From: Rhynchobatus australiae | Lineage: Eukaryota | Assembly (NCBI GenBank): GCA_034780895.1 | Contig: JAUZTB010000069.1 | Span: 1,962,227 to 2,025,556, forward strand | Direction of reading: 5' to 3' | Length of the DNA stretch: 63,330 bases | In this document: positions 1 through 63,330 of the stretch, piece after piece | How positions within the stretch are numbered: position 1 is the first letter of the stretch | How the letters are laid out: each line of letters begins with the position of its first letter | The notes under the pieces: generated by a model | Database searches by the model: none | Seen by the model: only the letters and a program-made list of their open reading frames with translations | Told to the model about the DNA's origin: nothing | Program-made: the position numbers and the translations under genes

Positions 1-135
1 GATTCTTGGATAGACACATGAATGACAGAGAAATGGGGAGCTGTGTAGGAGGGAAGGGTTAGATAGATCTTAGAGCAGGATAAAATATTGGCGCAACATT
101 GTGGGCCGAAGAGCCTGTAGTGTTCTATGTTCTCA
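1..135 (+). mobile_element. 3' end of a CR1/HER1-type LINE
   Basis: GGGCCGAAGAGCCTGTA...GTTCTATGTTCT tail shared with copies ending near 4335, 16660 and 36130. Confidence 0.75.
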
Positions 136-2135
136 TGAGGATGTATTGTGTAGAAACCTGAGATTGGCTGATCTGGATGGAAAAGGACTTAAGATTCCAG
201 GTGCCTACCAATGAATATGGACTTAAGACCCAAAATAAACTTTTTACCACATTTAATTCCACTGCCCACCCTTTCCTTTTCTGTGTTGTGGTCAAGAGTG
301 ATTTTAGAAATGTTGGGGTAGGGACTGGGGAATAAATGTTAAATTTCACATGTTTGCTTTGAGGATCTTTTATGTTCTTCCAGGAACTTGACCCAAAAAA
401 AGCCAGGACAAAGTTTCGGAGTATAGGCTAGGTGCAAACCCCACCACCAGATTAACAACTGCTTTCATCCGTTCCATGTGCTATGCAAATCTCAAGAACT
501 CCTGTTTTTCAAAATTGAACATATTCAATTTCTTGGCACCAGGGTACAAATATTTTGAGGAGGGTTTCTAGCTAAATTTTTTTGGTCTTTTATATTTTTA
601 GGTGTCTTTAGCATTTGTGGTATATATTTGGTTTCCAAATCCAAATTATTTTAGATATTTTTGGTTTTGTAGAAAAACCTAGGCAATCTATCTGCAACTT
701 AGGAGGTCAGTTTTTACCACTTTTATTTAACATTGTCTGTGAACTTGTACTACTTAGTGCAAGACTGTACCAGGCAGACCTCAGCCATAGGGAGTACTGA
801 AAGATACTTTTAAAATACAAAGCTTTATTGCAATAAACTGTTCATGTTTCAGAAAGATTTTTCTAGAATGATTTGCATGTGGCACCCTGAAAGCTGCTTG
901 TGTGTCTGATTTCCGGTTAAGCAAGTGGTTGGAGGAGGGCTCTTGTAACTCTATGGCTTGACTAATGACTCTGTTCAAAGACGGTTGGAGATCTGTAGTT
1001 GGTTTTGTATTTGTGATGAAATGGCCAGAGTAAAGTTCACAATCTGGCAGGCTGTGAGCTTTGTTTCGTACTACTGCCTCTAAAATAGGAAAGTGACTGA
1101 TTCTTGAAGACTGCAGTGAGAAAGCAGGCAAAACTATTCAGTTTCGATTGGAAGGCAGAATACTTCTGAGCAACGAATGCCATTTGCCTGGATTCGAGGG
1201 CCACAGTCGGACATTTGAAGCAGTATTAATAGCAATTTGGTATTTGCTTTAAAAACTACTAGTTTTTATATTTGTGCCTTTTTCTTATTTAAATTTATTT
1301 TGAAAACTTGGTGAAATATTCTACATAGCCTTGTCTGCTGCATGTGAGTTAGAAGGTGCAAGCTGAAGAGGTTACAAACAGGAAACTGGTAGTTTTTCTA
1401 AGGTAAATGTACAGGCACTTGACGAGCAAAATAGGAAGGCGGCTAGTTCCACAGAAACGTCATTTTGAAAGTTCCTGTGGCAAAAAAAATTGAAGTTCTG
1501 TGTGAGCTTGGGACGGCAGCAACTATCAAACTGCTTAGCTTGTACTTCCTGAAATATTTTGTCATCGTGCGCCGAATGAAGAGAGAGCCAGTTTGTCCAC
1601 TGGGAGATTGGAATGAGTTCGATCTGTAATCTGTGGTGGATCATAGAAGTGGTAACAGCACTTCAGGAAATGGACTTTTCTGGTGATCATGTTTGTCATC
1701 TTGATTTAGCTGTTTTTAAATGAGAAGAGAACCAAGAGCAGCCTGTGTTGCCACTTGATTAACGGCCATCATGCTTCTCAGAGCTTTGTCTTTTCATGTC
1801 TGTATTGTTATTGAAATGAGGGACTGTTTCTCAGGACGATAATCAGTTAAAACTTTTAAGTTCGACCCAATAAAAGGTGACTTTTTAAGGATTGGCAGAC
1901 GGTGGTTTGTATTTGAAAAGATTGTGGAAAAATTAGTGCTGCCTCATCCCTTGGAAACTGCGATTGATCACCATAGCAACTCTGCTGCAGCTTTGCTTTG
2001 CTTTTGAAATTCATGAGGACAAGGAACTGGGGAAAATGCGACTGAGGGGCTTTAGGCTGTTTAGTCAGATACTTCAGTGATTCGCCTTGTGCTGAGCAGG
2101 TTTTGTGTTTTTAAGAAGGCTGGAGCTCAGTGAAA

Positions 2136-3176
2136 ATGAAAGGGCTCTGTCGAGTGTGTTTCAGCAAGCTGCAAGGAAACCAACGTCGCTGGATTTTCAA
2201 CACCTGTAGCAAAAGAAGATTACAAATTGTTCTTTCCTATGTATTGGGTTATACCATTAGACGTGATGGCCAAGGAGAGTTCTTGTGTAGTAAATGTGCC
2301 TTCATGTTGGAGAAGGTAATCAAATATGACATTGTTATTGCTCGTGTTAAGACTGTTTCCAGTGAGAGGCTACAGATGTTGGCAGCAGAGAAAGACCAAC
2401 TGATTCAATGTATTGTGCACTTGTACTTCAGATATAACGAACATTCTCAAAGCTCCTGTAATAAAGAAGCAGTCCTCTCCCCTGAAAGTACAGATCAGCC
2501 CTCCTTACAGTACAGCTTGCTTCTCCAAGATGAATCTATTTTATCTGAATTTTGGACGCCAAAAAAAAGCAGCAAGGAAATCTTGGGCTGTTCGAACTGC
2601 TGGCGTTCTTTCGCTGGCGGACACAGGAAGAGATGGTGCCTCTGCTCTGATTCGGTCAGAGTAGCTAATGTGTTCTGTGACTTGGTTTGCTCTGCTCCTA
2701 GACGGGCCATGCAAGGAGACCTCAGAGGAAGTGTATGTTCACGAAGCCAGTCACAGAGCTTGTGCTTTGATTTCGTACCAAGAAGTCCAGCCCCTGTGGG
2801 GAAGATGGCCAGTCGCCTTTGTACCAGCAACCTAGAAACTGAAAGCGCATCGTTATTAAATTCCACCAGGCTTGATTGGAAAATTGAAGAATCTGAAAAT
2901 CTTCAGCTGAAGTCCATATTTAACAATGAAGAGTTGACTGAAAATTCCCCCCCAGTGAGACAATCTATTGCAAATGCAATTTGGGAAATGAAGCATGTTC
3001 AGTACAAACCAGTAGCATCTTTCTCAAACAGCAAGATACCTAGGCGTGTGACATTTTCTGCATTGACACCAATGCAGAGATACAGCATTGTAGCAGACTT
3101 TCAAGGTTATGACAGTGTAACGTCTGAGCAAGAACTGTGGGTGGAGCCGGAACATGACTCTCCTTTCAAACCGGAG
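2136..3176 (+). CDS. CDK5RAP2: Alternative first coding exon encoding a SMYLE/MMG8-like N-terminus (SmyH-like C4 domain + SKIP motif)
   Basis: ATG 2136, 347 codons, MKGLCRVC..GNQRRWIF..RDGQGEFLCSKCAFML; SKIP at 3030-3041; donor GAG|GTAGTT, phase 0. Confidence 0.85.
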
Positions 3177-3254
3177 GTAGTTGAGTACAGTATTGTTAAA
3201 CCTGTCTGCAGTTGAACTAAAATTAACAAAATAGTTTGTAACTAAAGCTCAAAT

Positions 3255-4340
3255 TAGAGAGGCCGTACTGGATCTGGTACTAAGCAATGAGCCTGATCAG
3301 GTTTCAGATCTCTCGGTGGGAAAGCATTTTGGAGAGAGTGACCATAACTCCTTGACCTTTACCATAGCCTTGGAGAGGGATGGGAGCAGATGATATGGGA
3401 AAGTATTTAATTGCAGGAGGGGGAATTATGATGCTATTAGGAAGGAACTTGGGAGTGTAAATTGGGAACAGATATTCTTGGGGAAGTGCACTGCAGAAAT
3501 GTGGAGGTTTATGTAGAGAGTACTTGCATGGGGTTCTGGATAGGTTTGTCCCATTGAGGCAGGGTAAGGATGGTAGAGTGAAAGAACCGTGGTTGACAAG
3601 AGATGTAGAATATCAAGAGGAAGAAAGAAGTTTACCTAAGGTTAAGAAAGCATGGTTCAGACAGGGCTCTGGAGAGTTACAAGGTATCCAGGAGGAAGCT
3701 TAAGAATGGACTTAGGAGAGCTAGAAAGGGGAGTTAGAAGGCCTTAGTGAGTACGATTAAGGAAAACCCCAAGGCGTTCTACATGTATGTGAAGAATAGG
3801 AGGATGACTAGAGTGAGGGTAGGACTGATCAGGGATAAAAGAGGAAACGTGCCTGGAGTCGGAAGAGGTAGGGGAGGTCCTTAATGANNNNNNNNNNNNN
3901 NNNNNNNNNNNNNNNNNNNNNNNNNNNNNNNNNNNNNNNNNNNNNNNNNNNNNNNNNNNNNNNNNNNNNNNNNNNNNNNNNNNNNNNGGTGTACAAGATG
4001 ATAAGATGCATAGATCGAGTGGACAGTCAGAGACTTAATCCCAGGGTGAAAATGGCTAACGTGAGGGGGCATAATTTTAAGGTGATTGGAGGAATGTATA
4101 GAGAGGAAGTCAGAGATAAGTTTTTTTTACACAGAGTGGTGGGTACATGGAGTGCACTGCCGGCAGAGGTGGTGGAGGCAGATACATTAGGGACATTTAA
4201 GAGACTCTTAGATCGGCACATGAATAATAGAGAAATGGAGGGCTATGTGGGAGGAAAGGGTTAGATAGATTTTGGAGCAGGATAAAATGTCATTTCAACA
4301 TCATGGGCCAAAGGGTCTGTACTGTGCTGTAATGTTGTGT
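3255..4340 (+). mobile_element. CR1-type LINE fragment (endonuclease end to 3' UTR, gapped)
   Basis: LDLVL..EP.QV..LSVG..FG.SDH-like and ..RGHNFKVIGG..FFLHRVVGTWSALP peptides; LINE tail. Confidence 0.8.
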
Positions 4341-4344
4341 TCCA

Positions 4345-4570
4345 ACCTGGGTTCAATCCTGACTGGTGCTGTCTGTGTGGAGTTTGCACGCTCTCCTTGT
4401 CACCATCTTGTTTCCCCAGATGCTTTGCTTTACTTCCCAAGTCGCACAAACATGTGGGTTGGTAGGTTAATTAGCCACAGTGAATTATCCCAAGTGTGTA
4501 GCTGGTTGGTAGAAACTAGGGTGCATGGGGAGGATAGTTTACAGGGAAATTTAATGGGGGATTGGGAGTA
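4345..4570 (+). mobile_element. HE1/V-SINE-like tRNA-derived SINE
   Basis: B-box-like GGTTCAATCC followed by GTCTGTGTGGAGTTTGCACG and GGTAGGTTAATT core. Confidence 0.6.
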
Positions 4571-4639
4571 CTGTATGAACAATCATAGTCTAGATTAACT
4601 GAAATGACCTATTTCAAAAGGAAACATGAAATATAATCC

Positions 4640-4830
4640 AATCAACCCCTTTTCACCTCTTATTTCCCTGTACCTCTGTAACCTATTCTCTGTCACGCAC
4701 CCGCTAACTCCCTTTGATTCTTTTTGCCTTAAACCTACCCTAAGGGGTAATTTGCAGAAGTCAATTAACCTATAGCCTGTTCTTGAGATGTGGGAAGTAA
4801 ATGGAACACCTGGAGAAAACTTGCATTTGT
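4640..4830 (-). mobile_element. Degenerate HE1-like SINE, inverted
   Basis: CAATTAACCTA...GAACACCTGGAGAAAAC, reverse complement of the SINE core. Confidence 0.5.
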
Positions 4831-5824
4831 TTTGGATGTCTACATCCACGTTCTAATCTGGGAATATTTCCAGACCACTTCTTGTTTTACTGCATTGGTC
4901 AACAGTAAAATTGCTAAGAATTTCCAGAATTTGCTGTAACTATTGGTAGCAGGTCTTTGAACACTGGCATTTCCATTGTGTCACCCTTTTAAGGCCTGTT
5001 CATTGGCTTAACCTTCAGTTTAGTTTCAAGAACTCGGGGCTGTGTCTTTTTGTTTTTGAATGCATCATCCATNNNNNNNNNNNNNNNNNNNNNNNNNNNN
5101 NNNNNNNNNNNNNNNNNNNNNNNNNNNNNNNNNNNNNNNNNNNNNNNNNNNNNNNNNNNNNNNNNNNNNNNNTCCATCATTTTGCAGTGTCATTGTTCTC
5201 GGATGTTTAAATCCTCTTGTGCCACATGTCTCTGCTGTTTTATTTTCATATGCCTTGTCTTGGCTCCTTTTAGTTCTGTATAAAACCATTTTCTTCACCC
5301 TCCCCCACCCCCCCAAAAAAATTTCTCCCCTCTCTTCCCTTGAAACTGCATCTCCTCCTGCATTTAATTTTGACTTCCATTTTTGACATGTCCTTCTCCC
5401 TCTTCTGACTGTTTCCCTTTTAATTTTCATTTTGGGTGAATCAGATTAATGGTCTATTATGCACAGATCAATCTTAAAAGGCTCCTCAAACAGTACACAG
5501 ATAAAGAAAATACGAGCTTTATCTCTATGAGCATCTTGCACAAATTATCTCAAGCAATTACACTTGTATTAATACAAGAATTTTTAAAAGCTGTTGGGAG
5601 AAATCCAGTTATGCCTGAAAGTACCACATGCAAAAGATGCACAGATACCACAAACACAAGACATGATGGGGGAAAAACAATATCTTGAATAGCAATGCAG
5701 GAAAGCTAGTACACAAGTTAACTTGCAATTCTTGGTTAAAAATAAATTTTTGGACCTTTACTATTTGAGTTGTTAAGTTGCAATTTGACAAGACCATTGA
5801 ATTTCTTTTTGCTTTCTTTTGCAG

Positions 5825-5959
5825 AACCTCGTTGAGAAACACAGGCAGCTGGCACAGTTGGAGGTGGAAGCCAAGCAGCTAAAAGCTGACCTAGAGGTGG
5901 CTGAAACTGCAAATAGTACTTTACAAAAAAAACTAAAGGAAGTAGATGCTGCAAATGAG
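5825..5959 (+). CDS. CDK5RAP2: Coding exon NLVEKHRQ...DAANE
   Basis: Polypyrimidine tract + TTGCAG acceptor; GAG|GTACCT donor; 135 nt, phase 0/0. Confidence 0.85.
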
Positions 5960-6153
5960 GTACCTGTCCAGTTCTTTTTTGTTTCTCCTAAAGGATGTAA
6001 ATATGCTTTGATTTTAATTATGTTTTATCCTCCCAAGAATTTTTTGATTATTTAGAAATTCACTTTTAAAATCCAAACAAACATTTGATTTCTGAGAGAT
6101 CATAATCCAATTTTCATCAGATTAATATTAATCTCTTATGAATGATTTTTAAG

Positions 6154-6273
6154 GCTCTTCAAGGACAGGCTAATGAAAAGATCAATGAGCTGGCTGCTGA
6201 GAAGCAGAACAGTCTGAAACGTGATAAAACCATTCAAGGACTGACTCTGGCTCTGAAGGCCAAGGATAAAGAG
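6154..6273 (+). CDS. CDK5RAP2: Coding exon ALQGQ...KRDKTIQGLTLALKAKDKE
   Basis: AAG acceptor, GAG|GTATGT donor; CDK5RAP2-like peptide. Confidence 0.9.
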
Positions 6274-6390
6274 GTATGTGTCTTGCCATACTGAATTCCT
6301 GCATTAGACTGGTTTCTCTTTGAAACTATGCTTTCAACACATTCACAACTCATTTTGCACATGTAATTCATTTGCACTGTTTAAAATCAG

Positions 6391-6483
6391 ATCAAGGAGC
6401 TTTACCATGAAATTGAAGAGCGAGATAATGCACTGGTTAAAGCAAGGGATTCAATACATAAAGCACAGCTGCAGAAATTTCAG
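6391..6483 (+). CDS. CDK5RAP2: Coding exon IKELYHE...KAQLQKFQ
   Basis: CAG acceptor, CAG|GTAAGA donor; 93 nt. Confidence 0.9.
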
Positions 6484-6555
6484 GTAAGATCCAAAGCTGG
6501 TCAACTTTGTTCTGTTTTCTGTTCAGCTGTTACTGCTTTTGTTTTCATTTGAGTT

Positions 6556-6806
6556 AAGACTATTGAACAGTCCCCTAGTACAATAAAATGGACTCTTGAC
6601 CTCTCAGTCTATCTCATTATGGCCTTGCACCTTATTGTCTATCTGTACTGCACTCTCTGTAACTGTAGCACTTCATTCTACATTCTTATTGTTTTCTCTT
6701 GTACTACCTCAATGCACTATTGTAATGAATTGATCTGTATGAACTGTATGGAAGGCAAGTTTTTCACAGTACCTCGGTACATATGGCAATAATAAACCAA
6801 TTTACC
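6556..6806 (+). repeat. Probable non-LTR retroelement 3' UTR fragment
   Basis: Ends in AATAAACCAATTTACCA; recalled as similar to chondrichthyan LINE tails. Confidence 0.4.
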
Positions 6807-6837
6807 AGATTTCACATTGAGATTTCTTAATCTTTAG

Positions 6838-7056
6838 GGAGCAGAAGAATATCAAAGCCTCATGACTGAGAAAGAAACTGAGCTTGCAGAGATTCGTGCT
6901 GATCGTAATGGAAAAGCAATGGAGGTCCAGAAGTTGCAAAGAGCATTGAGCCGACGAGAGCAGGAGCTGAAAGATTTGACTGAGACAAAAGTTAAGCTGG
7001 AAGAAGAGGTGGAAGAACTGCAGCTTCAGAAAACAAAGAGCGACAAGACTATTAAT
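6838..7056 (+). CDS. CDK5RAP2: Coding exon GAEEYQ...SDKTIN
   Basis: TTTAG acceptor, AAT|GTTGGT donor; 219 nt, coiled coil. Confidence 0.88.
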
Positions 7057-7524
7057 GTTGGTGTCCATTCTGTAACATGTCTTCATTTTATAAGTTGCTT
7101 TTCACTGTCAGCACACAACAAGATATCAAATCCAATGAAAATACCCTAGTTTTCTTTTTAGTTTTTCAAAAGTCCCAAAGTGTTTCATGTACCAATGAAT
7201 TACTTAGAAATCCTGTTGTATGAATGTAGTCAGCTGTTTTTGATGTAGTTTCATCAGATGTTTTTGTAATTGAGTGTTTAAAATTATTCCTATTAGATAA
7301 GCATATAATATTATTCCAAAGATTTTCTGTTTTCCAAATTGTGTGATGTAATATGACCATCATTAGTTCAATTTGCTCAGCAAGCCTTTTTGTAAAACAA
7401 AGTTAGTATTTTTGCTTTAACTGCGCCTACCTACTTGGCTACATCTCCACATTTCATTTTGTATTACCTCTTAATGCTTTAACTTCTACCATGCCCAAAT
7501 TATAATGAAGCACTGAGACATATG

Positions 7525-7680
7525 AGACAACAATCTGGAGCAACAAACAATCTGCTGGAGCTACGAGCCCTGATGCAGGGATTCAACCTAAAACATCGAC
7601 AATCCTTTCCTCCCACAGATGCTGCTTGACCTGCTGAGTTCTTCCAGCAGATTGTTTATTGCTTAACTTGGAATGCTGCA
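7525..7680. mobile_element. Penelope-derived hairpin (MITE-like) element
   Basis: Inverted arms AGCAACAAACAATCTGCTGGA / TCCAGCAGATTGTTTATTGCT. Confidence 0.6.
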
Positions 7681-8659
7681 TTTTACCGTAAAGTTGTGAA
7701 AATTTTGTTTGAGCAAAGAATTGAATTGCATCTGAGCAAACTTTTCTGACATGTAAAGAAATGTGATAGCCAACTTGCACACATCAGGGGGTGGCAGGAT
7801 ATGTGCCCAGATGGTATACTTTCAAAAGGTGCTTAAAACATAAAATATTGGCCTGGATATGAGAAGAATGAGGTAGGAAATTCTCCCACTGACTGTTCTT
7901 GTTTAGTGACTCATTTTAACCAATTTTCCAAATCTCATCTACAGAAATCTTTTCATAAGATACCAAAGCCTAATTCACGTTTTTCAGTCTTGTATTAGTA
8001 GGGTATCATTAAATGAGTTTGTTTATCTGTAGCTTTTTAACACCTTGCATCTTTTTTTTAATGAGGTACTAAATCTGTGGTACTTCAGATTTTTTTTCCC
8101 CCAACATCTGGTTAATACCTCTTTGCACCAGGCTTTCTTAAAAGGAAAATCAATAATTACATGCTGATTAGTCCATGCATGTTCATTACTTCTGCAATAG
8201 GGTGTACAAGACTATAGACAGTTGAGGGCCAACAAATCTGTAGTTATTAATCTGATCAGATTATTACTTTGAACTTTACTACTTAAGACTATATTAAAAC
8301 TCTGAAGATATTTTCTCCTTGCAAGCAGTTTTTAACTTTTTCTTTGTATTTGAATAACTTCAGAGGCTAGAAGCTCTTAATGAGTGGATCACTGTCAGTT
8401 TGTGACTCTTTCTGCATTCTCTATCCCATTCATCAAAATATTTCACAAATCAGGGCAATAACATGGACTGTACCTCCACTGTACAATGTAATACTAAATC
8501 TTCACTGCATGGGGAGAAAGGACTCACTGTCAACAATCTTAAAAAGCGTAATCTAGCTTTAAATTTAAAAATTAAAATGAACCTAAATGGACATGAAGCA
8601 GTTTAAATGTTCTATTTTCATATTTAAGAGTTGATCCTTTTGTTAAAAGCGTGTAGTTT

Positions 8660-9022
8660 TACAAACAAACTGCTGGAGAAATTCAGTGGGTCAGGCAGCA
8701 TCTGTAGAAGGAAATTGACAGTCAACGTTTTGGGTCAAGACCCTTCATCTGGACTGGTCTTTTTCCCTCTGNNNNNNNNNNNNNNNNNNNNNNNNNNNNN
8801 NNNNNNNNNNNNNNNNNNNNNNNNNNNNNNNNNNNNNNNNNNNNNNNNNNNNNNNNNNNNNNNNNNNNNNNATCTGTAGAAGGAAATTGACAGTCAACGT
8901 TTTGTGTCAAGACCCTTCATCTGGACTGGTCTTTTTCCCTCTGCAGATGCTTCTTGACCTGCTGAACCCCTCCAGCAGTTTGTCTGTTGGTTGCAGTTTC
9001 CAGCATCTGCAATCTCTTATGT
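8660..9022. mobile_element. Penelope-derived hairpin element (spans a gap)
   Basis: ACAAACAAACTGCTGGAG ... CTCCAGCAGTTTGTCTGT, TTCCAGCATCTGCA tail. Confidence 0.6.
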
Positions 9023-9176
9023 CAGCATATGGTTTTAGTTTGTGTATCTCAAGGTGAAACAATATTCCCCATTTTGATATTTAAAGTTGAGTATCACTAA
9101 ATGTTGCTATTATGACATTTCCTTTGTCTCCCTAGTATTTTGACGTGTAAAATCTTGTTTGTCTTGCTGTTTGCAG

Positions 9177-9347
9177 GATATTCAAAACCACATTCAGAAA
9201 TTGGGTGCTGAGTTGGCAGAGAAGGAGCATGCAATGGAGCACCAGTACCAGACTCTGCTAACTGAGAATAAACAGAAACTGCAAAGCCAAGAACTGGTTA
9301 TTGAGCGGTTAACAGACAGCTTAAACAACAAGGATAGACTGCTTCAG
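9177..9347 (+). CDS. CDK5RAP2: Coding exon DIQNHI...KDRLLQ
   Basis: TTGCAG acceptor, CAG|GTGTGG donor; 171 nt. Confidence 0.9.
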
Positions 9348-10340
9348 GTGTGGGCCAGCAAAACTATTGTGGAAAAATAATCTAATTGGATAAGATTGAA
9401 CTGAAATGAAAGCTGTGTAATACTTTTTTGTAGGAAACCATTCTAAAGAATTGTTAGTGAGCTATGTGTCAGTAACTGATACTTAAGCTATCAGCTGAAT
9501 ATATTACTGAGCTGTGATCTATATCTTTAGTGGCTGGGATTGATTGTTATCTGGCTCTATGTTAGCGGAACTGAATAATATGTTTGTGCCATATTTATCA
9601 ATGTCTTCTGGCTAACTGGGTGATATTATCAGCACTGAATAGGATGTGAAAAAGGAATAAAATGTTTAGTGAGGGATAGAATTGCAGTGTCATTTTAAGA
9701 TTGAGAAAATAAAGTTGTATTATTTTATTTTTGGCTTCCAGTAACTTTGTGTACCCTTTGTCAGAAAGCATTGGGCCTTTTGCCTTATGTTTCTGTAACT
9801 GAGCATAATTGGGTCAATATTCTGTAAAGATCTGCACCACTTTGAGAAATCCTTATTTACTTAATTAAAAACCCTCCTGGTATATAGTTTATTCCAGGGT
9901 TTATATTTGTAGCAAGCCACATATGGAAAGTTGCACATTACATCTGACACAGAGAAAACTTGCAAATAAACTGCAGAGTCTAATGTCTTAATTGACTCAT
10001 TCACGAATGGCAGAAGTTACGTATTACTGGTGGACCTCATTACATTCATAAAGTTTGAATGTTTTCAATGGGAGAGAAATAATATTTACACCTTCATCTA
10101 AATATGTTGGTGGGGATTCAATCCTACAACCTTCAGACCAATATTATTGTTGTTTGTATGTCCCTAGCCAGTTGAGCCAACATAAAATGTTTTGGATGCA
10201 AGCCTTCAAATCAAAAAGACAGTCAATAGTGAGTAGCAGGTGTCAATAATTAAGTGCTAGTATTAGCTCAACCTTTTTCTTGTAGTTATTAAATCTTAGT
10301 ACTGACCATTTTTCCTCCTTGCCTTTCTCCACCCACCCAG

Positions 10341-10457
10341 GAATACATGGAGTTGCTAAAAGGAGTTCCACAAGCAGGAGATCAGAGTCCAGGTGGAAAA
10401 GATACTTTATTAGCTAAGCTGCGTGATCGTCTGAGGGAGAAAGATAAAGCTCTTGAG
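10341..10457 (+). CDS. CDK5RAP2: Coding exon EYMELL...KLRDRLREKDKALE
   Basis: CCCAG acceptor, GAG|GTATTC donor; 117 nt. Confidence 0.88.
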
Positions 10458-10649
10458 GTATTCCCCACAGTAAATTCAACATGTAGTAAAATGTTTGTCA
10501 AACTGTTTTGAACAATGTACCAGTTCAAATTTTAAGGCCTGCTGCAAGATGGTTTTACCATATTTAAAGCAATTACAATTTTGTATATTGGCTTTCCCCT
10601 GATTTGTTCTTTTGGTGATTGTGTTACTGAGACATCCAGGCCTAGAGGA

Positions 10650-13600
10650 TCATAAGAAGTAGGAGAAGAGTCGGCCATCTGGCCCGTCGAGCCTGCTCCA
10701 CCATTCAATTATCAATGGACTCAATCCACCTAACTGCATTTTCCCTATAAACTCTTAATTCCCCTACTATGCAAAAATNNNNNNNNNNNNNNNNNNNNNN
10801 NNNNNNNNNNNNNNNNNNNNNNNNNNNNNNNNNNNNNNNNNNNNNNNNNNNNNNNNNNNNNNNNNNNNNNNNNNNNNNNNNNNNNNNNNNNNNNNNNNNN
10901 NNNNNNNNNNNNNNNNNNNNNNNNNNNNNNNNNNNNNNNNNNNNNNNNNNNNNNNNNNNNNNNNNNNNNNNNNNNNNNNNNNNNNNNNNNNNNNNNNNNN
11001 NNNNNNNNNNNNNNNNNNNNNNNNNNNNNNNNNNNNNNNNNNNNNNNNNNNNNNNNNNNNNNNNNNNNNNNNNNNNNNNNNNNNNNNNNNNNNNNNNNNN
11101 NNNNNNNNNNNNNNNNNNNNNNNNNNNNNNNNNNNNNNNNNNNNNNNNNNNNNNNNNNNNNNNNNNNNNNNNNNNNNNNNNNNNNNNNNNNNNNNNNNNN
11201 NNNNNNNNNNNNNNNNNNNNNNNNNNNNNNNNNNNNNNNNNNNNNNNNNNNNNNNNNNNNNNNNNNNNNNNNNNNCATTCCATTTGTCTTCTTGATAACC
11301 TGTTGCACCTGCAAACCAACCTTTTGCAATTCATGCACAAGCACTCCCAAGTCCCTCTGCACCACAGCATGTTGCAGTCTTTCACCATTTAAATAATCTG
11401 ATTTATTTTTCATTCCAAAGCGTATGACCTCCCAATTACCAACATTGTACTCCATCTGCCTTATTCACTCACTTAATCTATATCTCTATCTCTCTGTAGA
11501 CTCTCTGCATCCTCTGTGCAATTTGCTTTTCCACTCAATTTAGTGTCATCAGCAAACTTAGATACGCTACACTCAGTCCCCTCTTCCAAATGGGAAGTGT
11601 ATATTGTGAACAGTTGCAGGCCCAGCACTGATCCCTGCGGTACCCTGCTCACCACTGATTGCAAATCAGAGAAACACACATTTGTCCCAACTCTGCCTTC
11701 TGTTGGTTAACCAGTCCTCTAGCCGTGCTAATACCTTAACCCCCAATTCCATTCATCCTTATCCTGAATGTGTCTTATGCAGCACTTTATCGAATGCCTT
11801 CTGGAAATCCAAGTATACAACATCCACCTGTTCCCCTCTATCCACTATGCTCGTTATATCCTCAAAGAACTCCAATAAGTTTGTTAAACAGGACCTGCCC
11901 TTTCTGAATCCATGCTGCGGCTGCTTGATGGAACCATTTCTATCCAGGTGACTGGCTATTTCTTGCTTAATGATAGCTTCAAGCATTTTCCAGACTACAG
12001 GCATTAAGCTAACTGGCCTATGGTTACCTGATTTTTGCCTACGTCCTTTTTAAACAGTGCAGTGACATTAGTTATCTTCCAATCTGCCAGAACTTGCCCA
12101 GAGTCCAGAGAATTTTAGTAAATTATCACAAACACTCTGCTATAACTTCTGCCATTTCTTTCAGCACCCTGGGATGCATCCCATCAGGACCATGGGACTT
12201 GTCTACCTTAAAGCCCACGAGTTTGCTCATCACTACTACTTTGGTGACCTCCCATCACATCCATAACATCTTGATTTGGCATGTTAGACATGTTTTCCCA
12301 CTGTGAAGACTGACACAAAATAGTCATTCAAGGCATTGGCCATTCCCATATTACCCAATATTAATTCCCCCTTATCTTCCAAGGGGCACGTGTTCAGTTT
12401 AGCCACCCTTTTCTGCTTTATATAATAAAAAGTTTTTTTACTATCTCCCACCAGTAATTTGTTTTCCCTCTGCTATTTCTAATCTCTAACCAGCTGGACT
12501 CAATATTCTGCTCCCTAAATCTTGTATCATCTCTCACTATTGCCCTGATCTCATTCCTAATTAAGAGCACTACCCCACCTCCCTTACCTTCCTGCCTATC
12601 CTTCCGTATTACCTGATTCTGTTGTGGTTTGCCGAGATTTGAAAATGACCAGAAGACGCAGAAGTTTCCTCAAGTTAAAGTCTGTGACAGTCAGACAGCC
12701 AGCCACCAGTTACCCTCTGTTTACTGCTCTTTCTGACTGCCCCTGAGCTGTGCTCAGGGGCCTTTTTTTAATACCTTTTTCATGGCTCAATTACACTTTC
12801 ACAATTCATCATGTTCTCTTTTATCTTCACAATTCCATCCTTCAGCCATTTGCTCATTTTTCAACTATTTGCTCATCCTGTCATAGGTATTTTCCTGGCT
12901 TAATTAGGGTGCCCCAATTATTTGTGAGCATTAGGGCACTAAACTACAGTGCTATCAGCTTGTGGACAATACTATGCTTATTAGTTACAAGGCTATCAGT
13001 AATAAAACATCAAAATGTGCTACTGTTGCTTATGTGTCCTGAGACATGCTGGCAATAAAATTTCTCTTATCAAAACTTTCAGCTACAGAACTGCTGTAAA
13101 ACTATTAGTCAAACTGGCCCTAACAACCATTAGCTGCACAATAAATCAACAGTGTCTTCCTAGGAATGTGCTGACCATTNNNNNNNNNNNNNNNNNNNNN
13201 NNNNNNNNNNNNNNNNNNNNNNNNNNNNNNNNNNNNNNNNNNNNNNNNNNNNNNNNNNNNNNNNNNNNNNNNNNNNNNNTCCCACTCATCTCCACCCTGC
13301 AACCACATTTATGTAACAGCCACTAAATCATACCCCTTTGTACTGATTTCTGCCACAAGTTCACTGACCTTGTTTAGAATACTATGGGCATTCAAATAGT
13401 GTCCTTGCACTCAGTCCTTTTAGAATCTAAAAATCTGTCCTTTGCATTTGACTTTTCTGTACTCCAATCTTACTTTTCATTTCTAACTTTTGCTCTGGTC
13501 TCTGCTTCCCTCTGTCTTTCTGCATGGATTCCCATCCCCCTGCCATATAGCTTAAACCCTCCCAACAGCACCAGGAAACAATTCCCCCTTGGACATTAAT

Positions 13601-14830
13601 CCCAGTCCTGCCCAGGTGTAGACAGTCCAGTTTGTATTGGTCCCACCTCTGAGAACCAATTCCAATGCCCCAGGAATCTGAAACACCCCCTCCTGCACCG
13701 CTGTTCAAGCCACATATTCATCCTAACTGTGCTGCTATTCCTACTCTGACTGGCATGTAGCACAGATAGTAATCCTGAGATTATTACTTTTGAGGTCCTA
13801 CTTTTTAATCTATCTCCTACCTCCCTAAATTCAGTTTGTAGGACCTCATGCCGCTTTTTCCTATATCATTGGTACCTACATGCACCACGACCACTGGCTG
13901 TTCACCCTCCCCTTCCAGACTGCTCTGCAGCCGCTCTCTGACCCTTGCACCCAGGAAAGCAACACACCAACCAGGAGTCCCGTTTGCAGACACAGAAGCT
14001 CCTGTCTATTCTCCTTTACATGGAATCCCCTCCCACTAGAGCTCTGGCACTCTTTCTCCTGCCCTCCTGTGCAGCAGAGCCATTCACAGTGCCATGATCC
14101 TGGCTAATGCTGCCTTAACCTGATGAGCAATCTCCTCCAGTGGTATCCAAAGCAGCATATCTGTTTTGGAGAGAGATGAACACAGGGGACTCCTGCACTA
14201 CCTTCCTGCTACTGCTCTGCCTGTTGGTCACCCATTCCCTATCTTTCCCTTGGCCCTTGAACTGTGATGTGACCAACTCACTAAACATGCTATCCACAAT
14301 ATGCTCAGCATCACAGATGCTCCAAAGTGAATCCATGCGCAGCTCCAGTGGCACCGTGCAGTCTGTCAGGAGCTGCAGCTGGATACATTTCCTGAGCACA
14401 GTCATCAGGGGCACTGGCAGCCTCCCTGAGTTCCCACATTGCCCAGGAGGAGCATGTCACAGGCCAGAGTTCACCTGCCATGACTAAAAGCATTGAGGGA
14501 AGTTAAAGAGACAAAAGAAGATTAAGAACCTTCCCTCACCTTGCCTTAGCTCGCTCTCCTCACCAAAGCCTGGTATACACCACTGCCCACACTTACACAA
14601 CCAGCAGTACTTTGACTAGACAACAGCCCCTCTCAAAATGGCCACTCTGCTTGACACTGACTTTTTGTTAGCTGCTGATAATTAGCTAATTAGCCAATCA
14701 CCTATTAACTAACAATTAGCTGACTTACCTCTCAAGTTCCTGCAAGTGAAACTCACAAGCAAGTAATGAGACTCGCCTCTTTCTTTTCAACTCTCCTGTT
14801 CTCGCTCTGAGTCCCAAACTCGTACAGATC
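10650..14830 (-). mobile_element. Near full-length degenerate CR1-type LINE (ORF1 + RT), interrupted by an insertion
   Basis: RT motifs QHGFRKGRSCLTNLLEFFE, VDVVYLDFQKAFDKV, VPQGSVLG, SKFADDTKL; ORF1-like SLQNRYAALDT at 14115-14414; 3' tail near 10650. Confidence 0.85.
12620..13179. mobile_element. Insertion within the LINE, possibly an LTR
   Basis: LINE sequence breaks abruptly at TGTTGTGG; unrelated sequence runs into the gap; LINE resumes at 13280. Confidence 0.4.
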
Positions 14831-15076
14831 CCATCTCATTCTGATGCCTTTGGCATAAGTTGGCCTTGCATTGCCAATGTAAGGAGGGGAAAGTTTTCTG
14901 TGGGGATCTGTACTGGATCGCCACCTCTGCTTGAAAATGTTTGTGCACAGATGTCATCTGAAAGTATGCTGCAACCTTGTCACACGATCTCTGTGGTAAA
15001 TTAATTCAGTTTTGCTGCTTTTTTTTGCATTTGTTCTAATGGTCCCTTTATGATTCTCCTCTGTAAACCTTTGAAG

Positions 15077-15214
15077 CAAGCGCTTGATCAAAAACATGCA
15101 GCTATTGATGAAAAGGAAAATGAGATTCTACAATTGCATCTGGCATTGAGAGAAAAAGAACATAATTTTGATCGACTGAAGAGTCTTCTTGCCAATCGTG
15201 AAGAAACCATTAAT
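15077..15214 (+). CDS. CDK5RAP2: Coding exon QALDQK...NREETIN
   Basis: AAG acceptor, AAT|GTAAGT donor; 138 nt. Confidence 0.87.
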
Positions 15215-15599
15215 GTAAGTGTTTTTAGTAAGGCTGAAAATTTTGCTGTACAAATAAATTTATGCATAAGCTTTAAACTTGCTTGAAGCTACTTACTATT
15301 CTAGAATTATGTTCTAGTGAAATAAATTATTTATTATACAAACCTTTTGTTATCCCAATAATTTTGGAGAATGCAGATATTGAAAATAACATTGGTTTGG
15401 TTAATTAAAGTGCAGTGGTTTTTCATAGATTTAAAAGTTAATATCTATATGTAAAGCAGCCTGGTATTAATCAGAAGAGGCAACTGCTCTAGGCTGGTTT
15501 CAATAGGAGCAGAAATGTGGACACACCTGGCTAGGGAAGTTACCTGCAGATTAAACCCTGTGGGTGCTCAAAGATGAAGGGCAAGGCACAAGAGAAATA

Positions 15600-16665
15600 A
15601 GAAAGGTCAAGAGGCATGGAATCCAGGGCAATTTGGGTGTGTGGATTCGGAATTGGCTTGCCTATAAAAGGCAGAGGGTGGTTGTAGATGAGTGTATTCT
15701 GCCTGGAGGTCAGTGATCAGTGGTGTTCTGCAGGGATCTGTTCTGGGACCCCTGTTCTTTGTGATGGGAAGTGGAAGGGTGGATTAGTAAGTTTGCAGAT
15801 GACATGAAGGTTGGTGGTGGTGTATATGGTGTAGAAGGTTGTCAAGAGTTGCAACAGGACATTGATAGGACGCAGAGCTGGGCTGAGCAGTTCAACCTGG
15901 AAATGTGTGAAGTGATTTACTGTGGAAGGTCGAATTTGAAGGCAGAATACAGGGTTAATGGCAGGATTCTCAGCAGTGTGGAGGAACAGAGGGATCTTGG
16001 GGTCCAAGTCCATAGATCCCTCAAAGTTACGGCACAAGTTGACAGGGTTGTAAGAAAGCACATGGTGTGTTGGCCTTCATTAGTTGGGGTATTGAGTGCA
16101 AGATCCACGAGGTAATGTGGCAGCTCTATAAAACCTTGGTTAGACCACACTTGGAATATTGTGTTCAGTTCTGGTCACCTCACTATAGAAAGGATGTGGA
16201 AGCTTCAGAAAGGGTGCAGAGGAGATTTACCAGGATGCTGCCTGGATGAGGATAGGTTGAGCGAGCTAGGGCTCTTCTCTTTGGAGCAAAATAGGATGAG
16301 AAGTGACCTGATAGAGGTGTACAGGATGATAATAGGCATAGATCAAGTGGACAGCCAGAGACTTTTTCCCAGGGCGGGAATGGATAACACGAGGGGGCAT
16401 AATTTTAAGGTGATTGGAGGAAAGTACAGGGGGGATATCAGAGGTAAGTTTTTTTACACGGAGTGGTGGGTGTGTGGAACGCACAGCCAGGGGTGTTGGT
16501 GGAGGCAAATACATTGGGGACATTTTAGAAACTCTTTGGTAGGCAAATGGATGATAGGAAAATGGAGGGGTATGTGGGAGGTAATAGATTTATCTTAGAG
16601 TAGGCCAAAAGGTTGGCACAACATTGTGGGCCGAAGGGCCTGTACTGTGGTGTAATGTTCTATAG
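15600..16665 (+). mobile_element. 5'-truncated CR1-type LINE
   Basis: ISKFADDMKVGG, EEQRDLGVQVH, LYKTLVRPHLEYCVQFWSPHY; LINE tail. Confidence 0.85.
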
Positions 16666-17148
16666 TAAAGCAGAATGTCAAACATAGGCATAAACTTGTG
16701 TTTTTAATTTGATGAACAACATGTTTAAAATTTATGTACTCCCAAATTCTATTCAGTTACGGTTGAAATAATCTTGACGTAAGTGGTGCCTTCTTGTAGT
16801 ACCGTAACATTTATTTGAAAGTTTAAAAAACTACATCTTTTTAATAAAATTTGGTCAGAATATGCTTTTGGTTTCTGAATCTTGGTGACTTACGAAGGTT
16901 TAAGTTCTTTGTGAGGCTTTCAATATTTTGATCAGTACTGTGGCCTGTTCCTTCCTTGTCTCTAACGCCTGGACCATAATGGTTCATCCATTTATAATTA
17001 CATTGACTTGTATTCCTGTTCCCAAAACTGCAGTTTAGTGAAGGATTTAAAATGCAGTACTGTTTTCCAAATGGCTTCATGTTTCTTTTGTCATGGCAAT
17101 ATAACTTCTCTTGGATAAGTCCATTAATTCTTTGATTTTATTTTGAAG

Positions 17149-17328
17149 AGCTTGGATGGTACAATCAAAGAAAAAGACGTAGAGCTGCAGCGTCTGACAA
17201 ATATGTGCAAGAGTTTGCAAAGGCTGAAACAAGAGCTGGAGGACAGTCAAGTGCAGTCACTCCGTGAAAAGGATGCTGTTATATTACAGCTTCAGCAATC
17301 ACTTAAAGAGAAGGCTGATAGTTTGGAG
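17149..17328 (+). CDS. CDK5RAP2: Coding exon SLDGTI...KADSLE
   Basis: AAG acceptor, GAG|GTAATT donor; 180 nt. Confidence 0.87.
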
Positions 17329-17344
17329 GTAATTTATAAACAAG

Positions 17345-18900
17345 ATAGTAGAGCATGGAAGAAGGATATTGGGCCTGTTGAGTCTGTACTGCCTCCTATG
17401 GCAGCATCTGACTGCCCTGCCCTCTTCTGCAGCCCTGAACGTTTTTTCATTCCAATACCTATTCAATTTTGGTATTGTTCTGTTTCCAGTTTCTTAGCCA
17501 ATTTTGCATCTGTGCCACTATAGCCTCTCTTATTCAATGGGCTTTGATCTTGATGACAAGCCTAATATGTGGCATCTTTTTAAATGCCTTTTGGAAGTCC
17601 ACATAATGCATCAATTGTATTTCTCCCTCATCAACCCTTTGTTACTTTGTCAAAAAAAACGATCTCATTGACACAGCCTGCCTTTTAACAAATCCATGTG
17701 GCTCTCTAATTAATCCAAATTGTTTCCAAGTGACTACTAATTCTGCCCCTGATTTATTGTTTCTGGAACTTCCCTGTTGTGGAGATTAAACTGACTGTCT
17801 GGTTTGTGGTTGTTGGGTTCATCCCCATGTGCTCTTTTGAACATTGCAGTTTTCCAGTCCTTGGGCACCACTCCTAAAAATGTTTGCAAAATCATTTGCA
17901 GTTCATCTGCAATTTCCTCCTTCCTTCCTTTATCTTCCTAGAATGTTATCTGATCAGGACTGGATGATTTATCCATTTTAAGTACAGCTGACTTTTCTAG
18001 TACCTGTTCAAGTTTTAACACCATCTTCCATGGCAAAGACTGATATCAAATATTTAGTATTTCAGGCACAACCTTTGACTCCAAGTAGATTTTCCCTTTT
18101 GTCTCTTTTTCTCTCTTGCAGACCTTTTCCTGTTCATATGACTGGAGTATTTTTAGCTTCCCTTTTCTCTTCGCTGTTGGTTTTTACTTGTGCCCTATTT
18201 ACCACCTATTTCCTATTTTTAACTTCTGCTCACAGTTTTCTGCAGCATTTCCACTTTTTTTTATAGAGGCTTCCCATTCAAGTTACAGTTTTGCCTGTCA
18301 CATGTTGATTCCAGTCTAGATACCAACTTGTCCTTTTTAAAATTAGTTCTTCAGTTGCCTATATCCCTTTTAGGGTGGCCTGTATCCCTTTCCATCGCCT
18401 TCATTTTTAAAATAAAGCAGGATTTTGTGATTGCTCTTTCCTCCCACAGGTACTTGCTTCACTTGGTCTGACTTCCTTCTCAGCAATGTTCTCTTCCTCA
18501 TTGGGCTTGAAGCATGTTAAGAAAATTCTCCTGAACACCTGGGTTACACTCGCTCCTTCTTCTCCCCCCACCCTGCCCACACACACTTCTTTTGGACTTC
18601 ACCTATTTCTGTCACTCTATATTCGGAGAGCTAAAGATACCCACGGTTAAGCACGTTTTGGATCTTGGGGTCTTTCTTAGTCCAGTCCTGACTTAGAAAA
18701 ACCTTTGTTTGTTTTTGCTGTACTTTCGGTGCCCATTCGCTTGCCAAATTAGTTTAAACCCAACTTCTTAGCAAACCTCCTTGTAAGGACATTGGTCCCT
18801 ACTGAGGGGCAATCCTGCATTGGCCCCTTTGCCCCAGGAACATGAAGCCCTTCTTGTTGCACCTTCTCTCCAGCTATACATTTATCTTTGTTATTCCAGT
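17345..18900 (-). mobile_element. Old degenerate CR1-type LINE fragments
   Basis: AAATGCCTTTTGGAAGTCC (reverse of DFQKAF) and inverted tail near 17350. Confidence 0.5.
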
Positions 18901-19706
18901 GAAGGTTCTTGAAATGAGGAAGTTGAAAAATCCAAGTCCTCTGTGATTTGAAAATTAATAATGTGACTAACTATAACTTGCGTGACCATGCTGCAACATT
19001 TTTCTTTGGAAATGTTCTAGCAAAGTCTTTTCAGTAAAGCTTCTTGATCAGTAAATTATCAGTAAAAAGAGAATGTCATTGTAATTGGGCCTTTCGGAGC
19101 TTTGATATCCCAAAGTGATTCGCAGCCAATGAAATACTTTAGAAAATGTGTTCACTGTTGCGGCTGAGACAAAGATGGAAGCCTGTCTGCCCGCCCACAG
19201 CAACTTCCCATGAGTAACCTTGTGAACACAACTAATTTTGTTTTACTGGTGTTAATTCGAAGATCAGTATTTCTCGGGTCATTGGGTATAAACCTGCTGC
19301 TCTCTGAAATAGTGTCATGAATGTGTATCTGTGATAGTGGAGTGTTTTAGTTTTAATGTCTCATCTGACAGCACTATACGTCTCCCTATCATTTCTGGCA
19401 TTGCCCCTCCCCTGCTCTGACAGTACAGCTTGCCCTTGGTGCTCCAGGATATTTGCTCTCTGTCTGTTTCTACAGATAATACTTGCACCTACAAATGCAA
19501 CATTAATAAGGACAATAGGCATAAATCAAATGTTTTCCTGTGTTTTGATGCAGTGTGACATACAACATAATTTAAAACCCATTGTTTAAATTCTTGAGAA
19601 TTAAGATGCTATCACGGTTGTATTAATTTGTTTTTCTGTGTTGAAGAAGAGGCCACTTGATAGAGCTCTTGGATGTTTATTTCATCATTTTTGTTTTCTA
19701 ATTCAG

Positions 19707-19901
19707 GAGATGACTAACACGCTGCTGAGCCAGTCTCACTGTGGCACCAAGGACCTGGCAGAGCATTTGAATCAGCGCTTAAAGGTACAGGAGAAGATGC
19801 TGGAGAACGCTTGGGCAGAGAGGAAGAAGCTGAGCTCAGAGCATGAGAAGGAGATTGAGGAACTCTTAAACACCATTAATAGCAAGGATCAGCTCCTCAG
19901 G
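19707..19901 (+). CDS. CDK5RAP2: Coding exon EMTNTLL...KDQLLR
   Basis: TTCAG acceptor, AGG|GTATGT donor; 195 nt. Confidence 0.88.
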
Positions 19902-20195
19902 GTATGTGGCTGAGATGATGACAATATAATTGAAGGTTAATTGTTAAATGCTTTTATAAGGGCATTTATATAATGCCTTTAATTGTCAATGCTTTATGGT
20001 AGAGTTTCTAAAATATAAACTGTTTTCTGAGTAATGAACTATTCAATAACTTCTGTGAGTATTATGACAACTTCCAGCTTATTGGCTTATTCAGTGTTGG
20101 CAATAGGTACACTTTTTTTAAAACTTGTAAAGTTGGTTGCTATTTGCATAGAATTAGATCATTGAGCATTTATAATTTTATGAATTCCCTTTTAG

Positions 20196-20387
20196 GAAGC
20201 TTCAGAGCGTTCTAATAGTCGCCTATCAAAACTCAGTCATGATATTGATGGGCTGAATCGTCAAAATGTTGAAAAAGAGAAACCTGCATTAGGCCTGGTG
20301 GAACATGATCCCATGTTAAACCAAGATCAGTTACTACAGGTTGCTCAGCTTAAAGCTGCCTTGGATGAAAAAGATAAGATTATTAAT
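20196..20387 (+). CDS. CDK5RAP2: Coding exon EASERS...KDKIIN
   Basis: TTTAG acceptor, AAT|GTGAGT donor; 192 nt. Confidence 0.87.
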
Positions 20388-21247
20388 GTGAGTAAGCTGC
20401 AGATGGACAAGTTCCTGCATGTTGGAATGTTTTGTGTTTGTGCCTTATTGACCTTGCTGATAATGGGTAATAGTGTGACTTGCCGTGGTGTGGAATGATT
20501 GGCTAACTCTAATTTTGTGTCGCAGGATCAAAATCATTTAATTAAAATATGAGGCCAGTTATTAAATGTGGTTGTATTGTGCTTCCAAAATAGGAATTCT
20601 TTTTAAACTATGTGTCATTTGTTTTATNNNNNNNNNNNNNNNNNNNNNNNNNNNNNNNNNNNNNNNNNNNNNNNNNNNNNNNNNNNNNNNNNNNNNNNNN
20701 NNNNNNNNNNNNNNNNNNNNNNNNNNNTTTTATAAGGACAAGAACGGGTTTCCAAATCCTCTTGAGCACTTCAGAAACCTCCAGGGTAAAGAGAACCCCT
20801 ACATAGCCATGGTTCTGCAACTTATCAGGGAGTTCTGCCAGAGTCGCAGAGAGATATTGATGGCCTTTGGCTTTCTTGCATTGAAGAAGGCCGGTTTCAG
20901 AGAAAATGGGCTGTTGGTTACTGAAGGTCATTGCCAGGGATAACAATTCAGTGGGTGAAATTAGTCATTGGTAGTAGTTGGGCACTGAGTGTCAATGCTC
21001 TCGTGATCTGTTTTATTGAAGCCAGTGGAACTGAATACTGAGTGGGGAGATCTGCTGGCTGATACTTAGTGTCAAGTCTGTTTAGTGCTGGCCAGCAAAA
21101 ATAACTTCCACCCAAATTTTTGTTGGAACTGGAGAAAAGATGCACAAGATACATGATCGTCCATTGGAACCTTGACATTGATGAATTCTGTGGTTTAATA
21201 TTTTGCAATTTGTTCCTAGTACTAATTGTAAGCACCTTTCTTTGCAG

Positions 21248-21371
21248 AAATTGGTAGAACATGGGCAAAAAGATCAACATTCGCCTCAACATGAAGCACT
21301 GAATTCCTCGCACGTTCTTGAGCTGAAACAAACGATACAAATACTACAGGAACAGCTGCATGAGAGAGATG
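21248..21371 (+). CDS. CDK5RAP2: Coding exon KLVEHG...HERD
   Basis: TTGCAG acceptor, G|GTAGGT donor; phase 0/1. Confidence 0.85.
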
Positions 21372-21384
21372 GTAGGTGTGGAAT

Positions 21385-22230
21385 CATAGAATCGTACAGC
21401 ATTTGGCCCAACTCATCCATGCTGCTTTCCCTGCCTAAGCAACTCAAATGCTCATCTAGACACTTAAATGTCGTCAGCGACCCAGCATCAACCAGTCTCG
21501 GCAGTGCATTCCAGGTGAAGAGGGTCCCTCTCATATCCCCTCCTAAATCTCTTTTCATCCTTTCATCCCCCAACCCTAAATCTATGTCCTCTAGTTTTAT
21601 CTACCTCTGATATGGGGGGAAAGTTTCCTGCGATCTATTGTCTCTATACCCCTCATAATTTTATATACCTCAATCATGTCCCCTCTTTACCTCCTCTGCT
21701 CCAAGGGGAACAGACCCAGCTTCTCCAGTCTCTCCTCATAACTGAACCACTCCATCCCAGGCAGCATCCTGGTGAATCTCCTCTGCACCCTCTCCAATGC
21801 TGTCACATCCTTCCTACAGCATGGTGACTAGATCTGTGTGAGTTACTCCAGCTGAACTCTGTCTAAGGTTTTATAAAGTTGGAGCATAACCTCCCTCCCT
21901 CTGTATTTCATGCCCTCACTATTAAAGGTCTAACCACATTATCTAGCTGTGTTGCCACCTTCAAGGATCTGTGGATTTGTACCCCAAGGTCCCTTTGCTG
22001 CTCAATGCTCCGCAAGACCCTACCTTTCATGGTGTATGTCCTAGCCTCATTAGTACTCTCAAAATGCATCACCTCCACATTGGTCTGGATTAAATCCATC
22101 TGCCATTTTTCAGCCTATTTCACCACACATTGATATCTCTCTACAGCCTCAGACTATCTTCCACATGATCAACAACTCGTGTCATCAGCTAACTGACCAC
22201 GCCTCCCTCATCCAAGTCATTCACATAAAC
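21385..22230 (-). mobile_element. CR1-type LINE 3' fragment
   Basis: EQQRDLGVQIHRSLKVA and WNALP peptides on the minus strand. Confidence 0.8.
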
Positions 22231-22295
22231 GTGACGTGGCTCCTCTGATTGCTCTCAATATTTAATGTATTTCTGTTCTTCTCATTTCATCTTAG

Positions 22296-22438
22296 CTGAA
22301 TTAACTCAAGATTCTGCAGAAGATGAAGTTCATGTTAAAGTGCCCCGAAGCAAGAAGAGTTCAACCAACCTGAAGAAAGAGCTTGCCCAGAAATCTCAGG
22401 AATTGGATGAAGCCTTGAAGAGGGAAAATGATACAAAA
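22296..22438 (+). CDS. CDK5RAP2: Coding exon (A)ELTQD...RENDTK
   Basis: TTAG acceptor, AAA|GTATGT donor; phase 1/0. Confidence 0.85.
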
Positions 22439-22561
22439 GTATGTCTGTTATGGCTGAAATAAGTAGAGGCATAATCAGTGACTTTCTCCCCCATTAAATT
22501 CTGTAATTTGTATTCGGGTNNNNNNNNNNNNNNNNNNNNNNTTTTGATCTCAATTTTGCAG

Positions 22562-22678
22562 ATGGAAGTGATTCGACTCCAAGCTCTCCTTGACCAGTTG
22601 GAAAAGGATGCTCAGATACAGGCTGCAAATGTTGAACGATTATCCAAAGCCTTGCAAGTCAAGGATGAAATCATTAAA
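22562..22678 (+). CDS. CDK5RAP2: Coding exon MEVIRLQ...KDEIIK
   Basis: TTGCAG acceptor, AAA|GTAAAA donor; 117 nt. Confidence 0.85.
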
Positions 22679-22844
22679 GTAAAATTTTCAGAGCCTCCCT
22701 TTCTGAAGTTTTGTCTATCAGGGTACTGAGTAAAGTGGGTCTGTATTAGATTGCAGAAAATCTGAGGTGATTTAAGGGCTTTACTTTTGTTCTAGGGACA
22801 TGCTTCCTTTGGTTGACCTACCTAAAACTACTAGAACTACAGCA

Positions 22845-23018
22845 AAAAAATAATCTGCTGGAGGATCTCAGCAGATCAAGGAGCATCCAGTCTTGATGCA
22901 GGGTCTTGACTCGAAATGTCGACCAAAATTTTACCTCTTCAGAAGCTGCCTGACCGGCTGAATTTCAGCAGTTTAGTTTTGCTCCAGATTCCAGCACAGC
23001 AGTCTCTTGTGTCTCCAT
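22845..23018. mobile_element. Penelope-derived hairpin element
   Basis: AATCTGCTGGAG ... TTTTGCTCCAGATTCCAGCA; central GTCTTGATGCAGGGTCTTGACTCGAAATGTCGAC. Confidence 0.6.
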
Positions 23019-23687
23019 ATTAGAACTACAGTCTTAGGATTAGGAGGTAACCATTTGGGGTATAGATTGTTTCACTCATTGCATCATCAGTTGTTGGTGT
23101 GTTTTAAGGCTGAGGGTTGAAATACTCAGTTGTCAAGTATATAAACCATGGGACAATATACAATTCAATATCAAGAGAATTTAGGATATTAGGAAGGTGG
23201 AGTTGAGTTGGATCCGTCTGAGACTGAATGGGATTTGATTGCCTTGATTACAGTGAATTATGAAAGGTTTTTGAGTTTTGGCATTTCATTCTTCCTTGTC
23301 CCCTACATCAGGAATGGTTGGTTCAAAGTCAGTGAGTGCTAGATTGGTTGAATTTGTAACAACTGGTACAAGGGTGCACTTACTGTGCTCCTTCAGCACT
23401 GCTGCCTTGCAGTTTAAATCTTGCTGTGGTGCTAGAGTTCTCATTAAATCTGGTTCCCAACCATAGCGTTGCCCAAAAAAGAATGTTTATCTGGTTACTT
23501 TCATGTTGTTATTTGTGGGAGCTCGCTGTACATGTTTCCCACACCTCAAAAGTGACTGCATTTCAGAAGTATTTAACTAAGTATTTTGCAAATGTCCTGA
23601 AGTTATGTGGAGGCATTTTTGAAATGCTGGTTTGCTCTTTTTGTTTTGGAAACATGTGACTGGGACACATTTTCTTTGTTATCACAG

Positions 23688-23828
23688 AACATTCAGCCTG
23701 GATCTGTCTTCTCTGAGATAAAGGGAGCAGAGCAGGTGACACGAGAAGTAATTGTGCTGAAGGATGGTATCCAGAGACCTGGCCATCTTCCGAGAGAGAG
23801 AACTATCATTGGAGGAGACAGCCAGCAG
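23688..23828 (+). CDS. CDK5RAP2: Coding exon NIQPG...RERTIIGGDSQQ
   Basis: CACAG acceptor, CAG|GTTGAT donor; 141 nt. Confidence 0.75.
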
Positions 23829-23909
23829 GTTGATGCTCCTCTATGTCTTGTTTGTATTTGATAATGCAGTTGGATTTATTTGGAAGCTTATCATCATTTC
23901 TTTTTGCAG

Positions 23910-24019
23910 CCTGTCCAAACTCTTGACGATCAGGTGTCAGAGGAAAGCTTGTACCATGCACTGAAGACAGAGCAGCAACTCTATTCCAGACTCATCAAAG
24001 CAGTGAAAGAATCAGACAG
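23910..24019 (+). CDS. CDK5RAP2: Coding exon PVQTL...LKTEQQLYSRLIKAVKESD
   Basis: TTGCAG acceptor, AG|GTAGAA donor; phase 0/2; resembles CDK5RAP2 EQSIYTHLVKSLQESD. Confidence 0.85.
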
Positions 24020-24761
24020 GTAGAAAATTAGTACTTATTGGCGTATCTTGAGCTTGCTTCTCATTCTGATTCAAGCAAGTTCAACAAACTTTCATTGTGT
24101 TGTTTCATTCTTTGCTGCAAAGAATTTAATCAAGAAATTCATAATTTTAGTGTTAAATGTTACTGTAATGGATTGTACACAACTATTCGAATGGGACTCA
24201 AATAGGTCATGTGCCATCTTAACCGATCCCAGTCACAGGAATGATAAATCTTGGCCTCTTCTTGCGACCTGGGGTCTTAATTTCATCCCAGACAGATGAA
24301 TTTAGAGCTTTATTATCTTACTGGAAGGATTCTTGTAAAGTTAGTTTGAAACTTCTCAAATGACCAGTAGGTAATATCGTGTCAAATTATTGACAATGTC
24401 ATTCTATTTGTCAGTCTCCCTCAAACGATGCAGGAAGGCCGGATTGGAAATTGAAAGACGAGGAAGGAAGTTTTCACTCAAGTGGGACCTTCTTTTGGCC
24501 TTTGGCTGTGTTTTAGTGTACCTAGATATACTGTAATCATTATATGAGGCTCCCCTGCATCTCAAAGCATCAGATGATTGGTGTTCTTATTCTACCATGA
24601 TGTGTTACTCTCCATCAGACTAGTATTTTAATCTATTTGTTTACTTTGTGCACATAAAACAAAATAAGGAAATCCACTCATATGGATTCATAAAATTTAG
24701 TTGTGAGATGCTTTGTTAGCTCGGTTTCCCATGAGGTTGCTTAACCATATTTCTTGTTCAG

Positions 24762-24898
24762 TCGCAATCGCATCCAAGCCTTGCAGATGGAGCTGACAGG
24801 CATTCAACTGCTGCGACAACAACTTGAGGAAAGCATTCAAACCAATCGAGACCTGCAGAAGAACTTGGAACAACAAATCCAGGATGTCAAAAGAAAAG
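24762..24898 (+). CDS. CDK5RAP2: Coding exon RNRIQALQMEL...DVKRK
   Basis: TTCAG acceptor, G|GTGGGA donor; phase 2/1. Confidence 0.87.
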
Positions 24899-25049
24899 GT
24901 GGGAAACCAATGGAAATATTCCGGTGCATTGTGGACCTAGGCTGCAAATCAGTTCTTAGTCTTAGAACCTGATAGGCAGTGGCACAGACGGGCTGTTCAT
25001 CAGCTTTTCAGCTTCCTTCCCTGCTCACAGCACCAAAGTTGGTTACTTC

Positions 25050-26470
25050 TACCCATCTGCTCAGGGTAACATCAATTAATTTACCACAGCTCATCAGTGA
25101 TAGTAACGATTTGGATGAGAATATAGGTGAGAATGATTAGTGTTTGTGGATGGCACCAAAATTGGTGCAATGGTGGACAGTGAAGAGCATTGTCTAAGGT
25201 TGCAACAGGATCTAGGTCAACCGGAAAGTGTGTCAAGGAATTTAACTTGGATGAGTGAAAAGTGTTGTATTTTAGGCAGTTAAACCAGGGCAGGACAGAC
25301 ACTGAATGACAGAACCTTGGGGAGTGTTGTAGAACAGAGAGACCTAGGGGTACGGGTACATAGTTCTCTGAAAGTGGCGACACAAGTAGACAGTGTTGGA
25401 TCTGGTTATTTTTGAATCCACAGGTTCTTTCAGGAATCCAGGAATGAGTTGAAAACAACTTGGTGCTTCAGAGTTTTATTGGAAAAGTTTAAAACAACAA
25501 AACAGTCACAGAGCACAATGGCACTGGCTTTGATGAGCCGAGACAAAGGGAACAAAAGATGAGCTCAGGCTGGGGGGAGGAAAGCAAGAGAAAGATTAAC
25601 AAAAAACGACACCTTTTATACCTGAGATAAGAGGTACTCCTTAGCTAACAATAGTCCAATCGGAAAACCTGTTAGATACTTGTGGCCAAACCAACCAATG
25701 GAAAAAAACACATTCTCCTGCTGGACAAACCAATAAACTAGTAAGCGGCCATTCCTTGTGCAGCCACTTGAGGTGTATTAAACACTATACATGTTTAAAA
25801 AAACTAATTAAAACAGTGGAATCCAACCACAAGATGATGAAGAAGCTGTCTGCCATGTTTGCTTTCAGTGGACAGTGCACTGCGTACAAGGGTTGGGTTG
25901 CCACATCACAGCTGTTCCAGGGTGTTGGTGAGACCACAGCTGGAATGTTGTGTGCAGTTCTGGATACCATACTATAGAAAAAAATGCAATTAAGCCAGAG
26001 ATGACGCAGAAAAGATTCACAGGGATGTTGCTGGGGCTGGGGGGCTTGAGTTATGAGAGACAGGATAGGCTGGGACTTTTTTCCCTGGAGTGAAGGAGGC
26101 TGAGGGGTGGCCTTTACAGAGGGTTAGGAAATCCTGAGAAGCATTGATAAGGTGAATGGTCACTGTCTCTATCCCAGTGTAGGGGAGTCTAAAACCAGAG
26201 GGCATTGATTTAAAGTGAGAGGGGAAAGATTTAAGGGAGACCTGAGGGGCAGGTTTTTCAACACAGGTGTTTGGGATATGGGATGAGCTACCAGAGGAAG
26301 TTGTAGGGATTGATACATTTACAATGTTTACAAGACATTTGGACATGTACACAGATAGCAAAAGATTTAGAGGGATGTGGGCCAAATGCAGGCAAATGGG
26401 ACTGGCTCAGGAAGGCATGGACAAGTTGGGCTGAAGGGTCTGTTACTGTGCTGTACAACTCGAACTATAA
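25050..26470 (+). mobile_element. CR1-type LINE fragment interrupted by a solo LTR
   Basis: ..EQRDLGV.VH.SLKVATQVD (break) ..VQFW.PYYRK.. and 3' tail GGGCTGAAGGGTCTG. Confidence 0.8.
25394..25828 (-). mobile_element. Solo LTR nested in the LINE
   Basis: Termini TGTTGGAT...ATCCAAC(C); flanks ACAG/ACAA; minus-strand TATAAAA (~25614-25620) and AATAAA (~25476-25481); CCAAT boxes. Confidence 0.6.
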
Positions 26471-29104
26471 AGTTAGGGGTTTTATTCTGTATGGTTTTAC
26501 TATTAAACCAAGCAGTGTCTTTACTTTGAATACAATTGGGAGAGGCCTCACCTTAAAAAGACTACTTTTTTAGATTTTTGTTATGTGCAGCTAATGAAGA
26601 TTATAAAGTGGGTAGATGGAATTAAGGTTCAAGCAGCCATGTTTGAATTGAATGAGGATATGTTGTATCGCAAAGTTACCAATTCAAGACCCATTCCCTT
26701 ATTTATGTTGATTTTTATTTAAATGAAATGAGTTGTTAATAAAGCTTTACCATTTTAATTCAGGATTGTTAGTAAATGAATGGAAGAATAATTAAATTGG
26801 CACCATCCTGTTCAGGTGCTAATTAGTAGGCTGGGTATAATTTATTTAGTTTTCTGTTTTTAAAGGCTAAGAAATGGGTTGTTGTCATCCCTAATGGGAT
26901 GGTGTTTAAATTTTTTCTGCTGATACAATTTGCAATATAAATAGTGTTTAGCAAAAGCCAATGAAGTTTAATTACAGATTCTAATTTTTAGAGACATAAT
27001 TAATATTCTGTTTTGATATATGAATATTCATTGTAAAAGTATTTTTGTACAGCCTTTTTGGAGTAAATTGCCTGTTGAGATACCTTTTGCTTTCAGTACA
27101 ATGTTTAATTCATGCACAAGGGGGTTTTGAAATCATTGAGCTGACAGCAGTTGAATAAAAGAGCACAGCCTTTCATAATGTTGCATTTTGTGTTCCTAAA
27201 TGCACTCTGAAACTAGGCAACCTATTTTTCAATATCAAGTGTTGATTGANNNNNNNNNNNNNNNNNNNNNNNNNNNNNNNNNNNNNNNNNNNNNNNNNNN
27301 NNNNNNNNNNNNNNNNNNNNNNNNNNNNNNNNNNNNNNNNNNNNNNNNNGAACTCTTTGTGCACGAAAATTTGGGAAATCCAAAATCTGCAGGAAATCCA
27401 AGTTTTACCTTTCTGGAAATGCTATGTAATCTCAAAAATCTATTTTCAGTGCATTAGTTAGAGCCTGGAGTCTGGTATAGCCCTTTAGTAACTCTGATGT
27501 ACAAGTTTTGCCCCTTACCATATTTGCTGCTTAAAAGCAACTTTTTGCTACTCTTGAGTCAACTTTTGTGCCGTCTTGTATCCCTGGATTCACTTCCTCA
27601 GTCCTTCATGTTGATTTCTGCTATTTTGGTGTTTCCATGGTGAATCGTCAGTTAGAGAAGTCAGGGAATGAAAGGACTGATCAGTGAGTCATATTTAGGG
27701 TGATTGGCACGATATTGGTTTGGTGAAATAGTTAAGTCTCCTGAAACAGATTACGATGACACAAAGTGTTATGTGGTCTAGGAGCAATCTCTGCTGCAGG
27801 TGCTTTGACCAAGCCCTCCCTATGGTTGGTGGTACTTCTGCTTTCAATAACAGAAGTGCTGATCTTAAACAGGAATTGAGTATATAGTTTAACTAATAAT
27901 AGATTTTGATTCATTTAAGAGAAAAGTGTTTGAAGAGGTTCTTTTGATAGAGGATTTCAAAAGAAATTATCCTGTCTGACCTGCATTTTGGCAGAGAGGA
28001 TGTGATGTAGTTTAGAAAGATCAGCAAAACTATGGGAAATGGAATTCAATATAGAGAAGTTAAAATTTGTCAATTGGATTGTTGTATATCTTGNNNNNNN
28101 NNNNNNNNNNNNNNNNNNNNNNNNNNNNNNNNNNNNNNNNNNNNNNNNNNNNNNNNNNNNNNNNNNNNNNNNNNNNNNNNNNNNNNNNNNNNNNNNNNNN
28201 NNNNNNNNNNNNNNNNNNNNNNNNNNNNNNNNNNNNNNNNNNNNNNNNNNNNNNNNNNNNNNNNNNNNNNNNNNNNNNNNNNNNNNNNNNNNNNNNNNNN
28301 NNNNNNNNNNNNNNNNNNNNNNNNNNNNNNNNNNNNNNNNNNNNNNNNNNNNNNNNNNNNNNNNNNNNNNNNNNNNNNNNNNNNNNNNNNNNNNNNNNNN
28401 NNNNNNNNNNNNNNNNNNNNNNNNNNNNNNNNNNNNNNNNNNNNNNNNNNNNNNNNNNNNNNNNNNNNNNNNNNNNNNNNNNNNNNNNNNNNNNNNNNNN
28501 NNNNNNNNNNNNNNNNNNNNNNNNNNNNNNNNNNNNNNNNNNNNNNNNNNNNNNNNNNNNNNNNNNNNNNNAAGAGAGATCAGGCTCATTTGTGATGTCC
28601 TAATGGTTGAATATTACTTGGACAAAACATCAAACAGCTGTAGCCATGGGGCAAGAAAACAAAATTAACCATTCTCATCTTGAGGGTGCTTATTCAGACT
28701 CACCACCTGGAGTCTTGTATTTGATTTGAGGCAGTGTAATTCAAGGCAGAATAATTAACCTTGGTGGAATCACTGCTGTAATTCACCAAAAGGTAACAGG
28801 GATTATAGTGTTAAAAATGAAGCCAGCTTGGGTAAGATTTGAATTTTAAAAATGTTATAAGTATTCCATTCAGGGTGCTTGAAGTTGTATTCTATTTGGC
28901 ACATGTGGATTTTACTTTTCCTTTCTGGATCAGGAAATCCAGCTGCTAGTATTAGATCCAGGCAACTTGGGTATGAACTCTGCCCTTTAGGTACAGTAGA
29001 GGCTGGCCCAAGTGACAATGGAATAGTTAACTCTGGAGAGCACAAAGGCATGGATGAGAGTTTCAGCAACATGTGAGCTTGAGACCAATGTAGTNNNNNN
29101 NNNN

Positions 29105-31800
29105 AGGCCATTTGGCCCAGTTCCTCGTCCACTATTCAATAAAACCAGGGCTGATCTTTTCCACCAGTGTAACTTTTTCACAAACCCCATATTTCTTGAT
29201 TCGCTTTAGTATCTAAAATTCTGTCAATCTCTTCTGATATCTACTGAGCCACAGCAGTCCTCGAGTAGAGAATCGCTCAAGTTGCTTCATGTATGCTTCA
29301 TCAGGACAGTATGTGGTCTATTTCCCTTCATCATTGCTCCAGATTCCAGCATCTGCAGAATCTCTTGTGTCTTCTTAAAAATACTTTCTGCCTTTTTATT
29401 TCTGCCGAAGTGGAGGATCTCATATGTTTCCACATTATGTTCCATCTGCCATGTCCTTGCACAGCCACTTGGCCTGTCTTGTCCCCCTGAATCCTCACTA
29501 AACCCTGCCTGTTGTATCGGCAACAAGACTAAATCTTTTTGTGTATGATTTCCCCATCATCCAAATCACTGATGTGGCTCTGCTCCCAGTTCTGATCTCT
29601 GCTGCAACCACAAGTTGTAGCCTTCCAGCCTGAAAATTACCCCTTTTATTCCTTCTGTATTCTATCTGTTAACTAGTCCTTGGTCCAGGCAAGCATTTTC
29701 TTCCCACCATGCTCTAATTTTTTTTAATCTTGTATGGCAGCTTTATCGAAGGACTTCTGAAAGTGCAAGTATGCTACATCCACTGGTTTGCCCTAATCTA
29801 TTCTTTGTTTTAATAAATCTGTGTTGACTTTACCCAGTCATATTATTTTCCATGAATTCATCCTCCACACTATCAAACATACAACAATACAGCACAGGAC
29901 AGGCCTTCTGGTCACAATGTACTGACCATGATGCCAATCCAGACTAATCCCATCTGCCTGCATATGGTCTATATCCCTCCATCCCCTGCCTATTCATGTA
30001 CCTGTCTAAATATCTCTTAAATATTGTTGTCATATCTGCTTCCACCACCTCTCCTGGCAGTGTTTCCGGCACACACCATTCTGTGTATTTTCAAACAAAA
30101 ACATGCCTCTTAAATCTCTTTTAACCTTTCTCCCTCTCACATTAAAGCTATGCCCTCGAGTATTTGACATTTCTACCCTGGGAAAAGAGAGACTGACTAT
30201 CTACCCTATCTATGCATCTCATAATTATATATACTTCTATCATATCTCCCTTCAGCCTCTGACATTCCAGAGAAAACAATCCAAGACTGTTCAACCTCCT
30301 TATAATTAATGCTCTCCAATCCAGCCAACATCCTGGTGAATTCTGCACCCTCTCCAAAACCTCCACATCCTTCCTGTAATGCAGTGACCAGAACTGCACA
30401 CAGGATTCCTAGTACTGCCTAACCAAAGCTTTATACTGCCACAGAGTGCCTTCCCAACTTTTATATTCAACCCTCCCCCGACTGATGAAGGCAAGCCTGC
30501 TGTACACTGCCTGCACCACCCGATCTATTTGTGTTGCCACTTTTGGGGAGTTATAACTTGCACCCCAATATCCTTCTGCACATCAGTGCTCCTAAAGGTC
30601 CTGCTATTTATTGTGTACTTACCTCTTGCATTTGACCTCCCAATGTGCGACACCTCACTCGACCAGATTAAACTTCATCTGCCGTTTCTCTGCTCATGTT
30701 TACAACTGATCTATATCCTGCGGAATCCTTTGACAACTTTCCCCACTATCCACAGTACTGCCATTTTTCATGACATCTGCAAACTTACTCATCAGTCCAC
30801 TTAGATTTTGCATCCAAATCATTTGTATATAGGTCCCAGCAGTGATCGCACTGGAACACCACTGGTCCCAGATTTCCACGCAGAATAACATCGCTTCACC
30901 ACTACCTTCTGTTTTCTATTCAATTTCAGATTCAATTTTGAATCCAGTCTACCAAGTCTCCATGGATCTTCTGGATCAGCCTACCATGGGGGATCTTGTC
31001 GAAAGTTTTACTAATGTCCATGTATACAACATTCACTGCCCTACCATCGTCAATCATCTTTGTCATTTCAAAAAACTCAAATTTGTAAGACATGATTTCC
31101 CCCCTCCCCACCCCACAAAGCATGCTGACTGTCCCTAATAAGTCTGCTTTTTCCAGATTCAAGTAGATTTGATCACTAAGAATCTTCTCCAATAATTTTT
31201 CTACCACTGATGTAAGGCTCACTGGCCTATAATTTTCTGATTTGTTTCTATTGCCCTTCTTAAATAGCTCATTTCAGCTTATTACTGCTTGTTTGTTTTG
31301 CTCAGTCACTTTGTAGTTCCCCATGATCATTGTATGACCCATGTTGCATTCCCCTCCAGTTTCCTGATGTGTACTGTGTTGTGCATTACCGCTACTGTTT
31401 GGGGGTCTATGTACCACACTGACCAATGTCTTCCACTCTTTGCTGTTGCTTAGCTTCACTACTACTTGGAAATATACAAAAGGCAGATAGTGGAAATCTG
31501 AAATAAAAACAGAAAATGCTGAAAATGTTCAATAGGCCTGGAGGGATCTCTGGAAAAAGATTGGCTTCCCACAGATGTAATGAGATCTGCTGAGTATTAC
31601 CACCACTTCTTGATTTCCCTTGATTATCCAAGCAGGGATCTGTCCCCACTGTTGTCCTTATCCCATTCTTTAATATCAAGGCTACCTTGCTTCCTTTTCC
31701 ATTTTTCCTATCTCTTTAAGAAATTAAGTATCCTGGGCTGTTTAATTCCCAATCTTGTTTATTTTGTATCCATGTCTTTGTAATGGTAGATAGATCCTAT
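29105..31800 (-). mobile_element. Cluster of nested CR1-type LINE fragments
   Basis: SLTSVVEKLLEKIL, VYMDISKTFDKIPH, SKFADV, QFWSLHYRKDV, VVHRPPNSS on the minus strand. Confidence 0.75.
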
Positions 31801-32916
31801 TCGTGTATGTTTACTTCTGGCATTAATTCATCTACCATTACAAATGCTATGTGTATTGAGATGGTGTTCAGTTTTGCCCTTTTCACCATTTTCCCCTGGC
31901 CCAGTTCTAATTCAATGTATCCTTAATGTTAGAATGAACTTCCCTCTCCTGATCGGCACTGGTACCCATCTTGCTACCCTGTATAATCATCTGCCCTTTT
32001 GCTTTTAATTTGGTAGATTTCCCTCACTGATCTGGATGTTATCTGTGTAGAATTGGAAACTGGTGTCGTGTATCTGGCTAGAAAGTAGATGAGAAAGAAG
32101 CGATGGTTGGTCATGGTGGTATTGTAGATTCCAAGGATGCAAACCAGTGGCAACCTTGCAGGAGTGCAAACAGTGACGATTCTGTAGTTGTCTGGCTGTG
32201 AGTGCAGGGGGGTGGCTAGCAGCTGGATAGTGGATGGAAAAGGGCATGCACAGCATGTCAGTGAATGCAGTCTGGTTGAAGAGGGATATATTTGGGAGGT
32301 CAATTAAGATATCTTTCAGTAACCCTTTGATCAAGGCTGGTTTGGTCATGTGGCTGCTCTGTAAATCTGCTTCAGAATGATTCAAACAAGGAGCTCCGTG
32401 TATGATGGACATAGTTGGGAGGCAACAACACATTCAAGGAAATTGGAGAGAGAGGGTGAATTGGAAATGAAATATTTGTTCCAAGATGATTCCTGTTTTC
32501 TCCTTGTATACACTCTTCAAAATCCATTTCATGTATGAACGTGAAATTCCTGATATTTGTCTTGATGCTTTGTTCTGCTTCCTCAGTGTAGTTTTTGTTA
32601 CTGCTTTTTCCCTACAGTTCATTCTCTTGTTTCTTTCCTGCTTCCTTATGGTTTAAGAAACTGTCCTTGCCTTGTAACTTGATCCTTTTAAATTTGAGAT
32701 CAGTTTAATGGGTCTTCTGCATTGCCTCTAGTACCTATCTGTATTTGCTCTGAGATATTGTCTATAGAATGGAACACACTAGTTGGGTGCAGTTTGAAGA
32801 GAACATTATACCACTTGGAAAATGGAATCTGTTTTCTTTATTGCTTTTTGCAGAATTTCATCTGGCAGTACCTGAGCTGAAAATATTGACTTGATCTTTA
32901 AAACTTTGTTCCCCAG

Positions 32917-33069
32917 ACATTGTTTCCAAAGGAGATGTGGTTGACTTTAGTGAGATGGAGTGTCTGCGGCACCAGTTGGAAGATGCCCAACGCTGGAATG
33001 TTTCGCTACAGTCGCGACTTGGACAGATGCAGGCTAGAGCTGGTGGTGTGGGTGCAGCCAATGATTCAG
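32917..33069 (+). CDS. CDK5RAP2: Coding exon (D)IVSKG...QLEDAQRWNVSLQSRLG...AANDS
   Basis: CCCCAG acceptor, G|GTATAC donor; phase 1/1. Confidence 0.82.
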
Positions 33070-33239
33070 GTATACCTTTGCCTTTCCCCATGTCATGTGT
33101 ATCATCAATGTGCCCAAGATATACTTTGGGAAACTTGTCAACATGCAGTACATGTTTCCTGTTTGGTGTGCTGTTCAAATGTTGAATTGTAGCTTTATAT
33201 TTATTATCATTGATATACAAGTTTTAGAAAAATTTTATA

Positions 33240-33520
33240 AGAACTAAAGCACAAACAGGCGCTTTTGGTCCACATAGTCCACAGCATCTAGCACACCTTG
33301 CATTAATCCCATTTTCTCCCCATGGTGCCATCAATTCCCCTCAAATTGTACCACTTGCACATTAGGGGCAATTCATTGGCCAATTAACCTACCAACACAC
33401 AGGTCTTTGATGTGGGGTGAAACTGGAGCACCCTGGGCACGGAGGATGTGCCAACTCCAATGGACAGCACCAGAGGTCAGGATTGACCCCAGGTTGCTGC
33501 ACTCATGAGGCAGCAGCTGT
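33240..33520 (-). mobile_element. HE1-like SINE
   Basis: CCAATTAACCTACC...AACTGGAGCACCC...GGATTGACCCCAGG (reverse B-box). Confidence 0.55.
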
Positions 33521-33649
33521 GTCACCTCCCAATTAGATGGAGTTCACCAGACTGGGTAACATTATGCGCAATATCAGGACAATGAATATAAAAGGTTGTC
33601 CAATCACAGAACTGAGAGTTGTCTTCACTAGTTCTATAGTTTCTAGGTG

Positions 33650-34400
33650 GGAGTGTCACTGTGAGGGAGATGCAGAGGCTTCAGGGCAATAATGGCAGGT
33701 TAAGTAAATGGACAAGAACATGGCAGAGAGGCTATAATATAGGGAAAAACATGATGTCCTTCACTTTGGCACCAAGGGTAAAAAGGCAAGATGTTCTTTA
33801 AATGGAGAGCAATTGAAAGGTGTTGGTTGGTGTTCGGAGGAACCCAGGAAACACAAAGCTAACTTGCATGTTAAGCAAGCAAACTGTATGTCAGCCTTTG
33901 CTGCAATAATAGTTGAGCACAAGGATGGAGACTGCTTGCTCAAGTTATCCAGGGCTCTTGTGCAACTGTCTGGAATATTGTTTTATTGGTTTGGTCTGCC
34001 CATCCTGGGAAGGATATATTTGGAAAGAAGGCAGTGGAGGTTCATTGTCTTGATTCATGGGATGAAAGATTTGTCATATGAGAAAAGGTTAAGCAGAGTG
34101 GACTTCCAGTCTCAAGTTTAGAACAATGACATGCATCTCTTTGAAACGTGCAAAATTCTTCCAGGATTTCATGGAACAGATGAGGAGGTGATGTTTCCCT
34201 GGTGAGGGAGTTGAACTTCACATTGGCCATTCAGATCATAAGACACTTTTTCACTCAGAGAAATTAATATTTGAAATTCTCTACCCAGGGGTGATGTAGA
34301 TTCTCAGTCATTTAGATGTAATTGAGGCACAGGTTGATAAATTTTTGGATATATTAAGGGAAATGGGGTTGGTNNNNNNNNNNGGAAAATAGCATCAAGA
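33650..34400 (+). mobile_element. Degenerate CR1-type LINE 3' fragment
   Basis: GMKDLSYEKRLSR-like peptide; TTTTCACTCAGAG and TTGAAATTCTCTACCC. Confidence 0.55.
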
Positions 34401-34480
34401 TAACCATGATTTTATAGGATGACACATCAGGTACAAGGATACAATAGTCACTTGTAATTTCTTGCATTCTGATATTCTAG

Positions 34481-34596
34481 GTAACACTTTTACAAGCTGT
34501 GGAGACCAGACTTCGTATCTCAGCATCTGCCTGGGCCAGTTTGATGACTTGGAGCAGGAAATAGTGAATCTTTCTCTGCCAGAGCTCCGACAAAAG
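34481..34596 (+). CDS. CDK5RAP2: Coding exon (G)NTF...DQTSYLSICL...ELRQK
   Basis: TCTAG acceptor, AAG|GTGAAC donor; phase 1/0; CDK5RAP2-like DQTxYLSICL. Confidence 0.88.
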
Positions 34597-34722
34597 GTGA
34601 ACATTTTCAATCTGATGTGCCCACCTCGCACAGATCTTGTTTCTTTTAATTAAAATATATAATACTGCAGACAACAAAAATAGAACACCTATTTCCTGTT
34701 CGTTCCTCCTATAAAATTCCAG

Positions 34723-34860
34723 GTTATTGAACTTCTGAAATCCCTGAAAGCATTGCAAGCCAACAGTCAGGAGTCGCAAGACAGAATTAGCATGTCAGAG
34801 CACTCTGTTCTCTGCTCCAACAGCGAAGATAAACAAGAGGAATCATCGGTGGCTGCACAG
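34723..34860 (+). CDS. CDK5RAP2: Coding exon VIELLKS...VAAQ
   Basis: TCCAG acceptor, CAG|GTGAAG donor (alternative in-frame donor after 34866). Confidence 0.78.
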
Positions 34861-35332
34861 GTGAAGGTTAAGAAACTGCTCTGAAATTGCTTTAACGCCC
34901 TTCACATTATTCTGCAGCTAAAACTACTTTTGCTTCCAGTGTTGTGCACAGCTGCTGAAGTGGCATAAAATATTTTGGTTCAGAATGCAGCTCAAGTTGG
35001 ATATAGAAAGTATATTCAAGCAGTACGTGTGGTATGGATAAGTGTGTGAATTCTAAGAGATCATGAATTTAGTTAAATTGTAGTTTGGCTGTTTAATTAT
35101 CTTCAGAGTATTTTGTGCATTTCCTCTAAACTTAGTGCATGAATTCCCATTATATAACAAAAATATAACTAGTTTATATTGTTTATTGTCAATTTAAAAT
35201 TATTCACATGTTTAAGCGACTTGTCAGGATGTNNNNNNNNNNNNNNNNNNNNNNNNNNNNNNNNNNNNNNNNNNNNNNNNNNNNNNNNNNNNNNNNNNNN
35301 NNNNNNNNNNNNNNNNNNNNNNNNNNNNNNNN

Positions 35333-36135
35333 CCGGAGAAGTGTGAGGTGGTACACTTTGGAAGGACAAACTCCAAGGCAGAGTACAAGGTTAATGGCAG
35401 GATTCTGGGGAGTGTGGAGGAGGAGAGGGATCTGGGGGTCCACATTCACAGATCCCTGAAAGTTGCCTCACAGGTGGATAGGGTAGTTAAGAAAGTTTAT
35501 GGGATGTTAGCATTCATAAGTCATGGGATCAAGTTTAAGAGCCACAAAGTAATGATGCAGCTCTACAAAACTCTGGTTAGATCACACTTAGTACGCTACT
35601 GTGTTCAGTTCTGGTCGCCTCATTATAGGAAGGATGTGGAAGCATTGGAAAGGGTGCAGAAGAAATTTACCGGGATGCTGCCGGGTTTAGAGAGTCTGCA
35701 TTATGAGGAGAGACTAAGGGAGCTAGGGCTTTACTCTTTGGAGAGAGGAGGATGAGAGGAAATATGATAGAGGTGGACAAAATATTAAGAGGAATAGATA
35801 GAGTGGAGAACCAGCGCCTCTTTCCCAGGGCACCAAGGCTCAATACAAGAGGGCATAGCTTTTAAGTAATGGGTGGGAAGTTCAAGGGAGATATCAGAGG
35901 GTTTTTTTTTACCCAGAAAGTGGTTGGGGCATGGAATGCTCTGCCTGGGGCAGTGGTGGAGGCAGGTACATTGGTCAAATTCAAGAGATTACTAGATAAG
36001 CATATGGGGGAATTTAAAATAGAGCGGTATGTGGGAGGAAGGGGCTAGATATTCTTAGGCGAGGTTTAAAGGTTGGCACAACATTGTGGGCCGAAGGGCC
36101 TGTATTGTGCTGCACTGTTCTATGATTCTATGATA
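35333..36135 (+). mobile_element. Relatively young CR1-type LINE 3' part
   Basis: HFGRTN..EEERDLGVHIH..YCVQFWSPHYRKDV; tail GGGCCGAAGGGCCTG...TTCTATGATTCTATG. Confidence 0.85.
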
Positions 36136-36174
36136 TTACATTAAAGTTGGATATATTACAGAGAACAGTGTCAG

Positions 36175-36320
36175 AGAACTGTGGCAACAAAAGTCTTCTG
36201 GAGGAACTCAGCGGGTCAAGCAGCATCCGTGGGGATGGAAGAAATTGTTTCAGGTCAAAACCCTGCATGATAATTATTTGTTGCTCTAGATTCCAGCATC
36301 TACAATCTCTTATGCCTCCA
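36175..36320. mobile_element. Penelope-derived hairpin element, partial
   Basis: CTGGAGGAACTCAGCGGGTCAAGCAGCATC ... GATTCCAGCATCTACA. Confidence 0.55.
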
Positions 36321-37908
36321 TAAGACTACTTTGATATAGTTCCAAATGTGGAATATTAAATCGGAGTGAGTGTCCTGGTACACATGACTTGTAACCAGTT
36401 GATGCTGGGGAGTCTTTCAGGAATCCCCAAGTAAACTACTCCCTGCACTGGACATAGCCTCATCTTGCAAAGGCAGATGTGTTCTTGTATTTTTTTAGGG
36501 CTGATCTTTGTCTATCATTGACTGTGCTCATTGGAGCTGTGGAGATCTGCTAGGATCCATTGATTCTAGATTCACTTACCTCTTCCAGGGGATAGTTGCT
36601 TTTAAATGCAGGTGATACAGTGCTTGGCAGCTTCAGTAATAGGGCTGGGAATACCTGAATACACTGCACCATCATGTTGAGCTTTTGGTCAATGGTGATG
36701 CCCTTACAAGCCACCTACTCCCTAGAACAAGGCCGGTGGAAGACTTGACTCTGCTGCAGAATTAGGAGGCAAGCTATCAAAATTAGAAATAAGTTTTTTT
36801 GGGAGAGAAATCCAGAAGGACTTTCTCAAACAAAGCATGGTGGAGATTTGGAGCATTATCTCTTAAAATGCTATAGAACACTAGACACTTGAAAATATTA
36901 AGACTGAAACTGAAGGATTTTAATTGAATAAAAGTAACGAGTGATATGCACCAAATGCAGGTAAATGCAATTGAGACTCCGACCAGCCATGAGCTGATGA
37001 AATGATGGATCAGGACTGAGAGGTTGATTCGGTCTACTCCACTCTGTATATATGAGCTGGGATCACATACAGGGCAGGCTCCCTCCCCTGAAGGATATTC
37101 ATCAACCAGGTGATGCTTCTTTAGATAATTAAAGAACTGTCATAGTCTTTCTGCTGCCAGTCCACAAATTAATAGATTTATTGAATTTAGTTTTACAACT
37201 ATTCATCATGGGATTAGAACACAGAGCCTTCAAGGCTGTTAGACCAGTATCATAACCAACAGTGCCCTATGTTATCCTGCACACCACATTAATTTATAGT
37301 CTATTAATAATGTATGACGTGATTACATTCTAGTGAATGGCACAACAATTTATGGAACACATTATGATGGATGGTTTGGAACTCTATAACAGAAATTATG
37401 TGAAGCATCACTGTTCATAGCATGCAAATAAGTTAAATTCAACAGCTGTTGGGTAAAATGGCACTTTCCTGCACATAAGCATGGATGTAAAATTTTTACA
37501 TTACTAAGGATTTTCTCAGGAAATTCTTATTAATCAAGGGCTACAATCAGCTCAAAAGTGCAAAGTTCAGAACACAAGATATTTTTGGAAGTATAGGGCC
37601 ACTTTAATTTATCTGTCCAGAGATATCCCATCATCCATCCATTGTGACATTTAATTGTTTCCAAAACAATTTAAGGTTTCTCTCTCATTTGTCTTTTGTT
37701 TGAGTTTAACTGTAAGAATTTTTCTTATGTGGTTAAATTTAAAACTTGAAAAATCTGTTCGTTACTTTTTGTTCCAGGTCTTCTGGAATCCATTATGCAT
37801 TCAAGACATGCTTTCATTTATACTTCAGTTATATATGCTGTTGTTTACATCCACTTTTTTTTCCTTCAAACTTCATTCTTTTGTCTCATCCCGCTCCATG
37901 TCTCATAG

Positions 37909-38001
37909 CTGCTTCATCAACGACAAGAAGAATCAATGAAAGTAAACGGAGGCCTTCAGGAGCTGTCACAAAGCATTAGCCAGCTTGATGATCACAACTT
38001 G
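37909..38001 (+). CDS. CDK5RAP2: Coding exon LLHQRQ...DDHNL
   Basis: Long pyrimidine tract + CATAG acceptor, TTG|GTAGGA donor; 93 nt, open frame. Confidence 0.65.
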
Positions 38002-38104
38002 GTAGGACTGTTTCTTAAGGATTTCTGGTTTTACTCATTTTGCTTTGGTCTTGGCTACTCCAGTGTGGATGGATACAGATTTGGAATTGGATTTGGGTTT
38101 TCAT

Positions 38105-38740
38105 AGGATCATAGAAAATTTGCACTGAAGGAAGTCAATCATGCCCATGCCTATCAAATAAGAACCACCCAGACTAACCTCAGCTTCCCAGCGCTAAATC
38201 CATCTCCACGTCCTGCTTTAAATGTGAGGAAGGGTTCTGCCTCAGCCACTCTCTTTCAGGCAGTAAATTCCTTTTCCTGGACTCTTCTTTAATACTTCTA
38301 CCAATAACTTTACAATTTATGCCACTTTTATTTTTCTTTCGTTGAAGCAAATAGCTGCTTGCTTTTTACTCAGTTTAGACTCTTCGATTTTATACACTTC
38401 AGTTAAATCTCCCTATGGCTGTCTCTTCCAAAAAAAAATTCAACCCCACCCGATCCAATCTTTCCTCATCGTTTAAAATATTCCTGTTCTAGCAAAATCC
38501 TTCTGTCTCCCCTGCAGCCTCCAGTGGCAATCGCATTTCCTTGTAATGTGACTGGAATAGAATGCAGTTTTAAAGCCGTGGCCCAAATAGTGTTATTGTA
38601 ACGTAACTCTGTGTTCATACTTTGTTTTGCCTTTCTATTAAATAAAGCATCATGTGTACTTTTTAATCACATTATTGACCCTTCCTGCTACCTTTTAAAA
38701 GCTTCTGAACATGTACTCCAAGGCCCCTTTGTTCCTCCAC
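38105..38740 (-). mobile_element. Degenerate CR1-type LINE 3' fragment
   Basis: Inverted tail CATAGGATCATAGAA and decayed RT C-terminal sequence. Confidence 0.5.
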
Positions 38741-39261
38741 ACCACTGTCTCAATTCGCACAAATGTTGTTCCTTGTTACTGTATCAAAAAGAACAATTGA
38801 ACAGCCCAAGCCTTTCAATTTTCTATGTAGCTGCATATCATAATTTTACTTTGTGCTCCTTTTATTGTCTGAAACTAAAGTAGATATTAAAGGGGATGTT
38901 CCTAAGGAAATTGTTTTGTACATGTGAGTTATTTGCTGAAACACAAGTCAGTCAGTAGATTCCCTTTTATTTCCTTCATCAGCAATACCACTTTTCAGGG
39001 AGGAAACTGATCTGGGTTACAGCTGGGTGCCCTGTGCATTTGAACAATGCAGGGATGATTATCTAACTCCATTTCCCCCTACCTCTCACCACCACTTTGA
39101 CAGTGTTTTCTCAAGAGTGATAACCACTGTGAAACTGGCAATATTATACTCCTGCCCTTTTGAACCTGAGATCTGATGCCAACAGTATTATATACTTCAT
39201 TACTTTTACAGCTACTGAACTGCTTCCTCATAGTGTACTTATTTGATTTGGCAAAATGCAG

Positions 39262-39626
39262 GGTACATCCAAAGATGACAAATCTATACAGACTGTCCCT
39301 GAAGTTGAACCAGCAGAGATGGTACCAGCACAGCAAGCTCCTGCTACGACAGAGGAACATTGGAAGCTGGATTCTGCTTTGGTGCCTGGAGTTTCTGCTG
39401 CTGATAGAAATAGTTCAGAGTCTACAAAGTTATTTGATGACTTGAACAAGATGAATTACGAATTGCAAGACAAATGTAGACAGCTGCAAGAAGCCAAGGC
39501 TCAGCTGGAAATAACTGAAAGCCAGTGGCATGAAATGGAGGCAAGAAATCATGAAATGGAGGAAGAAGTTGGCACAATAAGGTGGTTGATGGAGAAGAAT
39601 GGTGTTTCATCAGTGACTGAGCTTGG
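39262..39626 (+). CDS. CDK5RAP2: Coding exon GTSKDD...SSVTEL(G)
   Basis: TGCAG acceptor, GG|GTACGT donor; phase 0/2. Confidence 0.8.
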
Positions 39627-40207
39627 GTACGTGCCATTTAATATTTCTGAGTGAGCTCGTATTTTATTGTGAATCATCTGCACACAGGTTCTTTTAATAA
39701 TAGCTTTTCTTCAAAATGGCACTAATTCAACACTTAGAGGAAGAAAATTGCAGGTTTATGGAGCAAGAGTAGGGGAATGGTATTAACTGGATTGCTTTTT
39801 GAAGGACTGACACTGTCATTGAGCCAAATGGTTGCCTCCTGTGCTATAATTTGATTACAGGCCTAAATTTTCATTCCGTTCCAGTTTGATTTTCTCTCTA
39901 TTCCCTGCCATTTCTTGGCTGAATTTTGAATCCAATTGATTCTTGGCACATTTTCTCTGATTTGACATCTTATTCCCACTACTGCTAGAAATTAAATTTA
40001 AAGCTTTCACTAGGCTGTGTATGTTACTGTGGTATAAAAAGGGTGAAGACATTTTGTTATCTTTATATTTGGGAATCAAAGCATGGAGAGTGAAAAGTAG
40101 CACCTGAAAATTTGGCCGAGGAGAAATATCCAAATATTTAAATAACTTTTGGATTTTACCATGATGGTTTGTCTTCACCTGAAGCTCTATGTCACAATCC
40201 ATCAGAC

Positions 40208-40286
40208 AGGCATCTGACACTGATCAGAAAACACCTTATCCATAATGGATCATACCTTGGCCTGTAATGTGGTATCAGAATTCACA
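40208..40286. repeat. Direct repeat copy 1 (79 nt core)
   Basis: 78/79 identical to 41910-41988. Confidence 0.9.
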
Positions 40287-40669
40287 GCTAATTGAGAGTC
40301 ACCCAAGGGGCAGTTGCTTATATATCTCAATCTATCTTAATGAATTGTTGCCTAGCAAGCTGTTTGGGAATTAAATGAAAAGTCAACCTAAATCCTATCT
40401 CGCCATGCTAATCTGAATCAAGCTTGGTGCATGTAGCCAGTCTCATTGCCGTTGTCAGATGGCCAGGCTTCAGCCTCTAGCACCAATACCTGCATTCACT
40501 TGTTGCCTTTGTCAAGGGAACTGAGTGTACAAGAGGTGAGTACACTTCAGTTCTTGTACCAGCAACAAGAGATTAATTTCTCCCCTTGCATTTATTATTC
40601 TTGGCATCAGTGAGTTGATTAGTTTAGTTTTTTGTAAAAAAAATCTTTTGAGCATTTGATACTGGTCTA

Positions 40670-40935
40670 TAAGAACATAGAACAGTAGAGCACAGAACAG
40701 GCCCTTCAGCCCACAATGTTGTGCTGACATAGCTAATCCTTCCTACCTACAGAATGTCCATATCCCTCCATTTTCCTCTCATTCATGTGCCCATCCAAGC
40801 CCCTCTTAAAAGCCCCCAAAGAAATTGCCTCCACCGCTCTATCAGGCAGCACATTCCAGGCACCCACCACTTTCTGAATAAAAGAATGTACCTGTCACGT
40901 CTATTCTGAACCTACCCCCTCTCACTTTAAATGCA
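40670..40935 (-). mobile_element. CR1-type LINE 3' end
   Basis: AGAACATAGAACAG...CAGGCCCTTCAGCCCAC inverted tail. Confidence 0.75.
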
Positions 40936-41178
40936 TTAAAGGGAAAATAAAGGGAAAAAGATATTGCCGTGCGTAATTTAGAATTTAACTGTGGTTTTAT
41001 TTAACATGACCCATAAATATGCTGCATGTATTTTGTGATTTGATTTCCCAGTATTACATAGAACAACACAGCACAATATAGGCCCTTCAGCCCACCATGT
41101 TGTGCCACCCTCGTTATTTACTTATTGTTTATATACCAACAAGTTAGAAATTAACATCAGGTTTTTTAAAACTTGCAG

Positions 41179-41590
41179 AAATGAAATTGTGAAATTGAGA
41201 GCAGAAATAACACAACTGCGAGATCAACTTGGAGAGAACGTGTCAATAAGTGAGAATGAAGGTGAGGAAGAAGTCGATGATGAGAGCAAAGGTGGTCTAA
41301 GGAAAACTGTTCTGAGGTTAAAAATCAAACTGAAGAAACAGCGAAAGGCACATGATCTTCTGAAGCAGCAGATTGAGCTCAATTCCTCTAGCGAGGGTGC
41401 ACATTTCAACCCTGATTTGATTGTAAGCATGGCAAAGGAAATCGAACACTTGAAGGAGCATCTGGAAACTGCCAATCAAAAGAGAACAAAAGAAATGAAA
41501 ACGGAAGAGGGTAAAGGGCACCAGGAATTGAAATGGCCACAGTCACAACCATCGGAGCTTAGAAATCATAAGGCAAGGAGAACTGAGCAG
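41179..41590 (+). CDS. CDK5RAP2: Coding exon NEIVKLR...FNPDLIVSMAKEIEHLK...RTEQ
   Basis: TTGCAG acceptor, CAG|GTATCT donor; phase 2/0. Confidence 0.85.
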
Positions 41591-41909
41591 GTATCTAATC
41601 GACTTGTTGCATCTGCAATTCTGGTGGGTAGTCCTGTTGCCTTTGCAATTTTTTTCAGATGTAGTTTTCCCTTGTGAGGGTTTTCTGCCATGTGAAAGCA
41701 TCAGACTTTACTCTGAAACCACATCTTGGTACTTTTTCTACTGTCTGACAGGTTGGGTTTTTAATGCACCGGGAAGAAATGACATTTTTTTTTGGAACAA
41801 TTGATAGGTAATATTTTGATGAACTTTGTGCCTTTTTACTAAATATTTAATTAGAGGCTTTTTGGATGGTTTATCTCCACCTAAAATTCTGTGGCACAAT
41901 TCATCAGTG

Positions 41910-41988
41910 AGGCATCTGACACTGATTAGAAAACACCTTATCCATAATGGATCATACCTTGGCCTGTAATGTGGTATCAGAATTCACA
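41910..41988. repeat. Direct repeat copy 2 (79 nt core)
   Basis: 78/79 identical to 40208-40286. Confidence 0.9.
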
Positions 41989-42702
41989 CCCAATAGAGAG
42001 ATAATAAAAGGCAGCCTGTTATCTACCTTGTTCTTTGTTAATGAGTTGTTGCCAAGCAACCTTGGCAGTTTCCTATATTTGCTGAATAATGTTCTTTCAC
42101 TGTATGGAATGCCCATCTGACTGGAGCTTGGAATTCAGCTATATAGGTTTGACCACTTGCTCCTTGAAATGTGATTTTTGAGCATTCTTCAGTGCGGAGT
42201 TGTTATTATTCTGAATCTGTAATAAATCAAACTGAAGCAGTGATTCAATATTGATCTCTATCTTGAGAGGTGCAAATATACAAATTTAAAAGTGTTCCAC
42301 CACGACGCAATTCCCTTTCTCCCCTTTCACCAATCCACAGGAGCTGCTCCCTCTGCAACTCCAATTTACTCTTCCATCTCCACCCACCACTCCTTGTGGC
42401 ACTTTCTTATTCACTACTCAGTTGACATAAGCAGCATTTGTGCCAATTCATCAATCTTAGTCTTTGACCCTTCCCTTCATTCTCTCCATCCTTCCCACTT
42501 CCTCATGNNNNNNNNNNNNNNNNNNNNNNNNNNNNNNNNNNNNNNNNNNNNNNNNNNNNNNNNGGGTCTTTGATCTGTTCCCCGCCCCACTGATGTACTG
42601 ACCACGTGAATTGTTCCAGCATTTTGTCTTTATTATAAGTTCTTAAAATATTGTTTTTCCTTTCGTAATTAAAAAAAACCTTATTGCATTTATTTTATTC
42701 AG

Positions 42703-42928
42703 ATCAGTACAAGGTCTCGTCTCCCTGTCCCACTAAAACAGCCAAGATCGATCAACAATGTTAATACTGCCACCTCTGGCCAAGATTTTCCTTCTGACCA
42801 TCAGCAAGTTGATCAGTTGAGGGCAGCATTGAAGGACGACAAACAATTGCAGAGTAAGCTGTCTGCAGATGAGACAACGCTTGTCAACCAGGCAGAGAAG
42901 TTAAGGCCTAATTGTACTCCTATCCATG
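42703..42928 (+). CDS. CDK5RAP2: Coding exon ISTRSRLPVPLKQPRS... (EB1-binding SxIP-like motif)
   Basis: TTCAG acceptor, G|GTAAGC donor; SRLP at 42715-42726 resembles CDK5RAP2 KSRLPILIKPSRS. Confidence 0.87.
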
Positions 42929-44054
42929 GTAAGCAATTAAGCANNNNNNNNNNTGTTCAACAACATTGTTCAGCATTTCAGAGTGATGGAAAGTTTACAG
43001 GACAGCTTCTTCCCTTTGTTGTTGTACAACAGAACTGTTCATTTAGTCAAATGTTCTATTTTCAATCAGTTTTTCTGTCCTAGCAGTATTTTTGATTATC
43101 CCTTTTATTTCTACAGTGAGGTTTTACAATTACAAACAAGCTAATTTCCAGGCAGCATCTGCCAAAGGTGTGGCACTGGTTTCACTGGATGAGGTGAAGT
43201 AAGTTTTTAAAGAGGGCCACACAATTTTTCAGCTCTGATTCTTGGCAGCTTGGTGCCTCAAACGGGAGCAGAGGGTCAGGTTTCTGCAGACACCAGCAGC
43301 ACTGTTGAAATCACTACAGGCTGCTGGTTTGATTTGGCAGACCTTTTATTTGCAATAGGGAATTCAAATGGGAGATGGATTTATTTTTATTTCAAGCATG
43401 ACTTAAGTTTTCCACTTTTGCTGATGGCACAGGAATGAAATAAAGAACAATTTTTGAAAATCACTGGAGATCGTGGTCAAGAATTGAGGAAGATTTTTAG
43501 GATATCTTGCCAAAGGCTGTCAATGTTATTTTAAAAGTATAATGTACTAATCATTTACTACCCCACACAGACTTTTACCCAGTTTTTGCTGGAACACAAT
43601 TGGTCATGTAAAACAGGTAATCATGCCCCGGGCCAACAGGAAATCTGATTTTAAAATGGGACCTGTTGTTTCCAAAAGTACAGTTATCTTTAGATTTTAA
43701 GTATTTCCTACATTATTGTTTCTGTTAAGATATTGGTGAATTTTGTTTTGTACATTGCTGATAATTTTGAAAATGCAATACTTTTTTCTGAGCAGGATTA
43801 GGTGTGCAAGGGGTGGGTTGCATGTACCTGGTGCCAAGTACTTAGAATGCAGTGCATAAGAAATCTGATCTCTAATACTTTCCGTCAGAGAGGCAACACT
43901 GCCCTCATCGGTCAGCATCACAGGTCTGAAAGTTCTATACATGCGGCTCTTTCTCAGCTGCTGCAGGAAACCTCAGCAGTGGTGATCAGCACCTGGATCA
44001 AGTAGACGATTGGCAGTGGGTTGCTGCAGTGTACAACACCACACTTGCCTCTCA

Positions 44055-45125
44055 CTAAGTGCTACACCTGCCCTACACCATCTCCCTCACCACCATTCAG
44101 GGCCCTAAACAGTCCTTCCAGGTGAGGCAGGTCTTCACTTGTGAATCCATCGGTGTCATTTATTGCTCCCGGTGCAACCTCCTCTACATCGGTGAGACCC
44201 GACACAGATTGGGAGATGGCTTCGTCGAGCACCTTCGCTCCGTCCGCCATACCTGCTGGATCTCCCGCTGGCCAGCCATTTTAATGCCACTGCCCATTCC
44301 CACACCGACATGTCTGTCCACTGTCTCCTCCACTGCCAAGTTGAGGCTAGATGTGGATTAGAGGAACAGCACCTTGTATTCCATCTTAGCAGTCTCCAAC
44401 CTGACAGCATCAACATCGATTTCTCTAACTCCTGGTAACCACTCCCCTATGTCCCGTGCCCCCCCCCCCCCCCCCCCGTGGTTTTCCCTATTCCTCTGGC
44501 CCTCTCACCCCTTCTCTTTTCCCTCACAACCTGCCCATCACCCACACTTTCCTCCATCTGGTTCCCCACCTCCTTCCCTTTATTCCATGGTCCACTGTCC
44601 TCTCCTATCAGATTGCATCTTCTTCAGCCCTTTGTGACTTTCCCCATCGCCTCCCAGCTACTTGCATCATTCCCTCCAACNNNNNNNNNNNNNNNNNNNN
44701 NNNNNNNNNNNNNNNNNNNNNNNNNNNNNNNNNNNNNNNNNNNNNNNNNNNNNNNNNNNNNNNNNNNNNNNNNNNNNNNNNNNNNNNNNNNNNNNNNNNN
44801 NNNNNNNNNNNNNNNNNNNNNNNNNNNNNNNNNNNNNNNNNNNNNNNNNNNNNNNNNNNNNNNNNNNNNNNNNNNNNNNNNNNNNNNNNNNNNNNNNNNN
44901 NNNNNNNNNNNNNNNNNNNNNNNNNNNNNNNNNNNNNNNNNNNNNNNNNNNNNNNNNNNNNNNNNNNNNNNNNNNNNNNNNNNNNNNNNNNNNNNNNNNN
45001 NNNNNNNNNNNNNNNNNNNNNNNNNNNNNNNNNNNNNNNNNNNNNNNNNNNNNNNNNNNNNNNNNNNNNNNNNNNNNNNNNNNNNNNNNNNNNNNNNNNN
45101 NNNTCCAGCATCTGCAGTCTCTTCT
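44055..45125 (+). mobile_element. Penelope-like element 3' fragment with GIY-YIG endonuclease remnant
   Basis: FTCESIGVIYCSRCNLLYIGETRHRLGDGFVEHLRSV; C-rich 3' region; TCCAGCATCTGCAG end shared with the hairpin elements. Confidence 0.8.
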
Positions 45126-45371
45126 GTCACCACACTTGCCTCTGCCTGCCCTCCCTCCAGGTCAAAGATATCTGACTGACCGAGCAGTAGTTTATTTGGA
45201 TGGTGTAATGTGGTGTACTTGTGTACAAGAATGAAAAAGATACTTGTTGCTTTGTTGTTGTTTGTTTTTAAGGCTTGCTTTTGGAATTTTGAACCCACAG
45301 CAAAATGCTCTTGATGTTTCGCTTTCTTCTGCTTTGTTACGACTTTGCTTTTGTCCTTTATTTTTCTGTAG

Positions 45372-45482
45372 CTGAATCATCTTTGAAACGAGATGATAAA
45401 GAGGTCCAAGTGGACTTGCAGGACCTTGGTTATGAAACCTGTGGAAAAAGTGATGCGGACAGGGATGAGAGCAGTAGCCCAG
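45372..45482 (+). CDS. CDK5RAP2: Coding exon (A)ESSLK...VQVDLQDLGYETCGKS...SSP
   Basis: TGTAG acceptor, G|GTAGTT donor; phase 1/1; motif recalled from myomegalin. Confidence 0.85.
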
Positions 45483-46058
45483 GTAGTTGTTATGACCCCA
45501 AGTAATGTCCAGCGAGCATGAGGGAAATGACCCAACCTTTTCTCTAGTAGATCTGCACACTGTTAACTGTCACCACCTTTCACTGCTAAAATGTTGTGCT
45601 TATTAATTGTTTTCAGTTTAAAGTTAGTAATTTGCCAAGTCCCAAATCTGAGAAACTAACGAGCACCTGATCATCCAAGAGGTTGAACTCGTGACTTACC
45701 TCTGAGTTGCAAGTTCTCATGTTGACCTGGTTGCTGCTGCCAGTAAGAGAAGTTAGTAAACTGTCAGGTGCACCTCACAGGTACAACAATCCGTAATCGC
45801 GCTACAAATTATCCAGCCAGAAAATAATAAATAAGCATAGCAAACTGTCTGTCTGCCTGTCTGTTTTAATTCATTGCATGTTTTGTTGATTTTGTTTGTG
45901 CTTTTACTTTATAGTCTTGTTTCAGTTTGGGGTGTTTTGGTAGCTTTTGCATGAATAAGGAAAGGGTAACATTTGATTCCTGTTTCTAAATCCAAGAATA
46001 AAACTGAAGTGATGTAATTATTAAATGTTTCTTTTACTATTGGAATATTTTACTGCAG

Positions 46059-46755
46059 ACACAGGCAACCACTTACCAGGCCATTGCTACAGTGATTCAG
46101 CCGTTCCCGCCCTGCTTAAGCTAAATCGCCGTTTTTTCTCCATGGAAAATCTGGACACAAATTCATCAACTTCATACCCAAGTTCACCAAGTTTGATTTC
46201 ACCCAAAGTCAGCTTGAAGAATCTTGATGTTTTCGATGATTATGGACAGACTGATGATGTAAGTGAACTCAAACTTCAGATTGGTGAACTAAAGGAGCAA
46301 ATTGAGAAGTATCGGAAAGTCATTCACCACCTGCAGACATGTGTACGCAAAAATTCTCTGTCCAGTGACCAGCTGACTATTTCGGACCAAAGTCACCAGG
46401 CTCCAACTAGAGGTTCATATGACAGACACTCTCTGGAAAGTTTTCAAAAAGATAATGATAGCAATTACAGCCAGAGGAGACATTCTATACAATCTTCGGA
46501 TCTAGCTGTTCAAACCAGCCAGCAGGTTGGCAATCTTTCCAATTATGCATCAAGGTCACAGAGTGAGGATTTTGGAAGCCAGAATGAGAAAGGGGACTGG
46601 TTGATGTCTGTTTATTGCCAGGATGGACAACTGGTACAAAAGTTAAAGGAACAAATGGAACAACTGGAAGATCAGATACAGAAAGAGAGAGCACGGAATG
46701 AGGAGCTTACTGATCAGCTTCAAAGCAAACTGGCGCCAGCGTTACCAGCTCAAAA
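46059..46755 (+). CDS. CDK5RAP2: Large coding exon (D)TGNH...ALPAQ(K)
   Basis: TGCAG acceptor, AA|GTAAAG donor; 697 nt open, phase 1/2. Confidence 0.87.
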
Positions 46756-47397
46756 GTAAAGTCTTTTATTGCACTGAGAAAAGTTGTGATTGTAATCTCC
46801 TTAAAGGTCTGTACAGTTAACGTGTTGTATGGCAGTTATAGATTCATAGTCATACAGCACAGAAATAGTCCCTTCAGCCTACTGTGTCTGTACTGACCAT
46901 TCACCACCCTTTACACTAATCGCACTTTATTCTCCCACACTCCTATTAAACTTCCTCCACCCTTCTTCCCCTGCCTCCCCACCCACCCCCCCCCAAGATT
47001 GCAAACACCCTCCTGCACACTAGGAGCAATTTACAGCATCCAATTAACCTACCAAGTTAGGGACAGGGAGCAGTAAACTTAAATCATACCATAACAAGTT
47101 GTGAAATTTGTGCACTGGGATCAAGTGACCACAAAAGCTTTAAACAGAAGCTCCAACAAATTCGCTAGTTGCCACATCCACCTGGTGTGGCCTAGCTAAT
47201 GGCTGCAGTTCCACATTGCATGGTTAATTCTTTGATGCCCTGTCAAGTAGTCCGGCAGATCTGTTGTAGTAAAAAAACAATTGCTTTTGGTAGTGCATCC
47301 AATGGTTGGTAATAATGGAGGCCTGGCCAGTGTTACTCAGCTCCAGGTCAGCTTCACAACATGCACCTTGTGTCAACTCAGAAATTCTCTTGGAAAT

Positions 47398-47870
47398 GTA
47401 GATTTACAAGGATTTTGCCGGGACTCGAGGGCCTGAGTTATAGGGAAAGGTTGGGCAGGCTGGGACTTTACTCCTTGGAGCATAGGAGACTGAGGGGTGA
47501 TCATATAGAGGTGTATAAAATCATGAGGGGCATAGACAGGGTTAGTGTGCACAGTCTTTTTCCCAGGGAAGGGGGACCATAAACTAGAGGGCACAGGTTT
47601 AATGTGAGAGGGGAGAGATTTAAAAGGGACCTGAGGGGCTGCTACTTCATGCAGAGGGTGGTGGGTATTTGAAACAAGCTGTCAGAGAAAGCAGTTGAGG
47701 CAAGTACAATAACAACATTTAAGACATTTGGATAAGAACTTGGATAGGAACGGTTGAGAGGGATATGGGCCAAATGCAGGCAAATGGAGCTAGTTTGGTG
47801 GGCACCATGGTCGGCGTGGAAGAGATGGTCCAAAGGGCCTGTTCCCATGCTGTATAACTCTATGTTGAGA
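47398..47870 (+). mobile_element. CR1-type LINE 3' fragment
   Basis: RFTRILPGLEGLSYRERLGRLGLYSLEHRRLRGD. Confidence 0.85.
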
Positions 47871-48450
47871 TGACCATTTAGCATTCAACTTTTGTCTGTT
47901 TTATATACAATAGTGGTTTGTACAGGTGAGTGTATTAGCCTAATTTCCCCTTTTTCCAACTTAGTGAAGCAGAACTTTTATGTAGTTTTGTGATCAAATG
48001 TAATGTTTGGTCCATTGTTCATCCAGTTTCATCATAGCATTGAGAGAGGGCACACAATCAAAAATGTAGAGCCTACATTCAACTTAAAGACTGATATCTT
48101 TAAAACAATCTGCACAGTAAAAGACAAACCCACGATGGTACAGCAGCTCAAGCAGCAACACCCACTTCATGAAGGTCTCATTTTTAAATTCCACATTTCC
48201 AAACTTCATTCATTCAGTCATTAGATTCTGACTNNNNNNNNNNNNNNNNNNNNNNNNNNNNNNNNNNNNNNNNNNNNNNNNNNNNNNNNNNNNNNNNNNN
48301 NNNNNNNNNNNNNNNNNNNNNNNNNNNNNNNNNGCAAGAAAATTCTTAGTTTGTTTTATAAAATGATTGCATGTTTTTATATTATCAAACCTACACCTCT
48401 ACATTGTGTATTTAGTTGTGGGATAATGACACACTTCTGCTTTTACTAAG

Positions 48451-48683
48451 GTACGACTCATTGGTACAGTCGCAAGCAAGGGAGCTCTCTCACCTCCGAC
48501 AGCAAATTAAAGAAAACCGCAACATCTTCTCCTTGCATCGCCAGTCCCTTGTAGACCTAACCAAGGCCTTTGAGGAGCTGTTGCAGGCCAGCGATGTTGA
48601 CTATTACGTCGGGGAAGCCTTTCGTGATCAACTAAACCAGAGTTTACAATTGGTGGAAAACCTAGAGAGCAAGTTTGATGGTG
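48451..48683 (+). CDS. CDK5RAP2: Coding exon YDSLVQSQARELS...KAFEELLQASDVDY...FDG
   Basis: TAAG acceptor, G|GTAAGC donor; strongly CDK5RAP2-like. Confidence 0.92.
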
Positions 48684-49649
48684 GTAAGCTGACAGGCAAA
48701 ATTGTTTATTTTAGACAAAAGCAAAAGGATTTTCAAATTCTGTGATATTTCCACCTCCGTCTGTATTAAAATTTTCCTTGGACCTTGTGTTTTCCTGCTC
48801 ACTACTTTGACTTCCTCCACTCAAGGATTAGAATCATGCTTTTCTGTCAACTTGGGATAGTTAGGCTGTGGACATTTATGGAGCAGCATTCTGACCACAT
48901 CAACAGTGGTTAGTAGAAATTTATGGTTCAAACTAGAAATGTGTACATCTCCAAGTTATCTATATCCAGAAATTGATTCCTGCCTGCCACCTTGCTAAAT
49001 CATCTTAAGCTCACACTTTCTGAGCAACTGCCTGTGGTATTTGGGCCTTGTGATACATCTCCCCTTCCTAAACCCCTCTGCTTATCTCTCCATCTTTTTG
49101 AAAACCTTAACCAATCAAAAACTTTGTTTTCTATTTAACATGTTAAAGGTAATATATAGCAGAATTTGACTGTCCCATGTGTCCTTGATTTTTCATTCAA
49201 GTTAACAAAATGCACAGAAGCCCTTCAACAAATTTTCACTGGACAGGGTCAAACAACTTTCTACTCTGCACAGTTCTCTCCTTTAAACAAAGTTCCAAAG
49301 ACCAGTAAATCCTGGTGTGCAGAACAGTATATTCCCGTGCAGTAATTTGAGCTGCATTTGCATTATTCAACAGGTAATGAAAAAATTAGATGGAAGTAAA
49401 GTGGAGACATCATCAAAAATTAAAGCTGGGAAAATTTTTGGATGTGGATAATTTAGGAAAGGGATTGCTAATTAATTTGACTGCCTTGGGCCATTTTTAT
49501 TCCCATTTAAAGCTGTTCCCTTCTTTGTGCTAGGTTTGTTTTGAAGGGGTTCCTGAATTGGAACCTTATTGTGCATCAATTCTTTTTGGCATTTGTCATC
49601 AAGATTTTAATGAATGTAAAACACAGGCTCCCAGGCCTTTGGTTGTGCC

Positions 49650-52600
49650 CTGTCTTTAATTGAGATCATGGCTGCTCAGAATTCTGAGTGAAGAAATTTC
49701 TCCTCGTATCTGTCCTAAATTTCTTAGCATTTATGCTGAAACTATTCTGCCCTGTGGTTCAAGACTTTTCAGCCAAGGGAAGCTTTCTGCATACAGCCTA
49801 TCAAGCCCTTAAGAATTTTGTAGGTTTCAATGAGATCTCTATTCTGAACTCCTGGTGTGGTACAAACCCAGTCCATTCAACACTTCATATGGCCCACCCA
49901 CCATTCCTGGCATGAATCTAGTGAACCTTTGTTGCTCTCCCTCCTGTACTAGGGTGTTAAACCTAAACAAACCAAGAAGGCAAGAGAAGAGTTGGCAAAG
50001 GTTGGATGGGTGAATGTGTTGGAAGGTATGGTGGTGCCCGTGCATTTTAAAGAAATGACGCTCAAGTTGCCAGAAATATTATTCCTTTAAGGTACAAAAA
50101 CCCAATGGGCAAGGTGATTCTTAAGGGGACCATAACTGTATACAACTGTCTACTGACCATAACTGTATATTGCTGTCCCTCCAGCACATTGTTGCTCCAG
50201 ATTCCAGCATCTACAATCTCTTGTGTCTTTCTTATTTTCAGGTCCTTTAGTAATAAAGGCTGGTACACCACTCACCCTATTAATTGCTTGCTTCATTTGT
50301 ATGTTGGACCTCAGTGACATGTGTGCAAGCACACTCAGGTCCCATTGAACAGCACTCCCCAATCTCTGACCATCTAACAAATACTCTACTTTCCTGCTTT
50401 GTGCACCAAAGAGAGAACTTCATATTTTCTACATTTATTCCATCTGCCGTCATCTTGTCCACTTTCCGCTTGTCTGTATCACCTTGATACAACTTCTTCT
50501 GCACTCAGTCCTGCCTAGTTTGACATCATAAGCAGAAGTGGCAAAATGACCTTTCATCCCCTTGGCCAGATTGTTGAATAGCTGGGATCTAAGCACCAGT
50601 CCCTGCAGTATCCCACTAGCTGCAGTCTGCCAACATAAAAATAATCCATGACTTCTCGCTCCTTGTTTTCTGTCTGNNNNNNNNNNNNNNNNNNNNNNNN
50701 NNNNNNNNNNNNNNNNNNNNNNNNNNNNNNNNNNNNNNNNNNNNNNNNNNNNNNNNNNNNNNNNNNNNNNNNNNNNGTCTGATACCCAGTTCTCAATCCA
50801 TTTTAGTATATTCAATGTGCTCTACTTTTGACCAACTTCCTGTGTGGGAGCTTATTAAACATCATCTGAAAATCCAGTGGCATCACATCCCCTGGTTCTC
50901 CCCCAATCTGTTCTACCAGGCACATCCCCATGATTTAATCAAACGTGAGTTGATTCTCCTGTCTTTGTCAGGGGTCCATAATTTTCCTTGTCTTTTTCTT
51001 TTTTTGTGTGTATATATAAAAAAATAACTCACCAGTACTCTCATACTCTTTTACCTTTTATCAGTTTTCTGATTTTTTTTTTCCCTATGAATTATAAAAT
51101 GCTCCCAACCTTCAGCCCTCCTGTTATTTCTGGCAACTCTATAAACCTATTTCCTTTGTTCTTTGGTTAATCTGCAGTAAACAAGAGAAATTATTTTTCC
51201 CGTTGGATTTTTTTGTACCTAAAAGGAATATACAGTAAAACTCCAATAATCTGGCACACTCTGGAAGTTAGTCACGCTGGACTTGCAGATTTTCTGGACT
51301 ACTGGATGTGGTTCCTATTAATACCACAACATGCTCATAATTCACTTTTTTAGATGTTGCAAGGCATTTGGTTTTTCCGTTGAATCAGGTGAGCTGAAAG
51401 GCAGTGCGGGAAACAATCTAGATTTAGTCAAATATACTCTCACATTCAGCTCTCCTCTCGTCTTCATAGTTTCCTTTGCAAAACCCGAGTTTTGCGTTGA
51501 GTTTGAAAGTGGTGGTGTTCATGGAATTTGACAATCTTATTAAAGTTGCTCTTCTGCAAAAGACCCTTGATGACAAATTAACAGCGAACCCTTTTCTCTT
51601 TCTCATTGCACAAAACAAGATTGAAAATCGCCTTTCCCCTGATTTGGTTTCTTAACATTAAATCAGCTCATCTTCCACCTTTTTCATTACAATGAATTTG
51701 ATTTGTCCAGTCTACATGCAGGTTAAAATCTCCTCCCGTGATTACTGCATTACCCACCTCTCGTGTCCCAGTTATGCCTTGCCCATTAATACCAATACTT
51801 ATTTAGTGGGCATTAACTAGCTCCCATCTGTTTACCTGCCCTTTACTGTTTCTTGCCATGACCCGCATTGATTCCAGTTCTACATCATGATCTGTCTTGC
51901 CACAACACTGACCTCTTTTGTTAATGGTGCTACACCACCCACAAAAGCCTGTGCTTCCTAAATGCTGAATACACTGGAATATCTGGTTCTCAGCACGGGT
52001 CAACCTGCAACCACTTTCATAATGGCATCTAGATCCAACCTGTTTACTTCCATTTGTGCCATTTAATTCATTTACCTTGTAACTGCTGCCAGTGTTCAGA
52101 CAAATTATCTTTCTAAAACTCTTTTTAAGGTCTTTCTGTAATTTTGATCCCCTTTGCTGCTTTGTTTTGGCTTCATCTATTTGACTACCATACTGCTAGG
52201 TTACTGCATTTCTAACCCTCTCATCCCACTCTGTTTCTCCTTCCCAAATTCCTTTTTTTTTGTTCCCATCTCCATGTTGAACAAGTTGAAGCCCTCCATC
52301 AGAGCACCAGCCATCCACACTGCCAGTTGTGACCCTGTTGTGCAGATCCCAGCTGCCTCAGAAATTCTTCCAACGCCTCTGAGATATAGAGTCCTTCCTC
52401 CACCACCGTCTCTTCATTTGCTCAGCCCCACTTCTATACTGACAACATGTAGTACTGCGAATAATCCTGAGGTTCAGAGGCGTGGCGACACTTGTGGTCT
52501 GCCCCCAGAACACTACGCAAAAGATGCATGTTACTGTGTTTCAGTGCACATGTGACTACTAAAGATAGCTTATCTTTTAACCTCTTTCCTAGCATGCTAA

Positions 52601-52750
52601 ACTCTATTCAAGATCTTATCCTTTTCCCTACCAATATGGACCGCAACCTCCTCGCTGTTCACCCTCATTCAGGATGTTCTGCTGTGTACTAAACCAAAAT
52701 CATCCACGTGCATTATATATTCCATCCTTGTGTATTAAGAGAACAATTTT
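49650..52750 (-). mobile_element. Old fragmented CR1-type LINE with an embedded Penelope-type tail (~50175-50230)
   Basis: ILKWIENW..DRKQ..SGILQGLVL; QQRFTRFMPGM on the minus strand. Confidence 0.6.
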
Positions 52751-53392
52751 AAAGTTCATTGCTTTTTCGATAGAAAATGTAAACCTAAGGGCAAAATTCA
52801 TTTTATAAAGTAGTTGTGCAAATTGGTAGCTCTTCCAGTTTCTCTCCAGAACATGAACTGTTTCTGGTTGTTAAATGACTTAATGTCTTACAATAGATTG
52901 GTTCTGTAGCTAACTGCGAGGGTGTTAAGCTCATTAGAAAATGGAATTAGGCCCTTTTGAATTGACATTTATTCTTAAGGTTATTTCATACTTGGCCAGA
53001 TTGTGTGTAGGAGGGACGGTAAGCAGCATGTTTTCAAATGGGCTTTAGGAAAACATGTACAATAGGCAGCTTAATCTTGACAATGGATGAACTTTGAAAT
53101 ACTGGAATGGGAATCACTGCAAGTACAGTTTCTGTGTTGTAAATAGAGCAATATAACTCTCTGAAATCTCCTGTTGCAAGAATTAAAGCAAGTGAAAAGA
53201 ATTTTTTTTATTTTCATCTGTCTAAGTCAATCTTAAATTTTTTCCTTTTATTTATCATTTGTATAAAGAACAATTAATATTTTTAATAGCCCTGTGGCTT
53301 TTAAATTTCATGGGATTTGTAAAAGATAGCAAATATTCTGTCTTTTTAAATATGTTCAGGAATCCAAGATTTTCTGCTTGTCTGTCTTGTAG

Positions 53393-53453
53393 GTATTACT
53401 GGAGATGCATCTTCTGCTTATGGAGACAGCACCTGTGTTGATTTCTCTCAAAG
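53393..53453 (+). CDS. CDK5RAP2: Small coding exon (G)ITGDASS...DFSQ
   Basis: TTGTAG acceptor, AG|GTAAAT donor; phase 1/2 bridges neighbouring exons. Confidence 0.75.
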
Positions 53454-53885
53454 GTAAATGTACAATGTAGATCTTTGAAAACACAATTTGGTGCTCTTTA
53501 TTCAGTTAACTGAAAACCAGTCTTAAATGTTATCTAGGTTAATCTGTATTGCTCACTTACCAGCAACCTCTATTTAACCAGGACTTAATTGTGCTGATCA
53601 ATAGTTATTTAAATTTTTCAAATGAGAATCTATTATAATTGAAATATCTATTGTTTTTGTCCTGGATGTTTGATTTTAATTTGTAATAGGCTGACTTAAA
53701 GATTTAATAGGATATAGTATTGTCATTTGCATATTGATGATTTGGCAAGTGTATCTGGCTTCACTACATAAGCAAATGCTATTTATAAAGAGATGTAATA
53801 CGTAAATCTCATTTTTGACATTGGATTGTGCAGGCCATCCCTTCACTGAGTGCGTGCACGTGCACATGAAGCCCAGAGGCAGCCT

Positions 53886-53899
53886 GCTCCCTCTGCTGG
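53886..53899 (-). promoter_or_regulatory. Candidate CTCF site
   Basis: CCAGCAGAGGGAGC on the minus strand, close to the CTCF core consensus. Confidence 0.5.
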
Positions 53900-56117
53900 T
53901 GGAATGCAGTCAGACAGTCATTCAATAAACTGTGAATGCTCTATTTACAATTTAAAGCTATCTACAAGAAAAAACATGTCATAGATAGCAAATTGTGAAC
54001 AATGCCATACTCATTAGTACCTTCAAATTTATGATTTTTTATGAATCACTTTTTTAACATTTTGATGAAATAGGAACTAAATCACACTCTGAACTGATTA
54101 CAGTATTAGCAAAAGCACCCAGTATATTGTTTCCATAGAGTCTCTCTATCCACTTTCATTGTACCACATATGACAGATGTTTCTTAGCAGTAAACTTACC
54201 TCACTTGGGATGGGAAAAGCTATGGGCAAGAACATCACATAATTTTGGAGACACCTTGCATGCTTCACCAAAGGACGCTACCACGCATCCCCCAATTTGT
54301 TTTTCAGGATATGTTGCTACTGATTGATTAATTGAATTTGAATCCCTCTGCTCCTTTGGAAGTCAAGCCCATGTCCCAGGAACAATTGCCCAGTAATTTA
54401 AGTTTGGAATAAAAATCTAGTGTCAATAACGATGAGTATAAGAAAGAGCACCAGATTTTCTTTTTAAATAAGCACCCAGTTTGCATTTTTGGAAGGGTAT
54501 CTGCTGTCTTTACTCAGGCTGGACTATATGTGACTTCAGACCCATGAATGTGCTTGATTGTCCTCTGAAGTAGCCTGGAAAACTGCTTGTTTGGTGGAAA
54601 TTTAGTATATTCATTGAAACAATTTCCATGTTTCGAGGAAGAAGAAAATCCAGTTGTAATAACTAAACTGGTTTGACTGCATTATATAACATTATAAAAA
54701 TCTCTTGTGTATCTACTTCACATACAAGCTTTAGAAGTGGTACTGTGATTAACAATCATCCCACACATTAACTTCTTTAGACTGCAGCAAGTAACATTTT
54801 CAATCACTTCAGTCACCACTATAGAAGGAGTGGAATATGGGTAATACAACCTGTGACACTTACAGTTCTCAGTATAGTTAATGCTGTAATTTTTATATAA
54901 ATAAAATCTCAGGTATGTGATAAAAGAGGAAAAAAACCTAGCTTCTGCAGATGTGAAATTCTGGCTGCCCAGCTGAATATTGATGAATGAAGTCGAGGTT
55001 TGAGTCACAACTGAGATATTTATTGAGAGAGATGTAAACAGTGGATTCTAATGAAACTGAGAATTTAGTGATTAATTTCAATTGCACAGATGTAAATAAT
55101 CAGTATAGTGTGTCAAATGGAGGATCCAGTGAAAGATCTTGCTGTAGTGTCATCTTGTCTATTGAGATCACTCTTGTCTTGGGATCAAATTAATGCAGAT
55201 TCAAATCATGCTGGAGTATGTAATCTAGGTTTAAGGGGCACCTCCTTGTGCCTGAGGCATTATATTGTTCAGTTTGTCTTAACGTACCCCAGACACTATT
55301 TGGGAAACGAGAATGTTCTCCCTTGGCTAAAGCTTAGCCGTTGACAGACCTTGGCTGTCAAATTGTTTAAAAATGCATTGACGGACAGGTGAAAGTAATG
55401 TTATGTACATTTAGTTAAACTCTATCTTTGCACAGATTTGTGGTTAAATTAAACTCATGAGAGAAAAATGTTAATATATTTTCATAGTAAAATGTAGGAG
55501 TAATTTTTAAAAGTGACGTTGGTGTTAGTGGATGAAGCTCTTCCGGCAAGTGTGATTAACTGGAATAGCCTGTTAAAACCAAGAGCTGCATTCTAATCCT
55601 AATGCATTTATTAATCTCATGCCACTGCCTTTACGATAACACAGATTGGCTACTGAACAGTGGCTATCCACAAAGCAGTACACATTTATTTTATTCTCCA
55701 TTCATTGGTGCACTGAAGAATGTATGAAGAAAAGCAAAATAGTCTGATTTGTATATAAGTAGTTCATCAATTTTGACAAGAAAATAGAGATTGGATGATG
55801 TACAGAGAAGCAGCTTGATGTGTTCTGTTAATCTTTTGAAAATTACTGCCACTGCTAGTGCTGTTCTATAAAAACTTATTCACTCTGTCTGAAATAAATC
55901 CAAAAATGAGCTGGTTTATTTTGTGAGAGGAATGTTTTCCTCTGCTGTGACAGCTGTAGGAACAGCACCTGGTCACTCTTGCACAATGCCTGCATGTGTG
56001 CATTGCACGCTCCAAGATCAGGTTTATGGCTTCTTGCATGTAGTTGATGCAAATAAGCATGCTGTCCAAACTTAGCCCCTTCTACCGAGAGTCTCTCTTC
56101 TCCTTCTCTCTGGCCAG

Positions 56118-56255
56118 TCCTCGCAGCCTGCAGTGCGAGATTCTCTACCTTCGAAAGCAGCTAGAAAGTGAGCGCAAGCACCTACACAAGCGGCTGAATG
56201 AGCTTCTACGTGAGAATCAAGCCTTGTCACAGGCAACTAAAGAACAACTTGCGCA
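56118..56255 (+). CDS. CDK5RAP2: Symmetric (phase 2/2) cassette or alternative-first exon PRSLQCEILYLRKQLESER...EQLA
   Basis: Pyrimidine tract + CCAG acceptor (alternative acceptor after 56126), CA|GTAAGT donor; coiled-coil peptide. Confidence 0.7.
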
Positions 56256-57023
56256 GTAAGTTTCCACTCTTTAATGTTGGCTAAGGTAGATAGCTTTCAG
56301 TGTTTTATTAAACCATTTCATTAGACACCAACATCTTTATCAGAAAGTTGCTGCTGAATATCCTTGGAGGTTATTTATGGACCTGGAGATTGTGGAGTAT
56401 CATAAACTCTGTTTTAAACTTCAGTCCAAGCTCTGTTGTTGCATTTATATAGATTAGGTCTCCACTAGTTTAGTAGGTTAGTGACTTGCAGGCTTAACTA
56501 TTGGAGAAGTTGACCATAAGAGTTGAAAGGTTTAATCTAAGTTTCAAGTGATATTCAAACTCATTGAATTCACGTTTAATTTGAAGGTGAGACTGTAACA
56601 AATTGGGCATTAGCACTGGCAGCCTGGAGAAAGATGCACATTGCCATGAGCTGTTTTGGGGTTATTTCCCTGGTGACTGCTCTACTGAGGAAGCCTTTTT
56701 GCCGTTAAATACTGTGGAGACACTGATCCACGGGTAGCTGTGGATTGGACAAATTATACAGTTTGAAGTTTGGGAGGCTAAGACCTCGAGCAGCCTTGTA
56801 CAAAGGAAGTCTACTCACCAACTTCCCAGAGCAGTGTTACTTTGAAAGTGAATGAGATCATAGCAGTGAATGTTCTTTTGTAGCATTTGGCAATGGTCAG
56901 TTGGGCTTTTCAGGATTAGGGATTGCTACAGCCCTGTAAATTGTTGTTTCCCAACACTTATTATGCTTTGTAAATTGCAGCAATAAAAATATACAAAATA
57001 GTTAACTAATTTTCCTTCTGCAG

Positions 57024-57253
57024 ACTTGCAAAAGAAGTGCAGGAGAAGAATAAAACAATCCAGTACCTGCAGCAACAGCTGCATGTGCCATCCATCAGTC
57101 AAGTCGCTTCAGACTCTGAAGTATCGGATAGAATCTCCATTAGTTCACATGAAAGTCATTCAACACCTGAGCCACCAGTTGGTAAAAACTCAAGAAAGAA
57201 CCGCAGCAGTAGAGAGCAAAGCTTTCAACAGAAACTGAACCACGAGCCCTCAG
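57024..57253 (+). CDS. CDK5RAP2: Coding exon LAKEVQEKNKTI...HEPS
   Basis: CTGCAG acceptor, G|GTAGGT donor; phase 2/1. Confidence 0.87.
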
Positions 57254-57489
57254 GTAGGTTAGATTCTTGCTAAGAATTATGTTTTTGACGCAATGTGCTG
57301 TTGAGCAATATTTTGGGTGAAATTTCACACCATTTCTTAATACTTTTATATGGCCCTGGAACACCTTAAAGCCTGATCAATAAAAGTAACCTCTGTGGTA
57401 TGGTCACTGTTGTGATTCAGGAAAGTGGTGGCCAGTTAGTGCACAGCAAGCTCCCACAACCACAACAATGTAATTGGTCACTTAGAGTG

Positions 57490-57830
57490 ATAGGGACGTG
57501 CAGCATGGAAAAGGGCGATTCAGCTCACCACGTCGGCATCAACCAGTGGGCACCCATCTGCACTAATCCCNNNNNNNNNNNNNNNNNNNNNNNNNNNNNN
57601 NNNNNNNNNNNNNNNNNNNNNNNNNCAGAGACTTCTTGAATGCAGCCAGCTTCAACCATGCTCTGGGAGTGCATTCCTGGTACTTGCCGCTCTGGTTGAA
57701 AAGGGTCCCCTTCGGGTTCCCTCTAAATCTCTCATCCTGTGACCTCTTGTTTTGTCTACCTCTGATGTGTGAACAAGTTTCCTGCCGTCTACCCCATCGA
57801 TGCTCATAATTTTATATCCCTCAATTGATT
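57490..57830 (-). mobile_element. CR1-type LINE 3' fragment (gapped)
   Basis: Inverted tail plus GTGCATTCC (reverse of WNAL). Confidence 0.5.
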
Positions 57831-59753
57831 TTTTCCAGAGTGCCGCTGGTTGAGGAATGTCTCGAGCACTGTGCTGCTGCTTCAGTCATAAATAAAAACA
57901 TTTTGTCTGTATTCGCTTCAACAGAACTTTCCAGTTTTAAAAATCCCCATCTTGGAGATCTTTGCTGGGTTTTTTTTGCACCCTTCTGATTCCCATGTAA
58001 CCTTGCTTAAAATTAAAAATGGAAGAATTCTAAAGGAATAGTTCACTTGAAATAGTGCCTTTGATACATCATAGCACTTGAAGTGACGTGGGGAGGACTG
58101 AGTTCCCCGCGTTGGGGTTGTGTTGGGTGGGGGGGGTAAAGCTCAGACTTGTTGCTTGTCCTTGGGAAGGAAACCTTGGAGTCAAAGTTACTCTGGCTGT
58201 TCATTGGAGCAGAATTGCCAGGGCCTTGCATCTGTCATCTGCTTGAAGGCCCATGTGATCTGAAAGGGAAAACTAAACCTGATGTCAATTAAAGGCGAAT
58301 GAGGTTTGACAATTTTATACTGACTGAAACAATGCAGATTAAATGCTGTCCAATGTTACTTTCATTTCCCTTCCTACAAAGGAGGTGCTGAGATGTGGTG
58401 GGCAATGCATATTCCGGTTTCTGATTGAAACCAAACTAAATATTAAGAAGAAATACATAAATATTGAAAATGCAACTGTCTTTATTTGACAGCAGCAAGA
58501 ATACTACAGGAAGAACCAATGCAATCAGGATATCTATTACGTGTTCTCTTCCATTTTGGTTTGTACAGATAGATGCTCAAGGCAGGCTTTATAAACTTGG
58601 CAGTAGTGTGGGCGTTTTTTAAATAAACTTAAGGCATAGCTTCCGATGGAAAATATTTCTGTTCTCTGACATTAGTAAAGTAACAAGGTTTATAATTCTG
58701 AAAATCTGTAGTAAGCGTTTACACAGCGAGTGCTGTCTTTTTTCCATCATGGTTTGAGGCTACATAATTTATTGTCATTTAATCTCGTAAAGCATTAGTG
58801 TTCAAATGGGAACAAAAGACAATGATTGAAATTCTTTAGTAAAGACATGAGAAAGTCTGACGGACTACAATGCTTATGGATGTGTCACTTGATTTGTTTC
58901 ACAAAGTAAAATGCAAGTGGCAACTATTTTTTTTGAAGCTAAATTATTTCCTAGAACTTTAAACAGACCAAATTCCTTTAAACTAAATTAATTGTTTCTT
59001 GTTTCCAAGTGCAAACTTAGCCACATGTATAGTTATGGAATGGGAATCCATGAGAAGAAAATTAATTGTGGAGAAGTAAAGCCATTTAGAATTGTGCATT
59101 GTGATGTGTGTGTGGAGGAGTACTAAGCAGCATTGGGAAGGTACAGGTGATGTGCACTGATCAGGAAAGTTCTGCAACAGCTGAGTTATCTTTTTACTGT
59201 TGAATTTTTGTTAGCAATTAAGCCTTTGTATGAAATCCGCATTTTTCAATGTAATGTTTTGTAAAAAAAGTCAGTTGTCACGTGCAAGTATCATTGTAAG
59301 TATGAATGTACATTTCTAAGAACTCTGTAAATTTGTTGACTCACTTTAACGCAGCCAAAGTGATATTCCCCCGGGCATTGCCTTTGTGCTCTCAGAATTC
59401 CTAATTGCACTGTAATCTTTGGTGAAAGAACCTTGTCTTTTAATTCCAAAACAGACATTTCAAAATGATTTTGGAATATTGTCCTACTCGATCCATAGAG
59501 TTGCCCTCTGAGAATTCAGTTCGGAATGCTACACCATAGCTTAATGGCAATACTGTTGGGGAAGGTTAAAGCTGGCCCACTACTGAATACAAGTGTGTGG
59601 TTACAGTTAGAGCATTAGCATTGGTTACTTTGCCTCTGCATTAGTTTGAGGTGTAGTCTCTGGACCCAGTATATATTTTAAAACTATTATAGAATTTGTT
59701 GAGGCTTGAAGACCTTTTTTAATGTACCTTATCCTATTACCAAATTTCTCTAG

Positions 59754-59864
59754 GTGGTCTCCCAGCAACTAATTCGGACACAAGCCTGCAGAGTGATCCA
59801 CATAACAAAGAGAGACTGAGGCCTGGGCTTGGTGTTCCTTCATGTGAAACAACACAACCTCTGG
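59754..59864 (+). CDS. CDK5RAP2: Coding exon (G)GLPATNS...TQPL
   Basis: TCTAG acceptor, G|GTTAGT donor; 111 nt, phase 1/1. Confidence 0.65.
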
Positions 59865-60211
59865 GTTAGTAAATATTTTAAATATCCTGCATATATTAAA
59901 ACCTTGGTATCAAGAATGTTTACAACATTCTAATATTGACTAAGCTACTCTTTTTTTTTCAGTTTAAAAATTTGGAATATAAGTTTCAAATTCCCTTTCC
60001 ACTCAGTACCTGACCCATTGAGAAAAGAGCAAGTATTTTCTTTCTGACCATGAGCAGACTCGTGCAACCATTAGCTGCTTTAAGCTGATGGATGAACTGT
60101 GGGTGTCATTACGTACTGTGGGTTTTTTTTAGTTTTGCTTTAAGTTCAAAATTCTAAATGTCCTAAAATATATCTCTGGCACATATGATCACTTTTCTTT
60201 TTGCTTTACAG

Positions 60212-60532
60212 CAGACAATGTGAAAGAAACCTCAGGATCTCAAGTGACACCCACTAGTGATTGGCCACTTGGCTATGCCAATGCTCAAGCATTGTATGAG
60301 CTTGAGAGGGAGAATTCTGCACTACGAGAACAACTGATGAACAAGGAAGAGTTGAATGAGACTCTACGCACAGAGCTCAACTTGCATCGCTCCATTTTGA
60401 CACAGAGACAGCAGAATGCTGATAACCATGCTGCCTTTTCCCCCATTCAGAGCAGTCACACCTTAACAGCAGACAAGCAAACTGCAGCTTCCACAGAGCC
60501 AAAACATGATCCTGGCCTGCACGGTGCAGGAG
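60212..60532 (+). CDS. CDK5RAP2: Coding exon (A)DNVKE...EELNETLRTELNLHRSIL...GAG
   Basis: CAGCAG (NAGNAG) acceptor, G|GTAAGA donor; phase 1/1. Confidence 0.85.
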
Positions 60533-61429
60533 GTAAGATTTAACTTTTATTTATTGTCTTTATTATTTGGGAGAGGGAGGGTGAAAAGATTTGAAAGAAC
60601 TGATGGTTTGAGAAGGTTCTTGGACAGAAGGTTTGGTGAGCAAGTTAAAAGTTTGAGCAAGAGCTTTACAGCATTTACCACCAGTGAAGCATGTGTACAG
60701 AGGTCAGAATCCAAAGAGTGGAGTGTTCAGGCCAGGAACAAAGGGCTGTAGAAAATCGGGATTGATGTTTAAATCTAGTGCACTGAGGAATGGTGAACCT
60801 TTGCAGATCAAGGAGGTAGGAGCAATAGCCGCACAGGAATTAGTGGAGGACTGAGGACTTTGGATGTTTGGGCAAAGTGTTGTGTGCATAGAGCTGGATG
60901 ATAATGAATAGATGAGTGGAATAACATGTTATGGACACTCCAAAGTGTGGCACCTACACTGCACGTAAATGTATGTTTCATAAATGTCTGAGATACTCAA
61001 ATTATTCTCAAACAAAATATATTTAAATAAGAGTGCAATAAGTCAGGTTTGAGAAAATGTTCCCCTCAACTCCCGTACCATTCCCACATAATTAACTGCA
61101 ATCAACAGGCACTAATCTGTTTTCACTCACAACTTGCAGTAAGGAGGGTTTACAAGACAATAATGCATTGCAGGAAGGAAGCAGTGGTCTTTGGAGCTGT
61201 GAAACTGGATGTTGGATACAATTACTCCTCAGTTATGTCTTTGGCTTAAATGAAATTATGAGAAAGTTTAGACAGTTATAGTGTGTGCATATGTGACATT
61301 AAAATCTTTGTTATGCAACGGCTAGAGTACCATTAATGGTTTATTTGCTGATATTGCTTTGATTATGATTGGAAAGATGAAATGAGTTGGCCTACGTACC
61401 TGCGGGGCTGATTAATTATTCCAACACGG

Positions 61430-61750
61430 AATGGCCATTCAGCCAATCAGGTCCATGCTGGCTTCAAGCAGAGCAATCCCCCAAGTCCCGTTCACCTCAC
61501 ATTTTCTCTGTAGACCTGCAACTTATTCTTTCTCATGTACTCACCTACTTGCACTAAGGGATAATCTACTGCCATCACTTAACCCACCAGCAAGTCTTTG
61601 CTCCGATTCTTGGGTGTGGGGGCGGGGGAAACCCACCCACTCAGAGGGAGAACACACAACTCGACAGGGACAGCACCTGTAGCATAGAGGCCAGGATAGA
61701 ACCCTGTTCTTTGGAGCTGTGAGGCAGCAGCACTAACCACTGCTGCTATG
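61430..61750 (-). mobile_element. HE1-like SINE
   Basis: Reverse of tRNA-like head GGAGCTGTGAGGCAGCAGCACTAACCACTG. Confidence 0.55.
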
Positions 61751-61890
61751 CTTGCCTTGATGGGTTCCAACTGTGTTATGAAATGCTCCACGATGGAAAG
61801 GATCTGTTCTGTTGGTGTTCTCCTGAAGTATTGTAATTTTCCCCATTGGTTTTGGTGGAGGACACTAATTCCCATCATCTTGGTGCTTAG

Positions 61891-62013
61891 ACTTGGCAGG
61901 CCACCTACTTGAAATTCGGAGTTTAAGGCAGCGTTTAGAAGAATCTATTAGAAATAACGATAGATTAAGACAGCAACTGGAAAGTCGACTAGCTGCAGCT
62001 GAAAATGATCCAG
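61891..62013 (+). CDS. CDK5RAP2: Coding exon (D)LAGHLLEIRSLRQRLEESIRNNDRLRQQLE
   Basis: TTAG acceptor, G|GTGAGC donor; family motif EIRxLRxRLEESI. Confidence 0.9.
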
Positions 62014-62597
62014 GTGAGCCACATAATTTAACACTCACCAACCAGGGCTCCTTAACTTTCATCCAGACTTGAAAGTGTTTTCAGTGGTCAAGTAACCCTA
62101 ATTCCAAAGCTGGTCAAAAACATCAGCCTTTCCAGCTCTGGCAAACTGCATGAATCCTGTGAGATGAATTCCAACATCTTGACTTAGTTTGTAGCACAAA
62201 ACTTCCCTGCACCTCGGCAGGCACTGGGACTCACCCAGCAGCCCGAGTGCCACACGTGTGGATGCAGTTTCACAATTCTGACAATTTGTCGTTGGAGCCC
62301 ATTTAAGGAGTAATATTCCATTTTTTTTCTTAACCCAGAATAAGTGCAGACATGAATGAAGATAAAAAGCTTTCAGTTGTTTATTTGTGTTGCTGGCAAG
62401 GCCAACATTCATCACCATTGAGAGTTTTCTTGAACCACCGTGGTCCAGGTTCGGGTGCTCCCACAGTGCTGTTGACGGGGAGCACCCGGACTTGGGCCCA
62501 GTGACAGCGAGTAAACGCTGATGTCAAGTCAGGATGGTGTGACAGAGGGAAAGCTTCAGGTGGGAGTTCTAATAAAATGTAACTCTGCATCCTCCAG

Positions 62598-62714
62598 CTT
62601 CCACAAATATTTTTATCCATGGTGCTGATGAGCGCAGTCACATGACAGATGAGATTCATTACCTGAAGGAACAAAACAAGACTCTCAAGGCGCAGCTGAC
62701 GAGAAGCTCCAGAG
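62598..62714 (+). CDS. CDK5RAP2: Coding exon (A)STNIFIHG...EIHYLKEQNKTLKAQLTRSSR
   Basis: TCCAG acceptor, G|GTGGGT donor; resembles CDK5RAP2 STSIF..EIHFLRKQNQAL. Confidence 0.88.
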
Positions 62715-62994
62715 GTGGGTGCTGTGCAGTCGTTAACTGTCTGGCAGAGTCCACCTGCCAGAACGGGGGATAGTTCATGTATATTTCATAACTTGAATCG
62801 TATCGGAACAGGAGGAGGCTGTTGAGACCCTCATGCCTCCTTTCAGGAACTACCGGATCCCACGTATCCCAACTAATCTGACTACAATTTGGAACCCATT
62901 GTGGGAGGAACTTTAGAAACCTGCATCTGTCACTTTGCCCTGTAGGCAAGGCACCCTACTGTAACGGACTGCCTGCTGAGTGTTTATTGAGGAA

Positions 62995-63330
62995 GTTATA
63001 GAGTGTACAGAAACAGGCCCTTCAGCCTGACTCATCCATGCTGACCAAGGTGCCTACCTGAGCTCGCCCCATTTGCCGGCATTTAGCACGTATCCCTCTA
63101 ACCTTTCCTATCCATGAACCTGTTCAAATGTCTTATAAATGTGGTAATTGTCCTGGCCTCTACCACCTCCTCACACTCATTCCACATTCCCCCTACCGTC
63201 TGCGTGGAAAACATTGCCCCTCAGATCCCTTTTAAATCCTTCCCTCTCACCTTAAACCTCTGCCCACTTGTTTTTAGACTCCCCTGCCCTGGGGAACAGT
63301 TTGTGACCATTCACTTATCATTGCCCCTCA
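62995..63330 (-). mobile_element. CR1-type LINE 3' end
   Basis: ACAGGCCCTTCAGCC inverted tail; CCCTCTCACCTTAAACCTCTGCCC (reverse of GQRFKVRG). Confidence 0.8.

Follow-up and report, generated by a model that had tools for sequence, protein, structure and literature searches.

The locus analyzed here raises the question of how an N-terminus known from myomegalin comes to be encoded in what looks like a different gene. In myomegalin, the EB-MMG/MMG8/SMYLE form carries a single large first exon in place of the CM1 chain. Roubin et al. (PMC3575658) show that an alternative promoter gives rise to the equivalent exon, whose product binds EB1 and is directed to the Golgi; they call the N-terminus unique to myomegalin and describe CDK5RAP2 as related to the CM1 form only. 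For a 63,330-nucleotide stretch of the ray Rhynchobatus australiae (the window), the original prediction had assigned a 347-codon exon of this type to CDK5RAP2, with a phase-0 splice into a chain of coiled-coil exons. The features concerned are:

2136..3176, + strand: alternative first coding exon of CDK5RAP2, SMYLE/EB-MMG type, 347 codons, phase-0 donor
2136..2375, + strand: predicted ZAD zinc domain, residues 1-80 (C5, C8, C51, C54), continuing as a long helix up to residue 104
3030..3041, + strand: SKIP, first SxIP-type EB1 motif (likely), residues 299-302; aligns with SRLP at residue 309 of human myomegalin isoform 28
3177..5824, + strand: inferred intron, GT...AG, with LINE-like repeats
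5825..5959, + strand: first shared exon (135 nt, 45 aa), into which both the CM1 chain and the alternative first exon lead
6154-6273, 6391-6483, 6838-7056, 9177-9347, 10341-10457, + strand: the next nine shared coiled-coil exons, numbers 1-5; AG/GT, phase 0
15077-15214, 17149-17328, 19707-19901, 20196-20387, + strand: the same series, numbers 6-9; AG/GT, phase 0
21200..62713, + strand: remaining CDK5RAP2 exons in the window, ends approximate (tblastn with a sawfish model)
42715..42726, + strand: SRLP, second SxIP-type motif; aligns with SRLP near residue 936 in human CDK5RAP2

The open exon and its phase-0 donor were borne out at 2136-3176. The coding sequence starts with an ATG at 2136 (A at -3) and reads through 347 codons with zero stops to a GAG/GTAGTT donor at 3176. 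The stop-free frame around it has 366 aa, and no other N-free frame in the window is as long; in a control of 50 shuffles, the mean was 154 and the maximum 232. The exon is 92% identical to that of the sawfish CDK5RAP2 isoform X3 model; sawfish also supplies the nearest named protein. The SMYLE character of the N-terminus was recovered by Pfam SMYLE_N, which matched residues 122-333 with 27.4 bits (cut-off 25). The domain scores 217-338 bits in PDE4DIP, whereas its Cys-rich middle block is eroded in the CDK5RAP2-type exons, so that the binding partners may differ from those of myomegalin; the scanned CDK5RAP2-type proteins of sawfish, catshark, chimaera, sturgeon and gar gave no SMYLE_N match. 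The middle of the CDK5RAP2 first exon has diverged, with ∼30% identity to the PDE4DIP exon of this genome. Features in common with the EB-MMG/MMG8/SMYLE exon are the gene position and phase, SMYLE_N, an SxIP motif near the exon end and four conserved cysteines; the difference is that the latter is encoded by PDE4DIP and the ray exon by CDK5RAP2.

A point absent from the original prediction is the ZAD fold predicted for residues 1-80. The predicted structure of residues 1-100 has a pLDDT of 83-95, and with it the best 11 rows of Foldseek and the best 6 of VIA-align were all ZADs (VIA-align: Z 5.4-8.3, rmsd 2.1-2.7 over 60-81 residues, 11-22% identity). The best ESM Atlas rows, used as leads only, comprised ZAD and unnamed mollusc clusters (0.86-0.91). 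The four cysteines are retained in 25 of 26 CDK5RAP2-type rows. Pfam zf-AD scored 22.4 bits for the first exon (cut-off 28), 29.4 for the gar ortholog, and 31.3, 27.8 and 30.9 for PDE4DIP of this genome, human and mouse, respectively. The CxxC...CxxC treble-clef and long helix are shared with the ZAD (zf-AD, PF07776) of insect C2H2 proteins and ZNF276/ZFP276. Those domains precede an array of C2H2 fingers, whereas the predicted ray ZAD is joined to a cytoskeletal coiled-coil scaffold; downstream of it no C2H2 finger array was found, and only coiled-coil families were matched. In a 2025 abstract, ZFP276 is termed the only human ZAD-like protein (PMC12649048).

Both SxIP-type motifs, SKIP at 3030 and SRLP at 42715, lie at the positions predicted. 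An S/T-x-I/L-P motif is present in the first exon in 23 of the 26 CDK5RAP2-type rows, and by analogy with myomegalin SKIP is likely an EB1-binding motif.

By sequence comparison, the host gene is CDK5RAP2 of a ray. It extends ∼17 kb beyond the window end, through CM2; residues 2709-2765 of the sawfish protein, which match the Drosophila centrosomin chain 5i7c_A, map just past that end. Human CDK5RAP2/CEP215 (1893 aa, PDB chains 6x0v_G and 9g40_u) has the CM1 exon register, the internal SRLP, CM2 and the 9q33-34-type neighbors in common with the ray gene, but its chain has no match to the 347-aa exon, in agreement with the original prediction, or to the 45-aa exon 3' of it. The proposed synteny check placed the gene, on the contig of the window (C69), together with PSMD5, NOTCH1, a BRINP, a PBX and a BET gene, with PDCL ∼25 kb past its 3' end; we take this set to be a human 9q33-34-type neighborhood. 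A motif scan of the flanks found no MEGF9-type laminin-EGF repeats. A receptor gene ∼63 kb upstream of the first located CM1-chain exon had been guessed to be GPR21; it matches GPR34/PAR2/P2Y-type receptors with low score and has no synteny value.

The search for CM1 exons upstream, suggested with the original prediction, located them on the same strand, 13-41 kb before the first-exon start and outside the window. Exons of 68, 111, 77, 124, 167, 157 and 54 nt with consistent phases lie at C69:1,923,152-1,951,411; the first two exons of the chain were not located. CM1 itself (Cnn_1N, 47.9 bits, same strand) is at C69:1,933,305, 31 kb upstream of the ATG. The intron that holds the first exon is flanked by the last exon of the CM1 chain (54 nt) and the first shared exon. 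PDE4DIP of this genome, a separate locus on contig C76, has an identical layout; the order there is CM1 exons, 54-nt exon, 390-codon ZAD exon (phase-0 donor) and NLIEE exon. We consider it probable that the exon is an alternative first exon of CDK5RAP2 with its own promoter, giving two mutually exclusive starts, CM1 or the predicted ZAD plus SxIP, as in myomegalin. No CpG island was found at the first exon or in the 120 kb upstream.

The exon at 5825-5959 has a pyrimidine tract and a CAG acceptor and is 135 nt long in phase 0, so that the predicted reading across the joint is ...SPFKPE/NLVEKHRQ.... Among the matches listed, all 15 automated models of cartilaginous fishes (13 species) have the same junction, and a sturgeon model has it too. 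From the splice signals and these models the first exon likely joins the 5825 exon. The claimed phase-0 splice stands to this extent, but the 3176-to-5825 joint was absent among the 15 of 32 joints listed, in contigs from 2 of 4 runs, both of relatives. One spliced contig of a relative (depth 27.7) enters 5825 from 982 letters that are not on the first exon. This is compatible with the CM1 form, so that the ZAD form may be a minor one or confined to certain tissues. The three introns at 5960-6153, 6274-6390 and 6484-6837 are skipped in a contig from a relative. No run on record as RNA contains the first exon; in a run guessed to be RNA it has partial, low-depth unspliced cover, which may be DNA or pre-mRNA and is thus evidence neither way.

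The suggestion that the exon is particular to this lineage did not hold. It is modelled across sharks, rays and chimaera and is also present in sturgeon, gar and teleosts, and lamprey and hagfish proteins start with the same domain. In a protein search for CDK5RAP2-type models (120 of 168 matches listed), those with the first exon were 2,604-2,896 aa long, with CM2 (the search spanned 1,552-4,941 aa); a search of 609-2,000 aa contained no short CDK5RAP2-type form among its 7 matches. The named members of the 26 CDK5RAP2-type rows (10 are nameless, and the library merges sequences of >50% identity) include no lobe-finned vertebrate. The exon is already in RefSeq as automated isoforms, for example XP_072344464.1 and XP_072344467.1 (Scyliorhinus torazame CDK5RAP2 X1 and X4). 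These are orthologous models with the same exon and junction, predicted without a described function or evolutionary reading, and about half are named myomegalin-like. The novelty is therefore one of interpretation, not of sequence; a ZAD-start CDK5RAP2 form was not found in the literature searched.

Separate trees of the first exon and the body, as the original prediction had proposed, were built without tetrapod CDK5RAP2. CDK5RAP2-type rows and PDE4DIP separate in both (100/97 and 100/100 for the first exon; 94/92 and 100/100 for the body), and the trees are congruent. AU tests, with groupings chosen after the first tree had been seen, rejected a union of cartilaginous CDK5RAP2-type and cartilaginous PDE4DIP sequences for the first exon (p 3.6e-5) and the body (p 1.3e-49). 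The lamprey long protein, on a long branch, is unplaced: open, sister to CDK5RAP2 or with a third paralog, depending on the tree. This third paralog has the same first exon and lies on C81, another chromosome of the same four-fold paralogon; the three gene copies on C69, C76 and C81 occupy 3 of the 4 PBX-bearing contigs, and BET genes are on C69, C78, C81 and C135. Its family, si:ch73-95l15.5, combines the same ZAD-plus-SxIP first exon with homologous coiled-coil exons in about 620-780 aa, without the CM2 region, and occurs in shark, bichir, teleosts, coelacanth, lungfish, amphibians, gecko and turtle; in this genome it is apparently CM1-less, as no CM1 exon was found within 107 kb upstream of it. 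Since the AU tests reject transfer or duplication inside cartilaginous fishes and the trees are congruent, an origin before the duplication is well supported, and the third paralog in the same paralogon makes it most likely that the switch predates the duplication, as originally predicted for CDK5RAP2 and PDE4DIP. Judged from these sequences, the two-start arrangement is probably older than the early vertebrate genome duplications, and the ZAD exon appears to have been lost from human CDK5RAP2.

Other explanations of the exon were considered. It could mainly form a short stand-alone transcript of ∼360 aa (ZAD plus SxIP), nested in CDK5RAP2 and ending in the intron, as suggested by the annotation of gar, paddlefish and Paramormyrops (single-ORF genes of 316-352 aa), by a frame that stays open for 12 codons past the donor, and by low-depth unspliced pieces over part of the exon while the junction is absent among the joints listed. 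We regard this as unlikely, because the donor position is conserved (...PLKA/E, ...PLKV/E, ...PFKP/E) while the read-through tails vary in length and sequence, because all 15 cartilaginous models listed splice onward, and because position and phase of the donor are the same in the PDE4DIP counterpart. CM1 stands ahead of the ZAD in a CDK5RAP2 model from pipefish and in some fish PDE4DIP models, as it would with an internal cassette yielding one protein with both. In the ray, however, the open frame has no in-frame acceptor ahead of the ATG: four AG sites lie between the upstream stop and the ATG, and none of them keeps the frame of the phase-0 CM1 chain. All cartilaginous models among the matches listed begin at the ATG-2136 Met or two residues earlier, and the spliced contig enters 5825 without the exon, which leaves the cassette very improbable.

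The host could also be a myomegalin-like paralog and no true ortholog of tetrapod CDK5RAP2, in which case a SMYLE exon would be expected. Such hidden paralogy would agree with the naming of the models in 6 of 13 cartilaginous species (myomegalin or myomegalin-like only, among the matches listed), with the score of the sawfish C69-type protein (used as stand-in), which is higher with human PDE4DIP (722 bits, first exon included) than with human CDK5RAP2 (496), with trees that lack tetrapod CDK5RAP2, and with MEGF9 and FBXW2 not being located. It is nonetheless highly unlikely: human CDK5RAP2 scores only 235 bits with sawfish PDE4DIP, and human PDE4DIP prefers the latter (1622 bits), which together with the trees confirms the claimed identity of the downstream exons as CDK5RAP2 and not PDE4DIP. 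Moreover, the CM1 exon contains QITxLKKENFNLKLRIYFLEERMQQ, as does human CDK5RAP2; the SRLP corresponds in register to human residue 936 and the 54-nt exon to residues 276-293; PSMD5, NOTCH1 and PDCL are on C69, and PDC is on C76, 0.8 Mb from PDE4DIP; and the genome yielded just two loci with CM1. Copying of the exon from PDE4DIP into CDK5RAP2 after the duplication, by gene conversion or exon shuffling, is formally conceivable as a gain in fishes, since human CDK5RAP2 is without it. The gain would have to precede the shark/bony-fish split and be followed by loss anyway. In the trees the exon falls outside PDE4DIP (see also the AU test above), and the third paralog and cyclostomes also carry it; the trees largely refute such copying, and its chance is minimal.

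We thus favor two alternative starts of CDK5RAP2, CM1 or ZAD plus SxIP, the latter from its own promoter. By analogy with EB-MMG/MMG8, the ZAD-plus-helix region would dimerize and bring the protein to the cis-Golgi, at the AKAP9 platform. SKIP and SRLP would be bound by EB1/EB3, while docking at the centrosome or Golgi would still be provided by the shared coiled coil and CM2. The CM1-less form would anchor and guide microtubule ends instead of activating gamma-TuRC or, alternatively, would temper the CM1 form by pairing with it; by the same analogy it could be the scaffold of the original prediction, acting at the Golgi or at plus ends and not able to activate gamma-TuRC by itself. The modelled ZAD-start forms are long, with CM2 and the second SxIP, whereas MMG8/SMYLE has 1116 aa and its own C-terminus (PMC13678657). 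The CM1-less form would be the reverse of a known mouse CDK5RAP2 splice form that drops exon 17 and retains gamma-TuRC binding (PMC9508486).

Historically, a single ancestral vertebrate centrosomin gene would have had both starts before genome duplication; PDE4DIP and fish CDK5RAP2 would have kept both and the third copy the ZAD start only, and the lineage to human CDK5RAP2 would have lost the ZAD exon and the following 45-aa exon. The human SMYLE-CDK5RAP2 partnership could then be explained as the split of one ancestral two-start gene. A further-reaching reading, which we put forward tentatively and with some doubt, is that SmyH is a true ZAD dimerization module, so that the EB1 isoform of myomegalin would count as a second ZAD protein in humans, one that is not a transcription factor. 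The ancestral gene would have switched between a nucleating CM1 start and an anchoring ZAD-SxIP start. Three duplicates would have kept the ZAD start in fishes, and the lineage to mammals would have divided the labor by deleting it from CDK5RAP2; human CDK5RAP2 would then recruit SMYLE in trans for a job done in cis by fish CDK5RAP2. The AKAP9- and Golgi-targeting N-terminus of myomegalin gains a predicted, testable fold. CDK5RAP2 is a microcephaly-linked centrosome gene, and if fish make the CM1-less form, a long isoform would survive in microcephaly models in which the CM1 exons alone are disrupted, as inferred for teleosts. The si:ch73-95l15.5 genes point to an unstudied third family member in non-mammalian vertebrates.

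The probable alternative first coding exon of CDK5RAP2 (2136–3176) opens with an ATG at 2136, from which 347 sense codons lead to a GT donor after 3176. The stop-free frame around the exon is 366 aa long, against a maximum of 232 in 50 shuffles of the window. The shared exon 5825–5959 has a clean acceptor in phase 0, and the nine exons examined downstream of it all have AG/GT ends and phase 0 (9/9). The splice signals agree with the predicted phase-0 splicing of the exon into the coiled-coil chain, and both predicted SxIP-type motifs are in place (SKIP at 3030, SRLP at 42715). In Pfam, the exon scored 27.4 bits for SMYLE_N (cut-off 25) and 22.4 bits for zf-AD (cut-off 28). SmyH denotes the N-terminal domain of MMG8/SMYLE.

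The contig holding the window (C69) is part of a 2.2 Gb genome, in which a Pfam CM1 search found two CM1 loci: one on C69, 31 kb 5' of the exon in the same orientation, where the original prediction would place CM1 exons, and one on a second contig, C76. Exons of 68, 111, 77, 124, 167, 157 and 54 nt, whose phases agree, make up the C69 chain as located; the two exons at its start were looked for and not found. In the PDB, the CM1 exon on C69 finds human CDK5RAP2 chains. Among named proteins, the Pristis pectinata (sawfish) CDK5RAP2 isoform X3 model is the closest, with 92% identity over the exon and 98% over the body columns, which identifies the source as a ray. Against the human CDK5RAP2 chain this model scored 496 bits and sawfish PDE4DIP 235; against human PDE4DIP the values were 722 and 1622, respectively. 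That the CDK5RAP2 model scores higher against human PDE4DIP than against human CDK5RAP2 would, on sequence similarity, count against CDK5RAP2 identity, and is probably why the models of 6 of 13 species are named myomegalin or myomegalin-like. Nevertheless, the 496 versus 235 bits, the CM1 match and the C69 neighbours (PDCL just downstream, PSMD5, NOTCH1 and a BRINP) identify the downstream exons as CDK5RAP2 rather than PDE4DIP, as had been proposed. On C76, PDC lies 0.8 Mb from PDE4DIP, mirroring PDCL near CDK5RAP2. In human, the counterparts of these neighbours belong to 9q33-34 (C69) and chromosome 1 (C76).

Features around CDK5RAP2 (L013 and L024 are flanking stretches outside the window)
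C69:2,067,692-2,069,369, strand opposite to CDK5RAP2: PDCL, downstream of CDK5RAP2
L013:8744-9031, minus strand: MLLE-domain exon, ~2 kb downstream of the final coding exon of CDK5RAP2
L024:6162-7463, minus strand: single-exon rhodopsin-family receptor upstream of CDK5RAP2; structurally nearest to GPR34, PAR2 and P2Y, with low scores

A CpG island lies ~4 kb beyond the MLLE-domain exon.

The exon order of CDK5RAP2 matches that of myomegalin (PDE4DIP) in the same genome: on C76, the CM1 exons come first, then a 54-nt exon, the ZAD exon ending in a phase-0 donor, and the homologous shared exon. A third paralog was found on another contig:

C81:746,700-760,736: third CDK5RAP2/PDE4DIP paralog (si:ch73-95l15.5 family), with a ZAD-SxIP first exon and coiled-coil exons

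The 107 kb upstream of this paralog yielded no CM1. Relatives of this family occur in shark, bichir, teleosts, coelacanth, lungfish, amphibians, gecko and turtle, and none of the rows looked up was named as mammal or bird. A PBX gene is present on each of C69, C76, C78 and C81 and a BET gene on three of these, as expected of a four-fold paralogon. Unrooted trees of the first exon (99 rows, leaving out 8 matches <150 aa and one spurious match; also 38-row versions) and of the body (31 rows), both without tetrapod CDK5RAP2 among the rows, yielded the same three groups, with PDE4DIP apart from the CDK5RAP2-type sequences. In the first-exon tree a branch supported at 100/97 set the CDK5RAP2-type rows apart, PDE4DIP was supported at 100/100, and the third group was not cleanly separated; in the body tree the values were 94/92, 100/100 and 98/98 (third group). 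The AU test, with both groupings chosen after the first tree had been viewed, rejected the joining of cartilaginous CDK5RAP2-type with cartilaginous PDE4DIP sequences (p = 3.6e-5 for the exon, 1.3e-49 for the body). Lamprey and hagfish proteins begin with the same domain; their position in the tree shifts.

Searching long proteins with the catshark exon gave 168 matches, of which the best 15 are CDK5RAP2-type models from 13 species (sharks, rays and elephant shark); the other 105 of the best 120 are myomegalin (104 by name, one unnamed). The exon leads into the same next exon in 15/15 cartilaginous models. Among 1.84 billion representatives, 91 matches were found, and named CDK5RAP2-type matches include sturgeon, paddlefish, gar, pipefish, goby, a goodeid, icefish and Paramormyrops. 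In the gar, paddlefish and Paramormyrops models the exon is annotated as a gene of its own; in the pipefish model it is fused C-terminal to CM1. All four cysteines are kept in 25 of 26 CDK5RAP2-type rows and the SxI/LP motif in 23. Across the window exon and the 15 cartilaginous models, 42 of 80 columns are invariant at the exon start versus 6 of 70 in the linker. In most shark and chimaera-lineage shark models, SRLP has a third SxLP-type motif just ahead of it (SKLP near residue 1555); this motif is absent from the ray models examined and from the window (~41,530-41,600).

Nothing in the human CDK5RAP2 chain matches the exon, in agreement with the original prediction. Human residues 276-293 match the 54-nt exon in register (6/18 positions) and continue directly into the counterpart of exon 6154-6273; because these counterparts adjoin, human CDK5RAP2 also lacks the 45-aa exon (5825-5959). 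We infer that the lineage to human CDK5RAP2 lost the exon, the double absence suggesting that one deletion took both.

The fold of the exon was predicted by AlphaFold2 with a 30-row alignment; pLDDT was 83-95 for residues 1-100 and most of the remainder was of low confidence. The best 11 Foldseek rows were all ZAD structures (probability 0.94-1.00; E 0.01-0.35, none <0.001). An independent structure aligner ranked six ZADs first among 48,161 chains (Z 8.3 to 5.4, rmsd 2.1-2.7 over 60-81 residues), with coiled-coil rows below them (Z ~5). Myomegalin itself scored 27.8 (human) and 30.9 bits (mouse) for zf-AD. Residues 4-73 of the human myomegalin EB1 isoform thus score at the cut-off, and the ray homolog (window 2136-2375) has a predicted ZAD fold. 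Both stand against the statement in PMC12649048 that human has no ZAD-like protein other than ZFP276.

A contig from one relative is spliced across three introns with GT..AG ends; ahead of 5825 it carries 982 letters that are not on the exon, a length compatible with the CM1 chain. None of the 15 joints listed of 32 (two of four runs) connects 3176 to 5825; the ZAD isoform is therefore supported by splice signals, conservation and automated models, and may be the minor form.

According to Roubin et al. (PMC3575658), the CM1-less form of myomegalin is an alternative promoter product whose N-terminus, called unique to myomegalin, binds EB1 and directs cis-Golgi localisation; a 2026 review (PMC13678657) associates MMG8/SMYLE with AKAP9, CDK5RAP2 and EB1. 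If the ray isoform works in an analogous way, dimerisation and AKAP9-dependent targeting would fall to its ZAD-helix region, EB1 binding to the two SxIP motifs and docking to CM2, with no direct activation of gamma-TuRC; the whole mechanism is inferred. Since the middle of the exon is eroded, its partners may differ from those of myomegalin.

The original observation is real and was correctly read. Its sequence is already represented in RefSeq by automated models of the isoform. A literature search that left out the bulk of subscription journals found no paper on a CDK5RAP2 start of SMYLE type, on the third paralog or on a myomegalin ZAD; the primary SMYLE papers and structural ZAD papers, which lay outside that search, may mention them in text or supplements. 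PMC4556188 and PMC9508486 concern other mouse splice forms.

Contigs from relatives closely match the region 5' of the ATG (1725-2135), one piece showing 3 differences over 337 letters, which is the conservation expected of a 5' UTR or promoter; a non-coding upstream exon could use the AG sites at 2115 and 2118. The window introns (e.g. 3300-4450, 10,700-12,050 and 15,700-16,600) contain many decayed LINE reverse-transcriptase fragments on both strands, which we take, from peptide motifs, to be CR1/L2-like.
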